This document shows positions 1-43,035 of a stretch of DNA of 43,035 bases, piece after piece. A program made the translations under genes and the position numbers. Every line of letters starts with the position of its first letter. Within the stretch, counting starts at the first letter, position 1. Under the pieces are notes generated by a model. The model was given only the letters and a program-made list of their open reading frames with translations. It had not been told where the DNA came from and ran no database searches. Source of the DNA: Actinomycetota bacterium (lineage in GTDB: Bacteria > Actinomycetota > Actinomycetes > S36-B12); assembly GCA_009699705.1 (NCBI GenBank), contig WLNQ01000001.1:1-43035 (forward strand), in the 5' to 3' direction.

Positions 1-776
1 ATTGTTACGACACCAAAACACAAAAGTGCAACAAGCAAAACTCGGGTTGCTCCAAGATCTCCAACAAATAGATCAACAATCCCAGCAACTAATACCAATA
101 TGGTGAGTTCGACTGAGTGATAAGCGCGGTGAAACGGAAAGAACTTCGCAATCGAGCGCAGGTTGCGAAGCCCAGTGTTCGCTGGCACGCCAACCGCTGC
201 CTTATCGACGAGTTTCGGTAGGTCGTTATAGGCCCGCGACACATGCACCATGTCATTCAAAGCCTTGTTATACAAAATAATGACGGAGAGCAACGCACCC
301 AAGAAAGGCCAAATTGAATCCAGCCACCCCTCGTTAGGGAACCCGGCTGCACGTAGACCTAATGCGATTGGGATCAAGCCTTCGGTTGTGTAATGGCCAA
401 CTCGATCTATGAACACACCCATCGGTGACGACTTGCGACGCCAGCGTGCAACTTCACCATCGCAGCAGTCCCAGAGCATTTGCATCTGCCCTAAGAACAC
501 CGCCAGCAGTGGACCCCAGATTCCTGGAATCAAGAGAGCAAACGCGGCCGAAGCGCCCGTAGCCACCATGAGCCAGGTGACTTGGTTGGCCGTAATTGGG
601 GTCTTCAGCAACTGCTTGGTCAGATACGGCGAGATATCACGTAGATACACATCCGCAACCCAATGTTCTGAGTTTGTGCGACCCCGAATAGCTGGGGGCT
701 GGCAGACCTCGCGGATCTCAGCAATGGTTGGGCGTGCTGGGCGCTCGAGATCGGTCACGTCGTTACGATAGGACAC
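1..776 (-). CDS. CDP-alcohol phosphatidyltransferase family membrane protein (partial; C-terminus runs off the left edge)
   Basis: Absent from the ORF track (no stop in window, GTG start). My reverse-strand translation from GTG at 776 (alternative GTG at 758; in-frame TGA just upstream) reads ...TANQVTWLMVATGASAAFALLIPGIWGPLLAVFLGQMQMLWDCCDGEVARWRRKSSPMGVFIDRVGHYTTEG... This is D-x2-DG-x2-AR-x8-G-x3-D-x3-H, the CDP-OH_P_transf signature with the last Asp read as His. Several hydrophobic helices follow. The listed + ORF 409..771 is its antisense shadow. Confidence 0.75.
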   Translation of the reverse strand, partial: MSYRNDVTDLERPARPTIAEIREVCQPPAIRGRTNSEHWVADVYLRDISPYLTKQLLKTPITANQVTWLMVATGASAAFALLIPGIWGPLLAVFLGQMQMLWDCCDGEVARWRRKSSPMGVFIDRVGHYTTEGLIPIALGLRAAGFPNEGWLDSIWPFLGALLSVIILYNKALNDMVHVSRAYNDLPKLVDKAAVGVPANTGLRNLRSIAKFFPFHRAYHSVELTILVLVAGIVDLFVGDLGATRVLLVALLCFGVVT

Positions 777-816
777 TCGTACTCATCAGCTCTACGACCA
801 CTCCGGAGATCACCAC

Positions 817-1509
817 ATGAATACCCAAGCAGTGATCTTGGCGGCCGGCATGGGAACACGTCTGGGCAAACCATGGCCCAAGCCGCTCACTCCCCTAGCC
901 GATGGTCGAACCATCATGGGCCAGCAGATGGATAACCTTCAGCGGGCCTTCGGCGACGATCTACGGGTACTCACCGTGGTGGGATTCAAACTCGACATGA
1001 TCCTCGAGGCCTTCCCTAACGTGAGCTACGCATACAACGAGAACTTTGATCAGACCAACACCAACCGCAGTCTGCTCAAGGCCCTGCGTTTGGCCTCCGA
1101 CGGTGGAGTTCTTTGGCTCAATGGCGATGTGGTCTTTGACCCTGAAGTTCTTGAGCGCTGCAAGCCGATGATGGCTGGCGGCCAGTCGTTCGTATGCGTG
1201 AACACCTCGGCTGTGGCTGAGGAGGAAGTCAAGTACACCGTTGATGCTGATGGCTTCATCGATGCCCTCTCCAAGACTGTGAACCCTGCGCTCGGCGAAG
1301 CAGTGGGTATTAACTACATCTGCGAGAGCGACCGAGCGACGTTCATTCGAGGGCTTGAATCCTGCGACGATGGCGACTACTTCGAACGAGGGCTAGAGAT
1401 CGCGATCGATAGAGATGGCCTCAATGTCATGCCATTGGACATCACTGATTTATTTGCAGTCGAAGTTGACTTCGAAGAAGACCTGTCTCGCGCTAATCAA
1501 TATCTCTAA
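817..1509 (+). CDS. Nucleotidyltransferase, LicC-like (probable CTP:phospho-alcohol cytidylyltransferase)
   Basis: ORF track, 230 aa. The N-terminal AVILAAGMGTRLG loop (G-x-G-T-R-L) is typical of NTP_transferase folds. Length and layout recall LicC-type cytidylyltransferases; this is from memory and was not searched. Divergent from the CDP-alcohol transferase gene. Confidence 0.8.
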   Translation: MNTQAVILAAGMGTRLGKPWPKPLTPLADGRTIMGQQMDNLQRAFGDDLRVLTVVGFKLDMILEAFPNVSYAYNENFDQTNTNRSLLKALRLASDGGVLWLNGDVVFDPEVLERCKPMMAGGQSFVCVNTSAVAEEEVKYTVDADGFIDALSKTVNPALGEAVGINYICESDRATFIRGLESCDDGDYFERGLEIAIDRDGLNVMPLDITDLFAVEVDFEEDLSRANQYL

Positions 1510-1524
1510 CGAGTGCTGAAGATT

Positions 1525-2610
1525 CTAACGATTGACGCTTTCAAATAGCTGCTCCCATTGATCCAAGATGCGTTCTCGTTCATAAGCCAACATATGCTCT
1601 CGTCCTTGGCGACCCAGACGGGCTCGCAATTCGTCATTCTCGGCAAGTTCACATAGCCCGCTAGCCAGGGCAGCAGCATCTCCTCGATTCACGAGTAATC
1701 CGCATCTGCCCTCGTCTAGGAGTTCACGCACTCCAGCTGAGCAATCGCTGGCAACTGCAGGCACTCCAATTGCTAATGCCTCCATGAGAACTAGCGGCAA
1801 ACCTTCGATCAGCGAGGGAACCGCGAGTATTCCTGTTTCTTTGAGAGCGACATAGGGATCTGCCACCGGCGCCAGCAACTGCACTCTTGGTAAGTCGGTC
1901 ATTGCTGCTTGGATCTGCACATCATGAGGTCCAGAACCGATGATGTTGAGGTTCCAATCACCTAGCCGACCTTGCTCGCAAATAATCCGCCAAGCCTGCA
2001 TCAGCGTCATCGGTGCCTTCTCAGCCGACAGCCGCCCAAGATAGGTGACGGTTCGAGATTGAGGATTTGCAACCTCACTAGGCCATTGAGCTAGTGGATT
2101 GGGTAGCCAAGACGCATTATTGAGTCCTGCTTGCGTGAATCTCATTGCATCAACTGACGTGAGCGCAAGAAATTGATCAACATCGCGATAAGCGCGCAAA
2201 ATGCGATCTAGATCTTTTCCAAAGGCAGCGGCTTCAATAGAAGAGTGAAATTGCCCAATAGTTCGCCAACCCACAAGATCACAATCAAGGGCATGTTCCA
2301 TCGCCCAGACTTGGGCCGTCACGAGGATGCCGGGTTCCCCTGCATCAAGAATCGCTTGCAGCTTCCGCAGTGCTCCGGCCCGCAAGCTGTCAAGTTCCGC
2401 GCCTGCTTGTTTGGGATAGGGAGTTTCTAAGAGTCGCTCGACTTGATATGTGCTCGCCACGTGGGCTGTGCGTTCTCCCAGCGGCTCAACTCCCACGATC
2501 GTGACGTCATATCCGCGAGAAGCCAAGCCACCCGCTAACACTTGAACCACGCGTTGGGCTCCGCCAAGTTCATCAATGTTGTTCGCGAGTAACACAACGC
2601 GCTTACTCAT
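1525..2610 (-). CDS. Glycosyltransferase family 4 (GT-B)
   Basis: ORF track, 369 aa, with the C-terminal motif EGLPLVLMEALAIGVPAVASD (GT1/GT4 E-x7-E region). I trimmed the start to ATG 2610 (MSKRVVLLANN...), which overlaps the upstream TAA stop by 1 nt (TAATG). Confidence 0.85.
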   Translation of the reverse strand: MSKRVVLLANNIDELGGAQRVVQVLAGGLASRGYDVTIVGVEPLGERTAHVASTYQVERLLETPYPKQAGAELDSLRAGALRKLQAILDAGEPGILVTAQVWAMEHALDCDLVGWRTIGQFHSSIEAAAFGKDLDRILRAYRDVDQFLALTSVDAMRFTQAGLNNASWLPNPLAQWPSEVANPQSRTVTYLGRLSAEKAPMTLMQAWRIICEQGRLGDWNLNIIGSGPHDVQIQAAMTDLPRVQLLAPVADPYVALKETGILAVPSLIEGLPLVLMEALAIGVPAVASDCSAGVRELLDEGRCGLLVNRGDAAALASGLCELAENDELRARLGRQGREHMLAYERERILDQWEQLFESVNR

Positions 2611-4136
2611 TACACACCCACCATTGCTGACCAAATTCGCTTTGCAGCTTCACCAGAAGTTTGTCCGGCGAGTGCAGCAAAACTTGCACTGCGCTCATTG
2701 AACGACGAAAGAGTATCCCGATCTTTGATCCACTCATGAAGAAGCGGTAGTACATCGCTGACACTCTCGACTACCGGACCAGGTAAGACGCTCATCAGAT
2801 CTACATACGTGCCTCGGCGACGAACCACATCAACTCGATGCGGCTCGAGCGCAATGATTGGACGCTGGAGTCGACCAAATTCCAGGGTCAATACCGACCA
2901 GTCGGTGACGAGAAGGTCAGCAACAGCAAGCCACTTGGCTACGTTTTCAGTAACTTGCGAAATCCCATCGGGTAATTGCAGACGACTGCCATCGTCGGTG
3001 ACAGCAAAAAGTTGAATAGTGTCGCGAAATGAGTCCGCCAATACCGTGAGGTCTGGCACTGATTGAGCAGTGAAAAAAGTCAGGACTACGACAGGTCGAT
3101 CCTGATCGAGCGTGAGTTGGGATTTGGTGTGTGGCTCAGATGCAGCCGCAATCACCGCGTCGCCAAAGACACTGGCTTGGACGACCTCTCCGACGAATGC
3201 CGTGGATGACCGCAGTATTTGTTCGTTCAGTGGAGATGCGACACAAGCAAGATCCCAGCGGCCAACCTGTGACCACGCTGGGCGCCGTTCCGATGTGGGC
3301 TGCAAAACCCAATCTGGGTTATCTCTACCCACGCGCAAGAGCGGCATCGAACATGCTGCCACCACCATTATTTGACCTTCGCGCTTGGGCAACCGATTGC
3401 GGAAGACTTCATTGACTACGAGCCAGCGAGCACGACCCAGGTGCCAGGCATGAGTGAATGAATGACGATTTCTTGCTGCTACCCAGTGTTGATGAACCTT
3501 AGGGTGTTCGACTCGCCATTGAGTTGCCAGCGCCGGCAATTCAGTGTCAATCGCTCGACCGCCCTCCACATCGAAGAGCACCTCATTTTTCAGCGGCATC
3601 AGCTTCGCGAAATGAAATGCCAAAGCCGGCAGATTCTTAAAAGGTGAGCCTTTGGCATTCTTTGCATTAGGCATCTTTCGAAGTTTTGGTGCAATGACTT
3701 CTTGCGCAATCGTGACGATTATTTTGGCTTCAATTAAAGCACTGATCTGAATGCGCGCTGCGCCCTTGACTAACTCGTCTAGCAATGCCGTCTGAGCACT
3801 CAACCATTCACGCCGGAACAACACATGCGTTGAAGGTATTTCACCACTGTGTGCGTTAAGTTTGCTGAGTTCTTCAACACTCACCGTGGTGGGCAACAAA
3901 TGAGGACGTACTGCGCCTACTGCGACATCAGCACCATTTTGCTCAGCGGCCAGTAATAAGTTCTTCACGATATGCCGTTCGAGGACGACATACTCAGGGG
4001 CGAAAAGCACCCAGGCGCCACCTGCTGCATTGAATTCTGCAACTACTTCAAATCTTCGCAGCGTTTGATTCGCGAACAACCCATCAAGATCACCGCCAGA
4101 AGTGACGATGATGCTGACATCTGGATTCGCGTTCAT
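2610..4136 (-). CDS. TagB/TagF-like CDP-glycerol/ribitol phosphotransferase family protein
   Basis: ORF track, 508 aa. The C-terminal half (...VADLLVTDWSVLTLEFGRLQRPIIALEPHRVDVVRRRGTYVDL...) resembles the Glyphos_transf (TagF) catalytic domain. The N-terminal ~90 aa look like a degenerate GT-A segment. ATGA overlap with the upstream gene at 4133-4136. Confidence 0.7.
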   Translation of the reverse strand: MNANPDVSIIVTSGGDLDGLFANQTLRRFEVVAEFNAAGGAWVLFAPEYVVLERHIVKNLLLAAEQNGADVAVGAVRPHLLPTTVSVEELSKLNAHSGEIPSTHVLFRREWLSAQTALLDELVKGAARIQISALIEAKIIVTIAQEVIAPKLRKMPNAKNAKGSPFKNLPALAFHFAKLMPLKNEVLFDVEGGRAIDTELPALATQWRVEHPKVHQHWVAARNRHSFTHAWHLGRARWLVVNEVFRNRLPKREGQIMVVAACSMPLLRVGRDNPDWVLQPTSERRPAWSQVGRWDLACVASPLNEQILRSSTAFVGEVVQASVFGDAVIAAASEPHTKSQLTLDQDRPVVVLTFFTAQSVPDLTVLADSFRDTIQLFAVTDDGSRLQLPDGISQVTENVAKWLAVADLLVTDWSVLTLEFGRLQRPIIALEPHRVDVVRRRGTYVDLMSVLPGPVVESVSDVLPLLHEWIKDRDTLSSFNERSASFAALAGQTSGEAAKRIWSAMVGV

Positions 4137-5056
4137 GCCTGCACACGACTATCAACAACAAAGGAAACTAGTTCCTTAGCCCTCGAGTCAAAGCTGTGTT
4201 CCTGCGCAATTTTCTTTGCAAAGATTAATCGTTCTTCATAACTTGGAAATGCTGATCCGAGATCATTAGCAATGTGAGCAAGTTCGTCAACGGATCCATA
4301 CGTTCGAACAACGCCTCCAAACACTTCTTCCAGACCTAACGCTCGATCAGAGATCACGCGGGTCGCCGTTGCTGTGGCATCAAACAGTCGATTTGAAAGA
4401 AAACCGGTTTCTGCCATGTACTCGTGATGGTCATTCAATACCAGCCGAGCACTTGCATAGGCGGTGGGAAGCTCCGCATTGGCCAAGAATTCAGCGCGAA
4501 TCTGTTGACCTTCAACATACTCTTGCCAGCCCACGCCATACAGTGACAATTCAAGGTGAGCGGCGATCGCATCTTGAACAATCGGGCGAAAGACACCGCG
4601 AGTTGAGCCGACGAAAAGCACGGCATCTCCGCTGTCGGAAACACCAGCTTTTGGCGAAAATCTCGCGGGGTTCGTCGCCTGCAAAAGTGGTCGCACATCA
4701 ACGAAATCAGGTTTCCAGTAATTACTGGCAACAAAGACAACGTCGTACCGTTCTGCTTCTTGCCTGGTCACCAACTCTGGGTGGGAAATAACCCAAAGAA
4801 TCCAGATGGAATTCTTTTTTGAACGATTCGGTTTCACTTCCGTCAGCCCACGAAGCACAACTACGACGTCATCATTCTCACGTTCCAGCGCATGCGCGTT
4901 TTGTCGAGAAGTAGTGCTTGCGTCTTGTCCCTGTCTACGCAACGCATCAACAAGATCTCTCGCAAACCAGGTGTCACCCCACTGTTCTCCAGCTTTTCCG
5001 CCAGGAGCTGATGTCAAAATGGTCCATCTCAACTTGCGTCGCCCAAAGAGTTTCAT
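4133..5056 (-). CDS. Glycosyltransferase, CgeB-like (Glyco_trans_1_2-type C-terminal domain)
   Basis: ORF track 4133..5125. I trimmed the start to ATG 5056 (MKLFGRRKLRW...), which forms an ATGA overlap with the stop of the upstream GT2 gene (5053-5055). The C-terminal ...LFVGSTRGVFRPIV...ARLVLNDHHEYMAETGFLSNRLFDATA... resembles CgeB-family glycosyltransferases. Confidence 0.55.
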   Translation of the reverse strand: MKLFGRRKLRWTILTSAPGGKAGEQWGDTWFARDLVDALRRQGQDASTTSRQNAHALERENDDVVVVLRGLTEVKPNRSKKNSIWILWVISHPELVTRQEAERYDVVFVASNYWKPDFVDVRPLLQATNPARFSPKAGVSDSGDAVLFVGSTRGVFRPIVQDAIAAHLELSLYGVGWQEYVEGQQIRAEFLANAELPTAYASARLVLNDHHEYMAETGFLSNRLFDATATATRVISDRALGLEEVFGGVVRTYGSVDELAHIANDLGSAFPSYEERLIFAKKIAQEHSFDSRAKELVSFVVDSRVQA

Positions 5057-6063
5057 CGCTTCACCCCGCGGAGAAAACCCAGCCCCCAGGCTCCGTGCAT
5101 GGTTGCAAACACTGTTGGTAGCCACAGGGCAGCGCGTATTGGCAGCGATGGCTTACTCGCGACTGTCATCAGACACGCGAAGATGTTGGCGAGTAGGTAA
5201 CCGATCGGCATTGCAAATCCCAAAATTGCGAGCCAGCTGAGGCCGCCGACCACGCCAATCCCACCCACAACTAACCCTGCAATAAGAAGCAGGGCTGCAA
5301 CCGGGGCTGCCAGATAACGCAGTGACAAAGTTTCGGGGTGCCTGCGAGCAACTTCGCGACGCCAACGGCCGTAATCGTGATACTGGCGTGCGAGCGCGGC
5401 AACTGTTGGGCGAGGCCGATACTCAACCTGCATAGTTGGCGTGAACCACACAGTTCCACCCGTTTGCCGGATCCGAAAATTCATCTCCCAATCTTGCGCA
5501 CGTTCCATAGTTTCGTCATACCCCTGGACCCGGGCTAAAGCATCGGCTCGAAAACATCCCAGATAGACCGTGAGAGCAGGCCCCGCCTGACCGCCAACGT
5601 GGAAGGCCGCTCCGCCAACACCGAATTTGGAAGTCATTGCACGAGCAACCGCTTCTTCAAACGGGCTCGTTCCTGTGGCGGCCATGATTCCGCCAACATT
5701 GTCAGCCCCTGTTTCGCGAAGAGTTGACACACCGCAGGTCACATAATCGGTCGGAATCATTGCGTGTCCATCAACTCGCACGACAACGTCTCCCGTCGCG
5801 CGAGCAATCGCAAAGTTGAGGCCTGCCGGAGTTTTACCCGTGGGGTTAGCCACCACAATGACATTTCCATGCAGCACGGAAAGCGCATCAGCAACTTCTC
5901 GTGTTCGATCCTTTGACGGACCTACAGCCATCACGATTTCAAGTTCACCTTGATAATCCTGTTTTAAAATCTGAGCAACAGCCACTTCAAGATGCCGCTC
6001 TTCATTCAGCACCGGCATGATCACGCTGACGCGTGGCAAGGTCGGCAGTGGAGCTTGGGTCAT
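5053..6063 (-). CDS. Glycosyltransferase family 2 with C-terminal transmembrane helices
   Basis: ORF track, 336 aa. N-terminal VSVIMPVLNEERHLEVAVAQILKQDY (start of a GT-A fold). C-terminal hydrophobic stretch YLAAPVAALLLIAGLVVGGIGVVGGLSWLAILGFAMPIGYLLANIFACLMTV. ATGA overlap with the upstream gene at 6060-6063. Confidence 0.8.
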   Translation of the reverse strand: MTQAPLPTLPRVSVIMPVLNEERHLEVAVAQILKQDYQGELEIVMAVGPSKDRTREVADALSVLHGNVIVVANPTGKTPAGLNFAIARATGDVVVRVDGHAMIPTDYVTCGVSTLRETGADNVGGIMAATGTSPFEEAVARAMTSKFGVGGAAFHVGGQAGPALTVYLGCFRADALARVQGYDETMERAQDWEMNFRIRQTGGTVWFTPTMQVEYRPRPTVAALARQYHDYGRWRREVARRHPETLSLRYLAAPVAALLLIAGLVVGGIGVVGGLSWLAILGFAMPIGYLLANIFACLMTVASKPSLPIRAALWLPTVFATMHGAWGLGFLRGVKR

Positions 6064-7754
6064 GCACGCGTCCCAAACACTTCGTGCTGAATTCGCCCTT
6101 CGAACGTCTTGGCTGTTTTCGTTAAGAAGTGCTCTTCATTTGGAGTAGCTGTGTGACCCTCACCGCGGCGCTCATATAGGTAGCCCAGTCCATGAGTTCG
6201 GTAGATCGTTCCACCCGTGGCCTGCACTCGTTCAATCAGTGCACGATCAACCGACTTGGGAACCGGGCGCCAGCCACCAAGTGCGTCAAGATCCGAACGT
6301 GAAATCAACAAAGTGCCACCTGCAACAAAAGGTGCGTAAGTTTCGGCCGGGTATTCGGGTCGAAACGCGGTGGTGTCGGCGGATTCGACGTAGATCCAGT
6401 CCAGTGCTTTGCCCACCATCGTTGCCCCAGAATACATTCTCGCGAGAACCAGATCCCAAACATGTTCTGCACCGTAGAAGTCATCGTCATCCATCTTGGT
6501 GATGAGTTCACCATCAGCCTTTTCGCTTAAAAGCTGCAAAGCCGCACCGAACGGTAGGTCACTCGGAATCTTCACAATTTTAAGATCATGTGCAATCGCA
6601 TCGAAACGTGAATGTTCAACTTCAACGCCATGGAGTCCAATAACAATCTGCAAATTTGGATACGCCAACCGGGCAAGCTGCTGGACCGCTTGGTCAATGA
6701 AACGTTCACGGTGCGTGGCAAGCACGACCGAGACGGTAGGCCAAGCGCTCAAGGCCGCAGCGGGTGAATAAGCACGAAGTGCGTGGCGACGGGTGTGAAT
6801 AGATCGCACCTGCCAGGCCAGATCGTCAGTTGGGAAGTCGCCAGAAGCAACAATGATGCCGCAGGCTTCTAACTGTGTGCGCCAGCGCGCCGGCAAGTCG
6901 AGTTGGGTTTGTACTGCGCCTACCGTTTGAAGATCTCCAACATCACTCGCCGATAGATCGTTTTCGGTTTTGAGATCGACTCCCTCGCCCTCGATCACGA
7001 GTGCACCTGCTTGAACCGAGGCAAGCCCAACGTTCCATGGCCCGGTAGAAAGTCGACCGATCGGGCGATGTACCAGAGGATTCACAAAGACTTCGTGTTC
7101 AACACCATTGACAACCCATACTGGGCGGTCTTCATCAATGATCACCGTTCGTGACCGCTCAATTGAGTCCAGTGACACTTCGGATGAAGTAATCAACGTG
7201 TCGCTTCTTCGCAAATGAACATGCGCGTTGTCCGTGGGCAGCACCACATCGCTGAGATCTGCCACGAGTGAAGCGGCGCTCATTGGCAGCCCCGGGCCAA
7301 AGGTGAACATCGAGCCATGACTCAGGCTGACCATCGGCTGCAGCACCCTCAGCGCAGCTGCCACCAACAGGCCTGGATCGGCTGGCGCTGCGACAACAAG
7401 CTCGAGCAAGACTCCTTCGCCATGGTTGTGGAGCCACAGGGATTTGATGCCAGACATCTTGGGCGTTCCTGTCCACCCCAATGGAGGTTGCCAAGACTTC
7501 AGTCGCACATCGATCCGAGTAATTTCAGGACCGCCGACAATTTTCACAGCGAGCTGAGCAAGCGCTGCTACGTTGGGACCCTTGATCAGCCAGGAATGCG
7601 GCTTCATTTTTATGGTGATTCCCTCGGGGAGTCCCGGAATCGGTCCACGCTTGATTTTTCGGCTTTGATCTCGGAAGGCTGCTTGGGGATTGCTCACAGT
7701 GGTAAGCGTAGAGGTGAGCCAGGCTCGATCCCCGGTAGCCTTGCGGGATGACAC
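6060..7754 (-). CDS. Two-domain protein: unknown ~330-aa N-terminal region + C-terminal GT2 glycosyltransferase domain
   Basis: ORF track, 564 aa. The C-terminal part (TVSVVLATHRERFIDQAVQQLARLAYPNLQIVIGLHG...ITKMDDDDFYGAEHVWDL) is GT-A with a DDDD (DxD) motif. The start is uncertain: GTG 7754 would overlap the divergent ugd start by 7 nt, and ATG 7607 (MKPHSWLIKG) is an alternative. Confidence 0.65.
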   Translation of the reverse strand: MSSRKATGDRAWLTSTLTTVSNPQAAFRDQSRKIKRGPIPGLPEGITIKMKPHSWLIKGPNVAALAQLAVKIVGGPEITRIDVRLKSWQPPLGWTGTPKMSGIKSLWLHNHGEGVLLELVVAAPADPGLLVAAALRVLQPMVSLSHGSMFTFGPGLPMSAASLVADLSDVVLPTDNAHVHLRRSDTLITSSEVSLDSIERSRTVIIDEDRPVWVVNGVEHEVFVNPLVHRPIGRLSTGPWNVGLASVQAGALVIEGEGVDLKTENDLSASDVGDLQTVGAVQTQLDLPARWRTQLEACGIIVASGDFPTDDLAWQVRSIHTRRHALRAYSPAAALSAWPTVSVVLATHRERFIDQAVQQLARLAYPNLQIVIGLHGVEVEHSRFDAIAHDLKIVKIPSDLPFGAALQLLSEKADGELITKMDDDDFYGAEHVWDLVLARMYSGATMVGKALDWIYVESADTTAFRPEYPAETYAPFVAGGTLLISRSDLDALGGWRPVPKSVDRALIERVQATGGTIYRTHGLGYLYERRGEGHTATPNEEHFLTKTAKTFEGRIQHEVFGTRA

Positions 7755-9067
7755 TTCGACTCTCCGTTATTGGCACCGGCTATCTAGGAGCCACTCACGC
7801 GGCCTGCATGGCGGAACTGGGCTTTGAGGTCATCGGAGTCGACGTCGATCCGGATAAAGTTGCGATCCTGCAGGGCGGGCATGTCCCCTTCTACGAGCCC
7901 GGGCTAGATGAGGTACTCGATCGAAATATCAAGGCCGGGCGCTTGCGGTTCTCTACCTCAATTCAGGAAGCCGCCGAGTTCGCTGATGTGCACTTCATCT
8001 GCGTAGGCACCCCACAACTTGCTGGTGCCCAGCGCGCCGATATGACTCAGGTTTTTGGCTCCATTGCAGCGCTGGCCCCCTACCTCAAGCCAAATGACCT
8101 CGTGGTCGGTAAATCAACCGTGCCCGTCGGCACCGCGCACGAGATTTCTGAACGGCTGAATGCCGCCGCACCTGCCGGAGTTGAAGTCGCATGGAACCCG
8201 GAGTTTTTGCGTGAAGGTTTTGCCGTCGAAGACACCTTGCGCCCCGACCGATTGGTGGTCGGTGTGCGTAGCCAGCGAGCAGAAGACATTTTACGAGAGG
8301 TCTATGCGCCTCTGCTCGCGATAAATACTCCCTTCTTAGTAACCGACTTTCCTACTGCCGAGTTGGTTAAGGTCGCGGCGAACTCGTTCCTAGCCACGAA
8401 AATCTCGTTCATCAATGCGATGGCTGAAGTCTGTGAAGCCGCCGGCGCCGACGTCACTCAACTAGCTGAAGCGATTGGTTACGACCCTCGGATCGGCAAT
8501 CGCTTCCTTTCGGCTGGACTTGGCTTTGGTGGTGGGTGCTTACCGAAAGACATCCGAGCATTCATGGCACGTGCCGGCGAGCTTGGCGCCGATGAAGCAT
8601 TGATGTTCTTGCGCGAAGTTGACCAAATCAATCTTCGTCGACGGTCACACATGGTGGATCTCGCTCGTAAAACCCTGAGCGGAGAATTCGTCGGTAAATC
8701 CGTAACGGTGCTAGGTGCCGCCTTTAAGCCAAACAGCGATGACGTTCGCGATTCGCCATCCTTGGATGTTGCGGTAGCCGTGAGTAATGCGGGCGCAAAG
8801 GTGAAGGTCCATGATCCCAAGGCGTTGGAGAATGCCGCACGCGTCTACCCAAATATGCACTACGAACAAGACGTGATGAGAGCTCTTGAAGGCGCTGATC
8901 TCATCATTCACGGCACTGAATGGACGCAGTACCTTGAGCTTGATCCGGTTGCCGTCGCAAAGGTAGTGAATACCCGCCATGTGATCGATGGGCGCAACGT
9001 ACTTGACCCACAAGCATGGCGCGCTGCGGGCTTTACCTATCGCGCGCTAGGCCGACCAACCGCATAG
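7748..9067 (+). CDS. ugd: UDP-glucose 6-dehydrogenase
   Basis: ORF track, 439 aa. N-terminal Rossmann motif SVIGTGYLGATHAACMA and catalytic-Cys motif GLGFGGGCLPKDIRA. Full-length architecture of the UDPG/MGDP dehydrogenase family. Confidence 0.9.
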   Translation: MTLRLSVIGTGYLGATHAACMAELGFEVIGVDVDPDKVAILQGGHVPFYEPGLDEVLDRNIKAGRLRFSTSIQEAAEFADVHFICVGTPQLAGAQRADMTQVFGSIAALAPYLKPNDLVVGKSTVPVGTAHEISERLNAAAPAGVEVAWNPEFLREGFAVEDTLRPDRLVVGVRSQRAEDILREVYAPLLAINTPFLVTDFPTAELVKVAANSFLATKISFINAMAEVCEAAGADVTQLAEAIGYDPRIGNRFLSAGLGFGGGCLPKDIRAFMARAGELGADEALMFLREVDQINLRRRSHMVDLARKTLSGEFVGKSVTVLGAAFKPNSDDVRDSPSLDVAVAVSNAGAKVKVHDPKALENAARVYPNMHYEQDVMRALEGADLIIHGTEWTQYLELDPVAVAKVVNTRHVIDGRNVLDPQAWRAAGFTYRALGRPTA

Positions 9068-9331
9068 CTGACCCAGCTAAAACCGGTCATGGTGGGATGA
9101 CTTGCGTCTTTGCAACAACAATTCACCACTCTCGCACGCACGTCGGACTTGGTGTATCCCGTTTATGGGTCAAGTGGAACAGCAGTGTCAGCATTCTTAG
9201 GTGCGCGCAGTTTAAAAATTCCGGACACACGAATACAGCGATGCGCTCACACGTTTTCGGGAGGACTACTGCCACAATTTGCCTCAAGCCCAGGCGGATT
9301 TCGTTTGGGCATCACTCTGAAAGGGCGCACA

Positions 9332-9712
9332 ATGTTTAATGACAATGGTCATTTCCTGCTAGGCCTGCTTGAATTCTTCCTCTTCTTTGCCTGGGTCATG
9401 TGCTTGTTCTGGGTACTCAGCGATGTGTTCCGCAGCAAAGACTTGGGCGGCGGCGCCAAGACAATTTGGGTGCTGTTTGTCATCGTGATTCCATGGCTTG
9501 GCATTCTCGTTTACGTCATCGCTCGCGGAAATGGCATGCAGGCACGTGCAATTGAGCAGCAGAAGGAAGTACATGCAGCTCAGGCGGCATATCTGAAATC
9601 TATGACTGGCAATTCGACCGACGAAATCACGTCAGCTAAGACGCTGCTTGATAGCGGTGCAATTACCCAAGCTGAATTCGATCAAATTAAGACGAAGGTT
9701 CTCGCTTCTTAA
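9332..9712 (+). CDS. PLDc_N (cardiolipin-synthase N-terminal-like) membrane domain fused to a SHOCT domain
   Basis: Part of ORF 9110..9712. I start it at ATG 9332 (MFNDNGHFLLGLLEFFLFFAWVMCLFWVLSDVF...KTIWVLFVIVIPWLGILVYVIARG), preceded by aaaggg. The C-terminal AKTLLDSGAITQAEFDQIKTKVL is a SHOCT motif. The 74-aa upstream extension is not protein-like. Confidence 0.75.
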   Translation: MFNDNGHFLLGLLEFFLFFAWVMCLFWVLSDVFRSKDLGGGAKTIWVLFVIVIPWLGILVYVIARGNGMQARAIEQQKEVHAAQAAYLKSMTGNSTDEITSAKTLLDSGAITQAEFDQIKTKVLAS

Positions 9713-9724
9713 TTTTGCTGAGAA

Positions 9725-9764
9725 CTGGGGCCGCACGAGTAATCGTGAGGCCCCAGTTTTTTTT
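9725..9764 (+). terminator. Rho-independent terminator
   Basis: ctggggcc (9725-9732) pairs with ggccccag (9749-9756), followed by an 8-T run (9757-9764). It sits 13 nt after the stop at 9712. Confidence 0.85.
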
Positions 9765-9926
9765 ATGTTCGATAGGTGATGTCCACTCAGTAGCGTGCGG
9801 CATTCTCCCGCTTCGAGATCGGGGATTTCTGAACATTGCGATCAATGCGGCGGATTGCCACATAACGGGCATCCTCTTATCCAAATTCCGCTACTTCTGC
9901 TGCATTCTGAGAACTGAACAATTACC

Positions 9927-11207
9927 ATGCAAACACAGCGCCACCGTCGAATGGGGTTCACCATGCCTGCTGAAGTAGAGACTGTCGAAGATTTCCAACT
10001 CCGGGCACGCACATGGCTGGCTGAGAACATGCCCAAGGCCGGCAGCCTGCCTATCCGCGAAGGTATCGATCCTGAAGAACAAGTGTGGCTCGATGCGCGC
10101 GACCTACAAAAGAAGCTCTTCGCCGGTGGTTTTGCGGGAATCTGTTTCCCTAAGGAATATGGCGGGCAAGGACTCACCCGTCCGCATCAAGCCGCTTTCA
10201 ATCAGGAATCCGCTGATTACGAAATGCCCGTTGTCCTCAACGTCCCTTCCCTCGCAATTTGCTCAGCGATGCTTTTAGATATGGGGTCTGAAGACCAAAA
10301 GCAAAAGTACATTCGCGGGGCTATTTCTGGTGAATTGGTTCTCTGCCAATTTCTCTCAGAACCTAGCGGCGGTTCAGACTTGGCCGGCTTACTCACGCGC
10401 GCTCAACGCGACGGTGATACCTACATTATTAACGGACAAAAATGTTGGAGCACCAACGCTTTCGCAGCTGACTTCGCAACCTGTTTAGTTCGCACAGATT
10501 GGGACGCACCAAAGCATCGTGGACTATCAATGATCATCGTCCCCGTTCACGATCCAGCCACCCACTTGCAACGAGTGCAGATGGTCAATGGGTCGCGTGA
10601 ATTCTGCGAGGAATTCTTTACTGACCTCGTTGTGCCTGCAGAGAATCTTGTCGGGGTCGAAAATGACGGATGGACAGTTGGCCAACGTCAATTGTTCTTT
10701 GAGCGCCAAGCAGTCGGTGGTGGCTCCGCATACACCAGTGGAAACGCCCGAGCACGTAACACTGGGCATGATGCGATCACACCGGCCAGTCTTGCAACTC
10801 GAGTTGGCAAGAACTCTGATTCAGCAGTTCGTGAACTCGTTGGTTGGTCACACGCCAATGACGTCGTCAATACTCAGGTGATTAAGCGGGTGACGGTGGG
10901 TATGACTTCTGGGGAATATCCAGCTCATGCAAGTTCCATTATGCGACTCACTGGCGCGGAAACAAACCAACTTCGAAACGACATCATGTTCGAAATAGCC
11001 GGAGAAGAAGCAGTCGTAGCCGATCTCAATGACCAAGCGGTTTTGCGGCAAACCGGCGTTGCATATTTGATGCGTCAGGCCGGCAGCCTTGGTGGTGGCT
11101 CCACTGAGATGAGTCGCAACATGATTTCCGAGCGCGTGCTCATGATGCCTCGTGAACTAGCTGCAGATCGAGATGTTCCCTTCCGAGATGTTCGTAGAGG
11201 ACGCTAA
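9927..11207 (+). CDS. Acyl-CoA dehydrogenase
   Basis: ORF track, 426 aa. FLSEPSGGSDLAG (S/T-E-P-x2-G-S-D FAD/substrate motif) and C-terminal GGGSTEMSRNMISERVL. The start may be ATG 9963 (MPAEVETVEDFQLRARTWL). Confidence 0.85.
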   Translation: MQTQRHRRMGFTMPAEVETVEDFQLRARTWLAENMPKAGSLPIREGIDPEEQVWLDARDLQKKLFAGGFAGICFPKEYGGQGLTRPHQAAFNQESADYEMPVVLNVPSLAICSAMLLDMGSEDQKQKYIRGAISGELVLCQFLSEPSGGSDLAGLLTRAQRDGDTYIINGQKCWSTNAFAADFATCLVRTDWDAPKHRGLSMIIVPVHDPATHLQRVQMVNGSREFCEEFFTDLVVPAENLVGVENDGWTVGQRQLFFERQAVGGGSAYTSGNARARNTGHDAITPASLATRVGKNSDSAVRELVGWSHANDVVNTQVIKRVTVGMTSGEYPAHASSIMRLTGAETNQLRNDIMFEIAGEEAVVADLNDQAVLRQTGVAYLMRQAGSLGGGSTEMSRNMISERVLMMPRELAADRDVPFRDVRRGR

Positions 11208-11250
11208 ACACCGCCTGCAAAGTTCCAAACTGGAATTGAGCTGCGTTCTG

Positions 11251-12123
11251 CTAGATATCTGACAGTCGTGGAACGACCCGTGACGTAAAGCGTTCAACCC
11301 AATCGGCAGGGTCAGGTCCTGGCGGGGAAACCCACACTTGGTCAACACCCATTGCCGAATATTTCTCCATCTGGCTCAGGAACTGATCGACGTCCGGCTC
11401 GTGCCCGGGAGCACCACTTGTGATCGTTTTATGAACTGTGGCCGGGTCTCGCCCTAGATCTTCACAATGTTGATGAAGCACATTTATCTTGTGCTGGATC
11501 ACTTCGGGATCTGTACCAAACAGGTTGCATGCGTCGGCGTACTGAGCCACGAGGCGCAGAGTTTTTTTCTCGCCGCCTCCGCCGATCAAGATTGGCGGAC
11601 GGGGCTGCTGAATCGGGCGAGGTACACATATCGTTTCAGCTAACTGATAGTGAACTCCGTTGTAAGGACCCTCGTCATCGCTCCACATCTGTAAGCAGAT
11701 TTGCAAGGCTTCTTCGAGTCGCTCGAATCGCTCTGAAATTGGTGGAAACTCCACACCCAGGCCACGATGCTCACGCTCGTACCAAGCTGCACCAATACCC
11801 AGCTGGGCGCGGCCTTGGGAAAGCACATCAAGGGTGGCCACCGTTTTTGCTAATAATCCGGGCTGCCGGTAGGTCACTCCGGTAACGAGTAAACCCAAGG
11901 TAATGCGGCTGGTGTGTGCGGCCAGGAAACCTAAAGTTGTGTAACCCTCAAGCATCGGATCATGAGCTGTGGCGAGCTGTTCCATCTGAAACCAATGATC
12001 CATCACGGTGAATACCGAGCAGCCACCTTCTTCTGCTGCGCGAGCCGTGGCCGCAATAGTGGGCGCAATAGCCTGCGGGCCACCTGGCAAAGTGAAATTC
12101 GGGTAATGAATCGCAAGTCTCAT
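11251..12123 (-). CDS. Luciferase-like monooxygenase (LLM) class flavin/F420-dependent oxidoreductase
   Basis: ORF track, 290 aa. MRLAIHYPNFTLPGGPQAIAP...VFTVMDHWFQME...GRAQLGIGAAWYEREHRGLG is typical of the LLM F420-dependent oxidoreductase subfamily (recognised from memory). Confidence 0.8.
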   Translation of the reverse strand: MRLAIHYPNFTLPGGPQAIAPTIAATARAAEEGGCSVFTVMDHWFQMEQLATAHDPMLEGYTTLGFLAAHTSRITLGLLVTGVTYRQPGLLAKTVATLDVLSQGRAQLGIGAAWYEREHRGLGVEFPPISERFERLEEALQICLQMWSDDEGPYNGVHYQLAETICVPRPIQQPRPPILIGGGGEKKTLRLVAQYADACNLFGTDPEVIQHKINVLHQHCEDLGRDPATVHKTITSGAPGHEPDVDQFLSQMEKYSAMGVDQVWVSPPGPDPADWVERFTSRVVPRLSDI

Positions 12124-12497
12124 AATTCAAGACTAGTTTCCCAAGCCAATGTTCAGCGGATTATTAAATAATTTGGCAGGCGTCAATTTCCCGGCACACA
12201 CTCAGCCTCGTGTTTCTGAGTTGGCCCAGGACGCGCGAGTGGCTTCCCCTTGGATTATCGACATGTGGGCGCATCTGCCTATCTCAGCGGGTCACCCTGT
12301 ATTTCCTCAAAGCGACTGGCCTATAGCGTCGGGCTCACCGCGCCATCGAGCCAGTCTTCTCCACGAAATTCATCGGAGAATGTGGCCAACAAGTTGATGC
12401 GTGCGCTTGGACATCACCGGACGGATCTCTCGTGTCCCGGCATTACTCAGCCTTGCTGAGCCGCACTTCTTCATTAGCGGTGACTAGCTTCATTGAT

Positions 12498-13010
12498 CTA
12501 GCTTCCGGTTTCCTTTTGGATTGCGGCTTGCAAACTGTCACACGCCTGCTCAGTCACGCTGCCAGTGTTTTTCCAAAAGATGCGTCCAGAGCGATCCACG
12601 CAGATCACTGAAACATTTTCAATCGTCGGTAAATCCAGCGACTGTCGAAATTGGTTGACCTGCCCATAGATCGTGATAGTTCGCGCCAGCACTCTGGGCA
12701 CCTTGATACTTGAAGCCATGCCACCGTCGATAAATCGGCGGACCACCGCATATTTCGCAGGCAGAACCGGGATTTCGATAACTACTGGTTCGTCGGCGCG
12801 CTGATCAACCGGTGAATCACAGATGCCCCGAGACGCCAGCGCCTTGATCCAGTCGTCAACTTGGGATTGCTGCCCTTGGCGAAAGGCTACAACCGCAATC
12901 GTGCGATCAGAAGGAAGTTCCGCAGGAAGTAGAAAGGAACGTCCGGCTAAGTCCTTGCCGACAACAGCAGGAAAGAAACCACGCGTTGAAGAATCTGCGT
13001 TCTTGCTCAT
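12498..13010 (-). CDS. Hypothetical protein (possibly a thioredoxin-like fold without redox cysteines)
   Basis: ORF track, 170 aa. The composition is coding-like. FPAVVGKDLAGRSFLLPAELPSDRTIAVVAFRQGQQSQVDDW resembles the start of redoxin/ATP10-like folds, but no CxxC is present. The family call is weak. Confidence 0.5.
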   Translation of the reverse strand: MSKNADSSTRGFFPAVVGKDLAGRSFLLPAELPSDRTIAVVAFRQGQQSQVDDWIKALASRGICDSPVDQRADEPVVIEIPVLPAKYAVVRRFIDGGMASSIKVPRVLARTITIYGQVNQFRQSLDLPTIENVSVICVDRSGRIFWKNTGSVTEQACDSLQAAIQKETGS

Positions 13011-13186
13011 GACTCAAGCATGGACCAAAGAGTTTGGAATCTGTGAAATTCATGTGGATCGGTCGTTTGCCTCGAACAGGATCAAGTAATGACCAGTCAT
13101 TTACTTTCCCTTAACCAAAACGTGGTGTTTCAGGAGTGCACGCCGACGCAGACTGCAGCCAAAAGGCAAACAGAGAGAAGGATCCC

Positions 13187-13849
13187 ATGAAGAAAATGAA
13201 TCGCATTGTCGCAGCAACTGCAGGGTTGGCTATTGCAGTTTCAGTTCCGCTCGTCGTTTCATCCGCATCTGCGGATAACAACAATAAGGGACAAGGAAAA
13301 GAATCGTCGCAGAATTCTTCCAACAGCTCATCGATTGCATCCTTGAAAATCACGCTCGCGCAAACGCAGGCCAATGCCATCACTTTGGCTCGAAAAAATT
13401 ATCTGACTGCCGCTTCGGCGGCACATCTGGCTTGGCGATCATCACTCATGACAATCCAAAATGATCTTCTTGCTGCAGTGAGCACACCGCGACTCAATCT
13501 GGTGATTGCCCAAGATGCGTACGATTTTGCCAAGGACACCAAGACGGACACGACTGCCGCTGCTTCTGCAGTGACAAGTGCACAAACCGCCTACCAAGCA
13601 GCAGTAACGGCAGCCAAGGCGTCAGCCCAGACAAAGTCGGCTGCTGGAAAGAGCACCGCACAGACTGCTCTCGATAAAGCCAAAACTGATTACCAAGCCG
13701 CAGTGACTGCTTCCTTCCCTACAGGCACTGTGGTTCCACCAAGCCTGTTGATCCCACCTCGTGCCAGTTTTAACTGGTTGCACGAAAACGAGAACTGGAA
13801 TTTCGCTTTCAACAGCAACGGCTTGGCCCTAGGCCACTTCAAACGTTAA
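13187..13849 (+). CDS. Secreted Ala/Thr/Gln-rich protein of unknown function
   Basis: Part of ORF 13136..13849. I start it at ATG 13187 (MKKMNRIVAATAGLAIAVSVPLVVSSASA, a signal peptide with an A-S-A site). The mature part is low-complexity and helical, with internal repeats TAYQAAVTAAKAS / TDYQAAVTAS. Confidence 0.65.
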   Translation: MKKMNRIVAATAGLAIAVSVPLVVSSASADNNNKGQGKESSQNSSNSSSIASLKITLAQTQANAITLARKNYLTAASAAHLAWRSSLMTIQNDLLAAVSTPRLNLVIAQDAYDFAKDTKTDTTAAASAVTSAQTAYQAAVTAAKASAQTKSAAGKSTAQTALDKAKTDYQAAVTASFPTGTVVPPSLLIPPRASFNWLHENENWNFAFNSNGLALGHFKR

Positions 13850-13865
13850 TTGCGCCTGTAAAGGA

Positions 13866-13903
13866 GCTGGGGTGACGCATTGCGTGGCCCCAGCACCTTT
13901 TTT
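13866..13903 (+). terminator. Rho-independent terminator
   Basis: gctggggtgacgc (13866-13878) pairs with gcgtggccccagc (13882-13894) with 1 mismatch, 1 G-U pair and a 3-nt loop. A T6 run follows at 13898-13903. Confidence 0.8.
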
Positions 13904-14058
13904 ATGCCGCGTCTTGGGCCTTGTATGGGAGTAGGTGGCAGAACTACCCCCTACTCATGCAAAGGGTTCGCAACTGTCGGGTTCGACCTAGACAGTCCAA
14001 CTTGACCCGAATTAGTGTCGTTGTTGCTCCCCATGACTATCAACCTCCAAAAAGGATC

Positions 14059-15726
14059 GCAATGACAACCACCACTGGTTCCACTCGTCCAGCAAAGGCC
14101 CATGGCCAGTGGGCCATTGATGGCGATGCACCACTCAACGCCAACGAAGTCATGAAGCGTGAGGGTGATGGTCTGGCCGTTCGCGAGCGAGTGGAAAGCA
14201 TCTATTCAAAGCAAGGCTTTGATTCAATCCCCGGCGATGACCTTCGTGGTCGTCTGCGCTGGTGGGGGCTCTACACCCAACGCAAGCCAGGCATTGACGG
14301 TGGACGCACGGCTCAGCTCGAGCCAGAAGAGCTCGAAGATTCAAACTTCCTCATGCGTGTGCGCTCTGACGGTGGACGCCTTTCGCTTGAACAACTGCGT
14401 ACGATTGCAAATATTTCAATCGAGTTTGCCCAAGACACCGCAGATGTCACAGACCGTCAAAACATTCAACTTCATTGGATTCGTATTGAAGACGTCCCAG
14501 AAATCTGGCGTCGACTAGAGGCTGTCGGACTTTCCAGCGCTCAGGCTTGTGGCGATGTGCCCCGGGTTATTTTGGGTTCACCGGTTGCCGGTGTTGCCGT
14601 TGACGAGATCATTGATGGCACCCCTGCCATCGAAGAAATTCTTCAGCGCTTCCTTCTTGACCCAGAACTGGCCAACCTGCCCCGCAAATTCAAGTCTGCA
14701 ATCAGTGGTTCACCTCGACTAGATGTCGCGCACGAAATTAATGACATTTCATTCGTCGGAGTCGTCCATCCAGAACATGGCCCTGGCTTTGACCTATGGG
14801 TCGGTGGCGGATTGTCAACGAATCCACACCTGGCTGTTCGACTTGGCGCTTGGGTTGCACTCGCTGACATTCCTGATGTCTGGCATGGCGTTGTCAGCAT
14901 CTTCCGCGATTACGGGTACCGCCGCCTGCGCACGAAGGCTCGGTTGAAGTTCCTCGTATCTGACTGGGGTGCTGAAAAGTTCCGCGAAGTTCTTGAAACT
15001 GAGTACCTGCACCGCAAGCTCGTTGATGGCCCCGCTCCTACGCCTACGATTCAGCGAGATCATGTTGGTGTGTTTGCGCAAAAGGATGGACTCAACTACG
15101 TGGGTGCTGCACCTACCGTTGGTCGCCTCTCCGGACAACGCTTATTAGCACTCGCTGATCTAGCCCAAGCTGCTGGATCTGATCGCGTCAGTCTCACGGC
15201 AGACCAAAAGATCGTCGTCGTCAACGTTGCGACTGATCGGGTTGAAGCATTGGCAGCTGGCTTGTCGGCGATCGGGCTTGAGGTTTATCCCTCGGAGTTC
15301 CGTCGGGGAACCATGGCTTGCACCGGCGTTGAGTACTGCAAATTGGCAATGACTAACACCAAAGATCGCGCAACAGCTCTCGTCGCCGAGCTAGAAACCC
15401 GTATGCCGACGAATGCCATTCCGTTAGCCGTCCATGTCAACGGATGCCCGAACTCTTGTGCACGAATTCAGGTTGCCGATATCGGGCTCAAGGGTATTCG
15501 CGCCCTCGACGCAGACGGCAATGACGTCGAAGGATTCCAAATCCACCTTGGTGGCCGACTTGGCCAAGATTCAGGCTTTGGGCGCACCGTAAAGGGATTG
15601 CGTCTGCCCGCAAATGATCTTCCTGATTATGTAGAACGTGTCTTCAACCGCTTCATCGCCGAGCGCGATGGCGAAGAAGCATTCAGCACCTGGGCCCTAC
15701 GAGCAGATGACGAGGCAATCCGATGA
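14059..15726 (+). CDS. sirA: Ferredoxin-dependent sulfite reductase (NirA/SirA family, siroheme-[4Fe-4S])
   Basis: Part of ORF 13921..15726. I start it at ATG 14059 (MTTTTGSTRP), preceded by aaaggat. Cys clusters ACTGVEYCKLA and VNGCPNSCARIQ (C-x5-C ... C-x3-C). The resulting 555 aa is the length I recall for mycobacterial SirA. Confidence 0.9.
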   Translation, partial: AMTTTTGSTRPAKAHGQWAIDGDAPLNANEVMKREGDGLAVRERVESIYSKQGFDSIPGDDLRGRLRWWGLYTQRKPGIDGGRTAQLEPEELEDSNFLMRVRSDGGRLSLEQLRTIANISIEFAQDTADVTDRQNIQLHWIRIEDVPEIWRRLEAVGLSSAQACGDVPRVILGSPVAGVAVDEIIDGTPAIEEILQRFLLDPELANLPRKFKSAISGSPRLDVAHEINDISFVGVVHPEHGPGFDLWVGGGLSTNPHLAVRLGAWVALADIPDVWHGVVSIFRDYGYRRLRTKARLKFLVSDWGAEKFREVLETEYLHRKLVDGPAPTPTIQRDHVGVFAQKDGLNYVGAAPTVGRLSGQRLLALADLAQAAGSDRVSLTADQKIVVVNVATDRVEALAAGLSAIGLEVYPSEFRRGTMACTGVEYCKLAMTNTKDRATALVAELETRMPTNAIPLAVHVNGCPNSCARIQVADIGLKGIRALDADGNDVEGFQIHLGGRLGQDSGFGRTVKGLRLPANDLPDYVERVFNRFIAERDGEEAFSTWALRADDEAIR

Positions 15727-16430
15727 GCATCGCCCAACGAAGTGACGCACGAGTCCTCCAAGCTGTTGCACGTTACGCAACAGCGGGTTTACAGGGCGCG
15801 GATGCCGCTGAGATTATTCGTTGGGCAGCTGATTCATTTGCAGGTCGCGTTGTTGCGACTCAGGCCATGGCAAACACAACCATCTCTCATCTCATCGCAT
15901 CGGTTGCACCAGAAATTCCTGTTGTCTTCCTTGATACTGGTTACCACTTTTCCGAGACGCTCCAAACTCGCGATGACCTCGTAGCCCGCACCAATATCAA
16001 TTTGTTAAGCATCACGCCGACAATGAGCGTGAAAGAACAAGATGATATTTACGGTGAAGATCTTTGGGACCGAGATCCAGACCTTTGCTGCAAATTGCGC
16101 AAAGTAGTGCCGATGGAAGAATCGCTCGTGGGGTACGAAGCTTGGATTACCGGCCTTCGCGTTGCGGCTGCGCCTCATCGTGATGACGTTCCTGTAGTGG
16201 AATACGACGAGAAGCGCGGAGTCTTAAAGATTTCTCCACTATTGAATTGGTCAGATGAAGACCTGCTTCGTTACACGATGGAGAATGACGTACCCGTTAA
16301 TCCGTTGATGTATCAGGGATATCCATCAATTGGTTGCGCCCCTTGCACCGCGCGTGTCGATGCTGGTGCTGATCCACGATCTGGTCGCTGGGCAGGCAAA
16401 GACAAGAACGAATGCGGTTTGCACACATGA
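15723..16430 (+). CDS. cysH: Adenosine 5'-phosphosulfate (APS) reductase, Fe-S type CysH
   Basis: ORF track, 235 aa. PAPS_reduct fold with CCKLRKV, SIGCAPCT and C-terminal KNECGLHT. The CC...CxxC set marks the Fe-S APS-reductase subgroup. ATGA overlap with sirA (15723-15726). Confidence 0.9.
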   Translation: MSIAQRSDARVLQAVARYATAGLQGADAAEIIRWAADSFAGRVVATQAMANTTISHLIASVAPEIPVVFLDTGYHFSETLQTRDDLVARTNINLLSITPTMSVKEQDDIYGEDLWDRDPDLCCKLRKVVPMEESLVGYEAWITGLRVAAAPHRDDVPVVEYDEKRGVLKISPLLNWSDEDLLRYTMENDVPVNPLMYQGYPSIGCAPCTARVDAGADPRSGRWAGKDKNECGLHT

Positions 16431-17644
16431 GTAGTTACCCAATCTCACTCAACCTTGCCGGGAAACGAGTTGTAGTTATTGGTGCGGGAAGTGTGGCTGC
16501 ACGAAGAGTCATCTCCTTGATCGAAGCTGGTGCACGTGTGTTGGTCATATCCCCAAGCAGCAACTCTCGGATTGCAGAATTGGCGCAAGCAGGATCGCTC
16601 GAGTTCGTCGAACGCACCTATTTCAAGGGTGACCTTGACGGTGCTTGGCTCGTACACGCAGCGACCAATGACGCGCAGGTAAACGAACGAGTTGCCGCCG
16701 ATGCCGATGCGCAAGGTACTTGGTGCATCCGAGCAGATAAAGCAATGTTGTCGGAAGCTTGGACTCCAGCCTCAACTCGCGTAGATGAAATCACCGTGGC
16801 TGTAACAGCTGGCGGGGATCCACTCCGTGCCATTGCAATTCGTGATGCCATCGCCGAGCAACTCTCGCAAGGTTTGCTGCCTATTCGCCGGGTTCGGCCT
16901 ACTGATGGCCACGTTGTACTCATTGGCGGCGGTCCTGGCGATCCAGACCTCATCACCGTACGCGGCCGCCGCGAGCTCGCAAAAGCTGATGTAGTTGTCT
17001 TTGACCGCCTCGGGCCCACTTCGCTCCTTGACACTCTTTCCGCTGACGTCGAGCAGATTGAAGCCGGCAAACGTCCAGGACATCACACTTTGACCCAAGA
17101 TGAAATAAACGCAGTGATCGTTGATCGCGCACTCAAGGGCAAGCGGGTAGTTCGACTAAAAGGCGGAGATCCGTTTGTATTCGGTCGCGGCTCTGAGGAA
17201 GTTCAGGCTTGTATCGCTGCTGGAGTAACAGTTGAAGTGATTCCCGGCATCAGTTCTGCCGTTGCAGGGCCCGCAGCTGCCGGCATTCCAGTGACGCATC
17301 GCGGCCTAGCAAACGGTTATGTGGTGATCACTGGCCATCAGCTTCAAGACCTCACTGCACTAGCTCAACTTGATTTAACTCTCGTTGTCTTGATGGGAGT
17401 AGCAACCCTTCCTGAACTCACCTCGGGTTTGATGCAAGCAGGGAAGTCTTCTTCCACACCCGTTGCACTCATTGAACAAGCTTCAACACCTCACCAAAGA
17501 GTGACGGTGGGTACCCTTTCCACAATTTGTGCGACTGCTTCATCAGTGGGCGTGCGAAACCCAGCCGTCATTGTCATTGGTGATGTGGTCGCGGTTCCAA
17601 ACTTGCTTGCTGCTCAATCAGCACTTGCCCAAAGCATTCGCTAG
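16427..17644 (+). CDS. cysG: Siroheme synthase, CysG-type fusion (precorrin-2 dehydrogenase/ferrochelatase N-domain + uroporphyrinogen-III C-methyltransferase)
   Basis: Part of ORF 16412..17644. ATG 16427 gives an ATGA overlap with the cysH stop. N-domain LAGKRVVVIGAGSVAARRV (NAD binding); C-domain VVLIGGGPGDPDLITVRG (SUMT signature). Confidence 0.85.
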   Translation: MSSYPISLNLAGKRVVVIGAGSVAARRVISLIEAGARVLVISPSSNSRIAELAQAGSLEFVERTYFKGDLDGAWLVHAATNDAQVNERVAADADAQGTWCIRADKAMLSEAWTPASTRVDEITVAVTAGGDPLRAIAIRDAIAEQLSQGLLPIRRVRPTDGHVVLIGGGPGDPDLITVRGRRELAKADVVVFDRLGPTSLLDTLSADVEQIEAGKRPGHHTLTQDEINAVIVDRALKGKRVVRLKGGDPFVFGRGSEEVQACIAAGVTVEVIPGISSAVAGPAAAGIPVTHRGLANGYVVITGHQLQDLTALAQLDLTLVVLMGVATLPELTSGLMQAGKSSSTPVALIEQASTPHQRVTVGTLSTICATASSVGVRNPAVIVIGDVVAVPNLLAAQSALAQSIR

Positions 17645-17646
17645 CA

Positions 17647-18345
17647 ATGAGCTCTCTCGTCGTGCTGCTCGCGCATGGCAGCCCAGATCCTCGATCAAGT
17701 CAAGCAGCATGCGATGTCGCTCAACGTCTGGAAACCAGGCTCGCAGGGCCAATTGTGCGAGTCGCCTATCTTGATCACGATTGGCCGACGCTGACTGCAG
17801 CAATTGGCCGCGCCCTGGATTCAGGTGAAATTTCCACAGTCCAAGTCTTGCCCCTGTTGCTGAGCCAGGCCTCTCATGCTTTACGTGACGTGCCGGCAGC
17901 CGTTGCCCGCGCCGAGCGTGACCATCGCTTCAAGATCAGTGTCGGTCAAACCATCGGCATGCAACTCACGCTCGCACTCGCACTCGATTCCCAATTTGAG
18001 GCCGGCGCCCCGATTGTTCTGGCTTGGGCGGGAGGACGTACTGCCTTAGCTCAGGCGGCTACTCAAATCTTGGTTCAAGAATGGCATGACGCGACAGGCA
18101 GAGAAATTGTCGCTGCGGCATCCAGCGAGTCTGGAGACCATCTGGCTCAGGCGGCTGCTGAGCTCCTGAAAAGAACACAACGCCGCCCGGGTTTTGCTAC
18201 TTTCACCCTTTTTCCGGGGATTTTGGCTGACCAAGTAGCTAAGGCAGCAAGCGCAGCGGGCCTTGCGGCAACGGGTCCCCTCTATGAATCCCCCGCGTTA
18301 ATCGAAATTTTGAACACTCGCCTTTCGCAAATCCCTCCCCTCTAG
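17647..18345 (+). CDS. cbiX: Sirohydrochlorin chelatase, CbiX/SirB family
   Basis: ORF track, 232 aa. VVLLAHGSPDPRSS is the typical CbiX N-terminal His motif. It starts 2 nt after the cysG stop. Confidence 0.75.
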   Translation: MSSLVVLLAHGSPDPRSSQAACDVAQRLETRLAGPIVRVAYLDHDWPTLTAAIGRALDSGEISTVQVLPLLLSQASHALRDVPAAVARAERDHRFKISVGQTIGMQLTLALALDSQFEAGAPIVLAWAGGRTALAQAATQILVQEWHDATGREIVAAASSESGDHLAQAAAELLKRTQRRPGFATFTLFPGILADQVAKAASAAGLAATGPLYESPALIEILNTRLSQIPPL

Positions 18346-18392
18346 CCGATTTCTCCAGCACAATTAGAGCCGAACACCAGTGGAGGTAATTC

Positions 18393-19442
18393 GTGGATCT
18401 TGTAGAACTTCGCCGTCATGACTACGCATTGGACGAGATCAGTCAAGAGGTGCTCGTTGCCTTTGGCGATTTCTTCAGAGATCAATGTCCAAGTTCGCTG
18501 GTTCGGGAATCCCAACCTGTTGGTTTTAGCCAAGAACTCTGGGATCGCTTGGTCGAGATGGGCACGACAACTATGGGCCTTCCGGAGTCGGTCGGGGGCG
18601 ACGGTGCCGGAATGGTGGAACTTGCACTCGTTGCTGAGGAGTTTGGCCGCGCCGTTGCGCCAGTCCCATATATAGAACACGTGGTCACTTCCCGTGCGTT
18701 GGCACGAGCAAATAATCCAGCACTTGCGGACGTCATCGCTGCTGCCGCGAATGGCTCGCGCATCCTTGCCTTAGCCAGCGCACCCGTGATGCCGGGAACG
18801 AAGCAACTTATTCCAGCAGGTGCTATCGCCAGAGATGTGCTTGCGATGGTGGGCGATGCACTCGTGCTTTATAGCGCTGACACCCCACCCGCTCATGTAC
18901 CTAACCAAGGCAGCACTCCCCTTGCGTGGTGGGATCTGTTCTCGTTGCCAAATCGCACTGTTGTTGCAACAGGCGAAGAGGCTCTCGCAATTTATACGCG
19001 AGCACACGATGAGCGCATGGTGCTTACCGCTAGCGCGCTAGTCGGCCTGACTGAATATGCGCTCGGCCTCACCGTTGAGTTCACGAAAACTCGCGAGACC
19101 ATGGGTGTGCTGATTTCCACTCTTCAAGGCGTCGCTTTCCCACTGACAGATATCGCCACCAATATCGCTGGAGCGAGAAATATTGCCCGCAAAGCGGCTT
19201 GGTTCTTGGACTTTGATCCGGAAACTAGACCAGAACTTCCCGCAATCGCTTTGGTTTACGCGGCACAGACAGCAACTCAAGGCACTCAGCAAGCTGCTCA
19301 CTTACAAGGCGGCTTGGGTTTCACTGTTGAGAATGACATCAGTTTGTATTTTCTTCGAAGTAAAGGTTGGGGTTCCCTCGCCGGAGATCCCACAGCTCAT
19401 CTAGCAGCTATCGGCAAGCACGTTTTGTCGTCGGTCAATTAG
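18393..19442 (+). CDS. Acyl-CoA dehydrogenase-fold protein lacking the FAD/substrate S/T-E-P-x2-G-S-D motif (probable non-catalytic partner subunit)
   Basis: ORF track, 349 aa (GTG start, ggagg 8 nt upstream). It has ACAD-like N- and C-terminal helices (...HLQGGLGFTVENDISLYFLRSKGW...). At the position of the SEPxxGSD motif it reads ILALASAPVMPGTKQ. Confidence 0.7.
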   Translation: MDLVELRRHDYALDEISQEVLVAFGDFFRDQCPSSLVRESQPVGFSQELWDRLVEMGTTTMGLPESVGGDGAGMVELALVAEEFGRAVAPVPYIEHVVTSRALARANNPALADVIAAAANGSRILALASAPVMPGTKQLIPAGAIARDVLAMVGDALVLYSADTPPAHVPNQGSTPLAWWDLFSLPNRTVVATGEEALAIYTRAHDERMVLTASALVGLTEYALGLTVEFTKTRETMGVLISTLQGVAFPLTDIATNIAGARNIARKAAWFLDFDPETRPELPAIALVYAAQTATQGTQQAAHLQGGLGFTVENDISLYFLRSKGWGSLAGDPTAHLAAIGKHVLSSVN

Positions 19443-19467
19443 CTCAAACCTCGATAGGGAGAACGCC

Positions 19468-20682
19468 ATGGATTTCGGATTCGTAGAACTCAGTGCACAA
19501 GATCGTGCGCTTCAGCAAGAGATTCGTGAATTTCTTGCTGAACTATTCACTCCCGATGTGTTCGCTCTTGAACATGAAACAGGTAGTGGCTTTAACGCCA
19601 AGGTCTACGAAGCGTTAGGAGCCAGGGGTTGGCTTTACCCCTCCCTACCCGTGGAGCAAGGTGGCGCCGGATTTACCGCGCTACAAAACCGCATCATGGA
19701 ATTGGAACTGGATCGTCAAGATGCTCGGGTAATGATGATGAAGGGAACTTCTTCGTTACCAATGGCAGCGATTCGTAAATACATGCCAGCTGAAATTGCT
19801 GACCCCATCCTCAAAGAGTGTGCAGCCGGTCGAGCCGTGGTGTGTTTGGGGTATTCCGAACCTGATGGTGGTTCCGATATTGCAAATGCCAAAGTTCGCG
19901 CTGTACAAGATGGCGAAATGTGGGCCATTAATGGTTCCAAAATGTGGACCACTGGCGCCCACATTTCCACGTACACCTTCTTAATTACGCGAACAGACCC
20001 AGAAGCTCCAAAACACAAGGGAATCACCATGTTCTTGGTGCCTTTGCACTCAGAAGGCGTCACGATTCAGGCGATCCGAACCTTCAGCGGTGAACGCACC
20101 AACATTGTTTTCTATGAAGATGTACAAGTCCACGACAGCATGCGTATCGGTGGAGTGAATAACGGTTGGACCGTTCTGCACGGTCCGCTTGATGAAGAAC
20201 ACAGCATCGGGATAGACAGCAACGGCGGACTCACCGATGTCTCTGTCGGTGTCAGCTTCAGTCGAGTTCTTGGCGCTTCAATCAACGAGGTCGCACAGTG
20301 GGCATTGAAGACCGCCAGCGCTGACGGCAAGAGCATGGCCGAAGACACTCGCGTGCTTGAGCGTTTGGGTTCTGCCATGGTTGATTACGAGGCTGGTATG
20401 TGCACACCCGGACCAATGGGTCGAGTCAAGTCATCTGATGGTCTGGTGAAGCAAGCCGCTCAGTTACAGGATCTTGTTGGTCCAGTGGGGCTTTTGCCGA
20501 TGAATGCCGAAGGTGGAATTGGTGTCGGTGATATCGAATACGCGCATCGCTTTGCACAGGGCACTGCAACCTACGGCGGCACTGTCGAAGTCTTCCGAAC
20601 CATTATTGCTCAGCATGTGTTGGGACTACCTAAAGCGCAATTGCCCGGTGCGAAAGTTTTCATGGCGGGCAAAAAGAAGTAA
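19468..20682 (+). CDS. Acyl-CoA dehydrogenase (FAD-binding subunit)
   Basis: ORF track, 404 aa. GYSEPDGGSDIANAKVRA motif and C-terminal ATYGGTVEVFRTIIAQHVLGLP. It starts 25 nt downstream of the preceding ACAD-fold gene, with agggag upstream. Confidence 0.85.
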   Translation: MDFGFVELSAQDRALQQEIREFLAELFTPDVFALEHETGSGFNAKVYEALGARGWLYPSLPVEQGGAGFTALQNRIMELELDRQDARVMMMKGTSSLPMAAIRKYMPAEIADPILKECAAGRAVVCLGYSEPDGGSDIANAKVRAVQDGEMWAINGSKMWTTGAHISTYTFLITRTDPEAPKHKGITMFLVPLHSEGVTIQAIRTFSGERTNIVFYEDVQVHDSMRIGGVNNGWTVLHGPLDEEHSIGIDSNGGLTDVSVGVSFSRVLGASINEVAQWALKTASADGKSMAEDTRVLERLGSAMVDYEAGMCTPGPMGRVKSSDGLVKQAAQLQDLVGPVGLLPMNAEGGIGVGDIEYAHRFAQGTATYGGTVEVFRTIIAQHVLGLPKAQLPGAKVFMAGKKK

Positions 20683-21001
20683 CTCGCCGAGGGCTTTCAA
20701 GCACACAGGCGCAAGTTCAAATGCTGGCATTGGCATCTGAACTTCATCAGCCTGTAAGCCAAAGAGCGGATGGCTCGATGCTGCAGTAGCGGCATCGAGA
20801 ATTTCTCGTGGCCGCTGATTACGGAACTCAACTCTTTCTTCATGTGTGCGCCAGAGGCATGGGTCCGTAGCGGTCCAAGAAGCACCAATCGCCAATCAGT
20901 CTGCATTCGCGTGCGACTGGGTTCGCCGCACGCGAAGACCTTCAACGGCTCTGAGCACGACCACAACTGGGCACATGATTTAGATTTGCACCTGCAATTA
21001 C

Positions 21002-21970
21002 TTACATCCGATGCGGTTGAATCGCATCCGCTGGAATCACTCCAAGACGACCTGCTTGAAAATCGTCAAAAGCTTCAACAATTTCTTCTTTTGTGTTCAT
21101 AACAAAAGGGCCGTAGGCAACAACAGGTTCGCGCAGTGGCGCGCCACCGATGATGAATAACTCAAAGTTTGGTGACCGCGACTCTTGTTGTTCTGAAGCC
21201 GTAATGCGCAAGGTGTCGCCATACACCAGCACCGCGGTTTGTCCAGATTTCAGTGGGCGTTGTTCCACGCCCACAGTTCCTTGCCCCGCCAATGCATACA
21301 CGATCGAGTTGAACTCTGGGTTCCAAGGAATATCAATCTGCGCTCCAGGTGCCAGAGTCAGATGCACAATCGAAAGAGGTGTGTGTGAGATACCCGGACC
21401 TTTATGGTCTGCTATTTCACCTGCAAGTACGCGAAGGATTGCACCGCCATCAGCGCTTGTCACAAGAGCGGAATCCACACCTTGTAGATCTTGGTACTGC
21501 GGATCAATGCGCTTCTTTGCGCGCGGCAAGTTGATCCACAGTTGTAGACCATGAAAGAGCCCGCCTGATTCAACGAGGGAAGCCGGAGGAGTTTCAATAT
21601 GCAAGATGCCGTTGCCGGCCGTCATGTACTGAGTTCCACCATCGAGGATGGTACCGCCACCGCCATGTGAATCTTGATGGATGAACTGCCCATCGATCAA
21701 GTACGTGAAGGTTTCAAAACCTCGATGCGGATGCCATGGTGTGCCCTTTGGTTCACCGGGTGCGTATTCGACTTCGCCCATTTGATCCATGTGAATGAAC
21801 GGATCGAGGTCTGCTTGGCTAATACCGAAGAATGCGCGCTTAACTGGGAAGCCTTCGCCTTCGAAGGCCTGCGGGGCCGTCACAACAACCTTGACCTGGC
21901 GTTGTTCGGCGATCGGCGAAGCAGGGTTGAGTCGAGGCAAGGTGAGCGAGTCAGCAGTCACAGCAGCCAT
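21002..21970 (-). CDS. Pirin family protein
   Basis: ORF track, 322 aa. PWHPHRGFETFTYLIDG is the bicupin metal-site motif of pirins. Confidence 0.9.
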   Translation of the reverse strand: MAAVTADSLTLPRLNPASPIAEQRQVKVVVTAPQAFEGEGFPVKRAFFGISQADLDPFIHMDQMGEVEYAPGEPKGTPWHPHRGFETFTYLIDGQFIHQDSHGGGGTILDGGTQYMTAGNGILHIETPPASLVESGGLFHGLQLWINLPRAKKRIDPQYQDLQGVDSALVTSADGGAILRVLAGEIADHKGPGISHTPLSIVHLTLAPGAQIDIPWNPEFNSIVYALAGQGTVGVEQRPLKSGQTAVLVYGDTLRITASEQQESRSPNFELFIIGGAPLREPVVAYGPFVMNTKEEIVEAFDDFQAGRLGVIPADAIQPHRM

Positions 21971-22049
21971 GGAGTTCCTTTCGTTACATTTAGTTTACTA
22001 TTCAACTATCTTAAGAGCAAATTCATTCCCACCTCCAGGTTTGTGAGGA

Positions 22050-22697
22050 ATGCCCCATACTTGGGCTGTGTCTCCTCCCGCTGATGATCCCGTTGAACTT
22101 GCCGTGAATCGCGCCCTGAAGCCCATGCGCGACGATGCCGTTCGAGATGTTGAGGCGATCTTGGATGCAACCCTGAAGGCAGCGGAGTTGTCGGCTCCGG
22201 TCGCTCCTCGAGTCGCTGACATTGTCGCCCTGGCTGGCACATCAAACCAAGCCTTTTATCGTTATTTCACTGGCAAAGATGACCTCATGCAGGCAGTGAT
22301 GGCGCGAGGTCTGCGACGAGTGCATGCCTACTTAGACCATCGCATGTCCAAGGTTGATGATCCTGCCATGAAAATTGAACTATGGGTTCGCGGCATATTG
22401 ACCCAAGCCACTCACCAAACTGCCGCGCGACAAGGTGCTGCCGTAGCGGAAATCTTTGCAGGCGCTGGCGGCGGAGTCGATGAGCGAACGAGCGAAGCCA
22501 CCTTGGCTCTAAAGGATCTCTTGATTGCACCACTTGAGGCTCTTGGCAGCAACTTCCCTGAATTGGATGCGGCAGTGATTCGCGAAGCGGCAATGGGCAC
22601 GATGCGCGATCACATGACTGCCCACACCAGTCCGACTCCCCAAGAAAGTGATCATCTCGTTGCCTTTTGCATTCGTGGCATCGGTGTGGAGGCCTAA
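22050..22697 (+). CDS. TetR family transcriptional regulator
   Basis: ORF track, 215 aa. HTH segment RVADIVALAGTSNQAFYRYFTGKDDLMQAV. Divergent from the pirin gene. The start could be the internal ATG 22125. Confidence 0.8.
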   Translation: MPHTWAVSPPADDPVELAVNRALKPMRDDAVRDVEAILDATLKAAELSAPVAPRVADIVALAGTSNQAFYRYFTGKDDLMQAVMARGLRRVHAYLDHRMSKVDDPAMKIELWVRGILTQATHQTAARQGAAVAEIFAGAGGGVDERTSEATLALKDLLIAPLEALGSNFPELDAAVIREAAMGTMRDHMTAHTSPTPQESDHLVAFCIRGIGVEA

Positions 22698-22699
22698 CC

Positions 22700-23500
22700 G
22701 TGTTTGAGCTCGATCAATCAATTGAGGTAAACGGCACAACGGTGCGATATGCAGTGAACGGACAAGGCTCTCGACATCTGATGCTGGTGCATGGCGCCCG
22801 GGCTCATCAACTTTGGTTTTATCGAATGTTTGAAGATCTACACCGTGACTGGCGAGTGATCACTGTGGATTTGAGCGGGCACGGAATGAGCGGTCATCGT
22901 GCTTTCTATTCTGTTGAACAATGGTCCGCCGAACTTGCTGCAGTATTGCGTGCAGTAACGAGTGAGCCCGCCGTCGTGGCTGGGCACAGCATGGGTTCTC
23001 GCATCGCAGTTGCCCTCGCCGCTAATGAACCAGAACTTGTGAGCGAACTTATTATGTTTGACGGCAACATTCGTTCCCCCGAGAAATTCACTCAACCTGG
23101 TGAGCGACCAGCGCCAACGGAACCAAAATATTACGAATCTAAAGATGCTGCAGTGCAACGTTTTCGTCTCGTGCCCATGCAAGTGGGTCCTGATGCTGAG
23201 CATTTGATTCCGCTGGCCGAATACTCCGCTATCCAAAAGCCTCAAGGATGGTCCTGGCGTCACGATTGGAAAAGCCCTGCCGAGCCTTACGACCGATACA
23301 TCAACGCACTAGTCCCCAAACTTACTCAGCCCGTGCGTTTTGTTTACGGAACAGCAAGCCAGGTCAGTGGCGTTGAAGTAGCGGCCTACTTTGTCGAACT
23401 CGCAACCACACAAGTTGAAGTCATTGCCATTGAAGGCGGCGGCCACCACCTAATGCTTGATAAGCCTGCGGAATGCATCGCTGTCATTCAGGGCAGATAA
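22700..23500 (+). CDS. Alpha/beta hydrolase
   Basis: Part of ORF 22667..23500. I prefer GTG 22700, just after the TetR stop. HLMLVHGARAH (oxyanion region), nucleophile elbow GHSMGS, and a C-terminal GGGHHLMLDKP His motif. Confidence 0.8.
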   Translation: MFELDQSIEVNGTTVRYAVNGQGSRHLMLVHGARAHQLWFYRMFEDLHRDWRVITVDLSGHGMSGHRAFYSVEQWSAELAAVLRAVTSEPAVVAGHSMGSRIAVALAANEPELVSELIMFDGNIRSPEKFTQPGERPAPTEPKYYESKDAAVQRFRLVPMQVGPDAEHLIPLAEYSAIQKPQGWSWRHDWKSPAEPYDRYINALVPKLTQPVRFVYGTASQVSGVEVAAYFVELATTQVEVIAIEGGGHHLMLDKPAECIAVIQGR

Positions 23501-24455
23501 GTACTTTGCCGGTAGATTTGCGCGAGGCAACACATTCCAAAGCATCAATTGCCTGTTCCAATCTAAACACGTCAGACACATGAGGAACTAAGCCTTGCTT
23601 CGTCATTTCGTTGAGAATTTCATCGCCCTTCGCCACTTCCTCTGGGAGATGCTCAGCCACAGTTCGAATCTCAAAGCCTTTGATGATTCCGCCCTTAAGT
23701 AGCGGAAGATTCAGCGGTATTCGTGGAATGTCTCCATCGGCGAAGCCAACAACCACGAATCGACCACCCCAAGCAATCGCCCGAAACGCCTCTTCCGAGT
23801 AAGAACCGCCCACCGGATCAATCACTACATCGGCTCCCGATCCAGTGATTTCCTTGATTCGTTCTTTCAAGTTTTCCGTTGTGTAATTGATCCCTGCAAC
23901 GGCACCCAGGTTCTTGCACACGGCAAGACGTTCATCACTCGACGCTACGGCAATAACCTTTGCCCCTAAACGTGTTGCGAGATCAACTGCAGCTGTGCCA
24001 ACTCCCCCGGCAGCACCAAGTACCACGACCCAATCATTTTCTTTAAGTTCACCGATCGTGACAAGCGCGTGGTAGGAAGTGCGATACGTGACGCTAAAGG
24101 CGGCTGCCTGCGCAATGGTGAGGCCAGCGGGGATCGGCTTCAAAGTCGTGGCTTGAACACAAATTTGTTCAGCAAAACAACCTACGAACGAGCCACCCAT
24201 CACCAGATCACCTGGCTTAACATTCGAGACGTTGCTACCGACACTGAGAACTTCGCCTGCGAATTCACTACCCGGAGTAAACGGAACAGGAATCGACACC
24301 TGATAGCGGTTCTCAATAATTAAGAGATCAGGAAAATTGATCGCGGCTGCATGAATGGCCACGACGGCTTCATCTGCTCCGGCTTCCGGGTTGGGAAGAT
24401 CCTTCATAACCAAGGATGACGGCGGGCCATATTGCTCGCAGACAAGAGCGCGCAT
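23484..24455 (-). CDS. NADPH:quinone oxidoreductase / zeta-crystallin-like medium-chain reductase
   Basis: ORF track, 323 aa. GSEFAGEV and VVVLGAAGGVGTAAVDLA cofactor motif. The 3' end overlaps the convergent hydrolase gene by 17 nt. Confidence 0.85.
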   Translation of the reverse strand: MRALVCEQYGPPSSLVMKDLPNPEAGADEAVVAIHAAAINFPDLLIIENRYQVSIPVPFTPGSEFAGEVLSVGSNVSNVKPGDLVMGGSFVGCFAEQICVQATTLKPIPAGLTIAQAAAFSVTYRTSYHALVTIGELKENDWVVVLGAAGGVGTAAVDLATRLGAKVIAVASSDERLAVCKNLGAVAGINYTTENLKERIKEITGSGADVVIDPVGGSYSEEAFRAIAWGGRFVVVGFADGDIPRIPLNLPLLKGGIIKGFEIRTVAEHLPEEVAKGDEILNEMTKQGLVPHVSDVFRLEQAIDALECVASRKSTGKVLICPE

Positions 24456-24568
24456 GCGTATATTTCCTTACGTATGTGATCAGAGTTGCCTAATTACCTC
24501 ACACCATTGGGTGAGGCCGCAGCCATTTCAACGGCTTTGCTGAGCGCTGAAGGGTCCACTGACGAAAC

Positions 24569-24610
24569 AAGGCGGCTATCCAGTTATATGTATCGCTGGA
24601 TAGCCGCCTT
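24569..24610 (-). terminator. Perfect 15-bp stem-loop downstream of the ACAD gene (possible terminator or RNA-stability element)
   Basis: aaggcggctatccag (24569-24583) pairs with ctggatagccgcctt (24596-24610), with a 12-nt loop. On the minus strand it sits 17 nt after the stop at 24627, followed only by a weak GTTTCGTC tract. Confidence 0.45.
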
Positions 24611-24626
24611 GATCAGGCTGTCTTTA

Positions 24627-25931
24627 CTAGTTTTCTGGAACTATCTGGGTGAAGGACTCACCAAGTAGTTCGAGTTCAGCCGCAGCTGTGAGGTTAGGAA
24701 TCAAGGCTGATGGCCAAACACTGTCTGTCGCCTTGTACTTGCGCAGCATCTGCCTAGCCACCGTGATCTGGTGCACTTCAGTTGGGCCATCTGCAAGACC
24801 AAGCACGATTCCACTGTTCAGGAAGCCCATGAATGGCAATTCTTGAGAAGTACCGATAGCGCCATGTAACTGGATCGCACGTAGCGCGATTGCCTGCATC
24901 ACTCGAGCAGTTTGCACCTTGATAGCAGCGATATCGAGTCGAACCAGCTTGTAGTCATTCAATTTGTCAATCTTCCAAGCACAGTGCAGAACTAGGAGTC
25001 GAAATGATGCCAATTCGATATATGAATCAGCAAGCATCATTTGCACTGACTGCTTTTCAGATAGAAGCTGCCCCTTCGTGTAGCGCGACAATGCACGTTC
25101 TGCCATGAGATCGATCGCGCGCTGCGCATTACCAACGGTACGCATGGCATGGTGCACCCGGCCACCGCCTAATCGTGTTTGTGCGACCGCAAATGCCTGT
25201 CCAACTCCGCCAAGAATTGCTGACTCGTGGATGCGTACGTTGTTGTATTTGATCAAAGCTTCAGACGTATCTTCTGGGCCTTCGCCGGCCATGCCAAAGT
25301 TGTACTGAATCTCGATACCAGGGGTCTCTGCTGGCAACATGAACATCGTCATCTTTTCAGTGATGACTGCATCTGCATCGGTTACGACCATCACGATGAA
25401 GAACTTGGCCCAGCGCGCATTGGATGACCACACCTTGCGACCATTAATGATCCAGTGGTCGCCATCCTTGACTGCGCTTGTCGTGAAGATACCTGGATCT
25501 GCGCCGCCCTGCGGCTCAGTCATTGAGAAACACGAGACGATGTCGCCGTCAAGTAGCGGCTTGAGGTATCGCTCTTTTTGCTCCGCAGTTCCGAAATGGG
25601 CAATGATTTCTGCGTTACCTGTGTCGGGCGCTTGAGTTCCGAAAATACGTGGTGCCCAACGTGACGTTCCGAGAATTTCATTGAGTAGAGCCAACTTCAG
25701 CTGGCCATATCCCTGACCGCCAAGATCAGGGCCAAGATGGCAGGCCCATAGCTTCATGTCACGAACTTCTTGCTTAAGCGGGTTGATGATTGCGGCTTGC
25801 TGCGCAGTCATGTCCTTGTATGTGTCATGCGGCCATAACAGATCAACCTTCGCCACCTTGTTTGTGACGAAATCCTTTGTCCAATCGAGAAGTTTCTGAA
25901 ATTCCGGTTCTACTTCAAAATCGATTGCCAT
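24627..25931 (-). CDS. Acyl-CoA dehydrogenase, FadE2 / ACAD10-ACAD11-like clade
   Basis: ORF track, 434 aa. FSMTEPQGGADPG, RLGGGRVHHAMRTVG and C-terminal LGLADGPTEVHQITVARQ (in place of the canonical Y-E-G-T region) are hallmarks I recall for the FadE2/ACAD10/11 group. AAGGAG RBS upstream. Confidence 0.85.
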   Translation of the reverse strand: MAIDFEVEPEFQKLLDWTKDFVTNKVAKVDLLWPHDTYKDMTAQQAAIINPLKQEVRDMKLWACHLGPDLGGQGYGQLKLALLNEILGTSRWAPRIFGTQAPDTGNAEIIAHFGTAEQKERYLKPLLDGDIVSCFSMTEPQGGADPGIFTTSAVKDGDHWIINGRKVWSSNARWAKFFIVMVVTDADAVITEKMTMFMLPAETPGIEIQYNFGMAGEGPEDTSEALIKYNNVRIHESAILGGVGQAFAVAQTRLGGGRVHHAMRTVGNAQRAIDLMAERALSRYTKGQLLSEKQSVQMMLADSYIELASFRLLVLHCAWKIDKLNDYKLVRLDIAAIKVQTARVMQAIALRAIQLHGAIGTSQELPFMGFLNSGIVLGLADGPTEVHQITVARQMLRKYKATDSVWPSALIPNLTAAAELELLGESFTQIVPEN

Positions 25932-25949
25932 GAGTCTCTCCTTTAGTTC

Positions 25950-26003
25950 GTGAAAGTGTGAGTTCTGATGTTGTGAAAGTGCGTACTTTCCTGCAATTTG
26001 CGC
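25950..26003. promoter_or_regulatory. Repeat cluster in the SDR-ACAD intergenic gap: 9-bp direct repeat, 6-4-6 inverted repeat and a GCAATTTGCGC element
   Basis: gtgaaagtg occurs at 25950-25958 and 25973-25981 (23-bp spacing). gaaagt-gcgt-actttc is at 25975-25990. gcaatttgcgc at 25993-26003 is the near reverse complement of gcgcaaatttgc at 27888-27899. Confidence 0.35.
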
Positions 26004-26021
26004 CTAGCCAAAACTGCTTCC

Positions 26022-26786
26022 TTATGGCATCCCGCCGTCGACTCGGATAGTTGCACACGAGGTGTAGCTTGAGGCATCTGAAGCGAGATACAAAACTGCG
26101 CCGACGATCTCTGGTGGATCACCGATGCGTTTCATTGCGATGCGTTGCATGCCTGGTTTCATCGCTTCAAGATCCCAAGCTTTGGAGATGTCAGACATCA
26201 TCGTTCCGGACATCACAGTGTTGACGCGAACCTGCGGACCAAAGGCAGCTGCAAATCCTTCAGTCATAGTGTTCAAGCCGGCTTTAGCACCTGCGTAAGG
26301 AATAATTGTGGGTGAAGGGCGAATGGATCCCGACGAGCTCACATTGATAATTGAGCCTTTGCCAGCGGCCTGCATGCGCTCGCCCATCAATGCGGTGAGT
26401 CGATATGGCCCTTTGAAGTTCAGGTTCATGACACTGTCGAACATCTGCTCAGTGACTTCTGAGTTCTTTTCGTAAATTGGTGACATGCCAGCGTTATTCA
26501 CCAACACATCAACCTTGCCAAACTTCGCATAGACGGCATCCACGAAAGGTTCGATTTCATCCCAACGCCCGACGTGAAGTCCGTAAGCCATGGTTTGGCG
26601 ACCAAACTTTTGTGCAATGTCATCCGCGACGGTGACGCAGTTTTCAAGTTTGCGACTGGCAATGACCACATGGGCACCTGCTTGGGCACAGCCGTAAGCC
26701 ATTTCCTTACCCAACCCGCGACTTCCGCCAGTGATGACTACGACCCTGTCGGTCAGATCGAAGACCCCATCGAGGTAGCTACTCAT
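26022..26786 (-). CDS. Short-chain dehydrogenase/reductase (SDR)
   Basis: ORF track, 254 aa. VITGGSRGLG (TGxxxGxG) and YAGAKAG (YxxxK). ATGA overlap with the upstream kinase gene (26783-26786). Confidence 0.9.
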   Translation of the reverse strand: MSSYLDGVFDLTDRVVVITGGSRGLGKEMAYGCAQAGAHVVIASRKLENCVTVADDIAQKFGRQTMAYGLHVGRWDEIEPFVDAVYAKFGKVDVLVNNAGMSPIYEKNSEVTEQMFDSVMNLNFKGPYRLTALMGERMQAAGKGSIINVSSSGSIRPSPTIIPYAGAKAGLNTMTEGFAAAFGPQVRVNTVMSGTMMSDISKAWDLEAMKPGMQRIAMKRIGDPPEIVGAVLYLASDASSYTSCATIRVDGGMP

Positions 26787-27832
26787 TTCACTCCATTCGG
26801 CATAGTTGCAGCCAGACCAGCGGCCTGACTCATCAATTCAAGAACTAGTGGCCCAAAGCCCGCGAGCGAAGGATTGTCGAGCTTCTCCCGCACTACTCGT
26901 GCATAGGACATCTCCAACACAATGGCGAGCTTCCATCGAGCCAGCACAAGGTAGTAATTGAAGTCCGCAGTGCTGCGTCCACTCAACTTCTCGTAATGTG
27001 CCAACAACTCCTCAAGCGAGGCCTGACCTTCGGTGGTCTTTTTGATGTTGGTGTTATCTGCATCGCCAGTTGGTCCCCAGTCGCGCAAGGCCCAGGCAAG
27101 ATCGAGTAGCGGATCGCCAATAGTTGTCATTTCCCAGTCGACAACTGCAGCCAGACCTGCTGGTACGTCGTTAGTGAACATGATGTTTGCAAACTGGTAA
27201 TCACCATGCATGATGCCCGGCTCCCACGCGCGCGGCTTGTTGTTATCCAGCCATGCAGTCGTCTCGTCCAGACCTGGAATCTCGCGGAACTTGTATCCAT
27301 CGAGAAATGAAGTCCATCGACCAACCTGTCGCTCGTGAAAGTTGTCCGGGCGCCCGAAGCCCTCAAGCCCGACAGCTTTCCAATCCACAGCAGCCAGTTT
27401 TGCTGCGCCTTCAACAAGTGCGTAGCCAAGCGAAGGGCGAAGACTTGGGTCAGATGCGTACGGCTCAGGCCAACCGCCAGAAGCCATCGACCAGCCAATG
27501 ATCTGTTTCATTAAGTAGAAAGGAATGCCAAGCACATCGGGATCTGGGCAGCCAACGACAAGGTCTCCGTGCGGCACATTAGTGCCAGCGATCGCGGCAA
27601 GGAATGTCATCTCGCGCTTAATTCCATCTGCTCGACCTGAATCGCGCGGCGGAATACGCATCACCGTGCGGTCTCCGCCGCGATCTACGAGATAAAGCTC
27701 GTTCTGTGATCCACCAGAAATCTTGGTCAACTCTGGTGTCTCACCTTTGCCAGGGCGATCCACGGAATCCATCCAGACGGTGAGCCGCTGCAGCTCCTGC
27801 GGTGTGAATGGGTGCGTTGGGGTATTAGTCAT
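26783..27832 (-). CDS. Phosphotransferase (APH/choline-kinase-like kinase fold), ACAD-associated type
   Basis: ORF track, 349 aa. Catalytic loop IMHGDYQFANIMF (H-x-D-x4-N) and metal-binding VVDWEMTTIGDPLLDLAW. Confidence 0.8.
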   Translation of the reverse strand: MTNTPTHPFTPQELQRLTVWMDSVDRPGKGETPELTKISGGSQNELYLVDRGGDRTVMRIPPRDSGRADGIKREMTFLAAIAGTNVPHGDLVVGCPDPDVLGIPFYLMKQIIGWSMASGGWPEPYASDPSLRPSLGYALVEGAAKLAAVDWKAVGLEGFGRPDNFHERQVGRWTSFLDGYKFREIPGLDETTAWLDNNKPRAWEPGIMHGDYQFANIMFTNDVPAGLAAVVDWEMTTIGDPLLDLAWALRDWGPTGDADNTNIKKTTEGQASLEELLAHYEKLSGRSTADFNYYLVLARWKLAIVLEMSYARVVREKLDNPSLAGFGPLVLELMSQAAGLAATMPNGVK

Positions 27833-27836
27833 GCTG

Positions 27837-27899
27837 GAAGAATATCATTCTGGCATTCGGGAATTCTATTCTTCAGACAAATTATTTGCGCAAATTTGC
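27837..27899. promoter_or_regulatory. Candidate operator / 5'-leader structure upstream of the kinase operon
   Basis: 8-bp inverted repeat gaagaata (27837-27844) / tattcttc (27867-27874), 4 nt from the start codon. Overlapping perfect palindromes atttgcgcaaat (27884-27895) and gcaaatttgc (27890-27899). Confidence 0.35.
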
Positions 27900-27973
27900 C
27901 CGGCGTGGCTTGGGCTCAAACCTGTCCCATTGGAGGAGTCTAAATCGAATACACCCGTCGGGAGGGCGAACAG

Positions 27974-28513
27974 ATGAATCTGAGTTCATGGTTCCTGAAG
28001 ATTTCGGTGATTCCTATTGCTGGCTCCTTCGTACTCACCGGGTGCTCATCAAGTGATCCGGCTGCGACGCCGTCGTCTGCCATCGCCCCGCCAACCATCG
28101 CTGCGGTCACCGAATTAAATAACTCCTGCGCCAGCGTCTACGAAATTGACTTGCTGGTGAGTGACTACAAAGCCGGTGCGGTTGCCAACGGCGACTACAC
28201 CGAGGCCGAAGCTCTCGCTGATTACCTGCGCCTAGCGAAGGCAGTCGGCGCCGGAGCGAAAACCGTCACTTCTGGTGCTGGCGTGGGACAGGCCTCAACC
28301 TTGAACACGAACAGCAAGAAGACAATCGCAGTGCTCAACGGGCTTGCCAGGAGCGCGACACTGGCAACGATGTCAGGAAAGAAAACCACCCGCCTGACAA
28401 CCCAGCGCGGACGAATGGTGGCGGCCTGCCAAGCAGCCGGTTTCCCTCTCCCGTCTGTGAATGCTCAGGCTCAGGTGACAGCGACACCAAGCAGGGCATC
28501 AGCTACACGCTAG
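27974..28513 (+). CDS. Lipoprotein of unknown function
   Basis: ORF track, 179 aa. Signal peptide with lipobox SFVLTGCSSS, and a GGAGGG RBS 7 nt upstream. Confidence 0.65.
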   Translation: MNLSSWFLKISVIPIAGSFVLTGCSSSDPAATPSSAIAPPTIAAVTELNNSCASVYEIDLLVSDYKAGAVANGDYTEAEALADYLRLAKAVGAGAKTVTSGAGVGQASTLNTNSKKTIAVLNGLARSATLATMSGKKTTRLTTQRGRMVAACQAAGFPLPSVNAQAQVTATPSRASATR

Positions 28514-28522
28514 TTTCAACCC

Positions 28523-29281
28523 ATGCAGGTTGTTGTTGAGTTCCTTATTGCAATCGTGGCGGGCGTCCTAGCGGGTGCAACTGGTGGCGGCGGCGGCATG
28601 CTCTTTGTTCCCATTTTGGTTTACAGTGGATTAAGCCCCGTTACCGCAGTTGCCACCAGCAATGTTGGCATCTGCATTACGACTGCCACGGCAACGGTGA
28701 GTAATGCTCGAGCCAAGCAAGTGCCTTGGCGCCGCGTGTTCATGATTGGCATTCCAGCGATTATCGTTGCCCCACTTGGTGCCTGGGTCGCTCATCAATT
28801 ACCTGGAACGGCGTTACTGCTTGGGTTTGCAGCGATCAATATTCTCAACGTGATACTCACCAATCGAAGAGTGAATGCGGAAGTTGAAGAAAATGATTTG
28901 CATACCAATGATGCCAACGTTGTTCAAGTTGGCATCACCGGTGGCTCCGGCGGTTTCATGGGAGGGCTATTTGGGATCGGTGGCGGTCTCATCACTGTGC
29001 CTCTGCAAATTCTTTGGCTCAACACGCCAATAAAAGTTGCAGCTCGAGTATCACTAGCGGTCATCGTGATGTCGAGCATGGCTGCACTTGTCGGGCACAT
29101 GCTCAATCATGGCGAAATCAATTGGACTTCAGGACTGGTCCTAGGTCTAGGCGGGCTGATCGGCGCGCCAATCGGAAGCCGGCTCCTGCGACGCATCACA
29201 CCAAAAACTGCTACTCGTTTATTGCAAAGCGTGCTTATTGGTGTTTCAATCCTGGTGACCTATAAGGCCTTTAACCAGTAA
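28523..29281 (+). CDS. TSUP (TauE/SafE) family sulfite/anion exporter-like membrane protein
   Basis: ORF track, 252 aa. Two internal repeats, each opening with a Gly-rich helix (GATGGGGGMLFVPIL and GLFGIGGGLITVPL). About 8 predicted TM helices. Confidence 0.8.
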   Translation: MQVVVEFLIAIVAGVLAGATGGGGGMLFVPILVYSGLSPVTAVATSNVGICITTATATVSNARAKQVPWRRVFMIGIPAIIVAPLGAWVAHQLPGTALLLGFAAINILNVILTNRRVNAEVEENDLHTNDANVVQVGITGGSGGFMGGLFGIGGGLITVPLQILWLNTPIKVAARVSLAVIVMSSMAALVGHMLNHGEINWTSGLVLGLGGLIGAPIGSRLLRRITPKTATRLLQSVLIGVSILVTYKAFNQ

Positions 29282-30020
29282 TTGAATCGTCCAGCAAGCC
29301 TTTTGCGCGAGCCGCAACCACGGCATCAGTTCGCGAGTTCACACCAAGTGATCGATACAAGCGCAAGGTTTCCTGGCGAATGGTGGATTCACTAAATCCA
29401 AGTTCTCTAGCGATCGACTTGTTGGTCTTGCCCTCTTGAATACGTTCCAAAATTCTTTGCTGGCGCTCAGAAAAATCGACATTACTAGCTGGCGCACCCG
29501 CAACTGTTCGTCGAGCACTTCCACCCTCAGCCATTGCTACACGCAATTCCAACAGACTCACAACCGAGGACATAAATGGACCACTTGCCGGATTTTCAGG
29601 CAACGTCTCCGCAAAGGTGGCGATCAAGACAAACTCAGGAATATTCACACGATTCAGCGGAGCGATCACTACGCCACCGTTGTGGTGCGAACCAAGAGTA
29701 GATGGGATCAGGTCGTCACCTTCGGCTGCATCCACGATCCAAGTGGTTCGTCCGTAGGACAAGACAGATCCAAGTTCTGGGCTTGTTGCTAACGAAATCT
29801 CTTCAAGCTTGGAAGGGTCGACTACTCCATATGACGACTTCAACTTCAGCGAGCCGCCCGAATGCACTTCATAGAGATAGACCTCTTGACAGCCCCAAAA
29901 ATCGAAGATCCGCAATGCAAGAAGTCGCAAGACCTCGTCCCACGAAGGATCAGTCACTAGCGATTGAGCCAGTAACGTTAGGCGCTCAATTCGGTCTGGG
30001 TACTGCTGCAACGACATCAC
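29271..30020 (-). CDS. LuxR-family transcriptional regulator with an N-terminal GAF-like sensor region
   Basis: ORF track, 249 aa. C-terminal HTH FSERQQRILERIQEGKTNKSIARELGFSESTIRQETLRLYRSLGV. The GAF-like call for the ~170-aa N-terminal region is tentative. The 3' end overlaps the convergent TSUP gene by 11 nt. Confidence 0.8.
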   Translation of the reverse strand: MMSLQQYPDRIERLTLLAQSLVTDPSWDEVLRLLALRIFDFWGCQEVYLYEVHSGGSLKLKSSYGVVDPSKLEEISLATSPELGSVLSYGRTTWIVDAAEGDDLIPSTLGSHHNGGVVIAPLNRVNIPEFVLIATFAETLPENPASGPFMSSVVSLLELRVAMAEGGSARRTVAGAPASNVDFSERQQRILERIQEGKTNKSIARELGFSESTIRQETLRLYRSLGVNSRTDAVVAARAKGLLDDSITG

Positions 30021-30056
30021 AAGATATCAATAGCGATGTTTGGGATTAAAATTGCG

Positions 30057-32006
30057 CTAGCGCGACCCTCTTGAACGCACATAGTCACTCACTACATAGT
30101 CGCCAAGTTTTTCACTCGATGCAGCGAGAACCCGGCCACCATTTCTGCGGGCCATTTGATCTAAGAATCGTTCCAAACTTGGATCGTCACCCAGTCGGAA
30201 CCAGGAAATGGGCACTCGGCGTCGCGTCATCAAATCAATTTGGGCGACCGTAAGAGCAATAGTTTCATCGCTTGGCGGATAGTCGAAGCAGGAGTACCCC
30301 TCTTCATCTATATGCGCCGTTGGCTCACCGTCAGTGACCACCATGACAACTCGTTGCGCCCCGTGGTGCTTGTCCAGAAAACGCCCAGCCAGCATCAGTG
30401 CGTGATGCAGATTTGTGCCTTGGATGTAGCTCGCTTCCAAATCTGGGAGTTCGTGTGGCTTCACTACTTGAGCAATGTTCGCAAAGGAAATAATTTCCAG
30501 CGCGTCAAGCGGGTACGCACTTTGCGCAAGTGAGTGCAAAGCCAGCGCCATGGTTTTTGCGGAACGCCAGGTATCGCTCATCACCATAGAAAAAGACTGA
30601 TCGATCAGCAGCGCGACGGCTGCCCGGGTGCGGGTTTCAGTTTCATGGACTTCAAAATCTTCGGCTGAGAGAGTGAGTTTGGATGAACCACTCATGATTT
30701 TTCTATTCACCGCATTACGCACAGTTGTCACCACATCGATTGGCTGCTCGTCTCCGAATTGCCATTGGCGGGTCATCCCAGTGATTTCACCCGAGGCACC
30801 TGAGCGATGAACGCTGTGGTCGCCACGCTGTGAGGCATCGAGTGAAGAAAATACTTCTTTAAGTGCTGTTCGTCCGATGCGACGAACAGCCTTGGGCGTC
30901 AACTCAAGGCGATCGCCATCGCGTTGAAGATATCCGTCTTCTTCAAGTTGCTTTTGAATCTCTCGCATGGCGCGCAGGTCATCAGCTGCCTGGCGTCCTA
31001 GAGCTCTGGCTACTGCTGCCTCATCGATATTGTCCAGATTAGCTCGCGCGTCACTGTCTGAGAGTTGATCCATGAGTGACTCAAGATCAGCCAGTTCTGC
31101 GAGTGCCTGGGTTGCATCTGGTAAGCCGAGTGGCTCATCACCACCCATCTGCTGCTGACCTGTCCAAGAGAATTCAGGACGCATGGTTTGCAAGTTTTCT
31201 TGAAGTCGCGACATTTCGTCTTGAAGACCCATGTCAGACAATGCCTGAGCCATGGCCTCTGCCAATTCAGCGCGCTGCTCTGGACTTAGCGACTGCATCA
31301 TGCGCTGCATTGCAGCTGCTTGGCGGGCTAGCTCGTCAATAAATTCAGGCAAAGTGTCGGGAGCATCTGGAAAGAACTCGCTGTGCTTTTCTTTGAAGTC
31401 TTCATAATCCTGTGACGCATCTTCACCCCGACGATGCTTTTCCAGCATCGCGTTGAGGTCCTGCATCATCTCCTTCATCGCGGCTTTAGATTCAGGAGTG
31501 TTCAGTTCCTGCATGCCTTGAGTCATGTTCTTAAACTGCTGATCAAGTACATCGCGCTGGAGTCGATCTTTCAGCTGATCGAAGGACCGCTGAGCTTGAG
31601 GTGACTGCCAGTCGTAATCAGCTAGTTGTTGGACTGCTCGTCCAACCTCGTCTGGCACGGTGTCCAGCATCGCTTCGCGAAAGCGAGCATCGTCAGATGG
31701 ATCAGGGAAAAGTGCCGTGCGCTCCTGAGTGAGCGCGTCGTCGAGTAGTTGTCGAAGGTCGGTCAAGAGACCATCCATCCGCCCAGATTTTTCTAACTCT
31801 TTGCGACGCTGCTGAGCCTTCCTGAACATCTCGCGTAGGCCGCTGCGGTCCTTTAAGCCGTCACGAAACATGTCACGGAACGCATCGTTCAGCGATTGAC
31901 CATCAAGGAGTCGACGACCGATCTCATCAACTCCACCGCCGGAATCGGTTGGCGCAGAAAGTGGGTCTGGTCCGTCATGAAAAGAACCGTAGGTAAACCG
32001 GCTCAT
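30057..32006 (-). CDS. VWA domain protein with a long acidic, Met/Gln-rich helical N-terminal region (BchD-like C-terminus)
   Basis: ORF track, 649 aa. MIDAS motif ALLIDQSFSM (DxSxS) and VVMVVTDGEPTA. The central region is rich in E/D/M/Q (e.g. AAMKEMMQDLNAMLEKH, AAAMQRMMQSLSPEQRAELAEAMAQ). ATGA overlap with the AAA+ gene (32003-32006). Confidence 0.8.
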   Translation of the reverse strand: MSRFTYGSFHDGPDPLSAPTDSGGGVDEIGRRLLDGQSLNDAFRDMFRDGLKDRSGLREMFRKAQQRRKELEKSGRMDGLLTDLRQLLDDALTQERTALFPDPSDDARFREAMLDTVPDEVGRAVQQLADYDWQSPQAQRSFDQLKDRLQRDVLDQQFKNMTQGMQELNTPESKAAMKEMMQDLNAMLEKHRRGEDASQDYEDFKEKHSEFFPDAPDTLPEFIDELARQAAAMQRMMQSLSPEQRAELAEAMAQALSDMGLQDEMSRLQENLQTMRPEFSWTGQQQMGGDEPLGLPDATQALAELADLESLMDQLSDSDARANLDNIDEAAVARALGRQAADDLRAMREIQKQLEEDGYLQRDGDRLELTPKAVRRIGRTALKEVFSSLDASQRGDHSVHRSGASGEITGMTRQWQFGDEQPIDVVTTVRNAVNRKIMSGSSKLTLSAEDFEVHETETRTRAAVALLIDQSFSMVMSDTWRSAKTMALALHSLAQSAYPLDALEIISFANIAQVVKPHELPDLEASYIQGTNLHHALMLAGRFLDKHHGAQRVVMVVTDGEPTAHIDEEGYSCFDYPPSDETIALTVAQIDLMTRRRVPISWFRLGDDPSLERFLDQMARRNGGRVLAASSEKLGDYVVSDYVRSRGSR

Positions 32007-33463
32007 GAAGCTCCGTAGCGAATTACCCCATCAACAGCGTCTTTGTCGATGCGACGAGTCAGCCACAATCCTTCAATTGCGAATTCCACACACGCAGCAG
32101 CCAGGCCCGGCGACTCTGCAAGCGAAGGCTCAACCGCTTTCATCAACTTGCCCAAACCTTCGAACTGCCCCAACTCACCTAGGAGCGCATCGCCAGCCGT
32201 CTCATCACCAGTCTGCAAGGTGTTTCCGGCATCAAACCATTCAACCAACGAGGTGAGCACTGGACGAATCTCATTACTGCCGAGCAACTGGCGCCAAGTT
32301 TCAGCGGTGGCTTTACGGGCAAGATGAATGAGCAGCTCTTGCTCACGGCCCTCTTCACTCACATCAAATTCCACTTTGCCACGCAGTGTCGGCACGACAC
32401 CCATGAGATCGCCGACTCGAGCAACTGGCTCCTTCTCGCCGGTGATCGCGGAGCGACGAAGCGCTGCACCAGAAAGTGCTTCCGTGCACGCAATTGCAAA
32501 ACGCGCAGACACACCACTTCGTTGGTCAATCGATGACGAGCTGCGCACTTCAGTGGTGAAGCGAGCAACGATGTCCAGCAGGTGGTCTGGAACCACTGCT
32601 TGGATATTCGCTTCCTGACGAATCAGATTTACCTCATCATCAAGGTCTAGTGGGTAATGGGTGCGAATTTCCGCACCGAAACGATCCTTCAGCGGTGTGA
32701 TAATCCGTCCGCGGTTTGTGTAGTCCTCAGGGTTTGCACTCGCCACGACTAATAGGTCCAGTGGCAGACGCAGGTTGTATCCACGTACTTGGATATCTCG
32801 CTCTTCCAAGACGTTTAGCAGGGCAACCTGGATACGTTCGGCGAGGTCGGGAAGTTCGTTCATCGCGAAAATTCCGCGATTCGTGCGGGGAACCAGTCCG
32901 TAATGAATGGTTTCTGGATCTCCAAGGCTTCGACCTTCGGCAATCTTCACCGGGTCAACATCGCCGATGAGATCAGCAACCGAGGTATCCGGTGTTGCAA
33001 GCTTCTCACCAAATCGCTGTGTGCGATGACGCCAAGAAACCGAGAGATCATCACCGAGTTCTGCGAGACGACGTCGACAACCAGCACAAATCGGCTCGAG
33101 CGGATCGTCATTAATCTCGCAGCCCTCAACAACTGGAATCCACTCGTCAAGTAACTGTGTCAATGTGCGAATCAAGCGAGTCTTTCCTTGTCCGCGCTCG
33201 CCAAGAAGAACCAGGTCATGGCCGGCAAGAATCGATCGCTCGACCTGAGGAATCACGGTGTCTTGGAAGCCCACTATGCCGGGCAGGCTTGGCTCACCCG
33301 CGCGTAGGCGCGCTAGAAGATTCGCCTGCATCTCCTGCTTAACCGTGCGCGATTGAAAGCCGGAGGCCACCAAAGCACCCAAGGTGCGTGGCAGATCGGC
33401 AGGGACGGCGGGTGCAAAATTAGTCACCCGCTGACCGTACGTTGCTTGAGGGAATTGCGCCAC
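32003..33463 (-). CDS. AAA+ ATPase, BchI/ChlI (Mg-chelatase I subunit)-like
   Basis: ORF track, 486 aa (GTG start with GAGGGA upstream). Walker A LLGERGQGKT. Then NRGIFAMNELPDL...LLNVLEERDIQVRG...VVASANPEDY...LKDRFG, collinear with the BchI/ChlI core as I recall it. Confidence 0.8.
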   Translation of the reverse strand: MAQFPQATYGQRVTNFAPAVPADLPRTLGALVASGFQSRTVKQEMQANLLARLRAGEPSLPGIVGFQDTVIPQVERSILAGHDLVLLGERGQGKTRLIRTLTQLLDEWIPVVEGCEINDDPLEPICAGCRRRLAELGDDLSVSWRHRTQRFGEKLATPDTSVADLIGDVDPVKIAEGRSLGDPETIHYGLVPRTNRGIFAMNELPDLAERIQVALLNVLEERDIQVRGYNLRLPLDLLVVASANPEDYTNRGRIITPLKDRFGAEIRTHYPLDLDDEVNLIRQEANIQAVVPDHLLDIVARFTTEVRSSSSIDQRSGVSARFAIACTEALSGAALRRSAITGEKEPVARVGDLMGVVPTLRGKVEFDVSEEGREQELLIHLARKATAETWRQLLGSNEIRPVLTSLVEWFDAGNTLQTGDETAGDALLGELGQFEGLGKLMKAVEPSLAESPGLAAACVEFAIEGLWLTRRIDKDAVDGVIRYGAS

Positions 33464-33512
33464 TTGATCCCTCGGATTATTTGGAAATTACGCCAAGGGA
33501 TGAGATCCGGGA

Positions 33513-34352
33513 TTAGGCGAAAATGACGGTATTGCGGCCCTGGGATTTGGCTGAATAGAGCGCGGCGTCGGCTCGGCGTAGGACTTCGTCAATAGATTCG
33601 CCCACACCCCAGGTGGCTGCACCTGCAGAGAAAGACGCGGGGATTCGCACCGAATCCGTGGTGATTTCAGCTCGGGTTACAACATTTCGAAGTCTCTCTA
33701 GAACCTGCACTGCCGTATCAGATGTTGTTTCCAGCACAACCAGGAATTCATCCCCGCCCCATCGACCAACAAGATCGGTTTTGCTGATCGCGCCAGCGAT
33801 TCGGCCCGAAATTGCAGTGAGGTAGTGATCGCCGACGAGATGCCCATGTTCATCATTGACTTGCTTCAAATTATCGAGGTCAATAATTGCCAGCGTTCGC
33901 TCATGCTCAGAGTGATTTTCGATATTCGCAAGCAGGCCACGACGATTAAGTAACTCAGTGAGCTGATCGGTTTCAGAAAGTTTGCGCATTTGCACAGCAA
34001 GTGCACCTTCTTTCAAGGCTTCCACTAACGCACGCTCACGAGCTATTCGGATCCGCACTGCATATACGGCGATCACTCCAACAATTGAAATGATGATCAA
34101 GCGAACCGACTGGGCCTGCACGTTTCCATCGGATTCAAAATGCCCGAAACTCCAGCCCGCCAGCACCGTGATAACCGAAATAAACGCCGTTGACCAGACC
34201 GTTCCAAAAACAGCAGCCAGCATCGGAACAGTCGCAAGAATGCCGACATATGCGGTCTTGGGACCTTCAATAGCATCCGCCGTCAAGATAATCACAATGA
34301 ATGCGAGCGGCGCCACCACAGATAGCAGGAAACTCGTTCTATTACTCGTCAC
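33513..34352 (-). CDS. Membrane-anchored diguanylate cyclase (GGDEF domain)
   Basis: Part of ORF 33513..34502. I start it at GTG 34352 (VTSNRTSFLLSVV...), with AAGGAG 5 nt upstream, which removes the overlap with plsC. It has 4-5 TM helices followed by RWGGDEFLVVL. Confidence 0.85.
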   Translation of the reverse strand: MTSNRTSFLLSVVAPLAFIVIILTADAIEGPKTAYVGILATVPMLAAVFGTVWSTAFISVITVLAGWSFGHFESDGNVQAQSVRLIIISIVGVIAVYAVRIRIARERALVEALKEGALAVQMRKLSETDQLTELLNRRGLLANIENHSEHERTLAIIDLDNLKQVNDEHGHLVGDHYLTAISGRIAGAISKTDLVGRWGGDEFLVVLETTSDTAVQVLERLRNVVTRAEITTDSVRIPASFSAGAATWGVGESIDEVLRRADAALYSAKSQGRNTVIFA

Positions 34353-34411
34353 TGCAACTCCTTGGATCCCCGGTGGAGAAGATGATACCGCGAAAGAATG
34401 AGTTTGTACTT

Positions 34412-35152
34412 TTATGCTTCGTCGTCGTCGAGCGCAGAACCGCGATTGCGCTTTGCTTCGTCTGGAGTCAGCGCCGTTCCACCCAGCCGCGTCGGTAACC
34501 ACCAGAGTTCTTCGCCAGCAATACGGGGATAACGAGCAATGGTGTCGTCAAGCATCAGACTCATAACATCACGCAAATGTCCGGTCTGTAGATGAGCATC
34601 TGCACGTTTTTCAATCATGATTGGCTCACCAATAGTGATGGCAATTGTTTTTCCGCGTGAAAAATCTTTGTGTCCGTACCCAAGAATTCGCTGGCCACCA
34701 AACACCACCATCGGAATGATCGGCACCTGAGCCATCGCCGCCATTCGCACGGCTCCACTCTTGAACGAAATTAGTTCAAAAGAACGACTCATCGTGCCTT
34801 CAGGGAACACCCCCAGCAGCTCTCCGTCTTTGAGCGCTCGCACTCCTTGCCGGAAAGCTTCAGAACCAGCATCACGATTCACTGAAATGTGCTGCATGCC
34901 TCGCATCATCGGACCAGCAAACGGATGCTTAAAGATTCCATCTTTTGCCATGAATCGAACTAGGCGATGACCCGCCCGATCAGGTGGGAGCCCTGCGAAG
35001 GCGTAGTCCAGGAAACTTGTGTGGTTGATCGCCAAGATCGCGCCGCCAGTGAGCGGAATGTTTTCCTGCCCGACGATGTCAAACTTCAAGCCCAAGACCT
35101 TAAAAAGGCCCTTCACCGTGGAAATTAGAGGGCGATAAACGAGATCTGCCAT
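34412..35152 (-). CDS. plsC: 1-acyl-sn-glycerol-3-phosphate acyltransferase family protein
   Basis: ORF track, 246 aa. AINHTSFLDY (H-x4-D) and VFPEGTMSR motifs. Confidence 0.85.
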   Translation of the reverse strand: MADLVYRPLISTVKGLFKVLGLKFDIVGQENIPLTGGAILAINHTSFLDYAFAGLPPDRAGHRLVRFMAKDGIFKHPFAGPMMRGMQHISVNRDAGSEAFRQGVRALKDGELLGVFPEGTMSRSFELISFKSGAVRMAAMAQVPIIPMVVFGGQRILGYGHKDFSRGKTIAITIGEPIMIEKRADAHLQTGHLRDVMSLMLDDTIARYPRIAGEELWWLPTRLGGTALTPDEAKRNRGSALDDDEA

Positions 35153-35262
35153 ACGAGAAGGCTAACTAAGGCAAGATCGGGACGTTAGCCCCCATCAAGG
35201 TGACACAAAATCATTAGGTAAATGCCAGACTGCAGTCATGAGTAACCGCGGAGGAAAAAATA

Positions 35263-36150
35263 ATGTGGAGTAATCGAATCGTCGTGGGTTACGACGGAAG
35301 TGATTCGTCGCTAAGCGCCGCAACTTGGGCAGCCAAAGAAGCACAAGCGCGCGGACTTGGTCTAGTGATCATCAACGCGATGGCGCCACCCGTCAGCGGC
35401 GGTGCCTGGGGCCCGGGAATGCAGATTGGCGTCGATACCCTAGAAAAGATCCGCGAGAGCGCTCAAGCTGCCCTTGATGACTTCGCCGCCACTTTGGGCG
35501 TCAAAGACGTAACAACGCAAGCTGAGATCGGTTCGCCGACCGGCCTGCTGCTTGCTGCTTCCGAATCTGCCGAGTTGATCGTCGTGGGATCACGCGGTCA
35601 TGGTGGCTTCAAAGAATTGCTGCTCGGTTCGGTGAGCCAACAACTCGTTGCCCATGCTGACTGCCCCGTGGTGGTTGTTCGTGAGTCATCGGGTGCGGCT
35701 AAGAATGCTGTTGTCGTTGGTGTTGACGGCAGCAAGGCTTCACACGCAGCCGTTGATTTTGCTTTCGACTATGCGAGTCGCCATAAATTGAAAGTGGTGG
35801 CTGTTCATGCTTGGGATGTGCCCTCATTCGATCTCATCGTGATGCCCAACACTCCAGTACCAATTGAGATGGGCGACATCACCGACTCCGAGGTTCGCCT
35901 CACCGCGGAATTACTCGCTGGCTATGAAGCCAACTACCCAGATGTCACGCTCGAAACGCGCGTGGTTCGCGGTACAGCGGTCAAGGCAATCTTGGGCACC
36001 CAGTCCGATGCCGCTCTCATTGTCCTTGGAACTCGTGGACATGGCTCAGTGGTTGGTGCTGTTCTTGGTTCCGTCAGCCACGGAGTTTTGCATCAAGCCA
36101 GCATCCCGGTTGTTGTCGTAACCCAAGAAGCTCACCGCGACAACGCATGA
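35263..36150 (+). CDS. Universal stress protein, tandem Usp domains
   Basis: ORF track, 295 aa. Two copies of the ATP-binding tail (VVGSRGHGGFKELLLGSVSQQLVAHADCPVVVV and VLGTRGHGSVVGAVLGSVSHGVLHQASIPVVVV). Confidence 0.85.
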   Translation: MWSNRIVVGYDGSDSSLSAATWAAKEAQARGLGLVIINAMAPPVSGGAWGPGMQIGVDTLEKIRESAQAALDDFAATLGVKDVTTQAEIGSPTGLLLAASESAELIVVGSRGHGGFKELLLGSVSQQLVAHADCPVVVVRESSGAAKNAVVVGVDGSKASHAAVDFAFDYASRHKLKVVAVHAWDVPSFDLIVMPNTPVPIEMGDITDSEVRLTAELLAGYEANYPDVTLETRVVRGTAVKAILGTQSDAALIVLGTRGHGSVVGAVLGSVSHGVLHQASIPVVVVTQEAHRDNA

Positions 36151-36173
36151 TCTGAGTCCAGTAACCTGTAGCT

Positions 36174-36791
36174 ATGGCAAACCCCGATCGACTGGTATGG
36201 ATCGACTGCGAAATGACGGGCCTATATCCCGACAAAGATGAACTTGTCGAGATCGCTGCCATCGTTACCGACGGTGACCTTAATGAACTTGATGCTGGCA
36301 TCAGTTTGGTCATCAAGTGCAGCGACGCTGCGCTTGCTCAAATGGACGAGTTTGTAGTCAACATGCACAACGAATCTGGGCTCATCCATGAGATTCCACT
36401 TGGTATCACCTTGGCTGACGCAGAAACTGAGGTGCTGGAATACGTAATGAAACATGTGCCCGAAGCTAAAAAAGCACCGCTTGCCGGCTCAAGCATTTAC
36501 ACCGATCGCGGCTTCCTCACAAAATACATGCCGACTCTGGATGATCATCTGCACTACCGCCTTGTTGATGTGTCAAGCATCAAGGAACTGGTACGTCGCT
36601 GGTATCCGCGCACGTATTATGCATTGCCTGAAAAGCACGGAAACCACCGAGCGCTAGGTGATATTCGTGAGTCCATCGCCGAACTTCGCTACTACCGAGA
36701 TGCGGTTTTTGTCGCGGCCCCAGGTCCGGACTCAACTATCTCCAAGGAACTTGGACTCCGGCATGTGGTCGACCATGGGACGGCTGAATAA
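36174..36791 (+). CDS. orn: Oligoribonuclease
   Basis: ORF track, 205 aa. LVWIDCEMTGL (Exo I) and HRALGDIRESIAELRYY (DEDDh His motif). Confidence 0.9.
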   Translation: MANPDRLVWIDCEMTGLYPDKDELVEIAAIVTDGDLNELDAGISLVIKCSDAALAQMDEFVVNMHNESGLIHEIPLGITLADAETEVLEYVMKHVPEAKKAPLAGSSIYTDRGFLTKYMPTLDDHLHYRLVDVSSIKELVRRWYPRTYYALPEKHGNHRALGDIRESIAELRYYRDAVFVAAPGPDSTISKELGLRHVVDHGTAE

Positions 36792-36882
36792 AGTTACGGA
36801 GAACCCGAATTCTGGGACCAGCGGCATCCGCTAGTATTCAATCTCCGCGCAAGCGGGTGAGGGATGCGCAAGTGGTCCTCAT

Positions 36883-36959
36883 GGTGGGTATAGCTCAGCT
36901 GGTAGAGCACCTGGTTGTGGTCCAGGAAGTCGCGGGTTCAAGTCCCGTTACTCACCCCA
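36883..36959 (+). tRNA. tRNA-His (anticodon GTG), with G-1 and encoded CCA
   Basis: Hand-folded cloverleaf. Acceptor GTGGGTA/TACTCAC, D arm GCTC-AGCTGGTA-GAGC, anticodon arm CCTGG-TTGTGGT-CCAGG, T arm GCGGG-TTCAAGT-CCCGT. The extra 5' G (36883) sits opposite discriminator C, and CCA is at 36957-36959. Confidence 0.95.
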
Positions 36960-37088
36960 ATATTGACCATTCATTGGTCGTCCCGCGATTCCGGTAACGA
37001 GCCACAAAAGTTACTCTGAGTATCGGAACCATCGAGGTTCCGCTGCTTCGCCTCACCGCGGAAGCACGAAAACTACGATTGGAATCTC

Positions 37089-37496
37089 GTGGGTCCTGTT
37101 GACGTGATCATTATTGGATTTCCTGGCAATAAATTTAATGGTCGGATTGCTCCTGCCATCCTTGAACTTATTGAAGCTGGCACTATTGAGATCCTCGACT
37201 TACTTTTCATGATGAAAGATGCTGAAGGTGTTGTCACAGCACTCGAGTATCACGAATTCGACGAGTTGTTGGGCACCGCAGTTACCGGCATAACAGTTTC
37301 AGCCCCGGGTGCGCTTGGTCTCGATGATGCTGAAGAAATTCGAGAAGATCTCCCCCTCAATAGTTCGGCCCTTGCCATTGCCTTCGAAAATACGTGGGCA
37401 GCAAAATTCGTCGACGCCATTCGCGATGCAGATGCAGTGGTTATCGACCAAATTCGAATTCCCGCAGCAGCGGCTGAAATTGTGCTCGGCCGATAA
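37089..37496 (+). CDS. Conserved hypothetical protein (DUF6325-like)
   Basis: ORF track, 135 aa (GTG start). The N-terminal GPVDVIIIGFPGNKFNGRIAPAILELIEAGTIEILDLLFMMKDAEG matches my memory of the actinobacterial DUF6325/DUF1269-like family that pairs with SHOCT proteins. Confidence 0.6.
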   Translation: MGPVDVIIIGFPGNKFNGRIAPAILELIEAGTIEILDLLFMMKDAEGVVTALEYHEFDELLGTAVTGITVSAPGALGLDDAEEIREDLPLNSSALAIAFENTWAAKFVDAIRDADAVVIDQIRIPAAAAEIVLGR

Positions 37497-37546
37497 TCCA
37501 TCACAATTCACTAACCCTTAATAAAACATATTTGAAAGGAACGATC

Positions 37547-37810
37547 ATGGGTCTTATGCGAGTAGCCGCACGCACCGCAGTAATTTCTGGAACAGCCACC
37601 GCAGTGTCAGGTCGGGTCGCTCAACGTCAGGCGCATGCCTATGACGAGAAGGCTGCCGCACAGCAAGTAGCGGGAGCACCTGAGCAAAGCGACGCTCCTC
37701 CCGCAGATGATGCGATGGCAAAGATCGCGCAACTTGCAGAACTACACAAGCAGGGCATCCTCACCGATGAAGAGTTTGCCGCGGCCAAAGCTAAGGCTCT
37801 AGGAATCTAA
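37547..37810 (+). CDS. SHOCT domain protein
   Basis: Part of ORF 37532..37810. I start it at ATG 37547 (MGLMRVAARTAVISGTATAVSG), with aaaggaa upstream. The C-terminal AKIAQLAELHKQGILTDEEFAAAKAKALGI is a SHOCT motif. Confidence 0.7.
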   Translation: MGLMRVAARTAVISGTATAVSGRVAQRQAHAYDEKAAAQQVAGAPEQSDAPPADDAMAKIAQLAELHKQGILTDEEFAAAKAKALGI

Positions 37811-37845
37811 CGCGTTACGAAGGTAACTCCTGGCGAAAAGTCCGA

Positions 37846-38418
37846 TTAACTCTGACTTGCGACTATGGTCGCGTGCGTTTCAAAGGCTCGCGCTAGGTGC
37901 ACTACTTCACTTGCGACTAATCGCAGTCCCTCCTGTGCGCCTGCGATTCCTGTGCCTTGTTCCGTTGATGATGTATTGACGATGCAGCCATACGGTGTTG
38001 GCCAGCCACGAAGTGAATGCACGATGATTCGCAAGGTTGCCAATGTATTCACAGCCGCTTGGTAACCCTTGGCTACTGCGATGCTGCCGACAGGCATACC
38101 AGAGAAATAGGCGCGTTCATCTAAAGCCAAGTCTTCGGCATAGTCCAGTGCGTTCTTCAACATTCCAGAAATTGAACCGTGATACGAAGCTGCAGAAATA
38201 ATGATTCCTGATGCCTCGCGCATCGCGGCAATGAGCTCCAAAGCTTCTGGCGTGCGCTCTGGATTCACCGGGTCATACATCGGTAAGTTCTTGAGCAAAT
38301 CACCTGAAACCATTAGCGCTTGCGCGCCCTGAGACTCAACTTCATCCAAGGCCAGTCGAAGTGCAGCATCACTGGATGAGCTCTGATTCGTCGTTCCCCC
38401 AATGCCAACAATCAGCAC
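37846..38418 (-). CDS. NAD(P)H-dependent FMN reductase family protein
   Basis: ORF track, 190 aa (GTG start). IVGIGGTTNQSSSSD and ISAASYHGSISGMLKNALDY are typical of FMN_red (PF03358-like) proteins. Confidence 0.75.
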   Translation of the reverse strand: MLIVGIGGTTNQSSSSDAALRLALDEVESQGAQALMVSGDLLKNLPMYDPVNPERTPEALELIAAMREASGIIISAASYHGSISGMLKNALDYAEDLALDERAYFSGMPVGSIAVAKGYQAAVNTLATLRIIVHSLRGWPTPYGCIVNTSSTEQGTGIAGAQEGLRLVASEVVHLARAFETHATIVASQS

Positions 38419-38973
38419 TTAGTTCCTGACCTTGCGAAGTGTGTGAATATCCGTGTGAGCAAACGGCTCATCAAATTCCTTCATATTCAACATGGTGACT
38501 TCATCGTAACTGAATGAGTCATCACCAACGTTGATGGTCACCTCGTAGCTGCGACTGCTTGCATTGGCCGCGAGATACCTATTTTCGCCAATTCCATACT
38601 GCTCGTGGCCAATGGCTGCCTTCATGGTCCAACTCTTGGCATCGGCAGTTGTAGTTCCTCCAGCCAAAACGGTGATTCCGCGAGGAACCACGAACCCCTT
38701 CATCACTTCACCAGTTGCCGCATCCCAAAGCCAATATCCGACTTCAGTATGAAACGGGTTTTCTTCGTCTTCGCGCCACATCGCTGACTTGTAGTCGAGC
38801 CCGTAAAGCGTTTGAGATCCGTTTTCGACGGGACCAAAAGGCTTCATTGTGCAAACCTCGCGATACGCCGTGTCAAACACGATGTTTTTACTGTGCTTGA
38901 ACGCGTGGTCGATGCCGCCAGTGCCTTCCCACTCACCAATGAGCCCCGCCAGGGGCCCCCATTCATTACTCAT
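38419..38973 (-). CDS. Heme-binding beta-barrel (nitrobindin/THAP4-like, DUF1794-type) protein
   Basis: ORF track, 184 aa. The N-terminal PLAGLIGEWEGTGG (G-x-W-x-G-x-G) is the motif I associate with this lipocalin-like family. Its TAA stop abuts the GTG start of the FMN reductase gene (TAAGTG). Confidence 0.6.
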   Translation of the reverse strand: MSNEWGPLAGLIGEWEGTGGIDHAFKHSKNIVFDTAYREVCTMKPFGPVENGSQTLYGLDYKSAMWREDEENPFHTEVGYWLWDAATGEVMKGFVVPRGITVLAGGTTTADAKSWTMKAAIGHEQYGIGENRYLAANASSRSYEVTINVGDDSFSYDEVTMLNMKEFDEPFAHTDIHTLRKVRN

Positions 38974-39021
38974 GTCGTCTCCTTTGATCAGGAAATTTCT
39001 TGGCTTAGATGTGAGACAAGA

Positions 39022-39645
39022 CTAGAGGTAACGAACGGCGATCATGGCCCCAATGATGACGAAAATGACGACAACGATGTACTGATCCACCCATGAATCC
39101 AGCAGGCGGGTCAGGCGGGCATGAGTAGCCGGTGTGAATCCAAAAGTGTTGCGGTAGATATTGACTCGGGTCATTGACGCAAAGACCATGGTGGTGGTGA
39201 TGGTCACCAGTAAGCACCAGGGGCAAAGGGCGCCGATATTGAAATACGCCTCATAAAGCAACCAGTACGCAAACACAAGGCCAGCCGTGTAGATGACTTG
39301 CGCAGCATTCATAAACCATCGAGGAAATACCACGCCTGCAATCGATGCGAGCGCAATCGTGATGACGACTGGTTCAGCAATCAGCCCCAAGAAGGCGTTC
39401 GGAAATCCGAGCAATGATGCCTGCCAGGAAGCGCCCACCACGCTGCACGAAATCTTTGCACTGATATCGCACGAAAATGAGGCGAGCGGATTCGCCGCCA
39501 AAGTGATGGCCTCGGCAGATAGCACCAGCGAGGCGACCAACGACAAGATCGAAGAAATGAACATCTCAGAAAAGGCACCGAGATGGCGGTCCTGCTTCGG
39601 TATCGGTACAAAGCCGGAGCCTTCAACGGCCGCTTCAGTTGACAT
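39022..39645 (-). CDS. Vitamin K epoxide reductase (VKOR) family membrane protein
   Basis: ORF track, 207 aa. Loop Cys pair FSCDISAKISCS and active-site ALCPWCLLV (CxxC) in a TM helix. No fused thioredoxin domain. Confidence 0.75.
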   Translation of the reverse strand: MSTEAAVEGSGFVPIPKQDRHLGAFSEMFISSILSLVASLVLSAEAITLAANPLASFSCDISAKISCSVVGASWQASLLGFPNAFLGLIAEPVVITIALASIAGVVFPRWFMNAAQVIYTAGLVFAYWLLYEAYFNIGALCPWCLLVTITTTMVFASMTRVNIYRNTFGFTPATHARLTRLLDSWVDQYIVVVIFVIIGAMIAVRYL

Positions 39646-39656
39646 GGCGTAAGTAT

Positions 39657-41180
39657 CTATCGTGCGGTCGGCATATCAAAGGATGCCCCGAGCGCATCTT
39701 GAGGCCATCTTGATGTCACGACTTTGCCGCGGGTGTAGAAATGCAAACCTTCAGACCCGTGCATGTGGTGCTCTCCAAGCAAGGAATCCTTCCAACCACC
39801 AAAGGAGTGGTAGGCCATCGGAACAGGAACGGGAACGTTTACCCCGATCATTCCCACCTTCACTCCACGGGTAAAGGCTCGCGCGGCTGCACCGCTGTTG
39901 GTGAATACTGCGGTGCCGTTGCCGTATGGGTTTGCGTTGATGACAGCGATAGCTTCTTCAAGGGTTTCAACGCGCATGACCGCAAGTACCGGACCGAAAA
40001 CTTCTTGGCCGTAGACATCCATGTCAGCCGTGACTTCGTCTAACAAGGTCGGTCCGACGAAGAAACCTGATTCGAATCCAGTGACCGTCAGGTTGCGACC
40101 ATCAACACAAATTTTCGCGCCCTGCTTCTGTGCTGAGTCAATCAGTGAAGTGATGCGAACCTTAGCTTCAGCGGTCACAACCGGGCCCATATCTATCCCA
40201 TCGCCGCGCCCGGAGCCAACCTTGATGTCATTTGCTTGTTTACCCAAAAGTTCGATGAGTCCATCAGCTGCCGCACCCACTGCCACGGCAACAGAAATTG
40301 CCATGCAGCGTTCACCCGCTGATCCAAAGGCTGCAGCCGTGAGGTGATTGGCCGCAAAAGCAAGTTCTGCATCTGGCATGACAACTGCATGATTCTTTGC
40401 GCCACCAAGTGCCTGAACGCGTTTACCTGCAGCCGTTGCGCGCGCATGAATGTGGCGGGCAATTGGTGTTGAACCAACAAAGGAGACTGCAGCGATACCT
40501 GGATGATCAAGAATTGCATTGACGGTGTCGGCATTGCCGTGCACCACGTTAAATACGCCATCGGGAAGTCCGGCTTCTTGCCAAAGTCGAGCCAGCATCA
40601 TCGAAGCTGACGGATCTCGTTCGCTTGGCTTCAAGATAAACGTGTTTCCGGTGGCAATAGCAATCGGGAACATCCACATCGGAACCATTGCCGGGAAATT
40701 GAATGGCGTAATGCCGGCTACAACGCCAAGCGGCTCTCGATAGGAATAACTGTCCACGTCAGCTGAAACCTGATCTGAGAACTCGCCCTTGAGTAACTGC
40801 CCAATGCCGCAGGCAAACTCAACAACCTCGAGTCCACGTTGCACTTCGCCCAGGGCATCCGAAAGCACCTTTCCGTGCTCATCGGTGATGAGTTCGGCAA
40901 GTTCTTGAGCGCGGGCATTGACGAGTTCACGAAAGGAAAAGAGCACCTTGGCGCGACGGCTGATTGACGACTGGCCCCAGTCAGCAAAGGCGACGGTGGC
41001 TGCAGCCACGGCAGCATCAACATCGATGCTCGTGCCGAGCAATACCTCAGCACTTTGGGCTCCGGTTGCCGGATTGAACACCGCAGAAGTGGTCGTGCTG
41101 ACCCCAGCGGTGCTCTTGCCATCGATCCAATGCTCGATTGTGCGCACGTGTTCCTCCTGCATAATTGTGGGTATGTCCAC
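39657..41180 (-). CDS. mmsA: CoA-acylating methylmalonate-semialdehyde dehydrogenase
   Basis: ORF track, 507 aa. MFPIAIATGNTFILKPSERDP and catalytic AGERCMAISV. The start is more likely ATG 41162 (MQEEHVRTIEHWIDG), which avoids overlapping the divergent small gene. Confidence 0.9.
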   Translation of the reverse strand: MDIPTIMQEEHVRTIEHWIDGKSTAGVSTTTSAVFNPATGAQSAEVLLGTSIDVDAAVAAATVAFADWGQSSISRRAKVLFSFRELVNARAQELAELITDEHGKVLSDALGEVQRGLEVVEFACGIGQLLKGEFSDQVSADVDSYSYREPLGVVAGITPFNFPAMVPMWMFPIAIATGNTFILKPSERDPSASMMLARLWQEAGLPDGVFNVVHGNADTVNAILDHPGIAAVSFVGSTPIARHIHARATAAGKRVQALGGAKNHAVVMPDAELAFAANHLTAAAFGSAGERCMAISVAVAVGAAADGLIELLGKQANDIKVGSGRGDGIDMGPVVTAEAKVRITSLIDSAQKQGAKICVDGRNLTVTGFESGFFVGPTLLDEVTADMDVYGQEVFGPVLAVMRVETLEEAIAVINANPYGNGTAVFTNSGAAARAFTRGVKVGMIGVNVPVPVPMAYHSFGGWKDSLLGEHHMHGSEGLHFYTRGKVVTSRWPQDALGASFDMPTAR

Positions 41181-41394
41181 TACGTCGCGACCGCTGGCAC
41201 AGCCGCATCCCGACCGGCTGTCACCCGATCATCCGCTCTATGGAGAAATCATCCACTGTCACAACGCTGCAGTCGAGCGGGGGGATGCTGGATATCGCGA
41301 CCCAGGGACCGGACTCTTCGTGATCACCGCTGCCACCCACGCTCATCGGGGCACTTGCTGCACCAACGGCTGCCGACACTGTCCGTATGTCTAA
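41173..41394 (+). CDS. Small Cys/His-rich protein (DUF5522-like)
   Basis: In-frame tail of ORF 40918..41394, starting at ATG 41173: MSTTSRPLAQPHPDRLSPDHPLYGEIIHCHNAAVERGDAGYRDPGTGLFVITAATHAHRGTCCTNGCRHCPYV. The ending GCRHCPY is what I recall for DUF5522. Confidence 0.6.
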   Translation: MSTTSRPLAQPHPDRLSPDHPLYGEIIHCHNAAVERGDAGYRDPGTGLFVITAATHAHRGTCCTNGCRHCPYV

Positions 41395-42877
41395 GTCCCG
41401 GCTGCTCATCACGAGCCTTATTGCCTGCCTCCCATTGAGTGTGGCCGTTGTGGCTCACTCAGTGCCACAAGTGGTGGCTAAGGCGTCTTGGTCCATGGTG
41501 GACACGATTAAAGACGTGAATAACGATGGATTCATCGATGGCGATGGCGGCGTGCCAAAGTCTGGTGCCTTATCAATAAATCCATCGGTTCAAATGGTCG
41601 GCGAAGGCAACCACATTGCTCAACCACATGAGCGCCTCATCGGTGGCGCGCTCTCGTGGTACCTCTCCCAAGCAGGCTTTCCTGTCACCTTGAATGCCTG
41701 CGAATCCCGAGGCTCGCAATATTCCTGGACGTTGCTGAACACCACAACGCAGGCAGTAACTTCAATTGCGACCAAGCAACTGACGAAAGCGACCTGCAAG
41801 ACGCACGCAACACTGCCCGAGGGCAGTTACACCTTCACGCTGAATGTGACAGCGGGAACCACAAATGCGACGGTCACCATCCCTGCCACAGTGAAAAACA
41901 TTCTGATGGTTGCCATGGGTGACTCGTATGCGTCAGGCGAAGGCAACCCACGAAATGTTGACGCTTGGCTGACGCAAGGTGGGCCATTCTCAGCCTTTCG
42001 CCCCTATTGGGATAACGATGTGTGCCATCGAAGTGTGCATGGGGCACCAGCACTTGCTGCTCTTGCCCTTGAAAAGACCTCTGCACTCACTTCAGTGACC
42101 TTGGTGGATGTTTCATGCACTGGCGCAACCGTGCGGCAGGGAATCTTGGGTGTGCAACCGGGCACTGGGCAAACACAAATCGCGCTGGCTAAAAGCCTTA
42201 TTGGGGAGCAGCCGGTTGACCTCGTGTCGATTTCAATTGGCGGTAACGACATCGGTTTCGGCTCGGTGTTGAGCTCATGTCTGCTGAATGCGAATTGCCC
42301 CTTGAGCAAACCAACCTCGGGTGCCTTACAAAGTTACCCAACCTTGCAGGCTGGAGTCAGCGACCAAACTGCAAAACTTCAAGCTGCTTATTCGGAAATC
42401 GCCAACTGTTTGAGTAAACGCACGTGTCCGAGCGGCATTAATCTTGCACCGACAGCTTCAGTGCTGCCAACGATGTACCCCGACCTTGCGCGAAACAGCA
42501 ACGGTGCGATCTGCTCCTATCTCAGCATGACCCAGCAAGATTTCACTTGGGCCAGAGCCGCGATCCTGAACCCGACCCCGCCAAGTGAAGTTGCGTACAC
42601 AACGACAAGTCAGACCGTTGCTAGTCTGCCGATTACTTCGTCTCTCAACCGTCAGATCACGAACACCACAGCCTTGGGCTGGAAGCCAGTGCTGGGTAGT
42701 TGGACGCGATCGGGTGACTCCGCGATGGGTCACGGCGTCTGTGCTGGTACCGCCTCTTGGACTTTTGGAGTGCAATTTGGGGGGCAGATGTCGAGTGCTT
42801 CATTCCACCCAAACCCTCAAGGCCAAATTGAGCTCGGCAAGGCCTTGCTTGAGGCAGCGAAAATTGCCATCGCTTAA
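41387..42877 (+). CDS. Secreted SGNH/GDSL hydrolase with an N-terminal extra domain
   Basis: ORF track, 496 aa. Signal peptide MSKSRLLITSLIACLPLSVAVVAHS. Block I VAMGDSYASGEGN and block III ISIGGNDIGF. Its start overlaps the stop of the small Cys-rich gene by 8 nt. Confidence 0.75.
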   Translation: MSKSRLLITSLIACLPLSVAVVAHSVPQVVAKASWSMVDTIKDVNNDGFIDGDGGVPKSGALSINPSVQMVGEGNHIAQPHERLIGGALSWYLSQAGFPVTLNACESRGSQYSWTLLNTTTQAVTSIATKQLTKATCKTHATLPEGSYTFTLNVTAGTTNATVTIPATVKNILMVAMGDSYASGEGNPRNVDAWLTQGGPFSAFRPYWDNDVCHRSVHGAPALAALALEKTSALTSVTLVDVSCTGATVRQGILGVQPGTGQTQIALAKSLIGEQPVDLVSISIGGNDIGFGSVLSSCLLNANCPLSKPTSGALQSYPTLQAGVSDQTAKLQAAYSEIANCLSKRTCPSGINLAPTASVLPTMYPDLARNSNGAICSYLSMTQQDFTWARAAILNPTPPSEVAYTTTSQTVASLPITSSLNRQITNTTALGWKPVLGSWTRSGDSAMGHGVCAGTASWTFGVQFGGQMSSASFHPNPQGQIELGKALLEAAKIAIA

Positions 42878-42902
42878 ACCTGTATAGTTTCGTCCGCACC
42901 AA

Positions 42903-42975
<73 letters not shown>

Positions 42976-42983
42976 CTGTTAGG

Positions 42984-43007
42984 AACCGCCTTTGTGGCGG
43001 TTTTTTT
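42984..43007 (+). terminator. Rho-independent terminator after tRNA-Lys
   Basis: aaccgcc (42984-42990) pairs with ggcggtt (42996-43002), with loop tttgt. The T run continues to 43007. Confidence 0.8.
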
Positions 43008-43035
43008 CATTTCCTCCCCAGGCTGAGATAGGTAA

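Follow-up and report, generated by a model that had tools for sequence, protein, structure and literature searches.

A kinase-SDR-ACAD gene cluster of an actinobacterium as a candidate TetR-controlled module for the phosphorylation and elimination of 4-hydroxyacyl-CoAs

The window analyzed here, a 43,035-nucleotide stretch from an Actinomycetota bacterium (GCA_009699705.1, contig WLNQ01000001.1), contains three co-directional minus-strand genes encoding an APH-fold small-molecule kinase of the ACAD10/11-N / LvaA type (26783..27832, 349 aa), a classical SDR (26022..26786, 254 aa), and an ACAD10/11-LvaC-like acyl-CoA dehydrogenase-family protein (ACAD; 24627..25931, 434 aa). A first-pass annotation of the DNA had described such a trio, with the SDR translationally coupled to the kinase; the same coordinates were recovered for all three ORFs, and the ATGA overlap was read directly at 26783-26786 (...GTG AAA TGA / ATG AGT...). 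The overlap is followed by a 90-bp spacer, and a Shine-Dalgarno sequence (AAGGAG) lies 7 nt 5' of the ACAD start codon. Just 3' of the ACAD stop codon, sequence and RNA folding revealed a terminator-like hairpin (24568..24611, minus strand) with a 16-bp perfect stem and a 12-nt loop followed by TTTCG (-32.5 kcal/mol, z = -6.4), which was missed in a consensus terminator scan because its loop exceeds 8 nt. The related locus L002 carries an equivalent hairpin and T-run in the same place but with a different sequence. The tight packing of the trio agrees with the earlier statement that neither an LvaB-like small subunit nor a CoA ligase is encoded nearby, as does the absence of an AMP-binding domain from the 41 ORFs of at least 140 aa scanned across the 43-kb window; acyl-CoA ligase and hydratase domains were likewise not found in these ORFs.

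Three further genes follow. On the minus strand, 23484..24455 encodes a 323-aa Zn-independent MDR resembling PIG3 / zeta-crystallin-like NADPH:quinone (enone) oxidoreductases, with ADH_N and ADH_zinc_N domains; it scored 231 bits against TIGR02824, under the cut-off of 297, and its best PDB match was 4eye from M. abscessus (191 bits). The plus strand carries a gene for a TetR-family regulator (22050..22697; TetR_N, E = 3.9e-07) and, co-transcribed with it and convergent on the MDR gene, one for an alpha/beta-fold hydrolase (22667..23500; Abhydrolase_1, E = 6e-20), a possible esterase or lactonase.

The kinase matched Pfam PF01636 (APH) with E = 6.7e-34, and the motifs by which it had been recognized, HGDYQFAN and DWE, are located at residues 209-216 and 232-234. 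Its key residues, R59 (beta3), R73-E74 (alphaC), R168 (the equivalent of ACAD11 R176), D211/N216, and D232-W-E, are invariant in 17 orthologues, and the protein retains the catalytic Asp/Asn together with the Arg corresponding to the CoA contact of ACAD11. Gln213 replaces the Lys/Arg of the core clade, and the C. thermarum enzyme requires Lys at this position (PMC13596139). Phmmer searches of the PDB gave 9o56 (135 bits), 3dxp (120 bits), and the ACAD11 kinase domain (88 bits), and NCBIfam yielded weak APH(3') and Mph matches (E ~1e-4 to 1e-5), far below the cut-offs. In the phylogeny, the kinase was placed in a sister clade to the characterized kinases (bootstrap 100), with 27-30% identity to core members, which share 44-53% among themselves. 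A grouping within the core LvaA/ACAD10-11 clade was thus not recovered. We predict that it is a 4-hydroxyacyl-CoA kinase.

All three ACAD domains were found in the ACAD protein, which contains RLGGGRVHHAMR at 253-264 and, as noted previously, LGLADGPTEVH toward its C-terminus, with Asp at 381. Its signature, consisting of APDTGN (101-106), R253, H260-H261, R264, and D381 at the position of the catalytic Glu, is invariant in 74 aligned sequences, namely the window ACAD and 73 neighboring ACADs drawn from 82 related loci. The APDTGN motif is common only to ACAD10/11 and LvaC (PMC11342911), and R253, H261, R264, and D381 correspond to R626, H634, R637, and D753 of mouse ACAD11, which were shown or modeled as essential (PMC12440821). 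The best solved relatives were M. abscessus 4hr3 (225 bits) and ACAD11 (205 bits), compared to 149 bits for SCAD, and Foldseek ranked 4hr3, 2wbi, and 8v3u highest for the AlphaFold2 model (pLDDT 84.6). These features point to a 4-phosphoacyl-CoA phosphate-eliminating enzyme as the predicted function. The proposed membership of the FadE2/ACAD10-11 clade was contradicted by the phylogeny, which put the protein in a sister clade to core FadE2/LvaC/ACAD10-11 (bootstrap 99; 99-100% across the kinase and ACAD trees); identity to core members is 36-38%, and core ACADs share 54-56% among themselves. Since both the ACAD and the kinase fall in a sister clade, their chemistry is extrapolated across a subfamily boundary.

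The third protein shows the motifs of an SDR that had been reported for it (TGGSRGLG at 19-26, NNAG at 97, and YAGAK at 164-168, with Y164xxxK168). It matched the Pfam family adh_short with E = 2e-46 (adh_short and adh_short_C2 both at ~E = 1e-47), and no equivalog model was reached in NCBIfam.

Conservation of the neighborhood across Actinomycetota, which the first-pass annotation had proposed to examine, was evident in 80 genome loci retrieved via the kinase. The signature ACAD lies within 6 kb of the kinase in 72/80, and an SDR orthologue (57-90% identity) adjoins the kinase in 63/80. Four of the eight loci lacking the ACAD are contigs that end too early; in four Acidimicrobiales loci, the kinase is present and no ACAD is nearby. 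The close relative L001 has the arrangement kinase-SDR-oxidoreductase with no ACAD between. Synteny was observed in Mycobacterium/Mycolicibacter, Frankia, Modestobacter, Trebonia, Acidimicrobiia, and Ca. Nanopelagicales and reaches Proteobacteria, and plasmids of Rhodococcus, Massilia, and Novosphingobium show the kinase-ACAD linkage as well; the order kinase-SDR-ACAD-TetR-oxidoreductase occurs in 40 loci labeled Mycobacterium, Mycolicibacter, or uncultured Actinomycetota. The kinase and ACAD trees mirror one another (bootstrap 99-100), which argues for a co-evolving functional pair. MDR homologues (42-82% identity) are found in 48/80 loci, usually after the ACAD(-TetR) genes, and 44/80 have a TetR homologue (39-79%) within the cluster or next to it. 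The trio stood as a linked set but not as the whole unit: the functional unit extends beyond it to the TetR gene, the operator described below, and the PIG3-like oxidoreductase, which recurs as a conserved accessory gene. Membership of the hydrolase is uncertain: of the 80 loci, only L002, a close relative, has a conserved copy (65%). Alpha/beta hydrolases also occur in the vicinity of the Massilia, Rhodococcus DK17, and Mycolicibacterium thermoresistibile clusters.

Upstream of the kinase are two operator-like palindromes without strand assignment. The first (AGAATATCATTCT, 27839..27851) is a perfect AGAAY-N3-RTTCT located 7-19 nt upstream of the kinase ATG; the second (27860..27872) has one mismatch and lies 21 bp from the first, and paired copies with the same 21-bp spacing were present in L001-L003. 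The motif precedes the kinase in 42 of the 44 loci that have TetR, and in the 943 kb of the 80 loci, all 52 of its 52 copies fall within -200..+40 of the kinase start, with no copies elsewhere. Within palindrome 1, a TANNNT hexamer resembling a -10 element lies 6 nt ahead of the kinase ATG, a position and 6-nt spacing conserved in L001-L003, suggesting that the kinase mRNA is leaderless. TetR is the probable repressor of the kinase-SDR-ACAD operon.

We consider the best explanation, and a reasonably probable one, to be that the cluster encodes a TetR-controlled module for the beta-oxidation bypass of a 4-oxo/4-hydroxy group on an acyl-CoA. Where present, the PIG3-like oxidoreductase may saturate an alpha,beta-unsaturated (enone-type) precursor, the step of which we are least confident. 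By analogy with LvaD and from its tight linkage, the SDR would act as an NADPH-dependent reductase converting 4-oxoacyl-CoA to 4-hydroxyacyl-CoA. The kinase would then move the ATP gamma-phosphate to the 4-hydroxyl to form 4-phosphoacyl-CoA, and the FAD-containing ACAD-family protein would eliminate phosphate to yield 2-enoyl-CoA with no net redox change, using Asp381 as the base and Arg253, His261, and Arg264 to hold the phosphate. The product could enter ordinary beta-oxidation. TetR would bind the two palindromes, which overlap the -10 region of the probably leaderless transcript, and might be released by an acyl-CoA or acid ligand. All substrates and reactions of this pathway are inferred from sequence, and the low identity to assayed or solved members (ACAD 36-38%, kinase 27-30%) means that the substrate, and even the hydroxyl position, could differ. 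The same phosphorylate/eliminate chemistry has been demonstrated for the split bacterial kinase/ACAD pairs of P. putida and B. pseudomallei (PMC11342911). The reduce/phosphorylate/eliminate logic proposed at the outset thus gains from the determinant residues, structural relatives, and synteny, but has to be transferred to two enzymes outside the core clade.

That position in separate, strongly supported clades would also suit the same chemistry on another class of substrates, such as branched, cyclic, or terpenoid/steroid-derived thioesters or those with another hydroxyl position, for which the SDR and oxidoreductase would prepare the substrate. The neighbors vary by lineage and include P450s, SnoaL-like proteins, thiolases, ChsH2-like proteins, and a bile-acid symporter, and M. 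abscessus has both the core-clade 4hr3 and 4eye, a weak hint that actinobacteria may keep both clades. However, the phosphate- and CoA-binding determinants are all unchanged, no consistent terpenoid/steroid pathway marker accompanies the cluster, and the streamlined freshwater host favors a common small substrate, so that we hold this alternative to be a minority possibility.

It appears unlikely that the kinase acts on lipid alcohols (1-O-alkyl-/acyl-glycerols), next to an ordinary or unrelated ACAD, in a cluster for lipid salvage or remodeling. Prokaryotic kinases of the ACAD10-type family phosphorylate 1-O-alkylglycerols in vitro, according to a 2026 preprint (PMC13596139); several homologues, including C. 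thermarum 9o56, accept chimyl alcohol, and some are stimulated by acetyl-CoA (PMC13596139). L001 and the four Acidimicrobiales loci, with a kinase and no adjacent ACAD, would fit such a role. On the other hand, the Lys essential to the C. thermarum alkylglycerol activity is Gln in the window kinase, the conserved cluster contains no glycerolipid genes, and the co-evolving ACAD linked in 72/80 loci retains both the Asp base and the Arg/His/Arg set that binds phosphate. Finally, the adjacency of the trio is not due to chance: a meaningless grouping of an aminoglycoside/macrolide-type resistance kinase, a FabG-like SDR, and a beta-oxidation ACAD, as the generic database names ("aminoglycoside phosphotransferase family", "acyl-CoA dehydrogenase family protein") and the weak APH(3')/Mph matches might suggest, is highly improbable and is contradicted by the synteny across several actinobacterial lineages and into Proteobacteria, the translational coupling, the specific signature residues, the conserved shared operator, and the sub-threshold scores of the resistance-kinase models.

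The phosphorylation-elimination module favored here can be compared with several known systems. As the first-pass annotation had supposed, no paper on a characterized actinobacterial example was found in the literature, nor was any publication on the sister clade. In mammalian ACAD10/ACAD11, a fused kinase and ACAD convert 4-hydroxyacyl-CoA via 4-phosphoacyl-CoA to 2-enoyl-CoA (structures 8v3u/8v3v and 2wbi; PMC12440821, PMC11342911), and among solved structures they rank as the nearest, or almost the nearest, relatives of the window proteins. Both folds are the same; the ACADs have in common APDTGN, the Arg, His-x-x-Arg, and Asp for Glu, and the kinases HxDxxxxN, DWE, the beta3 Arg and alphaC Glu, and the CoA-contacting Arg. 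In contrast, the window kinase and ACAD are not fused, and their genes are separated by that of the SDR; they lack the HAD phosphatase domain, belong to a sister clade with 37% (ACAD) and 27% (kinase) identity, and show HAMR for HCMR, DGPTE for DGPDE, and Gln213 for Lys/Arg.

The P. putida lva operon for levulinate catabolism (lvaR-lvaABCDE; PMC12440821, PMC11342911) likewise follows a reduce/phosphorylate/eliminate scheme in which a split kinase is combined with an SDR and a phosphate eliminase of the ACAD family. The window differs in having no LvaB-like small protein or LvaE CoA ligase and in having a TetR regulator, the extra PIG3-like oxidoreductase, and the order kinase-SDR-ACAD. LvaC was reported to be 56-62% identical to ACAD10/11 (PMC12440821, PMC11342911), which makes it a core-clade member, compared to 36-38% for the window ACAD. 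The earlier claim of a different gene order therefore holds against lva, but the order itself is not unique, and the core-clade cluster of B. cenocepacia is similar (phosphatase-kinase-SDR-SDR-ACAD-LysR). The B. pseudomallei proteins Q63VL0/Q63VL1 have been assayed and replace the ACAD10 domains in vitro (PMC11342911). In Burkholderia, too, kinase and ACAD are encoded by two distinct genes, which in B. cenocepacia flank SDR genes. Unlike the window cluster, the Burkholderia genes include no PIG3-like oxidoreductase but do include a histidine phosphatase, two SDRs, and a LysR regulator, and the Burkholderia ACAD and kinase are 54% and 44% identical to ACAD11 but 36% and 29% to the window proteins. 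Among PDB entries, the uncharacterized, FadE2-like M. abscessus 4hr3 matches the window ACAD best in both sequence and fold and shares its HHAMR motif. It is nevertheless a core-clade protein, whose identity is 54-56% with human ACAD11 and with the Burkholderia ACAD, compared to 38% with the window ACAD, so that the label "FadE2-type" is only approximately right for the latter.

The three co-directional minus-strand genes encoding the kinase, the SDR, and the ACAD lie where the first-pass annotation had placed them, as the ORF listing and translation confirmed. All motifs quoted there for the three proteins are present, and Pfam assigned the APH, adh_short, and three ACAD domains, respectively. 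The stop codon of the kinase gene overlaps the start codon of the SDR gene by 4 nt (ATGA), and a 90-bp spacer separates the SDR and ACAD genes.

The kinase (26783-27832, minus strand) is an APH-fold protein of 349 aa (PF01636, E = 6.7e-34) with the catalytic loop HGDYQFAN at residues 209-216 (H209-G-D211...N216) and a DWE metal site at 232-234. Its best relatives in the PDB were entry 9o56, the C. thermarum kinase (135 bits), the kinase structure 3dxp (120 bits), and the ACAD11 kinase domain (88 bits). When the protein was aligned with 9o56 and the ACAD11 structure 8v3v, the β3 arginine (in place of Lys, and paired with the αC Glu) corresponded to R59, the αC Glu and its neighboring CoA-contacting Arg to R73-E74, and the counterpart of ACAD11 R176 to R168; these residues, together with D211, N216, and D232, are invariant across 17 orthologues. 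In the ACAD11 kinase domain, D220, N225, and CoA-contacting arginines including R176 have been named as determinants (PMC12440821). Two residues past the catalytic Asp, the clade containing the window's kinase and ACAD (hereafter the window clade) has an invariant Gln213 at the position where the HYDxK or HGDF[KR] motif carries Lys/Arg, and the Lys found there is indispensable to the C. thermarum enzyme (PMC13596139). A resistance-kinase assignment was rejected, as the NCBIfam models for APH(3'), Mph, and homoserine kinase scored only 19-23 bits against cut-offs of 205-650. No NCBIfam equivalog model was reached by any protein of the trio, and a search for a second APH motif in the window found none.

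The SDR (26022-26786, minus strand; 254 aa) is a classical member of its family (Pfam adh_short, about E = 1e-46) with the motifs TGGSRGLG (19-26), NNAG (97-100), S150-152, and Y164xxxK168. In SDRs, an arginine in the glycine motif plus an Arg-Lys pair after β2 point to NADP(H), and the presence of Arg23 and Arg45-Lys46 suggests this type of cofactor use here. Downstream of the trio, a PIG3/zeta-crystallin-like oxidoreductase is encoded at 23484-24455 (minus strand).

The ACAD-family protein (24627-25931, minus strand; 434 aa) contains the N, M, and C domains of the ACAD fold, and its AlphaFold2 model (pLDDT 84.6) retrieved ACADs in Foldseek with TM-scores of 0.79-0.88. The closest PDB sequences were the M. 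abscessus FadE2-like ACAD 4hr3 (225 bits) and the ACAD11 entries 2wbi and 8v3u (about 204 bits each), followed by SCAD (149 bits); the structural ranking (4hr3, 2wbi, 8v3u, then MCAD and SCAD) followed the order of the sequence search. Within LGLADGPTEVH, the segment LADGPTEVH aligned with LADGPDEVH of ACAD11 and 4hr3, which places D381 where canonical ACADs have the Glu of Y-E-G-T; its catalytic-Asp counterparts are D753 in mouse ACAD11 and D1040 in human ACAD10. The stretch RLGGGRVHHAMR at residues 253-264 supplies R253, H261, and R264 of an Arg-(7)-His-x-x-Arg helix that in this enzyme type faces the active site, and in which the motif reads HAMR rather than HCMR, as it also does in 4hr3, and APDTGN occupies residues 101-106. 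R253, H261, R264, D381, and APDTGN were invariant in all 74 aligned sequences (the window ACAD and 73 ACADs encoded beside kinase orthologues). The mycobacterial ACADs of the cluster keep every key residue, written there as RLAGGRLHHAMR and DGPTEAH. In mouse ACAD11, the catalytic D753 and the residues R626, H634, and R637 of the "HCMR" motif have been named as determinants of 4-phosphoacyl-CoA turnover (PMC12440821), and the APDTGN and R-L-G-P-G motifs of ACAD10/11, the former including P463 of human ACAD11, are shared with LvaC alone, the ACAD of the Pseudomonas putida levulinate (lva) operon (PMC11342911). The window ACAD is a predicted phosphate eliminase that would form 2-enoyl-CoA from 4-phosphoacyl-CoA with no need for an external electron acceptor. 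A second copy of this signature in the window was ruled out; the other three ACAD genes lack it, APDTGN included.

Two of the window's ACAD-family genes, adjacent on the plus strand (18393-19442 and 19468-20682), resemble the subunits of heteromeric ACADs: the small one, IpdE2/PimD-like without a middle-domain match, and the large one, PimC-like without a C-terminal-domain match. They are probably an alpha/beta pair and have no relation to the kinase-SDR-ACAD cluster. Elsewhere in the window, an assimilatory sulfate-reduction/sirohaem block (13921-18345, plus strand) encodes sulfite reductase, PAPS reductase, a CysG-like methylase, and CbiX, and a TauE/SafE sulfite-exporter-family gene (28523-29281) is divergent from the kinase cluster. 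A gene pair at 30057-33463 (minus strand) encodes a 486-aa protein with weak, sub-threshold similarity to the AAA+ ATPase family (no single matched stretch passes) and a 649-aa protein with a weak VWA-domain match; the pair adjoins genes for a LuxR-family regulator and a GGDEF protein.

Separate neighbor-joining trees (100 bootstraps) were built for the ACAD and the kinase. The window ACAD is 36-38% identical to the clade of FadE2/LvaC/ACAD10-11 enzymes (the core clade), whose members (human ACAD11, the B. cenocepacia ACAD, and 4hr3) share 54-56% identity among themselves; for the kinase, the corresponding values were 27-30% and 44-53% (ACAD11, 3dxp, and Burkholderia). In the ACAD tree, the core clade (support 100) and the window clade (99) were joined against the other ACADs with a support of 100, and in the kinase tree each of the two clades received 100. 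By sequence, the window ACAD and kinase thus form a sister subfamily outside the clade of assayed enzymes, which for the ACAD are human ACAD10/11, LvaC, and the Burkholderia ACAD. The FadE2/ACAD10-11 assignment made in the first-pass annotation therefore holds for the signature residues and not for clade membership, and the kinase, far as it is from resistance and homoserine kinases, likewise falls outside the ACAD11/3dxp/Burkholderia group. The ACAD and kinase trees have matching topologies, which a co-evolving pair would be expected to show.

The window clade is mostly actinobacterial, with members in relatives of Ca. Nanopelagicales and in Mycobacterium, Mycolicibacter, Nocardia, Nocardioides, Modestobacter, Trebonia, Frankia, Streptomyces, Rhodococcus, and Acidimicrobiia. 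Actinomycetota, many Mycobacterium species among them, commonly carry it, and it also occurs in some Proteobacteria, on plasmids of Massilia, Variovorax, Novosphingobium, Sphingomonas, and Caulobacter. The only database names of its proteins are "acyl-CoA dehydrogenase family" and "phosphotransferase family". In protein searches, a threshold of E ≤ 1e-10 gave 5,447 kinase homologues and one of E ≤ 1e-20 gave at least 8,000 ACAD-family matches, not all of which belong to the window clade.

To delimit the cluster, 80 genome loci fetched via the kinase were scored with tblastn. The signature ACAD was present in 72 of them, an orthologous SDR (57-90% identity) in 63, a homologue of the oxidoreductase in 48, and a homologue of the window's TetR (22050-22697, plus strand) in 44. 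The neighborhood is conserved in Actinomycetota, and the trio belongs to a larger cluster with an oxidoreductase, a TetR regulator, and a probable operator. The order kinase-SDR-ACAD-TetR-oxidoreductase was found in 40 loci, every one labeled Mycobacterium, Mycolicibacter, or uncultured Actinomycetota, and the order ACAD-kinase-SDR in eight Acidimicrobiales-type loci. In the window, TetR and a hydrolase gene (22667-23500) run rightward and the oxidoreductase, ACAD, SDR, and kinase genes run leftward, a layout also seen in L002, a close relative.

Eight loci had no ACAD, and four of these are truncated contigs. Locus L001 of the MAG UBA11398 (3458-6255), whose kinase is 89% identical to that of the window, reads kinase-SDR-oxidoreductase and genuinely lacks the ACAD, with a 48-nt spacer at the expected place; the gene was lost or relocated, or the contig was misassembled. 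Four Acidimicrobiales MAG loci (L011, L012, L013, and L015) carry a kinase orthologue of 52-53% identity that lacks a signature ACAD within 6 kb, and in three of them (L011-L013) this orthologue directly follows the apparent 3' end of a tRNA gene. In L018-L076, most Mycobacterium and related uncultured-Actinomycetota loci also have another APH-family gene near the cluster, on the opposite strand and about 0.8-4 kb 5' of the kinase gene. Its product, a paralogue with about 31-36% identity to the window kinase, falls outside the window clade in the kinase tree.

Directly 5' of the kinase ATG, two copies of the palindrome AGAAY-N3-RTTCT (27839-27851 and 27860-27872) lie 21 bp apart. They are the only good copies in the window, and none was found elsewhere in it, including 5' of the TetR and oxidoreductase genes. 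Across the 80 loci (943 kb), 52 copies were detected, each within -200 to +40 of the kinase start, and the palindrome occurred in 42 of the 44 loci bearing a TetR homologue. The fuller form, (G)AGAAY-N3-RTTCT(C), precedes the kinase gene in L001-L004, L014, and L018-L077, and the mycobacterial form is GGAGAATGCTATTCTCC. This element is probably the operator of the cluster's TetR. The proximal copy in the window, as in L001-L003, holds TATTCT exactly 6 nt before the kinase ATG, and a Shine-Dalgarno sequence is absent, which suggests a leaderless kinase mRNA with a -10 element within the operator.

After the ACAD stop codon, a hairpin (24568-24611, minus strand) has a predicted energy of -32.5 kcal/mol (z = -6.4). 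Its equivalent in L002 (about 9196-9245) keeps the structure with a different sequence and ends only about 15 nt ahead of the oxidoreductase start codon. With so strong a hairpin after the ACAD, transcription of the oxidoreductase gene may depend on read-through or on a separate promoter, and the hairpin may act as a leaky terminator or an mRNA-stabilizing element rather than a full stop. A scan for consensus promoters and terminators gave nothing above the shuffle expectation and missed this hairpin.

In ACAD10/11, LvaA/LvaC, and a kinase/ACAD pair of B. pseudomallei, phosphorylation of 4-hydroxyacyl-CoA is followed by elimination of the phosphate to yield 2-enoyl-CoA with no net redox change (PMC12440821, PMC11342911). 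We considered that the window cluster most likely performs the same two-step bypass, with the SDR supplying 4-hydroxyacyl-CoA, and hold this with somewhat better than even confidence because the determinant residues are kept, the genes are tightly linked, and the pair appears to co-evolve. The SDR, NADPH-type by its motifs, would reduce 4-oxoacyl-CoA to 4-hydroxyacyl-CoA as LvaD does; the kinase would phosphorylate this product, and the ACAD would eliminate the phosphate in an overall redox-neutral sequence. An enone precursor may be saturated by the oxidoreductase. Neither CoA ligase (AMP-binding) nor hydratase domains were found in the 41 scanned ORFs of at least 140 aa across the window, so activation and downstream steps must be encoded elsewhere.

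That the enzymes apply this chemistry to another class of hydroxylated acyl-CoA is a minority reading, perhaps one chance in several. Also tentative, and rather unlikely as a whole, is the proposal that the cluster is the founding example of a second, uncharacterized branch of phosphorylate-then-eliminate acyl-CoA machinery: a dedicated set of four enzymes (reductases for the enone and the 4-oxo group, kinase, and eliminase), controlled by a TetR repressor that senses electrophiles or acyl-CoAs, would detoxify and burn 4-oxo-2-enoyl/4-hydroxy-2-enoyl compounds, with 4-ONE/4-HNE-type lipid-peroxidation products or opened gamma-lactones as candidate substrates and a scope and role different from levulinate catabolism. 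A lipid-alcohol (alkylglycerol) kinase, a function that a 2026 preprint reports for homologues from prokaryotes (PMC13596139), seems improbable here. Kinase and ACAD are linked in 72 of the 80 loci and, in addition, in plasmid loci, and a meaningless adjacency of the trio is hardly credible.

The locus shows a co-evolving sister kinase/ACAD pair accompanied by a conserved set of partners distinctive to it (SDR, PIG3-like reductase, TetR, and operator). Elucidation of the kinase-plus-ACAD route for 4-hydroxy acids is recent (lva operon, 2017; ACAD10/11, 2024-25), and to our knowledge its assayed enzymes all belong to the core clade. The locus extends this recently established biochemistry and introduces no new principle. 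If the predicted bypass holds, it would correct the annotation of apparently thousands of genes, offer a testable regulon whose operator sequence is known, show how much sequence divergence phosphate-elimination chemistry tolerates, and possibly explain actinobacterial use of gamma-lactones, levulinate-like keto acids, or oxidized lipids. Literature searches that covered the operator, fadE2 with a phosphotransferase, and actinobacterial levulinate or 4-hydroxy-acid catabolism found no description of the window clade, its cluster, or its operator; the first-pass annotation likewise knew of no characterized actinobacterial example. The interpretation given there was largely right, with three corrections: the sister clade, the larger cluster, and a gene order that is not unique.

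An SDR is present, as it is in the lva operon, and is tightly linked to the kinase. The lva operon has the small protein LvaB beside the kinase, whereas the 4-nt kinase/SDR overlap and the 90-bp SDR-ACAD spacer leave no room for an LvaB-like gene in the window; it also includes the acyl-CoA ligase LvaE, whereas the scanned window ORFs contain no AMP-binding domain. Both absences had been claimed in the first-pass annotation and were borne out. The kinase-SDR-ACAD order, correctly read there, recurs in B. cenocepacia, where a cluster of the core clade (L084, NZ_CP091013, 3634-9230) is arranged as histidine phosphatase-kinase-SDR-SDR-ACAD-LysR. The phosphatase beside the kinase in that cluster is reminiscent of animal ACAD10, whose domains run phosphatase-kinase-ACAD. 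With ACAD11, the window ACAD shares the catalytic Asp, the Arg/His/Arg helix, and APDTGN, and differs in reading HAMR instead of HCMR.
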